A stretch of 63,528 nucleotides of DNA, filler included, from Folioceros fuciformis (lineage: Eukaryota), in NCBI GenBank assembly GCA_049999805.1. It is 8 parts of 8 records of this genome, joined end to end, with 100 filler letters (N's around TTAATTAATTAA, not from the genome) between each part and the next. Parts side by side here need not be neighbours in the genome. Positions count along the whole stretch, not along the records: positions 32,876 to 42,779 come from JBNGIO010003893.1; 7 more parts are not named here. One strand, 5' to 3'. Made by a program: the position numbers and the translations under genes. The notes beneath the pieces were generated by a model. That model did not search any database, was not told the DNA's origin, and was given only the letters and a program-made list of their open reading frames with translations. This document shows positions 1-63,528 of this stretch, one piece after another (position 1 is the stretch's first letter; the number at the start of each line of letters is the position of its first letter).

Positions 1-6
1 CAAACT

Positions 7-2835
7 GTGCATACTGACCTCTGTGGCCCTATGTCCACACGCTCACTTGGTGGTGCCCTGTACTTTATGCACCTTATTGATGACTGGAGTCGGTTTACAG
101 TCACTTATTTTTTAAAGCATAAAAATGAAGCATTCTCTTGCTTCCTTCTGTACCTGGCCTATGCTCAACGCTTCACAGGTCAGAAACTTAAATGCCTCAG
201 AAGTGACAATGGTGGTGAGTTTACCTCCGGCGAATTCATGGAGTTCTGCTCACGGGAGGGCATTCAACGGCAACTTACCGTTCCCTATGAACATGAGCAA
301 AACCCCCTGCCAGAAAATATGAACAAAATCACCCAGGCAGCTGCTAAGGCCATGCTTCACCTTGCCAAGCTTCCTCGCAGCTTTTGGGCCGAGGCAGTTG
401 CAACAGCTGTGTATGTCCAGAACAGGCTGCCCACTCGAGCTTTCCCTGACGCCACTCCCTTCGAAAGGTGGACTGGTGTCAAGCCTCGTGTGGATCACCT
501 TCGGATATGGGGCTGCCCTGCGTATGCACATACACCGGATGAGATCCGACGCAAAATGGACTTCAAAGCCACAAAATATCTATTCATTGGGTATACTGAT
601 GGCATCAAGGGTTACAAACTTTATGATCCATCACAGCGACGCTTCTTACATGCAAGAAACGTCATCTTCGACGAGCAGTTTCTTTTGCAAGCTTCAGGAA
701 AGAATCGTGACGTACCAGGTTTACAACGCCTCACGTCTTCGGAACCTGAGGCAACTGAACTGCCTCTAACTGAACAAGACCAGCCTCTGGTTATCCCTCA
801 AACTGTACCAGCTGTACCAGCTGTACCAGATCAACCAGCAGATGTCTTTCCAGATGACGAGCCTGACCTCACTATTGATGACTCCAATTCTGAGTCTACT
901 CAGCACTCAGAAGATGATCAGCAGGAGGATTATGATAACATGGACGATGATACTCCACCATCTCCTCCCATGGCTGAGGATGAGGTCGAGGCCCATGATG
1001 AAGAACCGGTGAATGAGCCACCGGCTCTTAGAAGGTCGTCTAGGACACACACAACGGACCCAAGTCAGTGGGTCAATAAGCCGTTAAGTTATGAACTGGA
1101 CGAGGCCTACAAACAACAGAATTCCAACCTCACTACTGGTGATAACTCATCTCAGGAGAATACCTCACCTCATGCCTTTGCTGCTCAGGTTTTGCTTGCA
1201 GCACAAGACCTTGGAGAGCCAGCCACACTGAAGGAAGCGCTTTCCTCCCCTGAAGGCAAACTCTGGCAAGCAGGAGTAGACTCAGAGTACCAGTCCCTCA
1301 TTGACAATCAAACTTGGGAACTAGTAGACCTGCCTCAAGGACGCAAGGCATTGACTGGCAAATGGGTATTCAAGAAAAAGTTGAACCCGAATGGATCTGT
1401 GGCCAGATACAAGGCAAGATATGTTGTGCATGGATACAANNNNNNNNNNNNNNNNNNNNNNNNNNNNNNNNNNNNNNNNNNNNNNNNNNNNNNNNNNNNN
1501 NNNNNNNNNNNNNNNNNNNNNNNNNNNNNNNNNNNNNNNTCCGTGAGGATGCTCTTTGCACTCGCTGCAGAATGTAAGCTTGACATCCAGCAGATGGATG
1601 TCAAAACCGCCTTCCTCCATGGCACAATAGACGAAGAAATCTACATCACACAGCCAGAAGGGTACATTAGTAAGAAGGAACCTCACAAGGTATGCAGATT
1701 AAAGAAAAGCCTGTACGGCTTAAAGCAGGCACCACGAGTGTGGTACAAAAAGATTCACGCTTACCTAATTCAGTCAGGTTTCAGTCAGAGTGATGCAGAT
1801 ACCAATGTCTATATTCTTAGACAAGGGAAGGCATTCGCCATTCTAGCATTATACGTTGATGATGCTCTGTTATTCGCAAACTCCCCTGACATAATGAAGA
1901 AGGTCAAAGCCATCCTTACAGCTGAGTTCTCAATGACAGACTTGGGGCAGCTTACCTTCTTTCTGGGCGTACAAATCTGTATTAGTCCAGATAAGGGAAG
2001 TATCTTTTGCCATCAAGCACATTACATCAGGCAAATGTTAGAAAGGTTTCACATGGTAGACTGTAAACCCGCCATTACTCCTATGGCAGCGGGAGAGAAG
2101 TTCTCCACAGCACAAAGCCCAAAGTCAGATGCCGAGAAGCAAGAGATGGAAAAGAAGCCTTACAGCATGTTAACTGGATGCCTAATATGGATTAGCGGAT
2201 GGACCAGGCCTGATGTGTCCCCTGCTACTCGGGTCTTCTCAAGATTCCTGGCGAACCCTGGCAATGCACATTGGACAGGAGTCAAGAGAGTACTGCGTTA
2301 TCTCAAGGGCACACAATACCTCGGCATCAGATATCAATCACAAGGGAAGTTCCCGTTACTTATCTGTTATTCTGATTCCGATTGGGCCAGTGACGAGGAC
2401 TCCAGGCAGTCCATCACTGCAAATTGCACAATTCTGTCTGGAGGAGCTGTCAGCTGGACATCTAAAAAGCAGACAGTAGTGGCACTCTCGAGCACTGAGG
2501 CAGAATACACTGCTGCCACCTCAGCTGCTCAGGAAACTGTGTACAATAGGCGGTTTATGGCCTCAGTAGGGTTTCCACAACCTGGAGCCACTACCATCTT
2601 CTGCGACAATCAATCTGCTATCGCACTATCCAGAAATCCAGTTCACCACTCCAGAACGAGACATATCGCTGTAAAGCAGCACTATATCAGAGAAACCGTG
2701 GAGTCAGGTGAGATAGACCTGGTTTATGTGCCTACAGACCAAAACCTAGCTGACCTCTTTACGAAGGCGCTGCCAAAGGAGCGCCATACTGCACACTGTG
2801 AAGGCTTGGGCCTTGCCGTCAAGGCAAACCCTTGA
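7..2835 (+). CDS. Copia pol polyprotein, partial: integrase, reverse transcriptase, RNase H
   Basis: HTDLCGP and RSDNGGEF (integrase); QMDVKTAFLHG, SLYGLKQAPRVW and YVDD (RT); YSDSDWA, CDNQSAI and ADLFTK (RNase H). No stops; spans one 100-N gap. Confidence 0.95.
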   Translation: MHTDLCGPMSTRSLGGALYFMHLIDDWSRFTVTYFLKHKNEAFSCFLLYLAYAQRFTGQKLKCLRSDNGGEFTSGEFMEFCSREGIQRQLTVPYEHEQNPLPENMNKITQAAAKAMLHLAKLPRSFWAEAVATAVYVQNRLPTRAFPDATPFERWTGVKPRVDHLRIWGCPAYAHTPDEIRRKMDFKATKYLFIGYTDGIKGYKLYDPSQRRFLHARNVIFDEQFLLQASGKNRDVPGLQRLTSSEPEATELPLTEQDQPLVIPQTVPAVPAVPDQPADVFPDDEPDLTIDDSNSESTQHSEDDQQEDYDNMDDDTPPSPPMAEDEVEAHDEEPVNEPPALRRSSRTHTTDPSQWVNKPLSYELDEAYKQQNSNLTTGDNSSQENTSPHAFAAQVLLAAQDLGEPATLKEALSSPEGKLWQAGVDSEYQSLIDNQTWELVDLPQGRKALTGKWVFKKKLNPNGSVARYKARYVVHGYXXXXXXXXXXXXXXXXXXXXXXXXXXXXXXXXXXSVRMLFALAAECKLDIQQMDVKTAFLHGTIDEEIYITQPEGYISKKEPHKVCRLKKSLYGLKQAPRVWYKKIHAYLIQSGFSQSDADTNVYILRQGKAFAILALYVDDALLFANSPDIMKKVKAILTAEFSMTDLGQLTFFLGVQICISPDKGSIFCHQAHYIRQMLERFHMVDCKPAITPMAAGEKFSTAQSPKSDAEKQEMEKKPYSMLTGCLIWISGWTRPDVSPATRVFSRFLANPGNAHWTGVKRVLRYLKGTQYLGIRYQSQGKFPLLICYSDSDWASDEDSRQSITANCTILSGGAVSWTSKKQTVVALSSTEAEYTAATSAAQETVYNRRFMASVGFPQPGATTIFCDNQSAIALSRNPVHHSRTRHIAVKQHYIRETVESGEIDLVYVPTDQNLADLFTKALPKERHTAHCEGLGLAVKANP

Positions 2836-2923
2836 CCTCCACACAATTACATTTGCACGCACTCACTCACAAGGCTAGCGCTTGTCACAAACAGTGGGGG
2901 CGGATGAGCGCACAGTAGGATAG

Positions 2924-3340
2924 CTATTCTTGCTCTCCTCTGTGTGCTACAGGCAAGAACAACTCTGCACCTGCCATCTCCGCCGCCACTTCAGGGCTTC
3001 TCCAAGAAGGAGCGTACCTGAAGACAAGGTTGCCTTCCGCGTCACAGCATGCAGAATTTAAAATCATGGCAAGACCTGGACATGGCGAAAGCTTGCGGAA
3101 GTCCTCCTCGTCAGAAGTAGGAGACAACCCCTTGAGCTGCCGAAGCCGAGCATGCAACACTCTCATTCTCTGGCGCAGCCGTCCTTCCCTGCTGAGCTCA
3201 GGTTTGCCAGCCATCTGAAGCCTCGAACTCCTCCCGGAAAATCTTCTCTGCTCCCAGGTGGCCACACAGACCATCAGCGCAAGCAAGATCAGAAGAACAA
3301 AGCTGCCGTCCAGGTGCGAGATCCCGCCAACACTCAGCAT
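2924..3340 (-). CDS. Antisense accessory ORF of copia family A (138 aa): N-terminal hydrophobic helix, then a basic amphipathic segment
   Basis: ATG-to-TAG ORF conserved in copy 2, with synonymous and conservative substitutions. Confidence 0.65.
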   Translation of the reverse strand: MLSVGGISHLDGSFVLLILLALMVCVATWEQRRFSGRSSRLQMAGKPELSREGRLRQRMRVLHARLRQLKGLSPTSDEEDFRKLSPCPGLAMILNSACCDAEGNLVFRYAPSWRSPEVAAEMAGAELFLPVAHRGEQE

Positions 3341-3447
3341 AGCTACAATTCGATCTGCAGACGAAGAGTATGCGCAAGTCGAGAGCTGGCAGGATTACGG
3401 CGCAAGCGAAGCAATTCACGACGACGGGATTACAGTCTAAGTGGGGG

Positions 3448-3688
3448 TAGCGAGAAACGGTGCCCTAACTAGCCCGTATCCCGCCGTCCTAGATAGGTTT
3501 AGGTCATTAATAAATAGCCATATATATACTTAAATATATTAAGTGCACGAACAGGTGCACCGAAGCGTCAACGGTTAACCGCCATGCCGTTTCACTTGAC
3601 ACGGCCACATAAGGGCCTCACACGCACATTCATTTTTAATCTGAACACAAGCTTTCTCTCTACGCTGCGTGCTATCGATCCTACGCTA
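3448..3688 (+). repeat. 3' LTR of family A copy 1 (~241 bp), non-canonical TAGCG...CGCTA termini
   Basis: Starts directly after the PPT. 5-bp terminal inverted repeat. Aligns to 19341-19590. Confidence 0.8.
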
Positions 3689-3735
3689 GAGGGTATTAGG
3701 GCTTGCTCTCGATGGTACCTCAAACCAAGGCCCGC

Positions 3736-3835
3736 NNNNNNNNNNNNNNNNNNNNNNNNNNNNNNNNNNNNNNNNNNNNTTAATTAATTAANNNNNNNNN
3801 NNNNNNNNNNNNNNNNNNNNNNNNNNNNNNNNNNN
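3736..3835. other. Artificial scaffold linker; also at 9657-9756, 17110-17209, 22835-22934, 26624-26723, 32776-32875, 42780-42879
   Basis: Identical N-run + TTAATTAATTAA + N-run, 100 nt, seven times. TTAATTAATTAA gives stops in all six frames. Confidence 0.97.
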
Positions 3836-4811
3836 GTGTTCTTCCACCGCTGATCATGCCGATACGTGTATAATTATATTAGGGGATAGCCTAGAGGAGG
3901 AGTCCTTGGAGGACGAGGCTGTCAAGAAAAGACTAAAGAAGAAGGAGCAAGAGGTGGATGGCAGCGCCAGCAGCAGGACTGCAGATTGGGGAGGAAATCA
4001 AGACAGGGCAGGAGGGGAACGGGGCAAGAAATCAGCGGGAAGGAGAAGAAGGCAGGCCTGGCCCTGCATCGGCCAAATCCTACAGCTCGTCTCAGCCTCC
4101 TCTCCTGCACACATTCGATCCCATCACCCGTCGATCCCTCCTCCTGCCTGCAAGAAGAATAGGCACAAAAAGATGGGAAGGGAGATGAAAGGGAAGGGGA
4201 AGAAGAAGAAGAGGGGGCAAGAAGGGAATGGAGGAGGAAGNNNNNNNNNNNNNNNNNNNNNNNNNNNNNNNNNNNNNNNNNNNNNNNNNNNNNNNNNNNN
4301 NNNNNNNNNNNNNNNNNNNNNNNNNNNNNNNNNNNNNNNNTCTAGCTAGGGCATGGCCTCCATGGCCGTTCATGCCAGCCAAGCAATTAGCCAGCCTATC
4401 GTCAGACCTTGACCCCTGACACTGACGTACCTAGATACCCATTCCTATGTTCAAACCATTATTTTATTATTTTTATCATTTAATATTATTATATTATTAT
4501 ATTATTTAATACTATATATCTTTAATTAATAATAAACTAATCACCAGACCTTGACTCAAACTTTCCCAACCCTATGGCCTGGTACCGAACCTAAACCTTC
4601 CCAGGTCTGGGACCAAACCTATACCCACTCGTATAACCAAACCAACTATTTCCTAGTCAATTAACCTAATTAGCACAAAGAAAAATAGGAAAAATAACCA
4701 GAAAATAAAGGAAAATTAGGGAAAATAAGTTGAAAAAGAAAACCAAACCATACCACTATTAACCCTTTTTCAACCAAAACAAACTCCTACCCCAAACTTT
4801 GGAGGTTCACA
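3836..4811. mobile_element. Fragment of an LTR-type repeat ending ...GGTTCACA
   Basis: 4393-4640 recurs inverted at 9427-9656. The same GGTTCACA terminus is at 14139-14146. Abuts an interrupted copia LTR. Confidence 0.5.
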
Positions 4812-4999
4812 GAGCTCAAGGGGGTATTTATACCCTCTAGAAGAGCTTCCTAGGAAGCTTCACAAGAAGCGCACAGGAAGCTGCGCAAGAAGCTTCTTAC
4901 AGATTAGCTTAAGCTAATCTAAACTAATGGTACTTAACTAGACACTAATCTTAGACTAAACACATTAGTCTAAGTACATTGGGCTTTATTAACCCTACA
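4812..4999 (-). repeat. Partial LTR (starts TGTAGGG) of the copia family at 32876-33637, inserted into the integrase of element B
   Basis: Reverse complement matches 33402-33637. It truncates ORF 4995-5804. Confidence 0.85.
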
Positions 5000-7900
5000 A
5001 CAGCATGCTTCTAACCATGCCCATGAACATTTGATTTTTCCTCTCTGCAACCCTGTTCTGTTGTTGTGTGTAGGGTACAGAAAGCTGTCTTGTTATGCCA
5101 TATTCCTCAAAGAGTTCATCAAACTGTCGATTTGTGAACTCTCTGCCATTATCAGTTTGAAAACATTTCACCAATTTACTCGTTTGCCTTTGAACCATCA
5201 TGATCCAGGTGGAGATGGTTTCAAATACATCACTCTTCAATCTGAGGGGAAAGGTCCATGTGTAGCGTGAAAATTCATCCGTCAGCGTTAAGTAATATTC
5301 AGCACCTCCAAGAGACTTGACAAGTAACTTTCCATCTATGTCTGCATGCACCAGCTCCAATACTTGCTTTGCTCGTGTAGCTTGTTTATTTTTAAATGGA
5401 AGTTCTTTCTGCTTGGACAGAATACAAGAACTACAAGGTGCACGTTGTTCAAAGCATGGTGGCAGACTCTCACGATAGAAGGACGATTTAGACATCAAAT
5501 CCAGTTTGAATCTGTTCACATGACCCAATCTAGCGTGCCACACTTGAGCCTGGACATCCAAAGCTGTAAGTAACGCCCTAAACTTGGACTTTTGAATGGG
5601 CACTAGTTGATATAGATCATTGACGAGGATAGCTTTACCAACATGACTTTCTGGATCAGACAATGAGTAGATGTAACAGGTTTGGTCTTCAAACCTAAAG
5701 CCATACATATGGCTTTCTGTAATGGCTCTAATAGACAGCAAATTCTTACCCATTTCAGGAACATAAAGAATATCCTGAAGATGCAGTGTGGAGCCATCAA
5801 GCAAAGGTATGTCAGCCTCACTAGTTCCTTTACCTCTACACCACGTGAATCTCCTACAAAAACTGACAAAGATGTCTTCTATTTGTGAAAGGTGGTGAAC
5901 ATTTGTTGATTATTGCAAACATGAGTAGTAGCTCCTAAGTCAATATACCAACGCCGAGAGTTCTCGATGGTAAAAGTCAAGCAAACTGTAAGGATTGTAC
6001 TGCTACTTCATGCAGGTTGCTGTTGAGCAGGTGACAATTTATGTTCCTCAGTAGAAACATGAGCCTCAGATCTTGCATCCTTCTTGGGCTCACCAGCCTC
6101 TTTCTTCTAGCAGTCACATTCTTAGTGCCCCGGGATCTGGCACTAGTTACAACTACCTTGGCGATTGGTGGCTGAAGAAGAAGAACCAGGAGGACCAGAT
6201 AAGTTTTGTCCTTTCTTGTTCTTATTATCCTTCCCCTTCCAAAGTCCTTGTCCCTTTGCGGCAAACAGGACTTTCTCACCACGAAGTCTTGAACCTGGAT
6301 GAGCTCGCTCACGACTTTGCTCCTCTTGCAGGAGTGCCCGGATGATTTCATTTAGATTCAGAGTTGAAGGCTGTCCACTCGCTGAAGCCTTATATGCATC
6401 ACGCAGATTGGCATTCTGACTTGAGATAAATGTCTGGAAGGAAGAAGGAAGGCTGGACAGCGGTTGAGCAGTCATCTCCACGTCCATTATCTTGGTACCC
6501 AACACAACAAGTTGTGCTTGCAGGTGCCTCAACTTAGTGATATGTGCTCCAACTAGTTCCCCCTCCTTCAGCCTGAGACTGTGAAAGTCATTCCTGACAT
6601 TAATCAAGGTGTAGATATTTTGAACCTGGTCAATCTCCAAAAGTTGATTCCAAACTACTTCAGCTGACTCCAGGAAATCAGCTTCAGTAATAGTTGTTTC
6701 GTCCAAGCCAGATAGCAAAATTGCAAAGGCAATTTTATTGCCCTTCTTCCATTTTGCTTTCTCATCTGCTGACGGTTGTACTATTGCTGCAGCAGGGACC
6801 AGGAATGGATTGGGAATTGAGCCATCCACATATTCCCAAACGTTTCTAGCGTCCAAGTTTGCCTTCATACGAGCTTTCCAACTCTCAAAGCGAAGTGGCT
6901 TACCATCAAATCGATCTTTTTCCTTGATTTCTCCAGAGTAGAGTGATCCTAGAGATGTAGACTGAGGTACTATACCTGTCGACATAGTAGGAATACTAAG
7001 TGTTGTCAATTGTGCAGGATGTGGTGCAGGAAGGGATGGATTGGAGTAGAGCCACGAAAAGGGAGAGCTCTCAGAGTCATTGTCTAGATCAAACCACGAC
7101 ATAACCAACAGAGTTCCCAGGAAGTGAAACGATACTAGCCCAGACACGAATGGGTAAGTGCTGTTTTAAGTAAATCCTAAGAAAAGTCCTGTGAACTTGA
7201 AACAAGAAAAACCTAACTGAAAATTGACACCGGCTCATTTCAATGTGATAGGATGCCAAGACTACTCAGTGGGTAATAAGAGGGGAGCCAATGCACCTCA
7301 CAAATGAGGATCTTGGAACTGGAATCAAACAACAAACAGGCATGACTTGCTATGAGCCTTATGTCCAGGCACAGGTATCCCTTGAAAACTACCTCGCACC
7401 CTTTCAGATATGAAAGCCGTTAGGGTGTGATTCCACAGTGTTGACACCTTCTCGCGCAGGCACCAAGGATTCAAGGTACAATGCAGCAACTAGTCGAGCT
7501 GTAGAGATTGAAGCAGACGGTTGAAGAACCTTGAGTTGAGTAACTTGATTCGCCAACGCAACAACTTCAGTTTGGAGTATCTCAACAGTAGCAAAAATTT
7601 GGCTTAGCCTTAATTGAAATTGTGAGAATAGCTGAATCACAAGCGTCTCAAGGCCATTAAATCGCTAAGAAAAGTTGACTGAAGAGGAGCGTCCAGATAA
7701 GTTGAGATAACTCTCAAATATCTCATTTTCTTCAGACTTGTCTGCCCACTGATCTCTTATTCTCCTTGATTACAGAGAATTTTGACTATGCCGTTTATTG
7801 AACTCTAGGCGCCTTGCTGCAACGCGACTGGAAAACGAGTAGGGCGAGGCAACAAACTGTCTCCTCCTTCTGTTCAGGCGTGAGCGTCCTTGAATCCATG

Positions 7901-8433
7901 GTTCCGTATCAAAGGAATCGCTTGGCCTGTGTGGGTAGAATCCCCTGCTAGCCCTCGGAGAGAAAAGAGCAATCCTGGAACTACATCTTCTTCCTCTCCC
8001 AGACATTTTTAGAGCAGGGCCTGTCCTGAATAGTATCTATCAAACATCTGAAAAATAGTTAGATAGATCAGACAAACTAGACTAACATGTTTTGTGCAGG
8101 TTGGTGGCATGGAGATGTCAGCAAATCTCAGCCTTCCCATCTTAAGAAGGTCGAGGTTCGCTGACACCTCTAATTCACTAACTGAACATTACACTTAGTG
8201 TCTAGAGAGAGTGCAGCGGAAGTCTCAGAGCACCGATGGCTCTAATACCATGATACTTTCTATAAGTGTGCAGACACTCTAACATCTAAGGACTAGATGC
8301 AAGAAAGCATGTATAGAATAAAAGTATATGTAAATAAGAACATGGTGTTGTTTTTATAGTCAAAGTATTGCTAACCCTATTGCTTAAATAACCGAGTTAG
8401 GTTAACCATAGGTTACTTATGTAACCTCTAACA
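5000..8433 (-). mobile_element. Ty1/copia element B, degenerate 5' half: LTR ~8251-8433, PBS, upstream ORF, gag, protease, integrase
   Basis: Minus-strand PBS TGGTATTAGAGC (tRNA-iMet type) at 8239-8250 next to an LTR TGTTAGAG...GTATCA. Gag 6143-7102 (EKDRFDG, LSSLPSSF). WHARLGH and TDNGREF in 4995-5804. Frameshifts and stops present. Confidence 0.9.
7404..8006 (-). pseudogene. Disrupted extra ORF upstream of gag in element B (Arg/Ser-rich N-terminus, coiled-coil C-terminus)
   Basis: ORFs 7770-8006 and 7404-7640 share a frame and are separated only by one TAA and one TAG. Confidence 0.5.
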
Positions 8434-8589
8434 CATTTTCCCCACGTAGGTACTCTCTCTACGTATGTAGGTAGACATCCTACTACGTAGGTATCTTCTT
8501 ATCCTAACCTACCAGAATAGACTAAAAAACTCCATAAAAACCTTCACCAGCAGCTCACTACCTACCATGGGCACTTGCCCAGAAACCTA

Positions 8590-9420
8590 CCTTCCACATG
8601 CCTCCCTTCGAACTATTTTGAACAAAAAGAAACCAAGTTAGACTTTCCTAGACCGATTACGAAACTTTTCCGTCCGACATCTATCCATATCCTTCTTGAT
8701 CCTCCTTTCATAGCCACGATCCGACTCCTTGTTAGAATACCCATCTGACCCATAGTTGTCAAGTTCCACATCTGACAGGGAAGGAGATGTAGATCTAGAT
8801 GAAGAATTGGGGCTAGAGTGTCTCCTTCCCCCATGCCTCTTAAATTACCACTACCTCCTCCTTCTCTTGTTCATCTCCATCATCTCGTAGTCTTCAGCAG
8901 CTTTGATGGCTCCTTCCAAATTGTCACACCCCTTCGACAATAGGTCTCCATCTTCTCAGGCAAGCCACCAGCAAACCAATCAAAGGCTTGCTCATCCGAA
9001 TATCCAAGTGTACTCTGCCCTCTATGTCCTCCTGACCTTCTAGGGACCCTATCTAAGTAGCTATAGAGCCTCTCTATAAGTGTTGGATACCCACATAGTC
9101 ATCAGCATTATGCTAAGTTTGGAGAGGGAAAGAGAGGAGAAGATGCAAAGGCTTTTATTAGGACTTTTGAACACGTATCTAATGCTAACCTTGAGGGGAC
9201 AAAAACTGATAGGCTAAGGCTATTCCCAAGGCTATTGAGGGGACAAGCCCAACAATTGTACAGTAAGACGTATAGTAGTACCACACTGTTGAGTTGGGGG
9301 AGCCTTAAGTCTGAAATCTTACCAGGTTTAGAGGGTTGAGTCTTGGTCATCATACGTACCTTTGCTAGATTAAGGACTCTAAGGAGAGGTAGGAAAGAGG
9401 ATCTATATTATCTATTATCT
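8590..9420. pseudogene. Degenerate gypsy-type gag remnants
   Basis: Plus strand ~9110-9420 reads EDAKAFIRTFE..DRLRLFPRLLRGQAQQLY. Minus strand below ~9105 reads DEQAFDWFAGGLPEKM. Confidence 0.45.
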
Positions 9421-10354
9421 ATTAGCTTGGTTATAAGAGTGGGTATAGGTTTGGTCCCAGACCTGGGAAGGTTTAGGTTCGGTACCAGGCCATAGGGTTG
9501 GGTGATTAGTTTAATATTAATTAAAGATATATAATATTAAATGATTAAATAATAATATAATAATATTAAATAATAAAAATAATATAATAATGGTTTGAAC
9601 ATAGGAACGGGTATCTGGGTATGTCAGTGTCAGGGGTCAGGGTCTGACGATAGGCTNNNNNNNNNNNNNNNNNNNNNNNNNNNNNNNNNNNNNNNNNNNN
9701 TTAATTAATTAANNNNNNNNNNNNNNNNNNNNNNNNNNNNNNNNNNNNNNNNNNNNCTCCCAGCTTTAGATCCCCCCTCCATCCTGCTAGTCAAGATCCA
9801 TGTCCCGGCAAAACCACCATCTAGCGCCCTTGGATATCACCTTGCAAGTTGGAGATGACATCCCACTATTCCTGTCAACATAACCATCACTAGGCTTCCC
9901 ACCCACTAGCAGCACACCTATGCTAGTCTTTCAGCCTACAAGCAACCAGGCTTGCTACTAATGGATGGAAAGTCGAGTGCCGCTTATGTCCTATATCCGG
10001 ATGGGGTGGTATCCCTCAATTTCGTCCGCACGATTTCTCTTGGCAGCCTTCACCTCCGACCCCTGTCCAGGCCACTGTTACCCCCTTGCTCGAAACCAGA
10101 CCCAATCCGGAGCCAGACTCGAGCTGTTTTTATCCCTTCGTCGGAGTTCACTTTTTAGTCTCTCCTCTGCTGCCTGTTGCAATAGCCTCCCTCTCTCGTT
10201 AGCTTTCCATTGCTCCTTAATAATTTCCTCCTGTCGATAGTCTATGATTTTGGCCTACATCAACTTCCTTGCATGAGCATCTTCCAGTCCAGGCACATAC
10301 TCTCCCCTTAACTTCTGCAGAGATCTCTATCAACGCATGGATAATTGTCTCAGC

Positions 10355-10612
10355 TTGCTTTGTACAGCTACCTTTCCCTCGTGTGTTCATTTTGCTTTGT
10401 GCAGCTACCTTTCTCTCATGTGTTCATTTTGCTTTGTGCAACTACCTTTCCCTCATGTGTTCATTTTGCTTTGTGCAACTACCTTTCCCTCATGTGTTCA
10501 TTTTGCTTTGTGCAGCTACCTTTCCCTCATGTGTTCATTTTGCTTTGTGCAGCTACCTTTCCCTCATGTGCTCATTTTGCTTTGTGCAGCTACCTTTCCC
10601 TCATGTGCTCAT
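10355..10612 (+). repeat. 37-bp minisatellite, ~7 copies (GCTTTGTGCAGCTACCTTTCCCTCATGTGTTCATTTT)
   Basis: Direct tandem copies visible. Confidence 0.95.
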
Positions 10613-10918
10613 TGAAGGAGAAACTCTTCAGAGAGAACCCCTCGCCCACGTTGAAGGAGAAACTAGAACCCCTCGCCCACNNNNNNNNNNAGAACCCCTC
10701 GCCCACGTTGAAGGAGAAACTAGAACCCCTCGCCCACGTTGAAGGAGAAACTAGAACCCCTCGCCCACGTTGAAGGAGAAACTAGAACCCCTCGCCCACG
10801 TTGAAGGAGAAACTCTTCAGAGAGAACCCCTCGCCCGGGTTGAAGGAGAAACTCTTCAGAGAGAACCCCTCGCCCAGGTTGAAGGAGAAACTCTTCAGAG
10901 AGAACCCCTCGCCCACGT
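10612..10918 (+). repeat. 31/39-bp minisatellite, ~9 copies (TTGAAGGAGAAACT[CTTCAGAG]AGAACCCCTCGCCCACG)
   Basis: Tandem copies in two length variants; includes a 10-N gap. Confidence 0.9.
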
Positions 10919-11189
10919 CACTCTCAAGGCCGCCTTCACTTTGGTTTTCCAGGATATTCTTGTTTTCCATGATATTCTTCCACAATCCCCCGGTTGCGAT
11001 GTAAACGGGCTCCTCCTCATGATCCTGGCCCTCGGGGACCTTAGCCTGATATTACACCGATTCGCCACTTCCCGATCCAGTCCCCTCAACCACTTTCGGT
11101 AACAATCTTCGCCCCTTACAAGGGAAACCTTCCCTCTCATCCCGGCCTTCTTAGGAATGCCTATCCGCTCATCCATACTCCTCACTGTT

Positions 11190-14146
11190 CTTGGTTACTG
11201 GCCTCCAATTGGTTACTGGCCTCCTGCTCTGCTCATCCGCTCTCTGCCTTGTTAGCCAATGTGTCTGGCCTCCTGCTCTGCTCATCCGCTCTCTGCCTTG
11301 TTAGCCAATGTGTCCGGCCCCGTTCGGCACACCCGTGGATCCAGCGCCGCTGCCTAATCCATTCCGGTCCCGATTCGGCTAGCCCATCGATTAGACGTAT
11401 GGCCAGATTCGGCCTGCCAATCGATCAGCCACCACCATCCAGTCAAATCACCCGAGTCCACTGGCTAGCCACCCCAGCCGCTACTGCCAACCGCCTGGCA
11501 GATTCAGCCAGGCAACCAGCCTGGCCGACTGGTTGCCTACTGAATCCACTGCCCAGAAGCCAGGCTAGCCAGCCTGGCGACTTGGCTCCTGCAGCCAGGC
11601 CGGCGGCTGGCTTCCGGATCCAGCCTCGGCCTACATTCGGCCCGCTCATTTGGCCTCCAACTCCGACTAGCCCGGCCGCTGCATGCACTGCCAAAACGGC
11701 CTGGCTGCGTACCTGGCCATCTTCAGTTGCAGGCAGGCTGCATCCAGGCTGATCCCGTCCAATCCGCCAGGCCTCCCACTAGATTCACGCGCGTCTTGGT
11801 TTTTGGGCTTGATTCACCACCATCGGCCCAGCCAACTTGCTCTCGCCTACCAGATATCTGGCCAGACCCGTCAAGCACCTGCCCGGCCGCCTGGACCTTG
11901 TCGTCACCCATCAGCCAGGCCGCCTTCCTGGCCTGACTGCTCCCCGGCTTGCAGGCAGCCCACCAGTCTGGCTGCCCAGCCTAACATCCCGCCATGACCA
12001 ACCAGCCAGCCCGGCTGGTTGAGCAGCCAAGCCGAACTGGCTTTGATGTCCTGCTTCGGTCCAGCCCCTGGTCGTCTGGCTGCTTGCAGCCAGCAGCCTG
12101 ATCGACTGGCTGGCCGTTGACGACCCGCTCAGCTCCTGCTCCCCGACTCGAGGCCACCCGGGCCGATTCCTGCAAGCCAGCTCGCATGGCTCAGCCCGAG
12201 CCAACTTGGATCTCAGTCGGCCAGCTTGGACGCTCCTTGGACACAACATCACCCCCTTGCCCATCCAGCCTGCGCCAGGCGGCTGCTGCCTGGCTGGATC
12301 TATCTGCAGGTCACCTGCTAGCTGCCTTCCCGCGCCGGCTGGACCAACGCAGCCAGCGTGCAAGCCGGCCCCTGGTTGATCCGCCTCGGCCTCATGTCCC
12401 GACCTGCCTCCAGCACTCACCTTCTGACCGGTTCCAAGCCAGCCAGCCGCCAGGCCTGTCCCCACCGCCCAAGAACAGGCCTCCAGATTCCACCAACAGC
12501 CATCCTGCCCAGTTTGGCCGCACCGAGCTGGATCAGCCACCGACGGCTCGGCTCCAAAGTCGGGCAGCCAGGCCGCCATCGGGCCTGACCTGCGGATCTG
12601 CCAGCAGCCAGGCCATTGTCACCCGGCCTGGCTGATGTGCCGCCATCTGCCCTTACCGAGTCGCTAGACGCCCAACTGCCGGGCTGCAGGGTCGGCCGGC
12701 CACAGCCCCAGCCAATTGCCCGGCCTTCGAATCCGGCCCTGGCCAGATCCGCCAGCCAGAGTGTCCGCCGGCCTGCCCTACGCCGGTCGCCGGCCTGGCT
12801 CAGCATCGGCCAACCACACCGCTCCCAGCCTGCTGCGCCGGAGCTTGCACAGGCCTGACTGGCAACAGCCCGGCCTCCAGTCGTCACCTTCCGAGCCTGC
12901 CTACCTGATCTCCAGCGCTGGACCCGGCCTGGATTCTCCTCAGCTGGCCTGCCTACACTCCTCTTCCCCGACCAGGCGGCTGCCTGGCTGCTGCTAGCCG
13001 GCCTGGGCTGCCGGCTAGGCCCCTCAATAGCCAGCCTAGCTTCTTCAGGCCCAAGCAGCCCAGGCCGCCTCGATCAGCCCGACCGAACTTGGGTCTCAGC
13101 CGACCGGCCTACTCTTGGCCTCGCCGCGCTCCAGCCTTGGACTTATCCACCTCTCGACTGTCGGGCTCTGCTCCGCTGCCTGCACTGTCGGCCCTCAACA
13201 GCTGGACAAGAGCAGGATAGCTAGCCAGGGCGTGCTCCACCCGGCCTCACTGGTCCGCCAGTAACCAGTCGACTTAGCCTGGCTGCGCCGGGCTGGACTA
13301 GCCACAGCCAGCCCAGCTCTAGAGTCGGGCAGCCAGCCCGGCTCCAGAGTCGGGCAGCCAGCCCGGCTCCAGGGTCGGGCAGCCAGCCCGCCACCGGGGC
13401 TGGCCTGCAAATCTGCCCTAGCTGTTTGCACTGTCGATCCAACACCACCACCTGCCTCTTGTCGAGTCCAGTCGGCCAGTGCCTTGATTCCACCGTGAAT
13501 CCATCCTGGCCTGTTCCTGCAAGCCAAGCAGCCTTCCCGCTCCGCCTCGACCAGTTCCCCCAGCCCAGATCCATGCCCGGCCTGGTTTCGGGCCCAATTC
13601 GCCACCACCGGCCCGGCTAGGCTGAGCCCGAGGCATGCCAACTTGGGTCCAGCGCCGCCCCTGCCCCGACACGACTTGCTTCAACCAAGCAGGATGTTGT
13701 GCCTAGCCGAGACCAGCCAAAGATAGCGAGCAACCCAGCCATTGGTCAAGCCAGTCCCGCTTGCATCCCCTGGCCTTCATCACCCACATCCAGTCCGGCT
13801 AGCAAGCAAGAGTGCGCCACAGGACCTGCCTTGCTGGTTGTCTGCTTATGCTATGATGTCGTTGACAGCGCTTCCCCCGGAGCCCTCGTTCTACCCTGTC
13901 CCTGATCAGGCATACCCCGACCCTTCGACTCCTCGTCGTTGTCACTGCCTGGCCGCTCCAGGCAGCTCCACTCAAGAGTCTAGGTTCCACACACATCCGG
14001 ACACCCTAACTAGAGGGACGTAACCCGTGTCCTACCTACCACACACCCTATCTAGACCCTACTCACTAACCCACTAATCTAACCTAATCTCCGAGAGATT
14101 CCCAAAAAAAGAAACCCCACCATTTTCTAAGGGTTTAGGGTTCACA
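11190..14146. mobile_element. GC-rich CCAGCC/GGCTGG-rich repeat-element segment ending GGTTCACA, inserted into copia element C
   Basis: Degenerate short repeats, including a 25-bp unit x3 at 13321-13390. Abrupt junction into the copia zinc-knuckle codons (H)MEKDC. Confidence 0.45.
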
Positions 14147-16943
14147 CATGGAAAAGGATTGTTATAAGAAAAAGAATGGCGAGCCTAGAAAGGAGGCCAC
14201 ACCTGAAGCTCATGTTGCTGTGAAGAAGCCATCTTCCACAACACCTCCGGCTCTTACTATATGTTTGGCTTCATTAAAGTCAACAAACCCAAATTGGTAC
14301 TTGGATAGTGAAGCCACTTCACACATCTATCATGATAAACAATCATATGAGTCCTATTCGCCAGCTACACGACATCAGACTATCTTACTGGGCGATGACC
14401 ATAACCTCCCTATTTTAGGTGAGCGTTCAGTTAAACTCAGATGTTCTTCAAGTCACACTCTCCTTCTTTCCAAAGTCCTTCATGTACCATCCATGTGTAA
14501 AAATTTAGTGTCAGCTGCTAGTTTATGTACAGAACATAGTATTCAGGTTATTTTAGATGCAGATAATTGTATCCTTACTTACTCTCCTAGTGAGTCCCTC
14601 AACATCTGCACATGCACTATAGAGGACGGGTTACATAAACTGTCCGTCAAAGTGGGACCCTCACATGATAGAATTAATGTAGCTTCCCAGAACTCTTGTC
14701 ACCTCCAATACAACTGTACTTTGGCTTTGTAGATTAGGACATCCTAATAGCCAACAGCTTATACAAATGTCTAGGGGAAACCTTTATAGAAACCCTTCCC
14801 TTACTAAGATAGAACCATTATCATGGTGTGAAGCTTGTGTCCTCACTAAAAGACATCAAGCACCTTTCCAAAATAACTCTCCCCAGCAGGCTAAGGCACC
14901 CCTAGAGTTAATTCACACTGACATTTGTGGCCCAATTTCCGCACCATCCTTCAGTGGTTGCAGATACTTAATTACTTTCATTGACGATTTCTCCCGCTTT
15001 ACCACAACATACATCCTCAAGCACAAAAGTGAAGCTTTTAAGTACTTTAAGGATTATATGATGTGGGCGGAAAGACTTATAGAGAAGAAACTCAAAACCC
15101 TCCGTTCCGATAATGCAGGCGAGTTTATATCAAATGCTTTTACTGATTTTTGTCGAGCTCAAGGTATTGCTCAACAACTTATAGTAGTATACACACCTCA
15201 ACAAAATGGCATAGCAAAGAATAAGAGATGACATGTTGCTTGCTCTCCCAAGCTAGTTTAATTAAACCATATTGGGCAGAAGCAATTATAACAGCAACAT
15301 ATCTCATTAATAGACTACCAACCTCAGCAATTAAAGGTATGACACCTTATTAAGCATTTACTAGAAGAAAGCCTTCCATTGACCACCTTTGCGTTTTTTG
15401 TTGTACGGCATATGTTTATATTCCTAAACCACAACGCAAGAAGTTAGATGATAAGGCTGTGAAATATACTTTTATTGGCTATATAGAAGGTATCAAAGGA
15501 TACAAATTATTTGATCCAGCTACTAGGAGACTCATTTACACCGCAGTGTTACTTTTCATGAGTCTCCCATGTTATCTCCAGTGAGTTCAAGATCTCTTGT
15601 TTTTGTTCTAGACGACAATCATCTATCCTCATCCTTTGATGATGATGAATTTATTAGCCTTCATTACTCTCCTTCCTCTCCTTTGGTTGAACCTATATTG
15701 CAGGAGGAGGAGGAGCCACCTTCTCCACGACGACCCACGACTCTAGATCCATACATGGAAATTCCTCAACACCTTGACGATATTCATGATATCCCGGATG
15801 ATGACTTTTCCAAGCCTGAATATTTGGATGCAGATCAGCCAGTTCCCCCTATAGTTGAACTAGCTCCTGAAGCATCTGAAGAAGAAGAAAACTCTTTAGA
15901 ACAAGTCGTCAACGAAGATGCACAAGCTGCACCAAGGTACAACCTAAGAACCAGACCTACTGTCTCAGGGCCTGCAAGAAAGAAGGAACCACCATTATGA
16001 TACCTTACCACCTTTGATGATCCCTCCTCACCTTTCTCTCATTTTCATCAATCTGTTTATAAAGCTACAGTTGATCCTGAAGAGCCACTAACCATCAAGC
16101 AAGCTTTTTCCTCTCTTGAGAAGGATTTATGGAAAGCTAGTGGACTCTGAGTATGACTCCCTCGTTAAAAACTCTACATGGGAATTAGTCAAACCACCAA
16201 AAGGGAGAGAAATAGTTGGGAGCAAATGGGTCTTCAAAATCAAACGTAAGGGCGATGGTGCCATTGAGAGATATAAGGCAAAACTAGTAGCCAAAGGTTT
16301 TACCCAAATACCGGGTTTAGATTACATACCCTGGGCTACCTATGCTCTAGTAGCAAAGTTTGCCTCTCTAAGAATTATAATTGCCTTATATGCTCAACAT
16401 GATTTACATCTTCATATGATGGATGTCAAAACTGCTTATTTGCAAGGACGCATTCAAGAAGAAATATGCATGAAGCAACCTGAGGGATATGAGGTCAAAG
16501 GCAAGGAAAATATGGTATGCCGATTAATAAACGGTCTCTATGGCCTAAAACAATATGGAAAGGAATGGAACAAGGATATACATAACAAGCTCATCAAGTA
16601 TGGCTTTATACGAAGCAAAGCTGATGCAAGCTTGTATATATTGAAGACAAAACAATATACAATTTATCTTTTACTTTGTGTGGATGACTTATTTTTAGCA
16701 TCATCCTCACTCTCCCACCTGGCTGAAATTAAAGGCTTGGTTAAGAAGTCACTATGAAATGACAAACTTGGGAGAACTCAATTATGCTCTTGGCGTGAAT
16801 ATTATAAGGCATAGAGGTAACAAATTCATTTCCTTACGTCAGACAAAATATATAAAGGAAAGTTTAGCCAAGTTTGAACTTGAGGATGCTAAACCGGCAG
16901 CCACACCATTTCCTAGTGGCACAAGGCTTATTTTAGATATGAG
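14147..16943 (+). pseudogene. Degenerate Ty1/copia element C pol (zinc-knuckle end, protease, integrase, RT)
   Basis: WYLDSEATSH, IHTDICGP, RSDNAGEF, MDVKTAYL, LYGLKQ and CVDD, with several stops and frameshifts. Confidence 0.92.
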
Positions 16944-17109
16944 TGTGGAGGCAAAACCCCGGGCACTGATTGCCAATGGGTTCCACCTTTAGTGGCCACA
17001 CTTATCCCACTGTCGTTGAGACATTGGGTTTCGTTCCCACGAAGGAGCGATGGGGTTCCTTGCTGCTGTGGATGGAGGGTCGGACTTGATCAACTCGATG
17101 ATGGATTCG
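16944..17109. mobile_element. Terminus of a young LTR-type element (TGTGGAGGCAAAACCCC...) inserted in element C RT
   Basis: Nearly identical to 22461 onward; begins with TG at a sharp junction. Confidence 0.8.
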
Positions 17110-17209
17110 NNNNNNNNNNNNNNNNNNNNNNNNNNNNNNNNNNNNNNNNNNNNTTAATTAATTAANNNNNNNNNNNNNNNNNNNNNNNNNNNNNNNNNNN
17201 NNNNNNNNN

Positions 17210-17545
17210 GAGGAGATCATTAGGGCAAGCACCGGAGGAGATCATTAGGGCAAGCAGCGGAGGAGATCATTAGGGCAAGCAGCGGAGGAGATCATTAGGG
17301 CAAGCAGCGGAGGAGATCATTAGGGCAAGCAGCGGAGGAGATAATTAGGGCAAGCACCGGAGGAGATAATTAGGGCCAGCACGGAACAACCACCATTAGG
17401 GAAAGCATGGGACAACTGCCATTAGGGCAAGCATGTGACAACCACCATAAGGGCAAGCATGGGACGACCACCATTAGGGCAAGCATCGAACATAGGGCAA
17501 GGATTAGGGCAACCTACAAACACGGGCAAGGATTAGGGCAACTTA
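17210..17545 (+). repeat. 25-bp minisatellite (GGAGGAGATCATTAGGGCAAGCAGC), ~7 good copies then decayed ones
   Basis: Tandem copies visible. Confidence 0.9.
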
Positions 17546-17585
17546 CTAACACTAGTATACCTGGCTTTACTTACAAATCACTTCC

Positions 17586-17745
17586 TCCCTCTTACACGAC
17601 TCAGCACTAGGCTCCTTCTTACATGACTCAGCACTAGGCTCCCTCTTACACGACTCAGCACTAGGCTCCCTCTTACACGACTCAGCACTAAGCTCCCTCT
17701 TACACGACTCAGCACTAAGCTCCCTCTTACACGACTCAGCGACTC
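17586..17745 (+). repeat. 27-bp minisatellite (CTCCCTCTTACACGACTCAGCACTAGG), ~6 copies
   Basis: Tandem copies visible. Confidence 0.92.
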
Positions 17746-19340
17746 ATCACTAGGCTCCAAGTAGCCTACCGTCCATTGACGACTCGCAGACCACCTCCTC
17801 TAGGTGTTGCTCTTTATTCAAAAGAGTCTGGCGATCTGCGCCCTACTGGCTACTGCCCAGACTCCATCTTACAAGCTTGCTCTTCAAACCCTCCATAGCT
17901 ATGCCTCAAGGCTAGACTTCCCACTGTTTACCCTTGTCTCTCTGTTCTCTCTGTGTATCAATGTATAAGAGTATGTCCTCAAGACCCTAACACTGGCCTA
18001 TTTATACTCCACAGCTAAGCCACTGCTAAAGCCGGGAATGATACACACCACTCATCTCAGAATACTAGTGGTCATTATAACTCCATCCTTCTTAGGAGGT
18101 TTTGCCTGGAACACCTGAAGCAAGAAGCATACTTGCTTCTTCATCAAGACAGCTCTAGATTTAGCTTTCACCTTTCTACTTTTAACTTTCACCTTGTTTC
18201 ACTTATGCCATTACTCTCTCCCCCACTAGGAGAAAGTCATTGTCCTCAATGACTTGTAGTGTAACATGAGATCATCCATGATCCTTGTTGCACATCTTGA
18301 TGTGAAACCCAGACAGGATTTGCAAAATCATGAAGCCTTACTAGATACTTTAGAACATTACCACGGATAGAAGGCACTTCTCTTTCTGCTAGGAATTCAA
18401 CAATCTCTTGCAAACTATGGTTATATTGAACCGGGATAACATAGTCTTTCTTGTTCATGTCTTCATTCTCTTTTGAAATCACAACGGTTTCAGCAAAGAG
18501 ACATGAAACATGGAGAGCAACATGTGGAGCTAGCCAATCTCCCTCTAGATTACTGCTCACGGGAGTTGCTTAATAGGGTTGTAAGAAAGGGCAAAGGGGT
18601 GTTGATCCTGCCCCTTTGCTTGCTTTTTTTTCCTTCTCTTCTTCACTCATAAGCTGAGGGCAAAGAGCAAGGTAGGTGCCTCNNNNNNNNNNNNNNNNNN
18701 NNNNNNNNNNNNNNNNNNNNNNNNNNNNNNNNNNNNNNNNNNNNNNNNNNNNNNNNNNNNNNNNNNNNNNNNNNNNNNNNNNCTCCTACTCTTCCTTTTT
18801 TCCTTCTCGGGTTGCAGGTGATCTGGCAGTTGTAGGAGTGGTGAGTGAGGGTGGCCTATCAGCTGATGGAGGGGCTGTGAGCAAAGCTGTGAGTCAAGGG
18901 TAGGAACCTAGTTGCAAGAGTCACGAGAGTTGAGGAGGTTTTCTCTTTGCCAAATAGAAGTGTTGTCTACAATGATAGGACTTGGGGCCCAACCAGTGAA
19001 ACATGAAGACAAGGAAGAGACTAGCTAATGAGGTGACAACACCAGAGGACGAGGAGGATAGTTGCAGCAAGCAGAAGATCTGAAGACTCCCTCCCAAGGA
19101 CATAGCTATCGTAGGAGTGAGGTCGGGCCCCACTGTTTAGACTTAGTTTATGTTGGCTTGTGGTGATTGGGCCTAAATGGTAGGCCTATTAAGACTTCTG
19201 ACACCAGGTCATTTGCTAGGCAAGCCTAGATTAGTGAGCCAAGAGGTTCATTGATTTAGTTGCCTTTTCATAGTATAAACCTAAAGAGAGAGAGCGTGAG
19301 GAGAGAGGGGAGCTCCTATCGAAGGATTGCTAGAGGAGCC

Positions 19341-22300
19341 TAGCGTAGGATCGGTAGCACACGGCGTAGAGAGAAAGCTTAGAAAATCAGAATAGCCACT
19401 TGTGAATGTGGGTGTAAGGCCATAAGAGGCCGTGTCATGTGAACCGGTACGGCGGTTGACTGTTAACGTTACAACTGTGCACCTGTTCGTGCACTTATAT
19501 AATAAATATATATGTGTAACTATTCCCTTAACGACCTAAACTATGCATGACGCCGGGATACGGGCTAGTTAAGGGCAACCTATCTCGCTACCCCCACTTA
19601 GACTGTAATCCCGCCGTCGTGAACCTCACATACGCCGTAATCCGCGCCGTCTCTCAGCTTGCGCATACTCTCCGTCTGCAGATCAAGTTGTAGCTATGCT
19701 GAGTGTTGGCGGAATTTCGCACTTGGACGGCAGCTTTATCCTACTGCTCTTGCTTGGGCTGCTAGTCTGTGTCGCCACCTGGGAGCAGAAAAGATTTTCC
19801 GGGAGGAGTTCAAGGCTCCAGAAGGCTGGCAGACTTGAGCTTGGCAGGGAGGAAAGGCTGCGCCACAGGATGAGGACGTTGCATGCTCAGCTCCGGCAGC
19901 TCAAGGGATTGTCTCCTGCTTCTTGTCTTTAGGTATGCTTCGTTTTGGAGATGCCCTGAGGTGGCGGCGGAGATGGCAGGCGCCTGGTTGTTTTGTTTGC
20001 CTGTAGCACACAAAGGAAAGCAAGCATAGCTGCCCTGTTGTGCGCCCATCCACCCCCACTGATTGTGACAAGCGCTAACCTTGTGAGTGAGTGCGTGCAT
20101 GTGCAGTTGTGTGCAGGTCAAGGGTTTGTCTTGACTACAAGGCCCAAACCTTCACAGTGCGCGGTATGGCGCTCCTTAGGCAGTGGTTTTGTGAACAGGT
20201 CAGCAAGGTTCTGGTCTGTAGGTACGTAGACCAGGTCTATCTCACTTGAGTCCACGGTTTCTCTGATGTAGTGCTGCTTCACTGCAATATGTCTTGTTCT
20301 GGAGTGGTGAACTGGATTTTTGGATAGGGCGATGGCCGATTGATTGTCACAGTAGATGGTTGTGGCTCCAGGTTGTGGAAACCCTACAGAGGCCATAAAG
20401 TGCCTGTTGTAGACTGTTTCCTGAGCAGCTGAGGTTGCGGCTGTGTATTCAGCCTCAGTGCTGGAGAGGGCCACCACTGTCTGCTTCTTAGATGTCCAGC
20501 TGATTGCTCCTCCAAACAGAATGGTGCAGTTTGCAGTAATCGATTGCCTGGAGTCCTCGTCACTGGCCTAGTCGGAGTCAGAATAACAGATAAGTAGCGG
20601 GAACTTCCCTTGCGATTTGTATCTGATGCTGAGATATTGTGTGCCCTTGAGGTAACGCAGCACCCTCTTAACTCCTGTCCAGTGTGCATTGCCAGGATTT
20701 GCCAGGAACCGCGAGAAGATGCGAGTAGCAGGGGACACATCAGGTCTAGTCCATCCACTAATCCATATTAGACATCCAATTAACATGTTGTAAGGCTTCT
20801 TTTCCATCTCTTGCTTTTCAGCATCCGTCTTTGGACTTTGTTCTGTAGAGAATTTCTCTCCCACAGCCATGGGAGTGATGGCGGGCTTACAGTCTACCAT
20901 CATGAACCTCTCTAGCATTTGCCTTATATAATGAGCCTGGTGACAGAGTATACTTCCCTTATCTGGACTAATGAATATCTATACGCCTAGAAAGAAGGTG
21001 AGCGGACCCAAGTCCGTCATAGAGAATTCAGCAGTAAGAATAGACTTAACCTTCTTCATTATGTCAGGGGAGTTAGCAAATATCAATGCATCATCAACAT
21101 ATAGTGCTAGAATGGCAAATGTCTGCCCTTCTCTAAGGATGTACACATTTGTGTCTGCATCACTCTGACTGAATCCTGACTGGATCAGGTAGGCGTGTAT
21201 CTTCTTATACCATACTCTTGGTGCCTGTTTCAGGCCATACAGGCTCTTTTTTAACCTGCATACTTTATGAGGTTCTTTCTTACTAACATATCCTTCTGGC
21301 TGTGTGATATACATCTCTTCATCTATGGTGCCATGGAGGAAAGCGGTTTTGACATCCATCTGATGAATGTCAAGCTTACATTCTGCAGCGAGTGCAAAGA
21401 GCATCCTTATAGAAGACGTCCTTACAACAGGTGAGAAGGTTTCGTGAAAGTCAAGTCCTTCGACTTGCTTGTATCCATGCACAACGTATCTTGCCTTATA
21501 TCTGGCCACTGTTCCATCTAGGTTCAACTTTTTCTTGAACACCCACTTGCCTGTGAGTGCCTTGCGTCCTGGAGGCAGGTCTACCAGCTCCCAAGTCTAA
21601 TTGTCGATGAGGGACTGGTACTCTGAGTCCACGCCTGCGTTCCATGGAGCTTTGGCCTTCAGGGGAGGAAAGTGCTTCCTTTAGTGTGGCTGGCTCTCCA
21701 AGATCATGTGCTGCAAGCAGGGCCTGAGCAACATAGGCATGAGGTGAGGCATTCTTCTTTGATGTGTTGTCACTGGTAGTGAGATTAGAAGTTTGCTACC
21801 TGTAGGCCTCGTCCAGTTCGTAGCTTAATGGCTTGTTAGTCCACTGACTTGGATCAGTTGGATGTGTTCTAGACGATCTTCTAGGAGCTGGGGGCTCATA
21901 TGTTGGTGCCTCATCATGCTCCTCGACCTCTTCCTCAGCTACAGGAGGAGATGGTGGAGTGTCATCGTCCATGTCATCATAATCCTCCTGCTGCTCATTC
22001 TCGGAGTGTTGACTAGTGTCAGAGTGAGAGTCATCTGCAGTGAGGTTAGGTTCATCGTCTGGGAAAGCATCTGCTGATTGAACTGGAAAAACTGAAGCTA
22101 CTGGCACAGACTGAGAGGTAACAAGAGGCACATCATGTTCAGTTGACCACAGTTCAGTTGCATCTTGTTCAGAGGACGTAAGGCGTTGTAGACCAGGTAC
22201 GTCTCTGTCCTTTCCTGAAGCTTGCAGTAGAAACTGCTCGTCAAAGATGACGTTTCTTGCATGTAAGAACCGTTTCCGAGATGGATCATAGAGCTTGTAG

Positions 22301-22460
22301 CCCTTGATACCATCCGTGTAACCAATGAAGAGATGTTTGGTAGCCTTAAAGTCCATTTTACGTCGGATCTCATCGGGTGTATGTGCATACGCAGGGCAGC
22401 CCCATATCCGAAGATGGTCCACACGAGGCTTGACACCAGTCCATCGTTCAAAAGGAGTGG
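19341..22460 (-). mobile_element. Ty1/copia family A, copy 2 (disabled pol 20118-22460, PPT 19591-19599, LTR 19341-19590)
   Basis: Collinear with 452-3688. Pol fragments match copy 1 but carry stops and frameshifts. Confidence 0.95.
19696..20029 (+). pseudogene. Antisense accessory ORF of family A copy 2, frameshifted by an 86-nt deletion
   Basis: MLSVGGISHLDGSFILLLLLGLLVCVATWEQ..., then in another frame LVFRYASFWRCPEVAAEMAGAWLFCLPVAHKGKQA*. Confidence 0.7.
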
Positions 22461-22834
22461 TGTGGAGGCAAAACCCCGGGCACCGATTGCCAATGGGTTC
22501 CACCTTTAGTGGCCACACTTATCCCACTGTCGTTGAGACATTGGGTTTCGTTCCCACGAAGGAGCGATGGGGTTCCTTGCTGCTGTGGATGGAGGGTCGG
22601 ACTTGATCAACTCGATGATGGATTCGAGGGCTCCCCTCCAGCTCCGATCAGGCGTAGGACAGGCCTCGCTGTCCGGCGGTCAGCTGCACCTCTCTCGGTG
22701 CCCACAAACTCACTCCAGCCACTACAACGACCCTAACCTCTCAGATCTGCGACTTCCCTCACTCACTTCACTCACTCTTTCACTCCAGCACCAACACCAG
22801 CAACTACCAGCAACGACACCACTACCTTCTACAC
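22461..22834. mobile_element. Second copy of the TGTGGAGG-terminus element, inserted in the integrase of family A copy 2
   Basis: Matches 16944-17109. The junction falls inside the TPFERW-coding region. Confidence 0.8.
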
Positions 22835-23989
22835 NNNNNNNNNNNNNNNNNNNNNNNNNNNNNNNNNNNNNNNNNNNNTTAATTAATTAANNNNNNNNNN
22901 NNNNNNNNNNNNNNNNNNNNNNNNNNNNNNNNNNAATTCCAAGACTCAGTTAGCGGGGTCGAATTCTTCTTTCGTGCAAGCTTCTGAAGGTGGGTAGGCA
23001 CGCGCAGTGAGTGATGAGGAGATGGAGACTAAACTCCGTCACGTCTTTCACAGAAGACATACGTGCCGGTGATGGGAGCGTTGACCAGGACCCATTGCAC
23101 AGCGGGCACAGAGGCAGATGCTGCTGTCTCTAGACATCGACAACACAAATAGAGCCACGAGCGCAGTGGAATGCGGTCTGTGATTCGCCCTTCCTCAGAA
23201 GCTCTTGCCCAGTCCCAGGACGGTTCACTGCACGAACTGATGTTTCCTGACGCGCAGACAGCGCGTCGAGAGAGAAGATGCTGCACAGCGCGTCGAGAGA
23301 GAAGATGCCGCACCTCTCGGGGCGGGCACTCCGTGCGTGAAGGCGGAAACGGAGTGCAGCGCCTCGAGAGAGGGAGGCATTGAGTCTTCAGGCCGCGCCT
23401 GAGCACATGCATATGTGCGTGCACGCGGTGATCCATTGCCGGTATCTGGTCCATTGAGATCCAAATTTTTCAAGGGAATTTTTGGAAACCTGTGCCCATG
23501 CTGCCAATGGTAATCCTGGTGAAGACCAACAAAATGCTGATGTTGAGGAAGAACTCGTAATCGAAGCTCATATACTAGGATCTGAGGTGGTAATTCGACA
23601 ACTTGGTGCTGAAAACGGTAATGTTGATTAAAACCATGCTTGTCAATAGGTGATAAATTGCATTACCCATATGCATTTGGATAACCTGCTTGATGTTGCC
23701 GTACATAACCGGCAAGCATCTCCCATTCAATCCAGAAACAAGAGTCAAGATAATAGTGCATCAGAAATTCCAAATTTCTGATTGTTACCTAATCCTACAC
23801 CAGCAATGTTGTCTGGTCCTTTGGATATGACGACTTCTAGGTCGAGTGTTATAAATATTAATAATAATAGTATTTAGGCCTACCAGGGGCACGGTTCGTC
23901 TTAGGTCAGGATACCAACCAGCATAAGTGAAACGGTTACAACCACATAGCGTCTCGCTCGTGACACTTGATTCTGCACAAAGGTGCAAA

Positions 23990-24390
23990 CCTTCTACGCT
24001 TCAATCTCATGCTCAATCTACCGCCTGAACATCCATCGCTCTCGCCTCTTGCTCCATTTACATGGTATCATCTAGAGCCCACAAGGGGATCTAATAGTCA
24101 CGGGGGACTTCAAGGCTAACGACCTATACCACCTCAAAGTCACCACCCCTCAAGCTGCTAATTACTCTTCTCTCTTTGCATCAACCAGCACTGGCAATCA
24201 GTCTTATTTATGGCATGCCTGACTTGGGCAGATGCATATGCAGCCAATGAAGGAGATGTTATCTACATGGTATCTACACAAGCGGTCAGCAGTATCCCCC
24301 TCATCAAAGTTGAGGAATTTGGCATATGTGAGGCTTACTCTCTTGGCATAAGTCATCGCTCTCCCTATCCTAAAGAGTGTTAAGAGATGG
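23990..24390 (+). pseudogene. Degenerate copia gag-pre-integrase fragment
   Basis: LWHA*LGQMH and ICEAYSLG..HRSPYP remnants. Confidence 0.55.
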
Positions 24391-26623
24391 TGTTGATAAT
24401 ATCTCGCCAATTAAATGCGCATATATAGTGGCATATAGGGGTAATTAGAATAAATTATTATTAAATATATAGTGGCATATAGGGGTACTTAGAATAAATA
24501 ATTATTAANNNNNNNNNNTAAATATATAGTGGCATATAGGGGTACTTAGAATAAATAATTATTAAGTACCCATTCGTTAGGGTTGCGACTTATAGCGAAC
24601 AATTATGTCGTTTAAGTTAGAACTATAGTGTCTTTTCAACATATGTCTTAAGCCCTTCTTGATACACAATGTAATCTAACATTATTATTCTTGATAATAG
24701 ACAAGCTTATTTGTTATGGTATCAGAGTAGGGTGTAAAGAATGCATCCTAGTAAATGCATAAACATATGCATTGATTTATAGAATTATATGTTTTCTTGA
24801 TTCTAAATATCAAGAAAATAAAAAATGAAAGTCAAGAAGCATTTGTTGCTCTAAACATTCTATAAAAATTCAAAAGAGGATGAAACCTAGCAAATTAAGG
24901 TAGCAGTCCCAGTCCCAGTGTACTTTTGCCAGATCAAGAAGCAATCTCATGGAAATATAGGACAACTGCCTGATTTGTAGGCAGTCTCCAAAACTATTTA
25001 AAACAATAGAATGCAATTATCATTTTCTAATACATTCTGTCAAAATATTAACTAGCCAAATGAATCAAGCCAAATATTCTGCCAATATTTGATAGCAATC
25101 GAATCAATTGAATCGAATCAAATATTCAATTGAATCAATTCAATTGAATATTTGAATTAATTGAAATAATTCGATTCAATTATTCAATTTCTGTCAAAAT
25201 ATTAACTAGCCAATCGAATCAAGCCAAATCAGTGGCTATCGCAATCTAGAGCTCGATTCCCGCAGTGGCCGAATTATCGTACGATACGCATGTCTAAAGG
25301 CAAGCAAGCCGGATCAACAATTCCACAGTACCTTCATCAGAAGATCAATGATTGGATAGCTGTCAATGAAGGCCAATCGATCCTGGCTATTGAGTTAAGG
25401 AAGTCCTTCAATACATTGATTGTTGTTCTTTACCCTAATGAGCGACATTTGGCTATTACTTCTTTGCCCGAAATTCATGCTCACTGTGCCTTCGATTTGA
25501 GAACAAATCTCAAAAGCCCTCTTACTGCACATGTTAAACAACACAATGCTGTAAGTAATCTGGCCACGAGAATTGAAGCCCATCAAAAAAGCATGATGTA
25601 ACAACACTGACCAGAGAATTGCCATTGTTGGATCTGATATTCTGAATTTGAAACGACATATTTCTGATATTGATTCTAAATTGCTAGTTCTGTTGAAATC
25701 TAAACTAGTTCATCAACTAGTACTTCACAATACTAAATTCTGGTCTTCTAGCAAATTGGATATTCCCTGTAGAATCAATAGTTTCAAATCTTCCTTACCT
25801 TCTCCTGCTCATTCGAAGAACAGGAGGACAAACAGGAAAAATAGAAGATTCCAACAAGCCATAATGTTCCATGAACATTACTGCCCTATCCCTGCAACTT
25901 TTGTCAACGCACTCTAGTTGTAGCCCATTTAGTTGTAATCCTGTCACCAGCTCACTTTCCCTAAAAGCACCTTACAGTGACTAACCTGCAATAGGATAGT
26001 TCACAGGCACATACCTTTGCAGGTATTCTTCATCTAGCCTCTAAGTGTGAATTCATACTCAAACATGGGTGAGTCTTCATTCAACGTAGGAGGAGATGGT
26101 TTTAGGGAAAAGGACAAGTTTGGTGGACAGGACTATCACATCTGGGTTATGAGGATGCGGGGCATTCTTCATAGTAAGAGACTATGGAAGATAACTATTG
26201 ACGAGGAAAAGGATGATGGGACTGACATGGCATCTCAGGAGGCTTGGGCAATCAAGAATGAGCATGCAATGTACATCATTAGAAGTGGTCTTACTTCTGA
26301 TATGATGCGACAGACCTCTGGATGTGCAACTGCTGCTGAAGTCTGGACTCGCTTGCAAAACCTGTATTCAAGTAACAACACAACTAGTCAAATGACTGCT
26401 TTACGAAATCTACAGAACTGTAAAATGAAAGATGGTGACTCTGTGGAGAAGCACGTTGGGACCTTTAGGAACCTAGTTTCAAAACTTAAGAGTGCTTCAA
26501 ACGAGAGCGTAAAAGATGACATGCTAGCCCTATACTTGATGCTTTCCTTGCCTCCATCATGGTCACACTTTGTGACCTCATTAAATGCTTCAAAGCTCAC
26601 AGCTATGAAGTTGGCAAAGGCTT
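24391..26623 (+). mobile_element. Ty1/copia element D, 5' part: AT-rich LTR (approximate start), PBS, upstream ORF, gag from ATG 26065
   Basis: PBS TGGTATCAGAG at 24717-24727. Gag has EKDKFGGQDYHIW, TAAEVWTRL and LMLSLPPSWSHF. Confidence 0.8.
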
Positions 26624-27277
26624 NNNNNNNNNNNNNNNNNNNNNNNNNNNNNNNNNNNNNNNNNNNNTTAATTAATTAANNNNNNNNNNNNNNNNNNNNN
26701 NNNNNNNNNNNNNNNNNNNNNNNGCGGCAGTGATGCTAACATAACCCGATCACCCGATCAGATGCCAGATGTTTTCCACGTGCAGGGATGGAGATCGCAG
26801 CACCAAAGCGCGCCATACCCTGATCCAGATTTCCAGCAAACCTATTGCCGCGATGCAGTTTTCTGGTTTGGCAGGGTACACGGATTGCGGCGTTTCGTGG
26901 CCCGGTGTGAAGTTCTTGGCAGGAGCGTCATAGATGTTTGAGATCGATTGCAAATTCTGAGGCGCTCACGGTCTGAGGATTCAGGACATTATAACGCTGA
27001 TTTGGAGCCGCGCAGGGGAGCAGATGGCAGCCCCATCGCGGCGCTGTCGGCACCACTGCGGCCATGACCAGTTTTGATTTTCACCACTTCGGAGTGTTTA
27101 CAACCAGGTTTTGTAGCCGGGCGGTGGATGGATGCGCCTCGCGGCCGGTGTCACATGCTGGGCAGGAGTGCCTTCGATTTTCGTGCTTCATCACGATTGC
27201 TTGGAGCCATGGCCTGCGGCGTGTGAAAGACACAGCAAGTTGTCAATGTTGCTATAATTGATGATGCTGAGACGCGG

Positions 27278-27712
27278 ATGAAGATGCCTAAGCGCAGGAC
27301 ATCTTCTTGTGCGCAGTGGAGGAGAGTTCACCCTCAAGCCTCACCACCATCACCGCCACCCAGATCAGATCGTGGCTTCTTTTGTTTAGATTGCAAGTTG
27401 AAGGCGTCTTGTGAAAGAACCTTTCAACAACATTTTATGAGCAGCCAACCACAACGTTTTATTAGACGTATTTCCAATCGAGGCCCTGTTCATCATTCAC
27501 CTTCATTATTTTCTCGTAGTTTTCTACAACGACAACTTGAAGCTGATTTGAGGGAAGCATCTCATCAGATCCATAATTTACAAGATTTTCTCTCTATTCT
27601 TCTAACTGGAATTCAACAATTATTTTTGCTGTCTACTCCAACTGAAGAGGAGAAGCGTGTGCATGAGGCTAGGTTATTTTCACCGGGACGCCCACGTGCG
27701 CCCCGCTCTTAA
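27278..27712 (+). CDS. Extra ORF (144 aa) just upstream of gag in copia element E: CxxC-x12-H finger-like motif plus coiled coil
   Basis: Intact ATG-TAA ORF ending 16 nt before the gag ATG. FFCLDCKLKASCERTFQQHF; LQRQLEADLREASHQIHNLQDFL. Confidence 0.5.
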   Translation: MKMPKRRTSSCAQWRRVHPQASPPSPPPRSDRGFFCLDCKLKASCERTFQQHFMSSQPQRFIRRISNRGPVHHSPSLFSRSFLQRQLEADLREASHQIHNLQDFLSILLTGIQQLFLLSTPTEEEKRVHEARLFSPGRPRAPRS

Positions 27713-27728
27713 TATTTGAATATTGGAC

Positions 27729-30700
27729 ATGCAGCCAGGTTCGCCCTCATCAGCGTCTGGCGAATTTAATGAAGGCAAAGATGTGGACCTTGGTAGATTG
27801 GAGTTGCAAGAGGAACCTACTTCACCTGTTGTCAATCCCACAACTGGTATTGATGAACAACAAGGCACATCTCCCTCTTTTGACTATTTGAGAAATTTTT
27901 GGGGCAATCCCACACAGCCTAGGCCAGGCTTAGGTAGTGTTCCTTCTCCTACAGCAGGCAACCCTGCTGGTTCCGCAAGCACCCTTGCAGGTACAGCAGG
28001 CAACCCTGCTGCTGGAGTTGGAGTTTCTACTGGTCAAGCTGCAAATTTTGCACAAGCTATGGCGATCACTCCAGGTTCCTTGAAGATTGAATTCAAGGAT
28101 AGGGATCGCTTTAATGGTAATGATTACCACATCTGGGCGATGAGGCTGACCCAGATTTTGGAGGAGCATGAGCTCATGTCCGTTGTGGACGGGACAGAAC
28201 CAAAACCAGCAACACATGCCAACAATGCAAATGCTGCTGATATTCTTGCATGGCAAAGGAAGGACAGGCGAGCCCGATCCATCCTTTTGGCATCCCTTGA
28301 CAGGAACATGATGCCGCACACTATGGATGCTGACACTTCAGCAGCAGTTTGGAACAACTTCAAACTCATCTATAGAGATAAGAGTTCTGTTTCCCTTGTT
28401 TTAGCGCATCGGGATTTTTTCAATATTCGCATGAAGGATAATGAGACTGTTGAGTCTTATATCAATAAATTTCGCACAGCTCGTGCGACTCTTGCATATT
28501 GCGGGACTACCTTCACTGAGTTTCAAGCTGCTGTTTCCTTTCTAGCATCCCTGCCTGATAGTTATTCTCAGTTTATCAGTTCTCAGAATGCAACTCTTCA
28601 AGCAGCTGGACCTGGCGCCAATGTGACGTTGGAGCAGATATTTGGAGCTTTGATTGCTGAAGAACGCCGTAGGAGCCTTCACAAGTCCAAGCCTACTATG
28701 CAACAAGGTAGCAGAGTTTTGTTTGCTTCTAGAGGACGCGGAGGCAATCGTGGCAGAGGACGTGGGGGCTCAGTACGAGGAGGAGTGTCAACCTCTCGAC
28801 AGCCCAACCTTCAACGGCATACTTTTACTTGCAATTGGTGCAAGATACCAGGTCATTTTGAGAAGGACTGTAGGAAGAAAAGGGCTGGTGAGCCCCGGAA
28901 GGAAAGTTCAAGTTCCTTTCCAGCTTCTAATGTAGCCACGTCCAAAGGTCTGCCCAAACCACCCGCCATCTTAGCAGTTTGCTTATCTTCTATCCAGATC
29001 CAGAATGACATGTGGTTCCTCGACTCTGGGGCAACTAGCCACATTTGTTTTGATAGGAATGCTTTCACTGCTTTTGATGCTAACCCAGCTCATCACCAGT
29101 TTGTTCTTTTGGGTGATGACAGTGGTTTATCCATTAAGGGTATAGGATCAGTAAAGATACAGCTTCNNNNNNNNNNNNNNNNNNNNNNNNNNNNNNNNNN
29201 NNNNNNNNNNNNNNNNNNNNNNNNNNNNNNNNNNNNNNNNNNNNNNNNNNNNNNNNNNNNNNNNNNGAGGAGCACTCTTGTAGAGTTTGTTTTGACAATA
29301 CAGGTTGTTCAGTTATTGGCAACAACATTGGAACTGACCTTTTCACAGGGACACCTTTCCATGATTTGTATCTTTTGAATGTGAGAACCTTGTATAGTCC
29401 ACATGCTACTGCTAACGTTACCCAAGCTTCTGGTCTCTCTCCTACTCAACTTTGGCATTGCCGATTAGGGCATGTGAATTTTAATAGGCTTTTCACTTTA
29501 GTCAATAACTCCGTTTTTAGAGATCCTTTGTCTTTCTCTTTTGATAATAGAGCCTTTTGTGACTCCTGTCAATTGAGCAAGGCAATTTCACAACCTTTCA
29601 AAGACCAAAACTTGTCAAGAGCACCTTGTCTTCTTCACACTGTCCATAGTGACATATGTGGCCCCATGTCGACCATGTCCTTTGGTGGAGCATCTTATTT
29701 CATCACTTTCATTGATGAATGGAGCCGCTATTCTACAGTTTTTGTTCTTGCCCATAAGAGTGAAGCCCTATCATGTTTTCAAACGTATTTAGCTTCTGCT
29801 CAGCGTCAGACAGGTCATCAGCTAAAGATTCTCAGGACTGACAATGGAGGCGAGTATACAAGTAATGCCTTCACCGAATTTTGTGCTGGAGAGGGAGTTC
29901 TTCATCAATTTACAGTTCCTTATACTCCAGCTCAGAATGCATTCGCCGAACGCAAGAACAGGACCCTTCAAGAGGCTACTCTTTCCAGCTTAGCATTTGC
30001 AGGCCTCACTAGGGGATATTGGGCTGAAGCCCTTATGGCAGCTAATTATGTGCAGAACAGGTTGCCTACGAAGGAGCTTGGTTTGGTTACCCCTTATGAG
30101 CGCTGGACTGGGAAGAAGCCTAGGATCACCCATCTACGCATTTTTGGAGCACCAGCATATGCCTTGATCCCTTCTGCACTTCGGAGTAAGCTTGATCCTA
30201 AAGCTGTTCGCCGCATTTTCATTGGCTATTCGGACGAGGTAAAAGGATATAAGCTTTTTGATCCAAGTACTCGGCAAGTTTCCATTTCTCGGAGTGTTGT
30301 TTTTCATGAGAATGCTCTTCTCCGACGTCATGATGCTGCTTTGGATCCTACTTCTTTTGATGCTACTGTTTCTATTAATGGCGTGGATGATTTGGCTGAT
30401 TACAATACTGATGCTGATGTTGATGTTTCTATTTTTGATATTGATGATGTTTCGGATTCACCTTCCTCGGCTTCAGGGGGGGCTACAACATCTAGTTCAC
30501 ATGCACAAGCTCATCTTCCTAGTACTTTTCCAGCACCTGTTTCTTCTCAAATAGATGAGTCTTTTGCAGTTCCCTCCTTTCATGAACCCGTGGAAGCTGA
30601 TCCTGTTGTTGTTCTTGATACTGATCCTGAGCCCACACCTGATCCAGTTGAGCCTACACCTGAATCAGTTTTGCGTAGATCTACCCGCCATAGACCACCT

Positions 30701-32356
30701 CGTAGTGAATGGTCTGAACCACCTTTTGTAGCTGGTCTCGTTTCAGATCAGAATTTTGATACTTTTGAACCCGCTACTTATCAAGAAGCAATTACAAGCC
30801 CTGAGGCTGAGCAATGGAAAAAGGCCATTAAGTCAGAATACGATTCTCTCATAGCAAACCAAACTTGGAAGTTAGTGGATTTGCCTAAAGGTCGTAAGCC
30901 AATTGCTTGTAAATGGGTATTTAAGAAAAAGCTTAATACTGATGGCAGCATAGGTCGCTATAAAGCAAGGCTAGTTGCGAAAGGATACAGCCAGGTAGCA
31001 GGACTTGATTACAATGAGACTTTTTCTCCAGTTGTAAAGTCTACTTCAATAAGGATTTTGCTGGCTTTATCTGCTCATTATGGCCTCTTAGTTCATCAGC
31101 TAGATGTTAAAACAGCTTTTCTTAATGGTTCTTTGCAAGAAGAAATTTATATGTGCCAGCCCGAAGGCTTTGAAGTTGATGTGGACAAAGTTTGCTTGTT
31201 GCTGAAGACATTGTATGGCCTCAAGCAGTCTAGCAGAGCATGGAATGAAACCTTTCATGTTTTATTAGTAGAGTTGGGTTTCACTTGTTTGGATGCAGAT
31301 AATAGTGTATTTATTATGTGGGAAGGAGACAACTTTCTTATCCTAACCGTTTATGTTGATGATAATTTCTTGTTTTGTACATCAGCACAATTAATGGCTA
31401 GGATTAAGGGTGTTCTTCTTTCCCGCTTTGAGATGACTGATTTGGGCCAGCTTACTTTCTCGCTTGGTGTGCAATTCCATTTTTCAGAAGACAGGCACAC
31501 CATAGAGATTCATCAGGAGCATTTTGTTCGCCAGCTTTTGCAGCGGTTTAACATGGCTGATGCTCGCCCCGTTTCTACCCCTATTTCAACAGGTGAAAAA
31601 CTCTCTAAGGAGCAATGCCCATCATCACAAGCAGAGAAGGATTTGATGGCAACACGTCCTTATAGACAAGCAGTGGGTAGTTTGCTTTATCTTGCTGCTT
31701 GGACACGCTTGGATATTTCTAGGGCTGTTAATAGTGTATCCCAATTCTTAGAGAACCCAGGGGAAGCCCATTGGACGGCAGTTAAAAGGATTTTTAGGTA
31801 CCTCAAGGGAACTTCTAGTTTAGGACTTACCTATACTAAGCAGCCTAATGGTTTGGTGCTCACTTCATACTGCGATGCCGACTGGGCTGGCGATCCAGAT
31901 GGTAGAAGAAGTGTAGCAGCATACTGCAATCTACTAGGTGGGTCAGCCATCTCATGGTCTAGTAAGAAGCTGTCTACCATTTGCCTTTCATCTACTGAAG
32001 CAGAGTATGGAGCTTTGTCTCAAGCTGCTAGAGAGGTAATATGGATACGCTCTTTTTTGAGAGGAATTCAACAGTTACCAGCAGGGGCTACAACTATGTG
32101 GTGCGATAATCAATCAGCAATTGCACTTTCTAAGAATCCGGTATTTCATGCGAGGTCAAAGCATATTGAAATAACGCATCATTTTATTAGACAAGCTGCT
32201 GATACAGGCGAGGTTGAGGTTCACTATATTCCAACAGGTGACAATATAGCGGATCTTTTGACCAAGCCACTCCCAAAAGTTTCTCATGGCAAGCACTCCG
32301 CAGCAGCAGGTCTCAAGTCCATTACTGTAGTGACCAAAGTTGGTACTGCACACTAA
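27729..32356 (+). CDS. Copia element E gag-pol polyprotein, apparently intact
   Basis: DRFNGNDYHIW, CNWCKIPGHFEKDC knuckle, WFLDSGATSH, WHCRLGH, RTDNGGEY, YVDD, ADLLTK. The only frame change lies across or just after the 100-N gap (29167-29266). Confidence 0.92.
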
Positions 32357-32548
32357 AGTTACATGTTGATTAGCGCAGTGGATGAAGCTGCAATGTTTTG
32401 TGTTAATCGTGCGCTTTTCAGCAAGAACATCACCCTCTTTTGGAGTTTAAGAGGGAGCTAGTAGTATATTTGAGATTTAGTGTTATGTTTTCACTAGTCT
32501 AGTTTGCATATTTTATCCTTTATTCTGATTATTTCAACTAAGAGGGAG

Positions 32549-32665
32549 TAAAGGAAATTATGTTAGTTTAGGTTAGTAGTTTCATAATCAGTTAAAACTA
32601 CTCTTTTAAAATACTCATATATACTCTTTTATTTTATTTTTTTGATATAACGATAACTACCTTTG
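32549..32665 (+). repeat. Probable short 3' LTR of element E, after PPT AAGAGGGAG (32540-32548)
   Basis: Imperfect terminal inverted repeat TAAAGGAAATTAT / ATAACTACCTTTG. Composition changes sharply after 32665. Confidence 0.5.
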
Positions 32666-32875
32666 CCCTTCGTGCCTCGTGCGCTCTCGCTCCCGTGCTC
32701 TCTCTCCCACAATCCACACAATGCGAAAGTATGTACCCGCAGTGGGAAGAGAAGAGGAAGGTAGCAGGCTGCTAANNNNNNNNNNNNNNNNNNNNNNNNN
32801 NNNNNNNNNNNNNNNNNNNTTAATTAATTAANNNNNNNNNNNNNNNNNNNNNNNNNNNNNNNNNNNNNNNNNNNN

Positions 32876-33637
32876 ATGTTTTGGTAGTGAAGATGCATCT
32901 GTAGTGGGATATACGGATGCTGATTATGCAGGGGATATGGACAAAAGGAGGTCCACATCAGGTTATGTCTTCATGTGCACTGGAGGGGCAGTCTCATGGC
33001 AATCTCGTTTGCAATCGTGCATAACGCTATCTACCATAGAGGCCGAGTATGTTGCAGCGACTGAGGCTTGCAAGGAAGCCATGTGGCTTGCTCGTTTAGT
33101 GGGAGATTTGGGGATCAAGGGTGAGCTGCCAGTGTTGCATTGTGATAGCCAGAGTGCTATCCAGTTGGCGAAGAATCCAGTGTTTCATGCGAAGACCAAA
33201 CATGTGGAAGTGAAGTATCACTTCATTCGAGAGGTGTTGGAAGACAAGAGAGTACAGCTTGTCAAAGTTCACACCAGTCAGAACCCTGCAGATGTTCTTA
33301 CCAAGGGGCTCTCTACGGAGCAATTCGCACAAGCTCGGACACTCATGGGCATGAGCTAGACCACTCTCTTATGAAGGTAAATTGGCCTTTAAGTGGGAGG
33401 TTGTAGGGTTATTAAAGCCCAATGTGCTTAGGCTAATGTGTTTAGTCTAAGATTAGTGTCTAGTTAATGTGCTTAGACTAATGTGTTGTTTATTCTAAGA
33501 TTAGTGTCTAGTTAAGTATCATTAGTTTAGATTAGCTTAAGCTAATATGTAGGAAGCTTCTTGCGCAGCTTCCTGTGAGCTTCTTGTGAAGCTTCCTAGG
33601 GAGCTCTTCTAGAGGGTATAAATACCCCCTTGAGCTC
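32876..33637 (+). mobile_element. Copia element F 3' end: RNase H (stop 33359), PPT 33391-33400, LTR from 33402
   Basis: GYTDADYAGDMDKRRSTSGY, CDSQSAI and NPADVLTK; AAGTGGGAGG then TGTAGGG. Right end of the LTR not determined. Confidence 0.9.
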
Positions 33638-36012
33638 CCTTGCCAACTACTCTCAATGAGACCTCTTTTTCTCCTCTCCTCTTTGCCTCCTCTTCTCCTC
33701 TCCTCCACCATGCTCCTCTAGTGATACTACACACTTGGTACAAAGACTTAAGCATATTTAACCTTTGTGAGACTTTACTTCAAGTTTTAATATAATGCAT
33801 GTCGTCTTAGGTGCCGACAAGCATTTCATGTGCTAGAGTTTGTAGACTTTGCTGAAAGCTATGTAGACATAACTTTAGATACTTAGCATTTATGAGAATT
33901 CGCTTCATGCCTTAGCATATAGAGTGACCTAGTCACCAGCAAGGTGGACATAGAAAAAGGCTTAGGACACTTAGCCTTCATGACACTTCACTTTTGAGTC
34001 TTAGCTTAGAGGCTGACTTAGTCACCAACTCTCTTCCAATGGATGCTTGTAGTAATATATACCATATTTATGGTCAACAAAGGAATGTATTATGATTCTA
34101 CTATTGAAAGGTGCCTATTGCTCCCACATCTAAGCCCCTTTAGGCAACACCCCGTAGTTCTTCGCTAACCTTTTCCTCATCTAGCGAAAATAAGTATCTA
34201 TTGTCAACATGGTCATGACGAACCTCACACTATAAGAATGTTGTCCTCAACTTCTAAGGATGGGTGATAGAAGGGAGTGCATCAGCCAAGATTCACAAGT
34301 ACACCCTTCTATAAGCCAGACATATCTTTATCCCTTACATCCCTCTACAAATTGGACACATCTTTATTCCCTTGCCATTGAAACCCACAAAGCCATGCAT
34401 AAGGTGTCTTGCGTCAAGGTAGTTCAGAGGAAAAATGGGCTTGGCTCTCTTTTTTTTACACTCAAGTGTTCTTTGGGCAAACGATTATCATTGTACTTCC
34501 GTGGGCATAGGCTAATGCCATATATAGGATGACAATATTGGTAAGAGGCGTATCAGCTGCTAGAGGTATACTATAGTGTTCTTTTAGCAAATAGTTACCA
34601 TTGCACTACAGTCAATGTTGACGGATGATATGTATCCATGATATGTATAAGATGATATTAGAAGAGGCAGCTGATATGGTGGCATAAGCCACTAGATGAT
34701 ATGGTGGCATCGGCCACTCTAGTGGCTTATGCTGGTTGATATCTTGGGTGTTGTTTGATGAGGTAGCATCAGTCACTCCATTGACTAATGCTACTTGATA
34801 TCTTGGGTGTTGTTTGCAGTTTTTAAGCTCATTAGCTTCAGGAGCTAGGACTAATGTTGCCTAATATCTTGGGTGTTGTTTATAGTTTTTAAGCTTAGTA
34901 GCTCAAGAGCTAGTGCCTACTCTAATGGTAGGTAGACCTTTCCTACTTCCAAATCATGTATGTTAGGCTGCTATTGGTAGTTTTTAAGCTTAGTGGATTT
35001 CAGCGCCAGCCCTTATCATCTTCGGTGGTTTATCAACTGAAGCTGGCCTCTTGGTGGACTGGTCATCTTTGGTGGTTTAGCAACACATTTAAGAAGATTG
35101 GGACGCTATATGGAACCCGTTTGAGAATGTGGGAAAGTATCCGAAGGGAGGGAGGGTGTCGGCCCACTAGGGGGCTACATCCTAGATCGAGAGATTGTGG
35201 TATCCTGCGAGGCGAGGCACTTTCTGCCTGATGGTGTCTCCACCAATGGCGTGTGGAGGGCCATCATGCGCTTATTGATAGAATAAGAGGCTCCAGCAAT
35301 GGTGTGTGGACGATCGTCACATGCTTATTGATAAAATGAGAAGCTCCAGCGATGGGGTGTGGATGATCATGTGCTTATTGATAGAAAAAGAAACCTATTT
35401 CATACTGAAAGTATATTCCAAAAACATCCCAATAACCGTTTAGGGAAAGCCCTATTTACCCCATGACAGACTCCAAACTCGAGAAACTGACACTTCCATA
35501 ACTAACTCCACACTTGAGCTTCATCTTGAGCTCTTCTCGGCCTGGTGGGTTGCAGGATATGATCTTTACATCAAACTACTTAGGTGTTGAAAAATCTCCA
35601 CTAGGAATCCAGAATGGTCTCTGGGACGATGACAACGGACCTAATTAAGGCATTAGTTCTCCTGGCAGAGTCATTCGATTTTTTACACCGATTCCGGAGA
35701 ACAACCTTTGTTGCCCCAGAACAAAATGATACAACACAAGCAGTCCCGATTGCACAACTCATCGAGCCTCAAGGATACCTGAATATGTCACCACCACGAC
35801 TCCAAAGGGTGGCCCAGTAGACCGGGTGCAGGGAATCTCTCTCGACTGGAAAATAATCAGGCTGCCCTACATGTGCGTGGGGGAATACCTGCTGGGTCTT
35901 GTTAGAGAGCGTTCGACTTGGAGATGGTGCATGTCGGAAGTGCCCAAGATTCCCTCTCCTTCGACAGCAGGACAATGCGAACCTCTGTGCTTTGATAACT
36001 CGTCGTCTCCCA

Positions 36013-38254
36013 TCAGAGGATGCTGATGAACACCATTAACCAGCCAGCCATGCTGATCATACAGAACACGTGTTCATAGAACAACAGAGATGAAATCTCC
36101 CGTTCTGCGTGGCCAATTAAGTTTGCAACAGAGCCTGCAAATGCAAGGCACACACCCATGTCAGAACCAAGTCCTCGATATCACCCCGTGGGAAGAACCA
36201 GACAAATGGAAACTTTGACTCACCTGCCACGATGGAACTAGGAGTGCTGTGTTGCAACAGAAGGACGAACTTGAGCATACGATCTGGAGGGAAGAAACCT
36301 AGATACTCGGCCCCTAAAACAATTCCAACGCCAATCACAGGCACCAGAAGTAGTCGGACAAGTACGACGACGACAGTGGTCCGCGTCCCAAGTTGGGACC
36401 TTACAACCCCTGCACCCATGCATTTGCCCCAAGTTAACTCTCCAAGTTTGTATTTGAAGGAACACCACTGAGGAACAGTCTCTGTGCTTCAGGCATGTGT
36501 CTCATAGCCTGGCTGACATGAAAGATGACATACCCGAAGCGAGATTTCCACCCAGCACCATCATGATACAAGGAATCATTGCCCCTCTGCAGAGCCAAGG
36601 TGAAAAACGCTATTAGATGTCAGACATTTGTGTCCAACTCGGCCTCCAGAACAGGGGAGTATGCTGACGATTGAGGATGAGGAGCCTCACCCTATGACAA
36701 CCATGGCATCATACACGAAGTACGCTGGTGAATGCTCCTCGTATATTTGCTTCTTGAGCCAAGGTATGCATCCGATGATAAGAGCGAGGAGCTGCAGCCC
36801 ACACCCAGCGTCAGTCTCCTGCGACAAGAACGACATATCCCCGACCTGAGCCAATCCAGAGAGAGTACCTACCGAGGCCACAACCGGTGGTTGAAAACTG
36901 AGCTCGAGCTGCTTAGTGTAAGGACGGAGTTTTTTCACGAACGGCCGCAAATAGTCCTCAACTTGGAGCCAACACTGGCAGAAGAAGGATCACACCACAA
37001 TGTTAGTACCGAAATCCGAGAGCTGTCTATAAATCTGGGATTCGCCAGTCAGGAGAGGATGTTGGACAGGGAAGAAGGAGGTGGGCTGCATGACAGACCA
37101 ACACCCGCACCTTTCGCGTCCATGAATGATGACTCTCCAGTAGGTCATATTGATCCCGTTCTTCGTCCGGGAAGTCAGGTAGGAGAGGCACATCTCCTGT
37201 TTCTACGACCCAGCTTCCAACTTCCACACTCTGGACAGGAGGTGGCTTCAACATATTGTAGCCCACTGTATACACGAGGATAGCTCCCACCTGCAAGGAC
37301 CCATCGCCGGCGTCACGGCAAACCGAATCAACGACAGCAGAGACAGTGCCTCCCCCCAAGTCATCATTCACAAGGGCAGGCAACGACGGATCCTAGCTCT
37401 CACTACGAAGCTACATACCCACTGCCCAAAAGCGATATAAGCAACTCCACTACTGTCACAAGTTTCTGTGCTGCCAAACGGATTCTTAGGATCACGACAG
37501 ATAGCCGCGACGATGACAAGAGGTATGTTCCCAATATTCCCTGCACGACCCGCCATGCAGAGTCAGATCCGCAAGCACTAACCTGGGAAACGACACAGCC
37601 ACAAGTCGAGACAGAAACAAGAACTTGTTTCTCACCCATGCCGACCATGACTGCTACCGATCCAATGAATTCCGGGGCAACTTTGCAAAACCGGGCCACC
37701 AAGTACCCTAGGCAGCAGTTGATACCTGTCGATAACAGTATGTTGATGGGAATAAACCACCTGCACNNNNNNNNNNNNNNNNNNNNNNNNNNNNNNNNNN
37801 NNNNNNNNNNNNNNNNNNNNNNNNNNNNNNNNNNNNNNNNNNNNNNNNNNNNNNNNNNNNNNNNNNAGCTCACCACTGCAACACATTTTCCCAGGTGACA
37901 GCATGTCCCAATTGGGTGAACAGCAGACAGGGCAGGAAAACCATAAAAACCAGCTGCATGCACAACAACCCACAAAACCAGCAGTGAGCAAAACCGGAAG
38001 AAATTCTCCTCCACCTCCGCCAAAAATCCAGACCAGCCCTGCATCCACCCGCCCACCTTAGTGAGCTGCTTCCTGGCGGCCGAGTCCAGAATGTTGCCGA
38101 AAGCCGGCAGCGCGATCAAGTACCCGAGCCCAGCCATGACGAAGATTTTCAAAATGGGCAACACCGCAAACGACAGCAACGACACAGCGTCCTCCGGACC
38201 CTCCCCTTCCGTGAGCCATCTCCGCACGCCAGCGAGCACCGGCTGCAGCGCCAT
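36013..38254 (-). CDS. PILS: PIN-LIKES auxin efflux carrier family protein (multi-exon)
   Basis: Exons encode AVLPILKIF, LVFMVFLPCLLFTQLG, WFIPINILL, GNIGNIPLVIVAAICRDPKNPFG, AFGQWVGAILVYT, LKFVLLLQHSTPSSI and AEREISSLLFYEH, with GT-AG boundaries. Confidence 0.92.
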
Positions 38255-39034
38255 TACAATCCACCGAGTCCTTCCTCTGCCGGCGTCCCGCGCAGGCACC
38301 TCACCTCACCTCACCCACTCCCCTGTTCCGGATGCGTCGCCAGAATTCACGATTCCGAGTCCCCTGGCCTCCCATGCACCAGAGACCCAGCATGCAGCTG
38401 ACGCCACACGGCGAAAACGCCGGGATCGCTCACAGGCCTGACAACAGGGGCATTTCCGAGCTCGCTGAAACCGACAAATCAGCAGCCACCAGCGCACCCA
38501 GATTCGATCCGTACTCCTACCGCGTTCCCAGAGCTATGTATCAACACTCACCACCCGACTCACAACGACGGCGGTATATGCCTCAGGACGTGGAAGGAAA
38601 GGCGTTTTCTACACGAGGAGAGCACTAAACTAAAGCAATCCCGATCCCCGCCTGCTCCAAATGGAGCCGCAGCCCAGGCCTGTCCCAGTGGACACCCGCC
38701 TTGCAATTCCACACCACTCCACACCAAACACAAAAGCCTACGATCCACAACAAGCTACTTTAAACTCTCATGTTAAGTGTGGCCCATAGCCACCAAACAG
38801 GAGAGTATGGTTCTGAAACGAGAGGAGGTCGTTTTCTCGTCCCTGTGCGCCTTTCCTAAGGGAATCAACAGGCGCACCGACTCCATTTATTGATCCTGTA
38901 TCATATTACACTCATAGCCATCCAGACTCTCCGGTTCTCGGAATCAAGCATGCTGCTTGCACGTCCTCAGGATCTATTCCACAGTGTAATTAATTTTGAT
39001 TTAAAATTTATATGTCCTGCAGAGTTGGTTATCT

Positions 39035-39106
39035 GCTTCCGTAGCATAGTGGTAGTGCGTTCGCTTCGTAAGCGAAAGGTCGCGAGTTCGATCCTCGCCG
39101 GGAGCT
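39035..39106 (+). tRNA. tRNA-Thr, anticodon CGT
   Basis: Full cloverleaf: GCTTCCG/CGGGAGC acceptor, TTCGC/GCGAA stem with CGT at 39067-39069, TTCGATC T-loop. T-run terminator just downstream. Confidence 0.97.
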
Positions 39107-39678
39107 TTCGTTTTGTCCTTCCTCTCAGTGGCTCAGGACGAGACCGTACAACTTGTCCTCCGTCGATGACCAGGTTGTCTGGTAGCTGGTCGGTGGAACT
39201 CAGCGTGGGGCCATCAGAAGGAGTCAAGGAAAGGCGAAGGACGGAGGCACAGGCCATTTGCTTGCGACGCGGCGATCCGGCCACTGGTGTGGCTCGGGGG
39301 AGATCCAACCTGCGCCTTGCTGGTCGCGTGTCACTGGACCATGACATGGGACAAGTGGGGTATTTGTGTGTGGACGGACGGTTGATAGCGCGCAGTTCCC
39401 GGACATTTCGAGATTCGATTTCCTCAGAATAGAAGAAGGTGGCCCACTGTTCAGGCAAAGGCCTGTGGATGTCAGTGGAAGAAGTGGTGTGCGAGCAGAG
39501 GAATTGAATGGAATTGACAGGACAGGTGGATTTTGGTCCTGGCGGGATGCTGACTGAGAGGAGAGCACGTGGGTTATGATTCTTATGAGGAGGGAAGGTG
39601 TGGGCTTTGACGACGAGGGAGTTTTGGTTCCTGGGCTCGGAATCTCGGACCCGCGCGTGGCTGGCCAGCGTGGCAGGC

Positions 39679-42168
39679 ATGGCCAGCATGTCACTGCCCC
39701 TGGCATGTCGGAAAGGGCTGGCGATGGGAGCAGGGATGGAGGTCACGTCCATGTGCAGGGCCAGGACGTTGGGATTAGAGTGTAGGGCTGCTGCGTGTGG
39801 GTTGCGGGTGACCTGGAGGGGGCGGCCTGGGAGCGGGTCACGCGGGCATGGGGGCTGGAAAGGGAGTTGTGGCAGGGCTTTGGGTTGCGGTGTGCAGGCC
39901 AAGGAGGGGGAGGCTCGTGTGCGATGGAGCGGAGGGAAGAGGATTCTGGTGGGTGGTTCGGGTTCTGGTGCATGAGTATGTGCATTGTGGGTGATCGGAT
40001 ATTGAGATGGGGATTATGTGCAGATCAGCACTGGCGATGTCATGGGGGATATACATGGGGCAGCTCTGGTGACGGAAGTCCTGGAGCAGGGTCGAGAGGC
40101 AGGAGAGAACGTGGAGGTGTACGCTCTTGGAGGCCAGCGCATGAAGGCTGCTGGAGCTGTGCTCATTGGTGCGTGATGTGTGTGATGCGAACCAGACTAG
40201 CGTACCTTTCATTTCATGGCCTTAGCAGATGAGCTGATACTGTGACCTTGTGATGTGCAGGAGACAACACAGGGCTCAGCTCGATCGGCCTTGTCGAAGC
40301 CCTGCCACTGGTTGTGCCTACTCTTCGCTTGCAAGTGGCTGTCCGGGCATTTTTGGAGAGTCATCCGCCGGATGTTGTGGTGGGTTTGTCAGCAGGTGTG
40401 CTTTTGGTCTGCTCTGTGTTCATGCTGCAGTTTCAGGCCATGCATTTGCTTACGCCGGTCCATGGCATCAATCAGGTGTTGATCGACTACCCCGGCGTGA
40501 ACATACCGTTCGGAAAGTATGTGAAGAGCAAATTTGGTAATCCTAACTTTGTAGTCTCTTTGAGGAAGACGTGTGGAGTACTGCTGGTTTTGTGAAGTGG
40601 TGGGAACAGAGCATGGCTCCTTGCTGTGTCGTTTTACGCCTCACAGCTTGTCAGGTGATCTACTACATCCCCCCAAATGAATGGCTGTGGAATACTTCAC
40701 GGACTGCAGATATCGTTCACATGAGTGATATGATCTTGGCAGTTTACAAAGGAGAGGTAAGTTCTGCAAAAGATCCTTTCACATTGTCGATACCTCAGCC
40801 CCCAAACTCCAAGGTCACACGATGTGATCCGTCATGTGGTGTGGGTAGTCGGGAAGTCATGTCATCACACTGGCTTAAGCAGGCAGAGTATTATGCCAAG
40901 GAAGGTGGTTGCGTCATCGAAGTCGGTCACCCTCTGGTTGATCTCAAATCGATGCAGCTGTCAAGAGATGAGGCAGGTCCCTCAAATTTCTAGGCTTGAT
41001 CCTCCAGGATTTCTCAGAGAATGTCAGCGCTGGGTCATTTCAGCTTCGCCGCCAAGTACTTTCTGGTGAGTTGCCTGTCTGCCAACAGTTCACACCTGTC
41101 CTACGTTGTGTGGACAGGCTCGTAACAAGCTTGGAATACCGGCCGGGGACATCGTAGTAGCTTTGATACCAGCTTCTCGTACACAGGAGCTGAGGCATGT
41201 GTGGCCTGTGATTGCTGATGCCGCTTCTCAGTTACTGGGTTCCTTCCGCTCTTCGGGTAGTGCAAGGTGATGGTCCTGCTTTTTCTTCGTCGGTTTAGGT
41301 TTTCTGTCTGGCATTGTAAAGCACCTCCCGGCCAGGCGGATGGATGACTCGTGCTGATCATTGCCTTGTTGGCACTGCAGTCTCTCTAAAGCCAATGTAA
41401 GGTTTGTTATCCCAGTTGCACTCCCAAATCAACGTCATCGGCTGGAGGAAGTTCTGGACGCAAGTGGATTGAAGGACTGCGCTCAGCTTTGGCATGTAAG
41501 CTTACGCCAACAAAACTTTAATAAACCAAGAACCTGTAACGGTTCTCCGTTCTTACGACTGAAGCTCCATTTCTCCAATGTTGAAGTGAAGAGGAGCTTT
41601 GTGTGCAGGAAGACTCGCACGTAGTGCTCGCAGCATCAGATTTGGCCATCACGAAGTCCGGAAGCATAAATGTGGAACTGGCCCTTTACAACGTAAGCGA
41701 AGCTGTTCTTTTCGTAGCTTGCCGTCCCGTACGCCGGGTGTGACAAGAGTGACTGACCTCACACGGTGCAACGTCAGGTCCCGCAGGTCGTGGTGTACAA
41801 GATCGACACCGTCACGGCATGGATTGCCAGGAACGTTTTTAGGTTTTCAGTCGAGCACGTCTCGTTGGTCAACCTCATCCTCGGATCCAAGGTACGTGAA
41901 ACTGTCGATGGAGGCATGAGATAACAGCCAGCTTGATCCCTCAAGCTACAACACATCATCGCAGGCTGTCCCGGAGTTCATTCAAGAGGAAGCTGTGGCG
42001 AGCCAGGTTGCTGCCGCAGCAGCTGAGTTGCTCCCGACGCAGGAATCAGGGGTACGGGATCAGGTACTGGTGAACTACGAGAAGCTACGGCTGTTGCTCG
42101 GCGATGGAGGTGCCACAGCCAGAGCTGCCAGAAGCGTGTTCCGAGCGACACAACGTCTCGGTACCTGA
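39679..42168 (+). CDS. lpxB: Lipid-A-disaccharide synthase (GT19), 11 exons, ~486 aa, with transit-peptide-like N-terminus
   Basis: Manual exons 39679-39948, 40024-40168, 40261-40379, 40476-40536, 40647-40756, 40883-40972, 41118-41266, 41381-41495, 41609-41692, 41778-41891, 41965-42168 join in frame (1461 nt). Motifs ISTGDVMGD, LIDYPGVN, YYIPPNEWLW, VGHPLVD, LIPASRTQEL, DLAITKSGS, VPEFIQ. Confidence 0.92.
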
Positions 42169-43129
42169 GAGCATCTCGCTCGGATCACTCCACTGATTTC
42201 AGTCCACCATCTTCTGCCATAGACCTTCAGCTTGCAGAGCTTTCTTGACGGAAGACCGTCTAACGGTTTCACTGACGGACTTTCAGATGGGAATCAGGAT
42301 CCGGTATAGACGGAACTCCTTTCAATCCACTGAGGACGGATATCCGTGGGCCTTCACTGTGCCAACTACGCAGACTCTGGCAGACAAAGGACGGCAACGT
42401 CTCGGGTCTTTGGGCCTTTGGCGATTCTAAGATGAATGATTCGTCTTGAGATTCAACAAAGGATCTTGTGAGTTCAGAAAAGTGACAAGGATCCATGACA
42501 GTATTCCATACATGTCCTATTGAATTGTAGGTTTACAGGAACCCTAAAATGGATAGTTAATAAATTCCTGGTTTAGGTTTAGGGTTAGGGTTAGGCTTTT
42601 GTTAGGTAGATTTTTGTTATTCCACATTGACATTTTGGATGATTTTAAGAGTTGGCATTGGTAGAGACTAGTCCCTGGAGTGTCCTTCTAGATCCCCTTG
42701 GCTTGGCTTTCCAAAGCTTCTTCCTTTCGATTCCGATTCTCTCATCATTTTACAGTAAGGGCTTCCTTCCTTCGCCCATNNNNNNNNNNNNNNNNNNNNN
42801 NNNNNNNNNNNNNNNNNNNNNNNTTAATTAATTAANNNNNNNNNNNNNNNNNNNNNNNNNNNNNNNNNNNNNNNNNNNNATAATATACAATGAATATTTG
42901 GTAACTTTATACATGATGGCCTTACGTGCTATTACTCTCTTTTTGTGATTTTGTTTCCCTCTTCATTTGGGTAGATGGATGTTTTTAATCTTATTTTTTA
43001 ATAAACTCTTTTTATTTTTCAGATGATGTTTTACATCACAAGTACATCTAAGCATTACATCGAGGGCCAATAGCCTAAACATACAATTGTAGGGTTGCTA
43101 TTGTCGATACAAGGTTCCATCTAGCACGT

Positions 43130-43620
43130 TGTTTTGTTGGAGTTACAGCATTGCCATACATGATGTTCTCAATAGTTAGAGAATGTGGGTTTCTTCTATG
43201 TAGGGAGTGTCCATATACTTTGTACAAATGGGGTTTCAATTAGAGTCGACCTTTTTTTTCGTCAACCTTTTTTTTTCACTAGGGGGAATGGGTTTGTGTT
43301 GTTGATATGCTTGTTATGGATCCCATTAGGAATTTGATTTTTTAGGATGTCATCATCAACCCTCCTAGTTAAGCAATCTCCAAGAGGTTGTGCTATTGCC
43401 AAAGTCCATCAGTATTCTCCATTGCAAGACAAACATACTTTCATCCCCTTTGCTCTTGAGACTCGTGGGGCTATGGGCAAGGACTTTTCAAGGTTTATAA
43501 AGATTGCGCCAAGGTTTATCAGAGTCATAGAAATAGTGTTCTCTTCTATACTGTGCAATTCTATACTGTGCAAAGAGCATTGGCCTAAACGATTTTTAAA
43601 ATAAGCCTTTCGTTATTCTA
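43130..43620 (+). pseudogene. Remnant of an RLE-type (CRE-like) non-LTR retrotransposon C-terminus
   Basis: KVHQYSPLQDKHTFIPFALETRGAMGKDFSRFIK resembles the KxxKY..F.P.A.ET.G endonuclease tail. Related text at ~34360-34500 (+) and ~51260-51360 (-). Confidence 0.5.
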
Positions 43621-44769
43621 CGTCATGATATTTTGGAAACACTACATAGTTTTAGGGAACCATATATATATATATATATGAAGTTATTCTTCCTTGTAGA
43701 TGGACTTTCATCTTTTTTTAATTAAAAAAAAACAAAGTTAGTGTATTGCCCTGCACCCAGTGATTATGCACTCCACAAACTTTACTTTGTAGAAGCACGA
43801 ATGTTAATGCACAGTAGAAATATTCCATGCGCTCTAGATGGACATGGAGTGTGACAAGAGAAGATGAGTGGAAAGCTTGCTACCCGCACCATGTCAACAT
43901 GTTGTCTACAGTCGCACTTGCATCTGCGCTGGAAGATAAAAGGACCCTGTGAAAGTATCTGAGAGGCTCCGACCCAGCGTGACAGCAGGCAGACGGGGAT
44001 GAAGAGTTCAAGACCGGATTTCATCCTGAAATGGAATCGGAAGACAGACTTGGCACCTGACGTGCTGCCATATTGTACTTGTGGTAAGCGTTAACGAAAT
44101 CACTTGCCAAGCTAGAGCTTCTATCCATCCACACTCTGTGTGAGCGCTGTCCCGCCGTACAGGTGAAGGGTTTATCAGACAAACAGAGATGCACGTCATA
44201 GCCCATATTAGCGGCTTCAGCGGTCACCCATATTGCTTTGCATGCAGGAACCCAACTTGGATGAGCTGGGGATCTTAGAGATTGTTTGCTTCTTCCTGAG
44301 CACGCTGTCCAGCCAGTGCCTGAAGGACCTGGGGTAATAGTTCTAAGTCGAAGTCTATGTTGTTCGCTGCTATGACAATCGTTCTCAGATCGACAGCCCA
44401 ACTGCACGACTCCCTCTCTTCAGTAGAGCGGGAATGACCCAGTTTGCCCAAATCCCCTATTCGACTGCAACCATTAGCTGACCTTCTCACGTTCAACATC
44501 GAAATCCTTATTCATATTGGCGGAGCAGTCCAACGCCCGCTCGCGGCATGTTCTGGGAACCTTCGTCTTGCACGGTGAGCAACTTGGACCAAGTCACTGC
44601 CATTCCGTTGCAAAGCAAACTGACGTGTGGTGACGAGACGTTTGCAGGGGTGCCGAGCATCAGGACATTCTTAGCCTCGGCGTAAGCAAGCTGTAACTGT
44701 ATGTTCAGAGATCACCATGCTTGAGATGAAACGATAGTTTTGTCCATGTCCATGACATCATAGGCCTTC

Positions 44770-47766
44770 ATGGCTGAAGCATGTGCATCTGTGAGATTCT
44801 TTAGCAGTGGTACCAGCTTGACGCAACGACTCTCTGAGGACAAGGTGCTGGACGTCCTGGTCCGCTTGGACCACCATGGTGGTGTGCCGTCGGTACAGGT
44901 ATACAAGCAGCTGTTGCGGGGCTGCATAAAGAGGAATTCCCTTGCAGAGGCTAAGCTGGTTCATGCACATTTGGTGAGAAATGGGCTGGAGTCTGATCTG
45001 TACTTGATTGAATGTGTTGTAGACACATTAGTGAGGTGCGGGAGCCTTGCAGATGGCTTCCTCGTGTTGCAAAGCCTGTCCCATCGTACTGTTTTTGTTT
45101 GGACTACGATTATATCAGGGTACTGCAGGGCGGGAAAATGGCGGCAGGCCCTGACAGTTTACAGGCAGATGCAAGAGGATGGCGTGCAGCCGAACGACCA
45201 CACCTTTGTCAGCTTACTGAAGGCTTGTGGCAGTTTAGGGGACCTGGAAGAGGGGAAGAGGATTCATGCTGACATTCAGAGGCACTCGAGGGAGTCTCAC
45301 GTGTTTGTGGGTACCACTTTGGTGGATATGTATGCCAAGTGTGGAAGCCTGGCGGATGCACGGCTTGTGTTTGACAAACTGTCTCAACGAGATATAGTGT
45401 CCTGGAATGCTATGATTGCTGGATACTCTCAGCAAGAGCAAGGACATCAAGCTTTTCAGCTCTTTCAGGATATGCAGGAGGCAGGTGTGAGTCCAAATGA
45501 TCGGACGTTTGTCAGTTTGCTGCAAGCATGTGCTTATCTTGCAGAGAAAGAAGCTGGCAGTGTTCTGGATGGCCAGTCTGTCAAGGTTCAGTCATTGCTG
45601 AAGGGAAGACTTGTACATGCTCAACTGGCTAGAAGGGGCTACGAGGCAGATGTCTATGTTTCTAACTCACTGGTCAGTATGTACGCAAGATGTGGGAGCA
45701 TAGCTGATGCCCGACAAATATTTGACAAACTGTCTCAGCGCGATGTAGTGTCGTGGAATGCCATGATTGCAGGCTACGCTCAGCAAGAACAAGGAGACAG
45801 GGCTTTTGACCTTTATGAACAACTGAAAAAGCAAGGTGTCTGTCCAAACGACAGGACCTTTGTCAGCCTTCTTCAAGCACTTGGGAATCTTGCAGATCAG
45901 GCTGGAAACAACTGTTCTCATAGAGAGGCATACAAGACAGCATTACTGGAACAAGGAAAGGAAATTCATGCTGAGGCTGCTCGGAGAGGTTATGAATCAG
46001 ACGTGTTTGTTTCTAACGCTCTTATCAGTATGTATGCTAAGTGTGGTGATGTCAGGCGTGCGGAAGAGGTGTTTGGGAGGTTGTCCACTCGCAATGTGGT
46101 GTCATGGAGTGCAATGCTGGCTGGCTACGCCCAGCAGGGACAAGGAGAGAAGGCTTTCCAACTGTATGAGCAAATGCTGGCACAGGGTGTCAGTCCAGAT
46201 GGTCAGACTTTTGCCAGCACATTCCAGGCATTGGCTACCCTGGCTGATAGAGAAGGGAGGGTTCTTGTGAATGGAAGTCATGTCAAATTGGACTCGCTGC
46301 AGAAGGGAAGGGCAGTACATGCAGAGGCAGCCAAGAGGGGATTTGAATCAAACAGTTTTGTTGGCAATGCTATTCTGAGTATGTATGCCAAATGTAGCAT
46401 AATCAAGGATGCCCGGTACATGTTTGACAATTTGTTGGAGCGCAGTGTGGTGTCTTGGAGTGCAATGCTTGCAGCATATGCTCAGGAGGACTTGGGCGAG
46501 GATGCTTTGGATCTCTTTGGGCAAATGCAAAAGGAAGGTATTACTCCAGATAATTGGACCTTTGTTAGTGCCTCGCAAGCATGTGGTAGCCTGGCAGAAA
46601 AGGAAGAAGGCATTGTTATAGATGCCCAATTGGTGAAAGTTGAATCACTGCGCAAGGGGAGGGTAATACATGCTGAAGCCGTCCAGAGCGGGTATGGAAC
46701 GGATATTTTCCTTGGCAACACTCTTGTTAGTATGTATGCAAAGTGTGGAAGCATCAGAGATGCCGAACAAGAGTTTGACATGTTAGCCCAGAGAGACGTG
46801 GTGTCATGGAATGCAATGCTCGCGGGGTACACTCAGCAGGAGCAAGGTGAGAAGGCTTTGAAGTTGTATGTTCAGATGAAAAGCGAAGATGTCCCACTGG
46901 ATGACATCACCTATGTGTGCGTTCTAGAAGCGTGCAGCAAAGTCGGATCGCTCAACGATTGCCGTTTGATTCACCAAGATGTTGCAAACAGTGCACTCAG
47001 ATGTAGCCATTATGTGGCCACCGCTTTGATTCACTCTTACGGCAAGTGTGGGAGCATGTTAGATGCTCAGGCCCTGTTTGACTCACTGTCTGAGGCGAAT
47101 GCATGGTGCTGGACTGCGCTGATTGCAGGATATGGTCGACAAGGGCAACACGGAACTGTAATCCAACGCTATGAAGCGATGTGTCTAGCTGGTGTAGAGC
47201 CAAATGGGGTGACCTTTCTTTCACTCCTGTCTGCTTGCAGTAACGCGGGGATGGTAGACAAGGGGCTGGAGTACTTCGAGTGCATGACCAGAGAACATGG
47301 CATCAGTCCAGCAATGGAGCACTATGTCTGTTTGGTAGACCTCCTTGCTCGTGCAGGACTCTTTAGCAAGGTAGAAGAGCTGGTTCTGAACATGCCCATG
47401 GAGCCTAACTTGGCAATGTGCCTGTCGTTGCTGGGTGCCTGTCGGAAGCATGGCAATGTAGCGTTTGGCAGACGAGTTTTTGATTGCGCTCGCAGGATAC
47501 ACCCGAACCACGCGGCAGCTTACATACTCATGTCCAATATATACTATCAAGCTGGCATGTGGGACTCCTTGACAGAGATAGAGAGGCTCCGATGGAAAGC
47601 ATGTGCAAGAAAGAAGCCTGGGCAGAGTTGGATCGAGCATGAGCAGGAGGTCCACACTTTTGTTGTAGGGGACATATCCCACCGCGCTCAAGCGATGTTG
47701 TATGCATCTTTGAGAAAAATAAGCTTGCAACTTACAGAAGTGGGCCATGTTTCCACATTCAACTGA
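44770..47766 (+). CDS. PLS-class pentatricopeptide repeat protein with E/E+ tail, probable organellar RNA-editing factor; intronless, 998 aa
   Basis: Repeated VVSWNAMIAGY / TFVSLLQAC / LVSMYAKCGS triplets; HYVCLVDLLARAG; AYILMSNIY; PG box KKPGQSWIE. No HxE/CxxC motif. Confidence 0.95.
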   Translation: MAEACASVRFFSSGTSLTQRLSEDKVLDVLVRLDHHGGVPSVQVYKQLLRGCIKRNSLAEAKLVHAHLVRNGLESDLYLIECVVDTLVRCGSLADGFLVLQSLSHRTVFVWTTIISGYCRAGKWRQALTVYRQMQEDGVQPNDHTFVSLLKACGSLGDLEEGKRIHADIQRHSRESHVFVGTTLVDMYAKCGSLADARLVFDKLSQRDIVSWNAMIAGYSQQEQGHQAFQLFQDMQEAGVSPNDRTFVSLLQACAYLAEKEAGSVLDGQSVKVQSLLKGRLVHAQLARRGYEADVYVSNSLVSMYARCGSIADARQIFDKLSQRDVVSWNAMIAGYAQQEQGDRAFDLYEQLKKQGVCPNDRTFVSLLQALGNLADQAGNNCSHREAYKTALLEQGKEIHAEAARRGYESDVFVSNALISMYAKCGDVRRAEEVFGRLSTRNVVSWSAMLAGYAQQGQGEKAFQLYEQMLAQGVSPDGQTFASTFQALATLADREGRVLVNGSHVKLDSLQKGRAVHAEAAKRGFESNSFVGNAILSMYAKCSIIKDARYMFDNLLERSVVSWSAMLAAYAQEDLGEDALDLFGQMQKEGITPDNWTFVSASQACGSLAEKEEGIVIDAQLVKVESLRKGRVIHAEAVQSGYGTDIFLGNTLVSMYAKCGSIRDAEQEFDMLAQRDVVSWNAMLAGYTQQEQGEKALKLYVQMKSEDVPLDDITYVCVLEACSKVGSLNDCRLIHQDVANSALRCSHYVATALIHSYGKCGSMLDAQALFDSLSEANAWCWTALIAGYGRQGQHGTVIQRYEAMCLAGVEPNGVTFLSLLSACSNAGMVDKGLEYFECMTREHGISPAMEHYVCLVDLLARAGLFSKVEELVLNMPMEPNLAMCLSLLGACRKHGNVAFGRRVFDCARRIHPNHAAAYILMSNIYYQAGMWDSLTEIERLRWKACARKKPGQSWIEHEQEVHTFVVGDISHRAQAMLYASLRKISLQLTEVGHVSTFN

Positions 47767-48078
47767 CCTATAGGAGGATGTAACCTCTCGAGGTCACTTG
47801 AATGTAGGAACATGGCCTACAAAGGACGAGCTCTGGAATCTTGGTGATCCTCATGGGCTCTACAGGATCGTCGTCCTTTTACATAGTTTGTGCAAACTAT
47901 TTTTCGTACAGTTTGTGCAAACTATTTTTCGTACTACTCTTGAGCTTGGAAGGCTTGTCCATCAGCTTGTTCCTTATCCGGATTGAGTGACATGGCGTGG
48001 AAGATTATTCCTCTCACCTCTACAACGTAGAACAACTACCAGGAAGTGGGCAAGGGTGCTACTACGAATCACAAGCTT

Positions 48079-48290
48079 CAGAAGCGTGAAGAACTTGCGA
48101 TGATCGCATCAGGAGCTTGGCACATCCATCTCTCACCTTCAAAATGCCACGCCGACGAGCAGATGCGTCAACAGCTTGCGGTGATTGCATCAGGAACCTG
48201 GCACTTGCATCTTTCCCGTTCAATATGCCACGCAAACGACCAGACGCAGAAACAACTTGCGATGACTGCATGAGGAACGTGGCAATTGAC
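48079..48290 (+). repeat. Diverged 81-bp tandem repeat, ~2.6 copies
   Basis: Units start at 48079, 48160 and 48241. Confidence 0.8.
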
Positions 48291-49467
48291 ACCACGCACG
48301 TTTTTGACCCACACCAGGCAGTTCGTGTGTGAAGACGGAGCAATGACTGCCCATGAGCCACCGACACGGTAATAAAAGACAAAGTATTTACGTAGAATTG
48401 AGCAGCTTGAGGTCCATGGACTTCCTGCCTCACCTAGGCCTTGAAGAAGTTCATAAGAGACTGTCCCTTTGAGTGGTTCCTTTGATCATACCTGCGGTAT
48501 GTCAGGAAACCAAGTACCCTGCAACAATGTCTTCTATGCCCACCAGTACAAACCAACTGGCCTGAGAACTTGAGACAGCATATCAACGGTCTTTCTATCA
48601 TTTTAAATGCATTCGTAGTCAGGCTCCGAGCAAGGCATGCAGCCGCATCTGGGCTGCGAGCAATTCATTCCTGCCACTAGAGCATCAATCTCTGTGTTTC
48701 TGCAGAGCATCAGAGTCCATGAGCTGCAGGGCCAAGGTACTTGTTTGTTCGAACACAGGAAACTCGGCTTAACTTAACCGACACACAACCAGAAGCACGT
48801 GCCACTGGTTTCTCTAGAACGTCATTTTAAAAGTGAATGACTTGCGATTCCGTAGAAGGAGACTAATTTTAGTGGGACTGTGGAGAAAATGTTTCTGTAT
48901 GTTAGGTAGGTCCAACACCTCTGAAAAGTCTTGCGAGTGGATGGCTTTGTCCCTGTGTAGCATAGAAAGGGTCAATGACGAGGCTTCACTGGAAAACATT
49001 GGGGATACTATCGGTCTCCACCACGAAGCAAAAGGCCACCAACTCGTGCAACTAGCAGTATAATTATATATTTTAAAACTATTAATTATCAATCATGACA
49101 TATTTTAACCCTACCACCTGTGGAGGCTCCAGTTCCTCTTGTACACTGCGTTGGAAAAAAGGCGGTAGAGAAAGGTCTTGAACGATGGGCAAAAGCGCTT
49201 GAGATTGGTGTGGAAGAGAGAGACTCTTGGTACATATCTCACAACAATAGTGGGTTATCGAGTCCGTGGATGTAACACGCTCGTATCGGCAAGAACTCAT
49301 TTTCTTCGAAATGGCTTGCCGGCCCTTTCCGTGCCGACGCTTGTTGAGCAAGTCACGACTAGAGTGTTCCTTCTACGGAATACTTGGTAAGTGTCGCGGC
49401 AAGTCCTCCTGAATGGGTGTTGAACATTAGTCTGCTACGGTCACCAGTTGTTGAGAAGCGGATAGCC

Positions 49468-50286
49468 ATGGCAAATAAAGCTAGTCAGCAGAAAGAGCGG
49501 CAATTGCGATCATCCCTATGGGAGAAGCAGGACGTGGAGGACTTGTGGCATAGCCGAGACGTCCCACGGATTGCTGCTGCCTCCACTTCGGACCTAGCCT
49601 GTGCCTTGTCCGATGAGCAGCAGAGTAGTTGCAAGAGCGGATGCAAGACTGCTGGAACTTTGAGGTGTGCGTGTTCGTCCGCTCTCGGTGACAGTAGACA
49701 CGGAATTGCCGCTGGCTTTTGCTCTGCAGTAGCGCCAAAGGAAACCGCTATGCTACGCAGAGGTGGAGCATCGAAGGAGGCCGAGATTCGAAGACTGTTT
49801 GATCTAATTGATGCAGACGGCGATGAAAGGATATCCAAAACTGAACTTGTTGGCTATCTAGAGAAACTTAGCCTGTCGTTGGCCTCGGATCGCGCCGACG
49901 CCGTGTTGAATTCTGCGGACGAGAATGGAGATGGCATGTTGGAGTATGGCGAGTTTGTGAAGCTCTATTCTTCGTTGTGTCCGCCCGGTGGGGAATCCGA
50001 CGTGGAGGAGAGGGATCAGGGGCTGCGAGAGGCCTTCACACTGTTTGACAGCAATAAAGATGGATACATATCGCCGAGCGAGTTGCGATCTATTGTGGAG
50101 AATCTCAACTTAAGAAAAGGAAGACCTGCTCGTGATTTCACTGCGATGATCAAAGCAGTGGATAGAGATGGTGACGGGCTTGTGAACTTTGAAGACTTTA
50201 AGGCAATGATGCTTGATGTCTCCAGCTCGCGGAGGCCGTGTACTTTTGCAGAATGTTTTAGAACAGCAACACGTTGGAATCTCTAA
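49468..50286 (+). CDS. Calmodulin-like protein with four EF-hands, intronless (start could instead be ATG 49750)
   Basis: Loops DADGDERISKTE, DENGDGMLEYGE, DSNKDGYISPSE, DRDGDGLVNFED. Confidence 0.9.
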   Translation: MANKASQQKERQLRSSLWEKQDVEDLWHSRDVPRIAAASTSDLACALSDEQQSSCKSGCKTAGTLRCACSSALGDSRHGIAAGFCSAVAPKETAMLRRGGASKEAEIRRLFDLIDADGDERISKTELVGYLEKLSLSLASDRADAVLNSADENGDGMLEYGEFVKLYSSLCPPGGESDVEERDQGLREAFTLFDSNKDGYISPSELRSIVENLNLRKGRPARDFTAMIKAVDRDGDGLVNFEDFKAMMLDVSSSRRPCTFAECFRTATRWNL

Positions 50287-52469
50287 GGGTTGCAAAACGG
50301 TGGTGAGGCCCTCACCATGAGGGCATCGAGATACCCGTATCCTCTTGACTGTTCTACTTCAGCAGGCACCAAATCGTGGCTTCTACTTCGAAGAATCCCG
50401 ACTGTTCTCTTACTTTATGTGCATTTGAGGCATCGGAAACGCCTTTCAGGTTCTTCAAGTTCCGTTTGCAGAATCGCACAATTGGCATGCAATAAGGTGA
50501 GAGTAAAGAAGCGAACACATTAAACACAGTACTTCTTAGCTTTACTCTTTCCGTTATTATAAAACGGTATACCGAAACATTAGAGCAGCCTTGTTGCATT
50601 GCGTGTCATCCTGTACAGAAAAGGCACCCCTAGCCTAGCGAAGGCAGTTTACAACTGGGCTACGAATGCAGGGGCTAAGAATGCAGGTTTGCTGCCATCA
50701 CCAGCTCCGGTTCTAGATAGGCCTCTCGTTTGAGGTCTAAGGAATCTCCTACCTCTTTTAAATAAAATATACTAAGTTTAGATAGCTTTGCTTGTTAGAG
50801 ATTTGTTCCATAAATCTATCATATTATGATCCATCTAAGAGAACAAGAAAGTGAGACAAAACAAAGTCCATGTATACTTAGATCAAGGGACGGCTGAATA
50901 GGAGGACACTTTTCTCCTTCAGAAAGGATGGCAAAAAGGCAACAAGAGCATCCAAGAATGGCAAGAAAGCACCCATTGCATTTGAAGAACGGTACAAAGC
51001 ACCAATTGTGTCTTCTTTCCAATGTTTGTCTATCTGCATCATCAAGTACATTCCCATGATCATGGACATCATTCAATTGTACATAGACATCATGATATGC
51101 CCCATCATCAACTATGCATGTTCCATTAATACCACCCACCCAAGTTCTAGCGTGTTCATATCTTTCAACATCAGCTTGTGCTGACTTGCCCTTGCCGTTG
51201 TGGTGTACACTGATTTGGCACATCCTCTTTATATGTAAAACGTTACAATGCAAAAGAGGAAGCTCAATCTTGCTCCTGTAGTTATGGAACTCTCTAGAAT
51301 AGGCCTTTAGAAATCGAGAAAAACCCTTGTCCATGGCTTCATGGGTCTTGATGACCCATGTAGTTAAGACCCTTTTAACACACTCTTGTAATGCCCACTT
51401 AGTGCCTATATGTATTGGATGGCAGTAGCATGTCCTTCTTTCCATTTACGATATGGATGAAAGTAAGTTGAAGATAATTATCTTGACTTATCTTCAATTC
51501 GGTCTAATTTTCTTGTTCATTATTATTTGGTCTATTTATCCCAAAGGACCGCTGAGTGAAAAAATAATAATTGCACGGATGCCATGCCTGGGATACCTGT
51601 AAAGTTTGTATAAATCCCATTTTCCGTGTAAAAGCAGTCACCTAATTCTGAGAGGTGCATTGGGACAATATTCGATTCACAGGGGTCTTGACGCTGCCAC
51701 GTGACATCGACTTGACGCACCTCCTGGCCGAAAGTGAATATTGCGCTCACGCGCCGATTCCGCCGTTTTCGCCAGTGGGATTGTGTCCCTGCCGAACAGG
51801 CCCGTCAACCGAGATCCTCTCCTGTCGTTTCTCCGATTTCTGCGACTTGGCTCAAACCAGTGAAATCCACAGTCGATCAGCTACTTCCATTGCCTTCCTC
51901 GACTGTTTCCTGAGATCTTGGGAGGGATTCTGTCCAATTCTTCCTGGCTGGACTGGAATTGCCAGGCTCGCAGTTTGATCGGTCCAGCTGTAGCGTGTGA
52001 CGCATTCCACGCGGATGGAGTACCAGCTCCTGTCTGGTGTTGCGATGTTGGCGTTATGTGCGAGCTGGAGATTCTCCTGGAATTCTTCAAACTTCCAAAG
52101 GTGATGCTCTTCCCAAATTCGTTTGGGCACAGGATAGTTTCTACTTCCAAGCAGTTGATTGTACTCCTGGGAGATATGAACTTCAAGGATCTGCTTCGAT
52201 CCTTGACTATATGCTCTCCATGCGTTCTCCTGGTTCCCGATCCGTGTAATTCTTCAAATTGGTGGCAGTATTAATCTGTCCTGTTGAAGGGTGTCGATCT
52301 TGGACGCGGAGTTGTAGAATTGCCAAGTGCAGGCCCGGCTCCTTCTAGGGCTCACAGGGTCATCTGTGGCGATGCGCACTACTGTTCTGGGTAGTAGATC
52401 GGGTTGATTTGTTGAGGACAATCTGGTAGTGTTGATGATTGATTTGAATGGAGTAGGAGAGTCACACCG

Positions 52470-54443
52470 ATGGTCATTCCGAAAGAAATGGTTATGGAGT
52501 TTCCGAGTGTCTCGCAAATCCTGGGACAAGCAGGTTTTTCAGCTACGGAACACCAGCAGGAAACCGTGAAGATGGCCAAGGCAGAGCTGCTTTCTATTGC
52601 CGAGGAGCAAGAAAGAGCTTGGCTTTCCATGAGATACGCTTTGGAGGAGCTGGAGAGGAGGTTGCTGGTGGTGGAGACTCAAAAGCTTTTCTTTGGTGAC
52701 AGTCTGCATGCAAAAGTGGTGAACAATGCATTTGGTTCTTCTGAGCACACAACTAAAACCATGTATGTTCAAAGCATGGATTCCCTTCTGCGGTATAGTT
52801 CTTTTTACCAATCAAAGATTTTTGAAGACAGGAGTGCAGGGAATGAGGTTGGCAACTTTCCGATGAGGAAGTTAGAAAGACAGCTGACATTCGTTTCTGA
52901 AATGCCTGAAGAGCAGGTGGAGCAGAACTGGCAAAGGGAAGCTCAGATGCTCAGGGCCGAAGTGGCCAGATTGGAGGGGGAACTTAGATTAGCAACACAA
53001 GAGCAGGTGACGACTGACATTCTTGATGATGCCCCCGAAGAATTATCTGATGCAGCAAGCTGCTCGCACGCCCTCTGTTCTCAAGGAGCGGGCGTGCCAG
53101 AAATCCTTTCTTTGACATCTAGTAGTGGGGAATTGGATTTTGTTAGTGTCATCGTTGGTCAGCTGGTGTCTACCTTTCAAATGCAGCCAGGTAGTCCCCA
53201 AAAGCCCCAAGTTTACTTCGGGGAGGATGAGGAAAGGAAGCTCGGAGTCTTTGGCGTTGTTATCCGACTCTTCATGGAACTGACCCATCAGCTGGCTGTA
53301 CTCAGCAAAACTGTCCAAGGGGACTTGAGCGAAGAAATTGCTGCTATCCCACCATGGGTTGGGATCCTGCAAACAGCTGTGGCTGAATTGCAAGACTATC
53401 ATGACAGTGGGAGGCCGTTGCTACGGGTACAGTCGGGCATGACTGCTGATCAACACATTCTGAACCTGCAACAGGAGCTGCAGACTGCAAGGAATGACCT
53501 TGAGAGAGCCCTTCAACAGCATACCGAGGAGATGCAGCGAAAGGAGAACACACTGAAGTTTGCTCAGGAGCTGAACTCCCAAGTAGCAGTGGAGTTCACA
53601 AAGGTAGAAACAGAGTTGGCAGATTTAAGGTCTCAGTACAAAGGCCTACTAGCTTCCGTGGAGATACAGCTGAAGGAAGCCAAACTGGCTTCTGCGAAGG
53701 GTATGCAGCAGAATCTTGCAAAGAATGAGCTGAAAATTGCAGGCTTAGAGCGCATGGTGGCAGACAAGGACTCTCAACTGCAGGAGCTGAGGAGAAGGAT
53801 GCATGCTATTCAGAGTGAAACGGACGCAACTGTGATGGAAAAGTTTGACCTGCTGCAAAAGCTTCGGGAAGTGGTAAAACAGACAGAGGGGCACAAGGTA
53901 CGGATAAAGGAGCTAGTCACCATTAACCAAGAAGCTCTGCAGTTTGCACAAACCAAAGAGGAGGAGGCAGCTGGCCTGCATCGCCAGCTCCGAAGTCATG
54001 ACCAGTCGTTGCAAGAGAAAACGGATCTCTGCTCCAAGCTGACACACGAACTGAGTGAGGCCAGAAGGCTGCTGGACGCGGCAGCTCAAGAGAAGGAAAT
54101 GGACAAATTCCAACAAAGCAGTCTAAAGGAGCAAGTTGCGGAGATGGAGTACGAGCTCAGGCAACGAGAGGATGCCTTGGAAAGGCTGAGTAAGCATCTG
54201 GCTGCCGTGGTCAAGGACCAGGATCAGGACCACGACCAGGATGTAATTCAGGAGAATTCCCTCAGATACCAATACGCAATTCTCTCAAACTCCCAGCACA
54301 AGGAGAATAAGGTGCGAAGCCCAGATCAGTTGAGGCACTCAAAGGTTATTATACGTCACTTGGAAGAAAAATTAGGATCTATGGACAGCGAGTTCCGGAA
54401 TCACATGGCTGAGATGAAGCACATGGTACCCTCGCCCAACTGA
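52470..54443 (+). CDS. Uncharacterised long coiled-coil protein, 657 aa
   Basis: Uninterrupted 2-kb ORF with E/Q/K/L-rich heptads. No family recognised. Confidence 0.8.
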   Translation: MVIPKEMVMEFPSVSQILGQAGFSATEHQQETVKMAKAELLSIAEEQERAWLSMRYALEELERRLLVVETQKLFFGDSLHAKVVNNAFGSSEHTTKTMYVQSMDSLLRYSSFYQSKIFEDRSAGNEVGNFPMRKLERQLTFVSEMPEEQVEQNWQREAQMLRAEVARLEGELRLATQEQVTTDILDDAPEELSDAASCSHALCSQGAGVPEILSLTSSSGELDFVSVIVGQLVSTFQMQPGSPQKPQVYFGEDEERKLGVFGVVIRLFMELTHQLAVLSKTVQGDLSEEIAAIPPWVGILQTAVAELQDYHDSGRPLLRVQSGMTADQHILNLQQELQTARNDLERALQQHTEEMQRKENTLKFAQELNSQVAVEFTKVETELADLRSQYKGLLASVEIQLKEAKLASAKGMQQNLAKNELKIAGLERMVADKDSQLQELRRRMHAIQSETDATVMEKFDLLQKLREVVKQTEGHKVRIKELVTINQEALQFAQTKEEEAAGLHRQLRSHDQSLQEKTDLCSKLTHELSEARRLLDAAAQEKEMDKFQQSSLKEQVAEMEYELRQREDALERLSKHLAAVVKDQDQDHDQDVIQENSLRYQYAILSNSQHKENKVRSPDQLRHSKVIIRHLEEKLGSMDSEFRNHMAEMKHMVPSPN

Positions 54444-54811
54444 TGTCAGGGCCCGGAGATTATACGACTCGGAGGTTATGTTACTGGAAAGGCGATAAGA
54501 AAACATATGCTTTATGTATTAATATTACACTATTCTCTGACTTCCAGGAATACACTCTCTATTCCTTAACCGTTCTGGTTATTGTAGTAACATCGCTAGG
54601 CAGCCACAGTAGGCCATACAGCCACCTAAACATGCTATATCGCTGCTTAACTAAAGATGTCACGTTCACCCCGGCGTGAAGTTGACATTCTCAACTACAC
54701 ACCTGAACGTCCTGCGTAGTTCACAAGCAGCCGTCGATGTGCATAGGATAGCAGGAGAATTGGAAGATCGTCAAGCTTTCTTCAAGCCTTTTGTATGTGT
54801 TCTTCAAGCCT

Positions 54812-56384
54812 CTACTTCATACTACTCTGAAGGAGAGTACTGGTAAGATCGGATATACCTGCAGCTTGAGAGCAGCAAGCAGCTCCTGCTTTGCAATTGA
54901 GAGGACCAGCCTCCGCCGTCATGGCTGCTACCATGGACGCTGATTTTGCTGGCAGGCTGGTGGCTGCTGCGTAAGCTGAAGCATCCTGGTTGCCTGATTC
55001 AGTGAAGAAGGACCCGTTCACGAACAGATCGCCCTCTGATCGCCAGTTCCAGCTTGTCCATGCGCCGGTGTCGTCCATACGCTTCGTCACCTCCTTGTGA
55101 TCCCCTGCTGTGTACCGGTTTGCCTCGCTGTTGATGGTGGCGTTGGCGCTGCCTCCTACGGCGTATGATCCCCATGGCAGATAGTCGTTGTTCACCACGT
55201 GAAATTGTCCAAAGCGGCATCTGCATCCATCAGTCACAGTATTGGTCTGAGGCGAAGTGTGACATGTTTGGACAAGCACATGAGATTCCAGGCACCCACC
55301 TCGGCATCCTTTGTGTCAGACCTTTGCCAAACCGGTTCAGGGTGACTGTGACCCGCATGTTCACATCAGCTGTGTCGCCGTCATCGGCCCCGAGAAGGAT
55401 AACCTGCATGTCATCATCGGTTAGAGGAAAACATTCCAGCTCAGCTGTGAATCACGGTCATCTGGCGGGAATGACTGTCCGTCCTTACCTTATCGTGATT
55501 CTCGAAGAGATTGTTGGAAATCGTAACATCGGTGGAATTTTTGGTCACGTCGATGAGCCCGTCGGTGCCGTTTGCCAGGTAGCAGTGGTCGATCCAGATC
55601 AACCTCGCGTTGTTGATGATTTTAATGCCATCCTCGCCTGCCGACCCTCTCGTCTGGACGACGGTGGGGGACACTCTCACTTTGGCTCCTTCGTTCTTGT
55701 AGATGATATTGTAGACTTTGATTCCGTGGATGATCACATTCGACACTCCCTCTAGAACGAGGCCTGCGCCGTTCTTGATTTCCACGTTTACTCCTCTTCC
55801 ATCCACTGTTTTATAGTTGTTGACGAACACCAAGTCCTGCTCCAGCTTGATGCTCATGTCCTTGTTGAACACAATCCACAATGGCTCCGTTTGGATGACT
55901 CCATAGCGGAGCGTTCCCTCGGTGGGATTTACAGCGTCATCGCTTGCATTTGTCACGGTGTAGATGGCTCCGTTTTTGCCACCCCATGCTTGCTTGGCGT
56001 ACCCCAGTGAGCAGCCCGCCAGCTTTGTGCGGTCCGTGGACCAGTTTGCATTGAGCCTCCAGCAGTCATCGATGGAGTTGCCGGTCTCGACACACCCAGC
56101 TGTATCGACGCTTCCGTTCCCAGTCTGTACAAGACTTGTTATGTCCCTGCACCCAGACTTCACTTGGTTAGCTTCTGGAGACATGAGTTTCTCTTCATTC
56201 AAGTTTGCCACGTCTCATGAATCAAACATGAAGCATCCAAAGCTCCAGTGTGTAGGGCTTGATCGTGCCTTTGGTTTTCACCAACTTTGTAGTCGCCCAG
56301 ACTCTCATACGAGCCGAATATGAGCAACAAGATCGTGACGCAGATTGTACATCGAAAAAGTCTGCAAGGCGTGGTCATATGCAT
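54812..56384 (-). CDS. Pectate lyase (PL1), 4 exons, ~415 aa, with signal peptide
   Basis: Exons 56384-56286, 56124-55489, 55403-55300, 55220-54812 join in frame. GNSIDDCWR, GTLRYGVIQTEPLWI, WIDH, RMPRCRFGQFHVVNNDY, WNWRSEGD. Confidence 0.93.
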
Positions 56385-57609
56385 CTTGAAGGCTTCCCTG
56401 TCAAATGTAAGTCCAATTCTTTAAGAATTCGTCCTGACCAGACCAGCAGACACTAGACCATCTGGACCTGGCCTTCCAAGGCTTCCCATGATCAACGGGA
56501 ACTAGCACTGCTGCTATCGGAGCCTGGAAGTACTTACAGACAAAATGATATCGAAGATGAAGAAGCAGTCGACCTCAAATGATGGAGCTTGCTGGATGTG
56601 AAAAACTTGAATGCAGAGGATTACACAACTGCGTCCTCTTATATACCACAGGGGGTAAGCTTGCCAGTGCATGGTGAAAGGAGACTTTGATCAGGACTAG
56701 TCTTTTGCTGCGTCCCTTTCAGTAAAGCCACGTCAGGTTGCTCTTCGGGGTTGCTCCCAGGAACCCAGACTCCAGACCTAATGCAAGTCACTTCTGTGTC
56801 ATCCCTCCCTCATGTTGTGGGATTGTCGTGTGACATTCAGACGGAACCTGGGAACCAAGAACCACGTGGTGGCACCTGCTTCACTTCGCATTTGGTCAGA
56901 CCTTGAGTTGCGTGTATCATTGAGGGGTGAAATCAATCGTCTGGTTCGTAGGAGCCACACCCAAAGCATGAATGCGGCTGTTCCCCTTGGAAAAAACTCC
57001 TCCATACTAAAAACTATGCACAGTATTGGTCGTCACGCAGAATAACTCTGCTTTCAGGTTTCCGTTTGTCTCCCATTCCGGATGCAGCAGGTAGCTCTCA
57101 GAACAAGTCCGAAGTTATTGCTTGATGGGTGTTTCTACCGGCACTTTTACACACAATTCCTTGTGCTGGCACACCAATCTAGTGTCACAGTTTCAAAGCA
57201 CCTCTACGAGTACTGATCATCACACAGGCGTACTCTTTCCATATTCGGTTTTGGTCCTTCAATGTGGGTCGAAATCAAACGCATGTTCTCCGCCCAGCTT
57301 TGGACTGGTATGGTCAGTTACCAGACCGCTTATGCTTTGTTACCAGACCGCTTATGGTCTGTTACCAGACCGCTTCAGAAAATATGATGGTAATATAATA
57401 TGTACATGTTGTAGGTCTTAAAAGCATGTGTGCGCCCTAATCCCATTTCATAAGATTGTCTCTTCAATGTTGTTTCAACTTTTAAGATTTCAACTTTTAA
57501 TATTCCAAAGAGTAGGATAACACTACAAGCATGAAGACTTTATTTTTCACTACTCTTGTGATTGCCCACTATACCTAGGATATCAATATCAGGATACCCA
57601 ATGATCTAC

Positions 57610-57700
57610 CACTACAAGAAATAGAGGTTCTTTGTAACTCCCTTTTTGTAGCAATTTTGGACAGTTTTGTAATATTTGTCTTTGTAACACTCTAGGTTTA
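57610..57700 (+). mobile_element. Left end of a CACTA (En/Spm) DNA transposon
   Basis: CACTACAAGAAA at 57610-57621 followed by TTTGTA subterminal repeats. No matching right end seen. Confidence 0.6.
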
Positions 57701-58974
57701 GACTACAAACCGATAGAAAGTTTTACAATGAAAGTGTTAGAATACCTTGGATATAACACTTCTGCTTTGGAGATAGGCCTAGTATTAGCTTTATTGAGCC
57801 AAGCTTGTAAGGGGTTATTGAGGCAATTTAATTGACCAATGAAGATGGTGTGGCAATCTTGGCTAATTAGTGAAAGTCAAGCATTGTCGTGATGGCCTCT
57901 CCAAGCATGTTTAAGCGGAAGGACTGGAGGATGGCCAGCTTTTTGGGGGTGGGATGCCCGAGATTATGGAACCACAATTGCCCTTCCGCTGTTGTGATAA
58001 CTTGTTCCCATATTTGTCATCGCACAGCCTTGGTCGTCATTGCAGCCCTCCCTCTTCTTAATGTATGCTCCTGCTTCCATTTGAAAAGATTTATTATTAT
58101 GTTACATCATCGTGTTCAAAAAATAGTAAAGCTATGACTTTTGTATTGCTATTGTTTTTGGATATGTACAATGGTTAGAAGCCTCACTTCCTTATGCATA
58201 AAAATGATGTATTGCTATATTCGTGAACACCTTGTACCTTACCCTAAGGAGTGATTCAGCGTTAAATAATTATAGTTAATAAAAGTTAAAAATTAAAAAA
58301 ATATTACAGTTTGAATACTAAATTTAGTGGAAACTATTTCAACGAGATGCCAGAAATGAAGAAAAACTAGGAAACCTAAGCTCACTATGTTTGACACGTT
58401 CCAATGAGAGAGATCATCAGCCTGCATGTTGGGCATGTTAGTATTCAACTCGTAGACACCTGTTTCTACCTAGAGCATGGAATTCAGCTTCATGCCCTGC
58501 TGACTAAGTGTGTGTCTCCTTCCCAATGTCTAGTCATGTGTCGGGCTAATGGTTTGTTCTGAAAGCTGCTTTTCCAATCTGAGCTAAAGTATAGCCAAAC
58601 TTTGTGGAATGCATCACTGAATTGCACAAGCCCTATAGCTTACCATTGGAGGGAGATGGTACTACGTACAGAATTTGAGCAAAATGTTAGCTTAGTCATT
58701 TGGAGTTGTAGCTCCAACATTCGTACAATTCTTTGATGCAATGTAATGCCTTTGGAAGCTTCGAGTAGTCCTTCTAAACTTTCTTCAGCAAAACTAGTTT
58801 AGGGAAGCATGTTCTTTGAGCAATCCTTGTTAATNNNNNNNNNNGCAAAACTAGTTTAGGGAAGCATGTTCTTTGAGCAATCCTTGTTAATCTAGAACCT
58901 ACACTTATTGATGAGGACGTCACCTTCTTAGCTTCGTAGATAGTAAGTACACTAGCTAGCTACCATGTCTTCGT

Positions 58975-59332
58975 TAATGTTCCAAAGCTCTCGTAAAATT
59001 TTAATACTCCAAAATTCGTACAAATTTCCATTTCTCCAAAGCTCTCGTAAATTTTCAATACTCCAAAATTCATATAAATTTCCATTCCTCCAAGGCTCTT
59101 GCAAATTTCTATTCCTCCAAAGCTCTTGCAAGTTTCCGTCTCTCCAAGCTCTTGCAAATTTCCATTCCTCCAAAGTTCTTACAAATTTTCATTCGTCCAA
59201 AGCTCTTGCAAATTTCCATTCCTCCAAAGCTCCTACAAATTTCCATACCTCCAAAGCTCCTACAAATTTCCATTCCTCCAAAGCTCCTATAAATTTCCAT
59301 TCCTCAAAATATCCTACAAATTTCCATTCCTC
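58975..59332 (+). repeat. 27-bp minisatellite (AAATTTCCATTCCTCCAAAGCTCCTAC), ~13 diverging copies
   Basis: Tandem copies; 9-aa periodicity in all overlapping ORFs. Confidence 0.92.
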
Positions 59333-61125
59333 CTCACTAAGGGTTCTATTTTAAATTTGAATGATTTATAAGTTTGTGCTTTAGCAAATCCACATGTTGA
59401 AGCTTTTTATGTTGTCAAACACTTCTTCATCACACCCACTACCTTAGACAAGTAGTCTTCATCATCCTCTTCTCCTTCAAGTTCATGTTTTTGTTGTACA
59501 TCTTCCTTTGTTGAAGAAAAGAGACATGTTGTCAAGTTTGTTTCCATTGTGTGTATCGAAAATCTGAGTTGAATGCCTTTAAAAGACTTGTTTCTTCCCA
59601 CCCATGTGTGTTCATTTCTTGCATGTGTGAAATATGTGTCAATGTATTAAATAGCCACTCACACACCTCGAGCTTCAATTTTTCAACTTGAAGTTAATAG
59701 TTAATAACCCTAAAACTAAGTTCTACCTTCCTTGAGTTGTTCTTCAATAGTGTCAATTGTCTAATATATAAATATTTAGCACTATTATAGTGGAAATATA
59801 ATCTTCTTCATAAAGACCTTTGGTGCCTCAAGTATAGACCAATGTGTGTTGGTATATGTTAAGTAAAAACTTGCCTTCTCACATAGCTTAGCACTTTTAT
59901 GTGCTTTGGGGATTCACTTACCTATTGTTTTTATGAAGATGATCTAGCGTGGTACTAAGCAACGTACTATGGATGGGGACACCACCGCACTACTTTGTCT
60001 TTTGTTCATCACCTAAAGCAATTTTGTCTTTTGTCTCCTTAACCTCCCAATTGTTTCTCCCTTTAAAGGGTCCAAGTGAATTCATGTTTAATTAGTATTG
60101 ATCACAAGTTTCGCAAAATACTGTAAGCTTGTGAGAGGTAAGCTATCCTATATAGCATCATTTTTCCTTTATATTCTCATGTCTCTAGAAGCTTGGAAGT
60201 TGTTGTAGTAGATCTCGATAGGACCATGAGAGTTCGTTTTTCATGAACTTTCTTGTCCAATCAATGTTAACTTCAAATGTTCCCTTTCTAAGGGATTCAT
60301 GTGCCCTAGCATAAATTATACCTCTCATCATAGGTTGGATAAGAGAAGCAGTGATTAGTTTTCACTCATTCCAAAAACTCATTAAAAAATCACTAAGCTC
60401 TTTCATCAAATCAGGTCTATCTTCCAAAGGACCCATGTTGATAGTCGATCCGGATGCTGCTGATTTTTTACTACTTGCAAGTTTACATACAAGCTTCGAC
60501 TCTCATGTTTTTGAGTCAAACCAAGTGTACGAGAACCCACAAAGAAGGTCTCCGTTGAAATGGAGACATTCTCCACATTTTGGAGAAAATAAAAAAATAG
60601 CACAAAACTATGATGTTTGAAAACTTCAAAAGGGTGTATGAAGCATTTTTTGGAAAATAGTGCAAAACATCTGGTCTTTTTTTAATGTGAACCTACACTT
60701 TGGAAGCCTTAGACTAGTGCACCATAGTTTTTTTGTTGTCTTTAGGGTACCCAAATCTCAAAAGTTGGGGTTTTGCCGAAAAATCTTAAGGTGCTTATGC
60801 AAACCCCAGTTTTTACAATTCATTGCCTTAACATTTTTCTTTTATTTCTCCCTATGTGCAATAATCATAGGTTATGGTGTTCCACAAAAGTTGAAGGTAG
60901 AGTAATCAATGTACATGGCATAAAACTATGTAATCACTACATCCCTCAATAATAGCCTCGCAGTATAAAATAAGAGACAGAACTTAACTAACTTAACTGC
61001 ATGTCAATTTGATTGTCAAAATTCATGAATAATTAAATACTATTGTCAATATTGTAGATCCATAATGACAAATTGCTATCTTTCCATAAGGTAATACAAA
61101 CTATCATCATTCCTATGAGAAGGAT

Positions 61126-63528
61126 TGTCGCACACCTAGTAGTAGAGTCCGCACCGTAGGTCACGTCCACCATGGTAGGATAGCGAACTCACCAAAAATC
61201 TGGGTTCTAGACTACGCTAGAGTGATGGCCGTACCAACAAAACCACTTGGGAGTCTTGCCAAGCCGACGATCGCGTCACACCAACCGGCAGACTGCGACA
61301 AGGAGAACGAGAGTGATGGAAGCGGGGTGAGATGCGGATGACAAACGGGGGTAGGAGGCGTGATGTAGGATCACAAAGCGACAGATGCCGGGAAGGATGC
61401 TCTGGTTTGGGTGCTTACCTCAAGTTACCACTCCTGACTAGTTGTTGCAGTGTGACTTATCGGGTTTGTTCCTTGAACGTCGAAGTCATTCCACAATCTC
61501 TTGTGCAGGTTACAAACTTGACCATCGGATGGGGCAAGGTGAGCATAGCCTCCCGTCGAGGGTTCACACCGGGTATCCGGTGGAGAGCGGAACCCTCTCG
61601 ATGACGAGAATCTGGGGACACACCCCAAAGATGGTGAGCAGGAGAATGGAGATGGAGAGGAGAAGAAGAAGCTGGACACAAACTTAGAGCAATCCAAGGC
61701 CTCTGCTATGATAGCAAGTCCGTCCTTTATAGCAAAAGTGGGCTCGCAGCCCGAGAGATAGCGATAAATGCAAAATTATCCTAAGGCTTGGGTAGGCTAG
61801 TCTTGCCAAACAACAGCTGGCTCATCTTAATGAGCTGATGGTGGAGTGGGCGGTGTGGGTCTGGGTGAGGCAGGGCCCAAGGAAGATTTTGCTCCTCCAA
61901 TCGTTATTGGTTGGTTGGCATAGCCGGCTTAAGGAGACCGAACCAACAACTAGAGGTCCGTTGAGGAAGGTTTGGCGGCGGGGTGGTTAGGGCTGCTGGA
62001 GTTGTCCGTTCGCCCATAGGTGTTGGTCTTGTCAACACTGCCTCCGCCGTCTCGGTCAGGACCCGAAGTACTTCTTCATGGAAGAACGCATGACTGTCAT
62101 CCAACTATTGGATGGCATCAACTACCATTCTTTGGAGGGTCCTATACTCCGGTCACCATCGCGCCTCCGGGAGTTCAGTGTGTTGGGCCGTGACGGTGTT
62201 GACATGTCGACGGAGCTCTTCCAAGGCAGCGGAGGTGACTGTTGCCAATTCCCGAAGACAAAGGGCAAACTCATCTTCAATCTAAGCCCGGAGCAGGGTG
62301 ACCTCAATCAGGTCATCCTGGGTCTCGAAGTCGTCTAGTTGCGCCTCCAACTCCTCGGCCTTGCTCTGGAAGCTGTTCACTCGATTGACAAGTTGCTTCC
62401 TCTCCTGCTCCCAGACCTCTCCATGACTCTGCATGGTCTCGCGAGTCTAGGTGCGCTCGGTCTTTAGGGCGCGGACCTCTTGATGGGCTTCTTTTTGTGC
62501 CACCTGCGAGGTTCGTAGTTTGGCCCGCATCTCCTCCACTTGCTGAATGGTCTCCGCCAGCTTCTGAAAGGCCTTCTTCTTTGCTTCGAGAGCCCGGTTG
62601 CGCTCTTTCCTGTACCGATCCCAGTCCGACATGCTATCGGTAGGCAGCCAACAAATCTCGTTTTCTCCGTGCCTGCCGCTCCTCATCATGGATGGCCTCT
62701 ATTTCGGATCGCCACCTCTCTAGCTCTATGAGCCGCTCCGAGCTAGTTCTCCAGGTTCGTGTTTCGACTAGCGAGTTGGGCCTTAAGGTCCATTAGTTCT
62801 CGCAAATAGCGGTCGTACTCTTCTCAATACTTGGCTGACTCCTCCTACAGCTCGGTGCTATGCCCGGCTGCTTTCCCCCTTAGGTCGGATAATTGATTAG
62901 CCAACTCAGTTATCCGACTCTGAAGGGCGATCTTTTCGCCCTCTCGTGCCGCCACCTATCCGAAGGACCATGCAAGTCCTTCTGCCACACTAGCCACAAT
63001 TCCTTGGGCTGCTTGTGTGGCTCCCTCCGAGGTCGCTCCGGTGTAGAACAGTTGGGAGGTAGCTTGGCCCTCCCGAAGTCCAGATCACTCTCCTCGTAGG
63101 CTTTGGGTCCATGATACCTCCATCGATCATCGATCAAGTCCTCTAGGACTATCGATCGCGGGAGAGCTCTCCCGTGGTCCTCTTCCTCTTGCGCCGGAGT
63201 AGGAGTCGGTCGGGGAGCCGGGGGTAGGATCACTCCAGCATGAGGTGGACTCGGCAAGTGGGGACCCTTCCCCTTCTTTCGACCCTGTGGTGAAGGAGGC
63301 TCCTTGACATTGGAGGGTCCAATGCCATGCTTCTCGTTATAGTCCAATGGGGCCGCCAAGAGGACCAGCTCCATGCGGTCTGCTTTTTCCCGAATCTTGG
63401 GCGTTGGGCCAGTGGGGAGTATAGGAGCCAGGAGATCCTCTGTCTCTAGGTTGATAGGGGGTGGGGCACTCTGGATCGAAATCCTCCGTCCTTCAGTTGA
63501 CATGACCCGGAGTTGCCTCTTCTTGGGC
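61126..63528 (-). mobile_element. Probable LTR retroelement end with a decayed Pro-rich/coiled-coil ORF (61904-63503)
   Basis: Sharp AT-to-GC shift at TG 61126; minus-strand TATAAA near 61730. ORF pieces 62447-62689 and 61904-62104 share a frame with scattered stops. Confidence 0.5.

Follow-up and report, generated by a model that had tools for sequence, protein, structure and literature searches.

A Copia retrotransposon of Folioceros fuciformis carries a 138-codon open reading frame (ORF) on the strand opposite to pol, in the spacer that separates pol from the polypurine tract and 3' LTR. Its substitution pattern and its distant protein relatives suggest that the frame is probably a true accessory gene of the family and encodes a protein. 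Between the two copies of the element that we compared, nonsynonymous sites of the frame changed about three times less than synonymous sites.

The element and its two copies

The window analysed here, 63,528 nucleotides in all, consists of eight unplaced contigs chained by seven linkers. Because the contigs were joined artificially, adjacency across linkers carries no meaning.

3736-3835, 9657-9756, 17110-17209, 22835-22934, 26624-26723, 32776-32875 and 42780-42879: linkers N44-TTAATTAATTAA-N44, with a stop in all six frames

Runs of 100 and of 10 N elsewhere in the window are separate from these linkers and resemble ordinary scaffold gaps. The two copies of the element sit on different contigs, and no further copy or relative of it was found within the window. 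Copy 1 is laid out as follows.

1-2835 (+): Copia pol, copy 1, with integrase, an SH3-like domain, reverse transcriptase (RT) and part of RNase H, in a 944-codon open frame from the window's first base
2836-2923 (no strand assigned): spacer of 88 bp between the two stops, of pol and of the antisense ORF; the copies share 85% identity here
2924-3340 (-): putative antisense accessory ORF of 138 aa, ATG at 3340-3338 and TAG at 2926-2924
3341-3438 (-): presumed leader of the antisense message
3439-3460 (+): candidate polypurine tract, recognised by position and composition, present in both copies and followed by TG
3461-3735 (+): start of the 3' LTR; the contig ends at 3735 and homology with copy 2 extends to 3689

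Integrase precedes an RVT_2-type RT in a single polyprotein frame, which is the Ty1/copia arrangement, and the Pfam matches are to rve (4.8e-10, residues 7-87), SH3_retrovirus (4.5e-26, residues 148-216) and RVT_2 (2.9e-63, residues 426-686). A gap of 100 N interrupts this pol at 1440-1539. On the opposite strand, between the pol stop (2835) and the 3' LTR, the antisense ORF lies where the frames known as aORF-3R (or eORF-3'R) are found. The sequence-only reading had described here a 138-aa ORF antisense to pol, with a hydrophobic stretch followed by an Arg-rich helix. Both hold: the frame runs from ATG to stop at 2924-3340 (-), the maximum of the Kyte-Doolittle scale over 19 residues (KD19) is 2.38 at residues 10-28, and AF2 places a helix at residues 12-41.

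On the antisense strand no ATG occurs from about 3505 to the ORF's own, and the leader is ATG-free in both copies. Over this leader the two copies share 86.6% identity, compared with 73% over the LTR. An AT-rich stretch at about 3497-3548 of the LTR is TATA-like on both strands and lies some 160-200 bases upstream of the ORF's ATG. At the other end, the spacer at 2836-2923 is presumed to be the 3' untranslated part of the antisense message; its differences between the copies show no codon periodicity (5, 3 and 5 by position modulo 3). Both copies are truncated by contig ends, so that of the terminal features just the beginning of the 3' LTR and the candidate polypurine tract are visible; neither a 5' LTR nor a second LTR of the family was found within the window.

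Copy 2 is a decayed partner.

19696-20029 (+): ORF remnant with the same ATG; the homologous stop TAG is at 20027-20029
20118-22518 (-): decayed pol in at least four open pieces; the contig ends at 22834

The earlier description had this second copy keeping the same ATG and the same stop position. The ATG and the homologous TAG are indeed kept, but the frame between them is broken: 86 bp are missing at about 19923 (3027-3112 in copy-1 coordinates), which shifts the frame at codon 79. Reading from the ATG gives 78 residues before a premature stop at 19930-19932, and there is no intact second ORF. Past the deletion, the original frame gains one in-frame codon and runs on as far as the homologous stop; this one whole codon is the only indel inside the ORF between the copies besides the 86-bp deletion. 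Besides a 4-base insertion and a frame change, the pol of copy 2 contains two in-frame stops. The ORF is open where pol is open, in copy 1, and broken, by a single deletion, where pol is broken, in copy 2.

Tandem repeats with units of 25-26 bases and of 27 bases occupy 17185-17500 and 17558-17767, at the start of copy 2's contig. The 110 bases at 17000-17109, at a contig end, are 100% identical to those at 22517-22626, close to where the next contig ends; an overlap left unmerged, or a repeat at contig ends, is the probable cause. The remainder of the window holds Copia elements of other families and several host genes.

4995-7165 (-): Copia element, other family
14139-16757 (+): Copia element, other family
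27720-32356 (+): Copia element, other family, with gag, integrase and RVT_2, nearly open, with an N100 gap inside
44764-47766 (+): intronless PPR protein gene of 1000 codons with an E motif
49363-50286 (+): EF-hand protein gene
55441-56214 (-): pectate-lyase fragment

The host genes point to a land plant as the source of the window. An open frame of 666 codons at 52443-54443 (+) has no Pfam match at E ≤ 0.001. By tblastn, none of the three other Copia elements (4995-7165, 14139-16757 and 27720-32356) contains a relative of the antisense ORF.

Substitution patterns in and around the frame

The codon-by-codon comparison concerns a single pair of copies, about 86% identical over the ORF, and covers 109-110 codons. 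In the frame of the ORF we counted 22.5 synonymous and 23.5 nonsynonymous differences (pS 0.287, pN 0.095), that is a dN/dS of 0.28. The other two antisense frames gave 1.22 and 1.32, two of the sense frames gave 0.87 and 0.89, and the sense frame that shares its third codon positions with the ORF gave 0.32. When the 46 substitutions were re-placed at random, the mean number of synonymous changes was 13.9-14.0, and the observed 22.5 was reached or exceeded in 46 of 20,000 trials, with or without CpG context. The same permutation gave 81 of 4000 for the sense frame with shared third positions and 2790-3936 of 4000 for the remaining four frames. The purifying selection on an accessory protein that had been proposed is thus supported by this one pair (0.28 against 0.87-1.32 in four frames). 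So is the finer detail from which the proposal started, since of the first 33 codons ten differ between the copies, five synonymously and five conservatively, exactly as claimed. The proposal would have been weakened by stronger conservation in the sense frame with shared third positions; that frame is no better conserved (0.32 against 0.28) and contains stops.

The constraint on the ORF is weaker than that on pol, for which the same two copies give a dS of 0.71 and a dN/dS of 0.086. This low value for pol implies that most of the divergence accrued in active, selected lineages. Synonymous divergence in the ORF (0.287) is close to the divergence of the LTR (0.27) and of pol third positions (0.31-0.32), and so the ORF stretch cannot simply be of younger age than the other parts of the element. 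The flanks of the ORF, at 2836-2923 and 3341-3440, differ by 13-15% between the copies, which is roughly half of what the LTR and the third positions of pol show. Since these flanks lie outside the ORF and are nevertheless conserved, some of the constraint in the region is not protein-coding; it is possible that they hold a leader, a promoter or signals beside the polypurine tract.

Further copies come from sequencing runs of four organisms, whose DNA contigs were aligned at 80% likeness across pol, the ORF and the LTR. The stretch is covered by 48, 10, 226 and 142 contig pieces in these four runs. The stretch itself occurs in both window copies, one of which has the frame intact, and also in the runs of all four organisms. 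One contig from organism B spans 2503-3323 with 62 differences and free of gaps. Among 12 of the 39 indels, one falls in the ORF, a 1-base loss at 2957 within the last 11 codons, seven fall at 3390-3412, two in the LTR, and two form a compensating pair in pol. The best-supported 40 of 414 variants, which are a biased sample, include 12 synonymous and 2 nonsynonymous changes in pol against 8 and 8 in the ORF; none of these 16 ORF variants is a stop. Many copies in two of the organisms diverge from the window 5' of 2970, and the last 15 residues or so of the protein therefore vary between subfamilies.

The predicted protein and its relatives

Two parts of the protein can be told apart.

3257-3313 (-): hydrophobic N-terminal helix, residues 10-28 (KD19 2.38), with no K/R before it and four in the 15 residues after it
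3002-3220 (-): conserved C-terminal domain, residues 41-113, delimited by a 7-sequence alignment and hhalign

Residues 10-28 would form a membrane anchor or possibly a cleaved signal peptide. From the charge pattern, the positive-inside rule predicts a single-pass protein whose N-terminus faces the outside or the lumen, with the conserved domain on the cytosolic side. The domain consists, in order, of a helix with L-H-x-x-L, a G-L-x-P motif, a C-P turn, a short helix ending in S/T-A, and G-x-L-x-F-x-Y-A-P-W. Two AF2 models were of low confidence overall (pLDDT 64.0 and 66.8) and their helices alone are used here. Both contain a long, confident N-terminal helix (in one model residues 12-41, with pLDDT blocks of 87-93), followed by a helix that covers the L-H..L motif and by a third, short one. 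A two-copy complex prediction of the protein scored 0.00 and was counted neither way.

Searches for relatives returned a handful of small proteins. Among about 5.8 billion clustered proteins the sole match was P0001 (100 aa, 69% identity, E 9.4e-31), whose frame stays open through the segment that is deleted in copy 2. A full HMMER pass over 1.8 billion representatives returned five proteins at E ≤ 0.001 (P0002 to P0006), of which P0004, P0005 and P0006 are 106-120 aa long with E values of 7e-5 to 4e-4 among these 1.8 billion proteins. P0007 and P0008 were added by a profile search. P0003, an 883-aa repeat protein with an E value of 9.5e-8, was rejected as a relative, its match being one short repeated motif of low complexity. 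All seven relatives kept are unnamed singletons; they come from run assemblies, where their contigs measure 0.9-4.7 kb, and no named or annotated protein matched among about 15 billion. The discovery of P0001 and P0002 is subject to ascertainment, because the gene caller reports open frames only.

Where residues were compared by eye, P0002 departs from P0001 through changes of P to S, L or F, of A to V, of H to Y, of T to I and of L to F, with Q and R unchanged. Substitutions of this kind are what changes of C to T on the coding strand would produce. Going by its protein letters, P0002 has the look of an assembly made from bisulfite-treated reads whose CG and CAG cytosines had been protected; if so, the family would be methylated there.

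Over the whole-family alignment the relatives are only 23-32% identical, and they have a C-terminal domain of about 70 residues in common. An alignment of seven sequences leaves L62, H63, L66, L72, C87, A97 and G103 invariant, and hhalign joins the group of the window ORF to the group of P0005-7 with a probability of 98% (E 1.8e-13, 70 columns). The N-terminal hydrophobic helix is present in five of seven members (KD19 1.7-3.0), with four K/R in the next 15 residues against 0-2 before it. Of the others, P0001 begins past the helix and P0008, which looks like a decayed relative or copy of P0004, is without it. Members of the family are accordingly built of an N-terminal hydrophobic helix (5/7) and a basic stretch, followed by a C-terminal domain that carries the invariant L-H..L, L, C, A and G. 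Neutral DNA would be saturated at such a distance, so that the similarity of these relatives needs selection on the protein. Judged by these alignments, the window ORF together with P0001, P0002 and P0004-P0008 is a new family of small proteins of about 100-140 aa, whose relatives are known as protein sequences.

No Pfam family, PF04195 included, matched the ORF (E up to 1) or any of the seven members. Among PDB sequences the ORF protein had no match (best E 1.4), Foldseek against the PDB gave no fold match (best E 5.5), and in the ESM Atlas the ORF and P0006 had no match, with scores under 0.8. No longer protein bearing the domain occurred among 8000 scored candidates, which is weak evidence, and no relatives of the ORF protein were present in the scanned metagenome contigs or in the scanned viral contigs.

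Alternatives, possible role and known systems

Four other explanations of the conserved stretch can be weighed against a coding accessory gene. The coding frame could instead belong to the sense strand, where it would be a short extra ORF downstream of pol of the kind found in SIRE, with the antisense frame mirroring its third positions. Its low dN/dS (0.32) and its permutation result (81 of 4000) are what such a frame would give, and the choice of strand therefore rests on stops. The sequence-only reading had counted two sense-frame stops in copy 1; one, at 3216, is within the bounds of the ORF, while the second is just outside, at about 2916. The frame with shared third positions is closed by the former in copy 1 and by stops in copy 2. 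A change of 3147 C>T, present in all covering depth in X4, X6 and X8, three other organisms' runs, creates a further stop in it, and in copy 1 all three sense frames are closed within 2924-3340. We regard a sense-strand gene as barely credible. A second alternative, which we find improbable, is an ORF that arose by chance in a spacer kept conserved by non-coding features, for example polypurine-tract signals, a structure or packaging signal in the genomic RNA, or a promoter. An ORF of at least 138 codons arose in 97 of 5000 dinucleotide shuffles of 2836-3460, and the frame stayed free of new stops in 7218 of 20,000 random-substitution trials (36%), so that openness alone is weak evidence for a gene. 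The flanks match the ORF in conservation (85-87% against 86%), and raw differences by codon position in the ORF (12, 12 and 22; chi-square about 4.4 with 2 d.f.) are only mildly skewed. Non-coding constraint, however, yields no synonymous excess confined to a single frame such as that seen in 46 of 20,000 trials, Rfam has no family matching 2700-3735 at E up to 1, and proteins that are 23-32% identical, with a common helix, basic stretch and domain, would be left unexplained.

Two further explanations concern the nature of the product and its origin. Antisense RNA could be the working product, pairing with genomic RNA and feeding small-RNA silencing or the control of copy number; the ORF would then be incidental or weakly used. 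Regulatory antisense transcripts are discussed for LTR elements in the accessible text of one paper (PMC7264820), and control factors of copy number encoded by elements are mentioned in a passage of another paper (PMC11624286). A message running past the ORF's stop would overlap the 3' end of pol, and the conserved flanks are consistent with a conserved transcript. This explanation does not predict the frame-specific synonymous excess or the conservation of protein after DNA similarity has been lost. RNA and protein roles are not exclusive, and as a replacement for a protein role we give it little credence. Capture of a host gene for a small membrane protein by transduction, with P0004-P0008 as host genes, concerns the origin of the ORF and is compatible with a present role in the element; we think it unlikely. 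Host-sequence capture is one of the origins discussed for extra ORFs, as far as the accessible text goes (PMC7264820). P0004-P0008 are known as proteins alone and come from contigs of about 0.9-1.5 kb, a length that transcripts might have. A host gene would sit poorly with seven relatives that are all unnamed singletons, with no named or annotated match among about 15 billion proteins, and, as weaker evidence, with a domain found in no longer protein. P0008, moreover, resembles a helix-less decayed copy of P0004, as is typical of repeats. Captured genes are usually present in one or few copies according to the same text (PMC7264820), against the many copies in four organisms.

Returning to a protein-coding accessory gene, the antisense message would begin in or beside the 3' LTR, where the AT-rich TATA region may act as a promoter, and would terminate inside the 3' end of pol. 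The protein would be anchored in an internal membrane, most likely the ER, from which its cytosolic domain would bind a partner, which could be a host factor or, from the element itself, Gag, its particle or its RNA. Such binding might help or tune the replication of the element, and a protein that aided replication would account for the retention of the ORF in active lineages. The antisense RNA itself may additionally act against the sense RNA. Partner binding and the tuning of replication are the weakest steps of this scheme. That the protein is a membrane tether for the element's own particles is possible, though the odds are against it. A bolder reading, which we hold to be quite unlikely, is that of an old transposon-borne family of small ER-anchored proteins, antisense in several distantly related plant Copia lineages, of which the window ORF would be the first member to be seen. 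On the model of small hydrophobic proteins in plant viruses, these would gather element RNA or particles at membranes, and either aid cell-to-cell passage towards reproductive tissue or blunt the RNA silencing of the host.

Among the extra frames of retroelements, the one characteristic of Copia is the sense ORF of SIRE, and HIV-1 ASP is a hydrophobic, membrane-associated antisense protein. A SIRE env-like ORF is a sense frame of several hundred codons, and the window ORF is not of this kind. The env-like ORFs of SIRE and Athila are also extra ORFs behind pol, and membrane helices are an env-like feature, but the accessible text describes them as sense, long and heterogeneous, unlike the antisense frame of 138 codons found here (PMC7264820, PMC6317226, PMC11728184). 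An extra ORF was reported in 74% of SIRE elements, in 19 unrelated groups (PMC6317226, in its accessible part).

Gypsy elements have a recognised class of antisense extra ORFs located between pol and the 3' LTR, represented by gene23 of Grande, by RIRE2 and by Retand, and these ORFs are kept across copies and species (accessible parts of PMC7264820, PMC11963269 and PMC6317226). The place and antisense orientation of these aORF-3R (eORF-3'R) frames are the same as here. As far as the same texts go, however, they belong to Gypsy elements with about 2.9-6.6 kb from pol to LTR and exceed 600 bp, whereas the present element is a Copia with a spacer of about 0.6 kb and an ORF of 138 codons. The Gypsy antisense ORFs described are mostly PF04195 (Transposase_28, Retand) and predicted to be DNA-binding or nuclear (PMC11963269, in part), while the window ORF has no Pfam match and is predicted to be membrane-anchored. 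Similar in topology is aORF(-) of the sunflower Athila 14, for which the accessible text gives one predicted TM helix, an N-terminus outside, a cytoplasmic C-terminus and the ER as location, as predicted here (PMC11728184). It is nevertheless set apart by its description there: the element is a Gypsy, and the helix is in the middle of the protein and not N-terminal. No Pfam family links the two.

Outside plants, HBZ of HTLV-1 and APH-2 of HTLV-2 are minus-strand genes with a promoter in or near the 3' LTR, according to the accessible parts of two papers (PMC7264820, PMC11963269); a start in or near the 3' LTR is what we presume here. Those two proteins are described as nuclear regulators (PMC11963269, in part), unlike the predicted membrane protein of the window, for which no sequence relation to solved proteins was found. 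We found no description of an antisense ORF in a Copia element in the literature outside subscription journals. A large plant survey counted extra ORFs from 250 codons upwards, with 582 in Copia in 45 groups, going by the accessible part of its text, and a gene of 138 codons would therefore be missed by it (PMC6317226).

What is new relative to the known antisense extra ORFs is most likely the combination of a Copia host instead of a Gypsy one, a short frame, a predicted membrane anchor and a new protein family. To our knowledge, Copia elements are usually taken to encode gag and pol only. The signal of selection, from one pair of copies, and the distant relatives imply that compact Copia elements can carry accessory proteins, and short transposon genes may be a class that is systematically missed. 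If the reading as an old ER-anchored family were true, it would give Copia a virus-like accessory function beyond gag and pol. The predicted membrane anchor would in turn offer a handle on the cellular site of element replication or on the element's dealings with its host.

Follow-up and report, generated by a model that had tools for sequence, protein, structure and literature searches.

The window analysed here, 63,528 nucleotides of Folioceros fuciformis sequence with filler included, probably carries a nuclear land-plant gene for a cyanobacterial-type LpxB, encoded behind an 88-aa leader of organelle-import type. The lpxB gene itself is nuclear, intron-rich and expressed. It lies at positions 39679-42168 on the plus strand, where 11 exons are joined into a CDS of 1461 nt that begins with ATG at 39679 and has its sole stop, a terminal TGA, at 42166-42168. 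The product is exactly 486 aa long, in agreement with the intact LpxB of about 486 aa proposed in the earlier note, and all the motifs quoted there are present in the spliced protein. The exon model was compared with contigs of the public run X3, which is RNA-like and was labelled 'RNA?' by guess, as none of the runs listed is on record as RNA. The features of the gene are as follows.

39646..39678, plus strand: 5' UTR (minimum extent); an X3 contig with spliced exons 1-3 begins at 39646, which is a contig end and not a mapped transcription start
39679..39948, plus strand: exon 1, with the start codon, the 88-aa leader and the first core residues (…KRIL); no Pfam family in the exon-wise profile scan; joint to exon 2 bridged by X3
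40024..40168, plus strand: exon 2, ISTGDVMGD…, nucleotide-sugar/acceptor motif region; PF02684 3-43, 19.7 bits; TIGR00215 12-51
40261..40379, plus strand: exon 3, DNTGLSSIGLVEALP…HPPDVVV; introns 2 and 3 both spanned in X3
40476..40536, plus strand: exon 4, LIDYPGVN…, holding D182; junctions in X3
40647..40756, plus strand: exon 5, …YYIPPNEWLWN…, with W211 and W213; PF02684 110-142, 22.4 bits
40849, plus strand: minor alternative acceptor of exon 6 (X3 joint 40756>40849), adding 34 nt and causing a frameshift with a stop at codon 245
40883..40972, plus strand: exon 6; X3 joint 40756>40883
40973..41117, plus strand: intron 6, 145 nt, the only GC..AG intron; an X3 joint skips 145 nt
41118..41266, plus strand: exon 7, …LIPASRTQEL…, with the pyrophosphate-binding motif P283-A284-S285-R286; PF02684 176-217
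41381..41495, plus strand: exon 8, from the spliced translation and X3 junctions
41609..41692, plus strand: exon 9, …DLAITKSGSINVELALYN, with S372 and E376; PF02684 254-279
41778..41891, plus strand: exon 10, VPQVVVYKIDTVTAWIARN…; PF02684 281-315, 28.8 bits
41965..42168, plus strand: exon 11, ending in TGA 42166-42168; junction in X3
42169..42600, plus strand: 3' UTR (minimum extent); an X3 contig from 41963 runs on beyond 42600

All ten introns are bridged at the exact model borders by X3 contigs, and none of these ten joints occurs in the DNA runs X1 and X2. The exon chain is therefore borne out by the transcript contigs. Nine of the introns have GT..AG borders. The X3 joint over the GC..AG intron 6 has a placement slack of 4 letters, within which the frame is kept by 40972>41118 only. 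Another model for this region (GT donor 40977, acceptor 41089, 497 aa, frame kept) was rejected, as the 145-nt skip is the only one seen here in the X3 contigs.

LpxB (CAZy family GT19) is recognised in the Folioceros protein piece by piece, profiles having been run exon by exon and not on the spliced whole. Five of the 11 exon pieces match PF02684, in colinear order at the positions listed above (of 374), and exon 10 is the only one to exceed the gathering score alone (28.8 vs 22.6 bits); TIGR00215 matches five of nine exon pieces. Over 409 aa (residues 70-478), the spliced protein is 58% identical to the lipid-A-disaccharide synthase of Marchantia, which spans positions 5-381 of the 382 of TIGR00215 and matches the E. 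coli structures 5W8S/5W8N at the sequence level with E 1.2e-33 (residues 92-450 against 6-351). Equivalog scoring was run on the eukaryotic orthologues and not on the spliced Folioceros protein: six of six pass the lpxB cut-off of TIGR00215 (190.25) with 239-272 bits, and the same six reach 20-27 bits or nothing on the LpxB-related model TIGR03492 (cut-off 219.2), which rules out the latter family for the clade. As judged by these scores, the eukaryotic clade is true LpxB, an enzyme described in the E. coli structure paper as an inverting GT-B glycosyltransferase (PMC5785501). When exon 7 was compared with the longer proteins of a homologue collection, none of 70 candidates was significant, so the Folioceros protein is apparently absent from that collection.

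The orthologous clade spans prasinophytes, streptophyte algae, liverworts, mosses and gymnosperms, with members in Marchantia (BFI39916.1 / MARPO_0062s0088), Riccia, Sphagnum, Ceratodon, Physcomitrium, Taxus and Cryptomeria, and further in Klebsormidium, Spirogloea, Mesostigma, Cymbomonas and Pyramimonas. As these orthologues are annotated automatically in public records, the gene is not unique to the Folioceros genome. No publication on such a clade of cyanobacterial-type LpxB among green plants, whether experimental or evolutionary in approach, was found in the literature searched, which lay mostly outside subscription journals and came without supplements. Full-length orthologues from bryophytes and gymnosperms share 55-60% identity with the Folioceros protein, and the Ceratodon record shares 51%. 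Identity is mostly 42-45% with LpxB of Cyanophyceae (about 40% in the lowest row seen), falls to 25-36% with divergent LpxB proteins belonging to the same phylum in GTDB, and stands at 27% for E. coli. For the Marchantia orthologue, 2258 relatives were ranked; in the best 120 of them, 17 bear green-plant or green-alga names, 27 are cyanobacterial and 76 are unnamed, with neither an angiosperm nor a non-cyanobacterial bacterium named; about 100 of these 120 are cyanobacterial or unnamed bacterial-length proteins with at least 309 bits, the score of the 120th match. In a genome scan, 77 of the best 80 loci were titled cyanobacterium and three 'uncultured bacterium', although the scan is biased toward that type because its patterns were drawn from an alignment of plant and cyanobacterial sequences. 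In the five cyanobacterial genomes checked, the cyanobacterial relative is in each case the sole PF02684 gene.

A maximum-likelihood tree was built from 67 rows, with E. coli as the sole bacterium from outside Cyanobacteriota and without angiosperm LpxB; 14 divergent LpxB rows in it are assigned no further than the phylum that GTDB gives for the Gloeomargaritaceae genome. The eukaryotes form one group (support 100/96), which joins the Cyanophyceae-type sequences (100/98), and the divergent Cyanobacteriota LpxB and E. coli stand apart from both. Among the eukaryotes, Mesostigma and the prasinophytes branch first, followed by Klebsormidium, Spirogloea and the land plants, the last including Folioceros (92/98) as a separate branch, with low support (48/0) for its place among liverworts, mosses and gymnosperms. 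The 31 Cyanophyceae-type rows together form the sister group of the eukaryotes (99/92), which are not nested among them, and the tree thus falls short of the ideal plastid-derived pattern; constraining the eukaryotes to group with Gloeomargaritaceae cost 10.96 lnL units and was not rejected (p-AU 0.263). The tree and the database ranking agree in placing the gene with photosynthetic cyanobacteria, in line with the cyanobacterial type proposed earlier from its motifs, and a cyanobacterial affinity of the Folioceros LpxB is supported by these comparisons. In the phylogenetic check that had been suggested, the grouping with cyanobacteria and away from E. coli held. Most likely, the gene would have entered the nuclear genome of an early green alga once, long ago, with the plastid ancestor or a different cyanobacterium as donor, and have descended vertically through the green lineage thereafter.

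The core of the Folioceros protein is preceded by 88 aa ahead of ILISTGD, composed of 20% G, 18% R+K, 12% A and 7% C, in keeping with the Gly/Arg/Ala/Cys-rich extension of about 85 aa described earlier. Orthologues with a Met start reaching the core have leaders of 55-141 aa, compared with 2-3 aa in four cyanobacteria. The Folioceros leader would be of an organelle-import type, with the plastid favoured as destination and the mitochondrion also possible. Genes acquired from the plastid ancestor mostly send their products back to the plastid. In other orthologues, Ser+Thr make up as much as 23% of the full-length leaders. The Folioceros leader is Arg/Gly-rich with 11% Ser+Thr and 5% acidic residues and, being poor in Ser/Thr, provides no argument for the plastid.

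This composition, with its Arg, Gly and Ala, would suit a protein of cyanobacterial origin active in mitochondria or in the two organelles alike, with no plastid pathway, serving a lipid-A-like pathway of the Arabidopsis kind; it would be either the only LpxB that non-angiosperm plants have or one of two. Such a destination is possible, though we hold it to be rather doubtful. In its favour, Table 2 of PMC4198247 lists eukaryotic lpxA, lpxD, lpxB and kdtA as mitochondrial, and no leader-bearing cyanobacterial-type LpxC appeared in named eukaryotes: within the top 120 of the long relatives ranked for the Tolypothrix LpxC, no eukaryote is named and the 16 named rows are all cyanobacterial, as are ten further relatives that were named. 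This negative is weak, since the matches reach down to 139 bits, where non-cyanobacterial rows begin, and a plant LpxC of other origin would rank below the best 120. Partners of the same origin are thus not in evidence, and the candidate plastid lipid-A pathway put forward in the earlier note is so far without one. Against a purely mitochondrial role stand the usual return of plastid-ancestor gene products to the plastid, the Ser/Thr-richer leaders of the other orthologues, and a phyletic pattern similar to the one seen for complete sets of plastid peptidoglycan genes. Such sets are present in glaucophytes, in bryophytes, in Selaginella and in part of the gymnosperms, and none is known from an angiosperm (PMC12681378; PMC9434261). 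Plastid peptidoglycan synthesis (Mur/PBP) is likewise a nuclear-encoded envelope pathway of bacterial type, though a different pathway, and by this analogy the LpxB clade may be linked to the same pattern; lipid A or Lpx is mentioned nowhere in PMC12681378 and PMC9434261.

The assignment to LpxB was further assessed at the active site, using the residues listed in Table 3 of PMC5785501. In the alignment, D182 corresponds to E. coli D98, the predicted catalytic base, PASR 283-286 to P198-G199-S200-R201, and S372 and E376 to T277 and E281, the changes G199 to A and T277 to S being conservative; W211 and W213 occupy the positions of W126 and W128 in the hydrophobic groove, so that both Trp are kept. 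D98, S200 and R201 are retained in 21 of 21 eukaryotic rows, and E281 in all 20 that have a residue there. The predicted D/PxSR/E active-site residues are therefore conserved in the clade. Ala replaces G199 in all 21 eukaryotic rows and in 30 of the 31 Cyanophyceae-type rows, while Gly stands at this second place in E. coli and all 14 divergent Cyanobacteriota (PGSR in 13, AGSR in the fourteenth), and the distinction between PASR and PGSR drawn in the earlier note thus holds in the alignment.

The N-terminal G-E-x-S-G-D motif is altered in Folioceros, with D95 and M97 at the positions of E. coli E15 and S17. The first position is Asp in 17 of 17 eukaryotic rows with a residue there and Glu in 45 of 45 Cyanobacteriota rows and in E. 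coli; the second is Met in 18 of 20 eukaryotic rows and Ser in 43 of 44 Cyanobacteriota rows and in E. coli, for which S17 is reported in PMC5785501 to be important for activity. Given these two changes, the reaction may differ, and a new function could be imagined in which the LpxB fold and UDP-sugar binding are kept and another acceptor or donor is used, yielding a different organellar glycolipid. The spread of both changes across the clade in an acceptor-side motif and the lack of same-origin bacterial-type partners in the LpxC search would fit such a function. We nevertheless consider it unlikely, because all six orthologues scored lie above the cut-off of the lpxB equivalog, because the predicted base is conserved, as are the contacts to pyrophosphate and ribose and both Trp of the lipid groove, and because Ser is still found at position 17 in Cymbomonas and Mesostigma.

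With the LpxB reaction retained, the leader would be removed after import, and the mature enzyme would bind UDP-2,3-diacylglucosamine through P283-A-S-R286 and E376. With D182 as base, the donor would be joined to the 6-hydroxyl of lipid X, giving a beta-1',6 tetra-acyl disaccharide-1-phosphate; these substrates are presumed from the homology with LpxB.

An alternative is that the gene is an orthologue of the Arabidopsis-type, mitochondrion-derived LpxB and that its cyanobacterial likeness is a sampling artefact. Both are nuclear genes with leaders, the tree contains no angiosperm sequence, and the nearest ESM Atlas cluster by features consists of 152 LpxB proteins, mostly from streptophytes; that comparison involved no alignment, so the two plant LpxB types are not told apart by it. 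However, with the Marchantia protein as query, gymnosperm orthologues reach 446-457 bits, and no angiosperm appears among the best 120 of its 2258 relatives, which extend down to 309 bits. A search of 1.84 billion representatives with exon 10 returned 21 matches, of which the five named are all non-angiosperm green plants or algae, and the studied eukaryotic lpxB is listed as mitochondrion-derived in PMC4198247. The artefact is thus highly improbable. The evidence that the clade is separate from that of angiosperm LpxB is indirect, as no angiosperm LpxB is included in the tree. A separate LpxB of mitochondrial type may coexist with the cyanobacterial-type enzyme, which the earlier note took to be a second LpxB.

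The gene is flanked by a PLS-class PPR gene with an E motif and by copia elements, and a tRNA is also among its neighbours. A bacterial contaminant or a very recent transfer, for which nothing speaks except the bacterial family of the protein, is refuted by these plant neighbours, the eukaryotic leader exon, a gene tree that follows the green-plant species tree, and the ten spliceosomal introns, already used as an argument against contamination in the earlier note and all removed in the X3 contigs. Near 42571-42597, a telomere-like run is degenerate; a search with the telomere-repeat pattern gave no matches at up to one mismatch.

Among known systems, the Cyanophyceae-type LpxB, for example that of Tolypothrix tenuis PCC 7101 (locus L009), is the nearest prokaryotic clade. 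It shares with Folioceros 42-45% identity in the core, PASR and the active-site D, S, R and E, and the Tolypothrix protein is also a TIGR00215 equivalog. The Tolypothrix gene is the last of an operon Omp85/BamA-lpxC-fabZ-lpxA-lpxB, whereas Folioceros lpxB stands alone, without lpx neighbours, and differs in being nuclear, in its ten introns and 88-aa leader, and in having D/M for E/S at E. coli positions 15 and 17. The Marchantia protein and its orthologues have the same leader-plus-core build and share the D95/M97 changes. E. coli LpxB (b0182; 5W8S, 5W8N, 5W8X) belongs to the same family, with D98, S200, R201, E281, W126 and W128 all kept in Folioceros, but has PGSR and E15/S17 and lacks both leader and introns. 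Arabidopsis AtLpxB (At2g04560) is likewise encoded by a nuclear gene with an organelle leader and is reportedly mitochondrial by GFP localisation. For plant lpx genes in general, Opiyo et al. (PMC3087551) argued that a bacterial source outside the cyanobacteria must be assumed for all or some of them.

Discussion of the lipid-A genes of plants has so far treated them as a single set, reportedly mitochondrial in Arabidopsis and given as mitochondrion-derived in PMC4198247. The new element is a distinct LpxB lineage of cyanobacterial descent, handed down by vertical inheritance since early green algae and present in bryophytes and gymnosperms, with no angiosperm member seen. As a tentative proposal, a plastid-imported LpxB of non-angiosperm green plants might supply the chloroplast envelope with a diglucosamine lipid of lipid-A type, beside the plastid peptidoglycan wall kept by those lineages, both being lost toward the flowering plants, which would have kept only the mitochondrion-derived Lpx enzymes. 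If the enzyme is plastidial, a lipid-A-like lipid of the chloroplast envelope becomes a testable question, and the histochemical reports of 'lipid A in chloroplasts' could be followed up genetically in Marchantia and Physcomitrium. A mitochondrial enzyme would be a clear case of an organelle pathway to which both endosymbionts have contributed genes. A specific structure-function question is posed by the conserved D/M replacement, which affects a site reported to be important for activity in E. coli. The clade as a whole gives a hint that an envelope lipid of bacterial type may still be produced in some plant organelles.

The lpxB gene occupies positions 39679-42168 on the + strand in 11 exons, and its spliced translation (1461 nt) yields a protein of 486 aa with one terminal stop.

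Features of the lpxB gene (position, strand, feature)
39679, +, start codon ATG
39679-39948, +, exon 1
40024-40168, +, exon 2
40261-40379, +, exon 3
40476-40536, +, exon 4
40647-40756, +, exon 5
40883-40972, +, exon 6
41118-41266, +, exon 7
41381-41495, +, exon 8
41609-41692, +, exon 9
41778-41891, +, exon 10
41965-42168, +, exon 11
42166-42168, +, stop codon TGA

Nine of the introns are GT..AG, and intron 6 (40973-41117) is GC..AG. Three of the eight public sequencing runs listed cover the lpxB stretch (sampled words: X1, 0.98; X2, 0.82; X3, 0.62), X1 and X2 being DNA and X3 being marked 'RNA?', which is a guess. Contigs from the runs were aligned to 39300-42600 to check the exon joints. Those of X3 bridge all ten introns at the predicted places, including a 145-nt skip of intron 6, whereas none of these exon-exon joints was found in the X1 and X2 contigs over the same interval. 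The joints thus show that the exon chain is real, with transcription and splicing of the gene, and the lack of any joined form in the DNA runs speaks against a processed copy. Thus, the chain of 11 exons encoding an intact LpxB of ~486 aa, as described in the earlier note, was borne out by the intact frame and by the joints in X3, with the reservation that this run is RNA by guess. Only one other model keeps the frame (GT donor at 40977, acceptor at 41089, product of 497 aa); it was rejected, as the 145-nt skip fits only GC..AG.

Unspliced pieces of lpxB are also present in X3, and in one X3 contig intron 5 is spliced to an alternative acceptor at 40849, 34 nt before the start of exon 6. The resulting frameshift leads to a stop at codon 245, and this form is probably an unproductive isoform. 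The spliced X3 contig begins at 39646, and the 3' X3 contig extends beyond 42600. A degenerate telomere-like run of TTTAGG, TTTAGGG and TTAGGG units lies at ~42571-42597, inside the 3' UTR region; a pattern search for two perfect TTTAGGG units at ≤1 mismatch gave 0 matches.

Family profiles were run on single exons of the window gene. The LpxB family PF02684 matched 5 of the 11 exon pieces in colinear order (profile positions 3-43, 110-142, 176-217, 254-279 and 281-315 of 374), with only exon 10 above the gathering score by itself (28.8 bits), and no Pfam match was found for exon 1, the leader exon. The lpxB equivalog model TIGR00215 matched 5 of 9 exon pieces. A search of exon 10 against 1.84 billion representative proteins gave 21 matches at E ≤ 0.001. 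The full-length proteins among these, from Marchantia polymorpha ('lipid-A-disaccharide synthase'), Sphagnum fallax, Cymbomonas tetramitiformis, Spirogloea muscicola and Mesostigma viride, are up to 58% identical to the spliced window protein over 409 aa. All six eukaryotic orthologues tested passed the TIGR00215 cut-off (190.25) at 239-272 bits and reached no more than 20-27 bits with the LpxB-related model TIGR03492, and the Marchantia orthologue matched E. coli LpxB 5W8S (E 1.2e-33). As judged by these sequence matches, the clade is true LpxB.

Signature residues were taken from the E. coli LpxB list in Table 3 of Bohl et al. (PMC5785501). In the alignment, the predicted base D98 of the E. 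coli enzyme is kept as D182, the pyrophosphate motif P198-G-S-R201 corresponds to P283-A-S-R286, S372 and E376 stand at the positions of T277 and E281, respectively, and the groove tryptophans W126 and W128 are kept. The G-to-A change in the pyrophosphate motif is found in 21 of 21 eukaryotic rows and 30 of 31 Cyanophyceae-type rows (LpxB of photosynthetic cyanobacteria) but is absent from all 14 divergent rows (distant LpxB from the same GTDB phylum) and from E. coli; as read from the alignment, it is a derived signature common to eukaryotic and Cyanophyceae-type LpxB. Two further changes are peculiar to the eukaryotes in this alignment. The position of E. coli E15 is D in all 17 eukaryotic rows with a residue there, and that of S17 is M in 18 of 20, with Ser only in Cymbomonas and Mesostigma. 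In this N-terminal motif lies the sole departure from the LpxB family features, and an altered reaction is therefore possible. S17 is said to be important for activity of the E. coli enzyme (PMC5785501), so a clade-specific change, by alignment, sits at a site reported important there.

The conserved core of the window protein is preceded by 88 aa (G 20%, R+K 18%, A 12%, C 7%, S+T 11%, D+E 5%). Leaders of the other orthologues whose N-terminus is complete measure 55-141 aa, as against 2-3 aa in four cyanobacteria, and the leader noticed earlier is thus a feature of the whole clade.

The Marchantia orthologue, searched against 5.8 billion proteins, gave 2258 matches at E ≤ 1e-5 among 8000 scored candidates. 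The best 120 of these comprise 17 with green-plant or green-alga names, 27 with cyanobacterial names and 76 without an organism name, one of the latter clustering with Pyramimonas parkeae. The green names include Marchantia, Riccia, Sphagnum (two loci), Ceratodon, Physcomitrium, Taxus, Cryptomeria, Klebsormidium, Spirogloea, Cymbomonas, Mesostigma and a 'Gb_' record, taken to be Ginkgo. No angiosperm and no non-cyanobacterial bacterium is named among these best 120 of 2258, 76 of which are nameless. Full-length orthologues from bryophytes and gymnosperms share 55-60% identity with the window protein (51% for the Ceratodon record), and no liverwort, moss or gymnosperm protein in the collections searched exceeds ~60%. 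Identity of the window protein is 42-45% to most Cyanophyceae LpxB (lowest row noted, ~40%), 25-36% to the divergent LpxB and 27% to E. coli LpxB. In a genome scan, 77 of the 80 best loci name a cyanobacterium and 3 'uncultured bacterium', the scan being biased by patterns made from a plant and cyanobacterial alignment. Two nearby lpxB-type loci lie on one chromosome-scale contig of Sphagnum fallax, BDL97_01G025600 (proteins P0035/P0004) and BDL97_01G025200 (P0042/P0045); their near identity in the tree suggests a recent duplication.

A maximum-likelihood tree (IQ-TREE, LG+C20+F+G4 PMSF) was built from 406 columns and 67 rows, namely the window protein, 20 eukaryotic database proteins, E. coli as the sole row outside the phylum, 25 of the 80 named cyanobacterial loci chosen to spread over orders and, from the phylum sample and all without organism names, 6 of the 30 best-scoring and 14 of the 20 divergent loci. 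The other 55 named loci, 24 best-scoring sample loci, six divergent loci (L122, L124, L126, L128, L130 and L132) and all cyanobacterial database proteins were left out. Fifteen rows are of odd composition, and the branches of E. coli, P0015 (a database protein) and L120 (a genome locus) are long.

Support in the careful tree (ultrafast bootstrap / SH-aLRT)
Eukaryotes, 100/96
Cyanophyceae-type rows (31), 99/92
Eukaryotes and Cyanophyceae-type rows, 100/98
Land plants including the window protein (13 rows), 92/98
Window protein and liverworts, 48/0 (unresolved)

A quick tree was consistent with the careful one. The cyanobacterial-type affinity proposed earlier is upheld by the 100/98 node, in a tree where E. 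coli alone lies outside the phylum. The eukaryotic clade stands beside the Cyanophyceae sampled, as their sister group, and is not nested within them. Constraining the eukaryotes with Gloeomargaritaceae, a group picked after inspection of the tree, cost 10.96 log-likelihood units and was not rejected (p-AU 0.263). Within the eukaryotic clade, Mesostigma and prasinophytes are followed by Klebsormidium, Spirogloea and the land plants, the order that vertical descent predicts.

The cyanobacterial relative of the window gene is a true lpxB. Of 151 genomes sampled from the phylum, 147 have a PF02684 match, and lpxB is the only such match in 5 of 5 genomes checked. In Tolypothrix tenuis, lpxB (362 bits on TIGR00215) is the last gene of an Omp85/BamA-lpxC-fabZ-lpxA-lpxB operon, which links lipid A and outer-membrane protein assembly genes in the donor lineage. 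The Omp85/BamA gene heading this operon in strain PCC 7101 (locus L009, 669-7155) has as its top NCBIfam match the chloroplast IAP75/Toc75 family TIGR00992 (592 bits, under the model cut-off). Many of the 151 Cyanobacteriota genomes (G018-G136) hold a second, weak PF02684 match (e.g. 26-33 bits, profile ~154-288, frames of 434-463 aa), which may be the LpxB-related family TIGR03492.

The neighbours of lpxB, namely the tRNA-Thr, PPR, copia-type and EF-hand features listed here, are plant-like. Taken with the tree, they identify the host as a land plant.

Other features of the window (position, strand, feature)
4995-7165, -, copia-type fragmentary copy
~20118-23662, -, copia-type fragmentary copy
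27720-32356, +, copia-type LTR retroelement in two overlapping frames (gag 27720-29378; pol 29138-32356 with integrase, SH3-like domain and RVT_2)
39035-39106, +, tRNA-Thr, anticodon CGT (CGU), 67.6 bits (Rfam tRNA), ~570 nt upstream of the lpxB start codon
44764-47766, +, intronless PLS-class PPR gene with E motif (PF20431), 1000 aa
49363-50286, +, ORF with several EF-hand calcium-binding domains
52443-54443, +, open frame of 666 aa, no Pfam family at E ≤ 0.001

PLS-class PPR proteins with an E motif are typical of land plants and belong to the type that edits organelle RNA. The 666-aa frame may belong to a spliced gene or to an unclassified element. The segment 10001-14000 has a G+C content of 0.55-0.66 versus ~0.45 elsewhere, a strong negative GC skew and, on both strands, open frames that overlap; the single frame checked there (11045-11752) had no Pfam match. 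The window contains 22 N runs, none inside lpxB, as pairs of 44 N around 12 bases (e.g. 3736-3779 with 3792-3835 and 9657-9700 with 9713-9756) or blocks of 100 or 10 N, which look like masking or scaffolding gaps. Overall, the reading of the gene as a cyanobacterium-derived LpxB with a leader, and not contamination, is well supported.

Partner genes were approached through long forms related to Tolypothrix LpxC (1361 matches among 3105 candidates). Among the best 120 of these, all 16 rows with organism names are cyanobacterial, with no eukaryote, and ten further rows looked up carry cyanobacterial names only. This is a weak result against partners of the same origin, the matches compared ending at 139 bits, where non-cyanobacterial rows start.

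Opiyo et al. 2010 (PMC3087551) credit cyanobacteria with no lpx genes other than lpxA, C, D and B and conclude that all or some plant lpx genes must derive from other bacteria; histochemical evidence for lipid A in chloroplasts is also cited there. Table 2 of Wang and Wu 2014 (PMC4198247) gives eukaryotic lpxB, lpxA, lpxD and kdtA as mitochondrion-derived and mitochondrial. The phyletic pattern of plastid peptidoglycan (PMC12681378, PMC9434261) resembles that of the present LpxB clade, and lipid A and Lpx go unmentioned in those papers. No account of a green-plant LpxB clade of cyanobacterial type was found in the literature searched, which included few subscription journals; the clade is already in public annotations yet, as far as searched, undescribed. 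As the earlier note proposed, the window gene may be a second LpxB and may belong to a plastid lipid-A pathway. It is a member of an old clade distributed widely across the green lineage.
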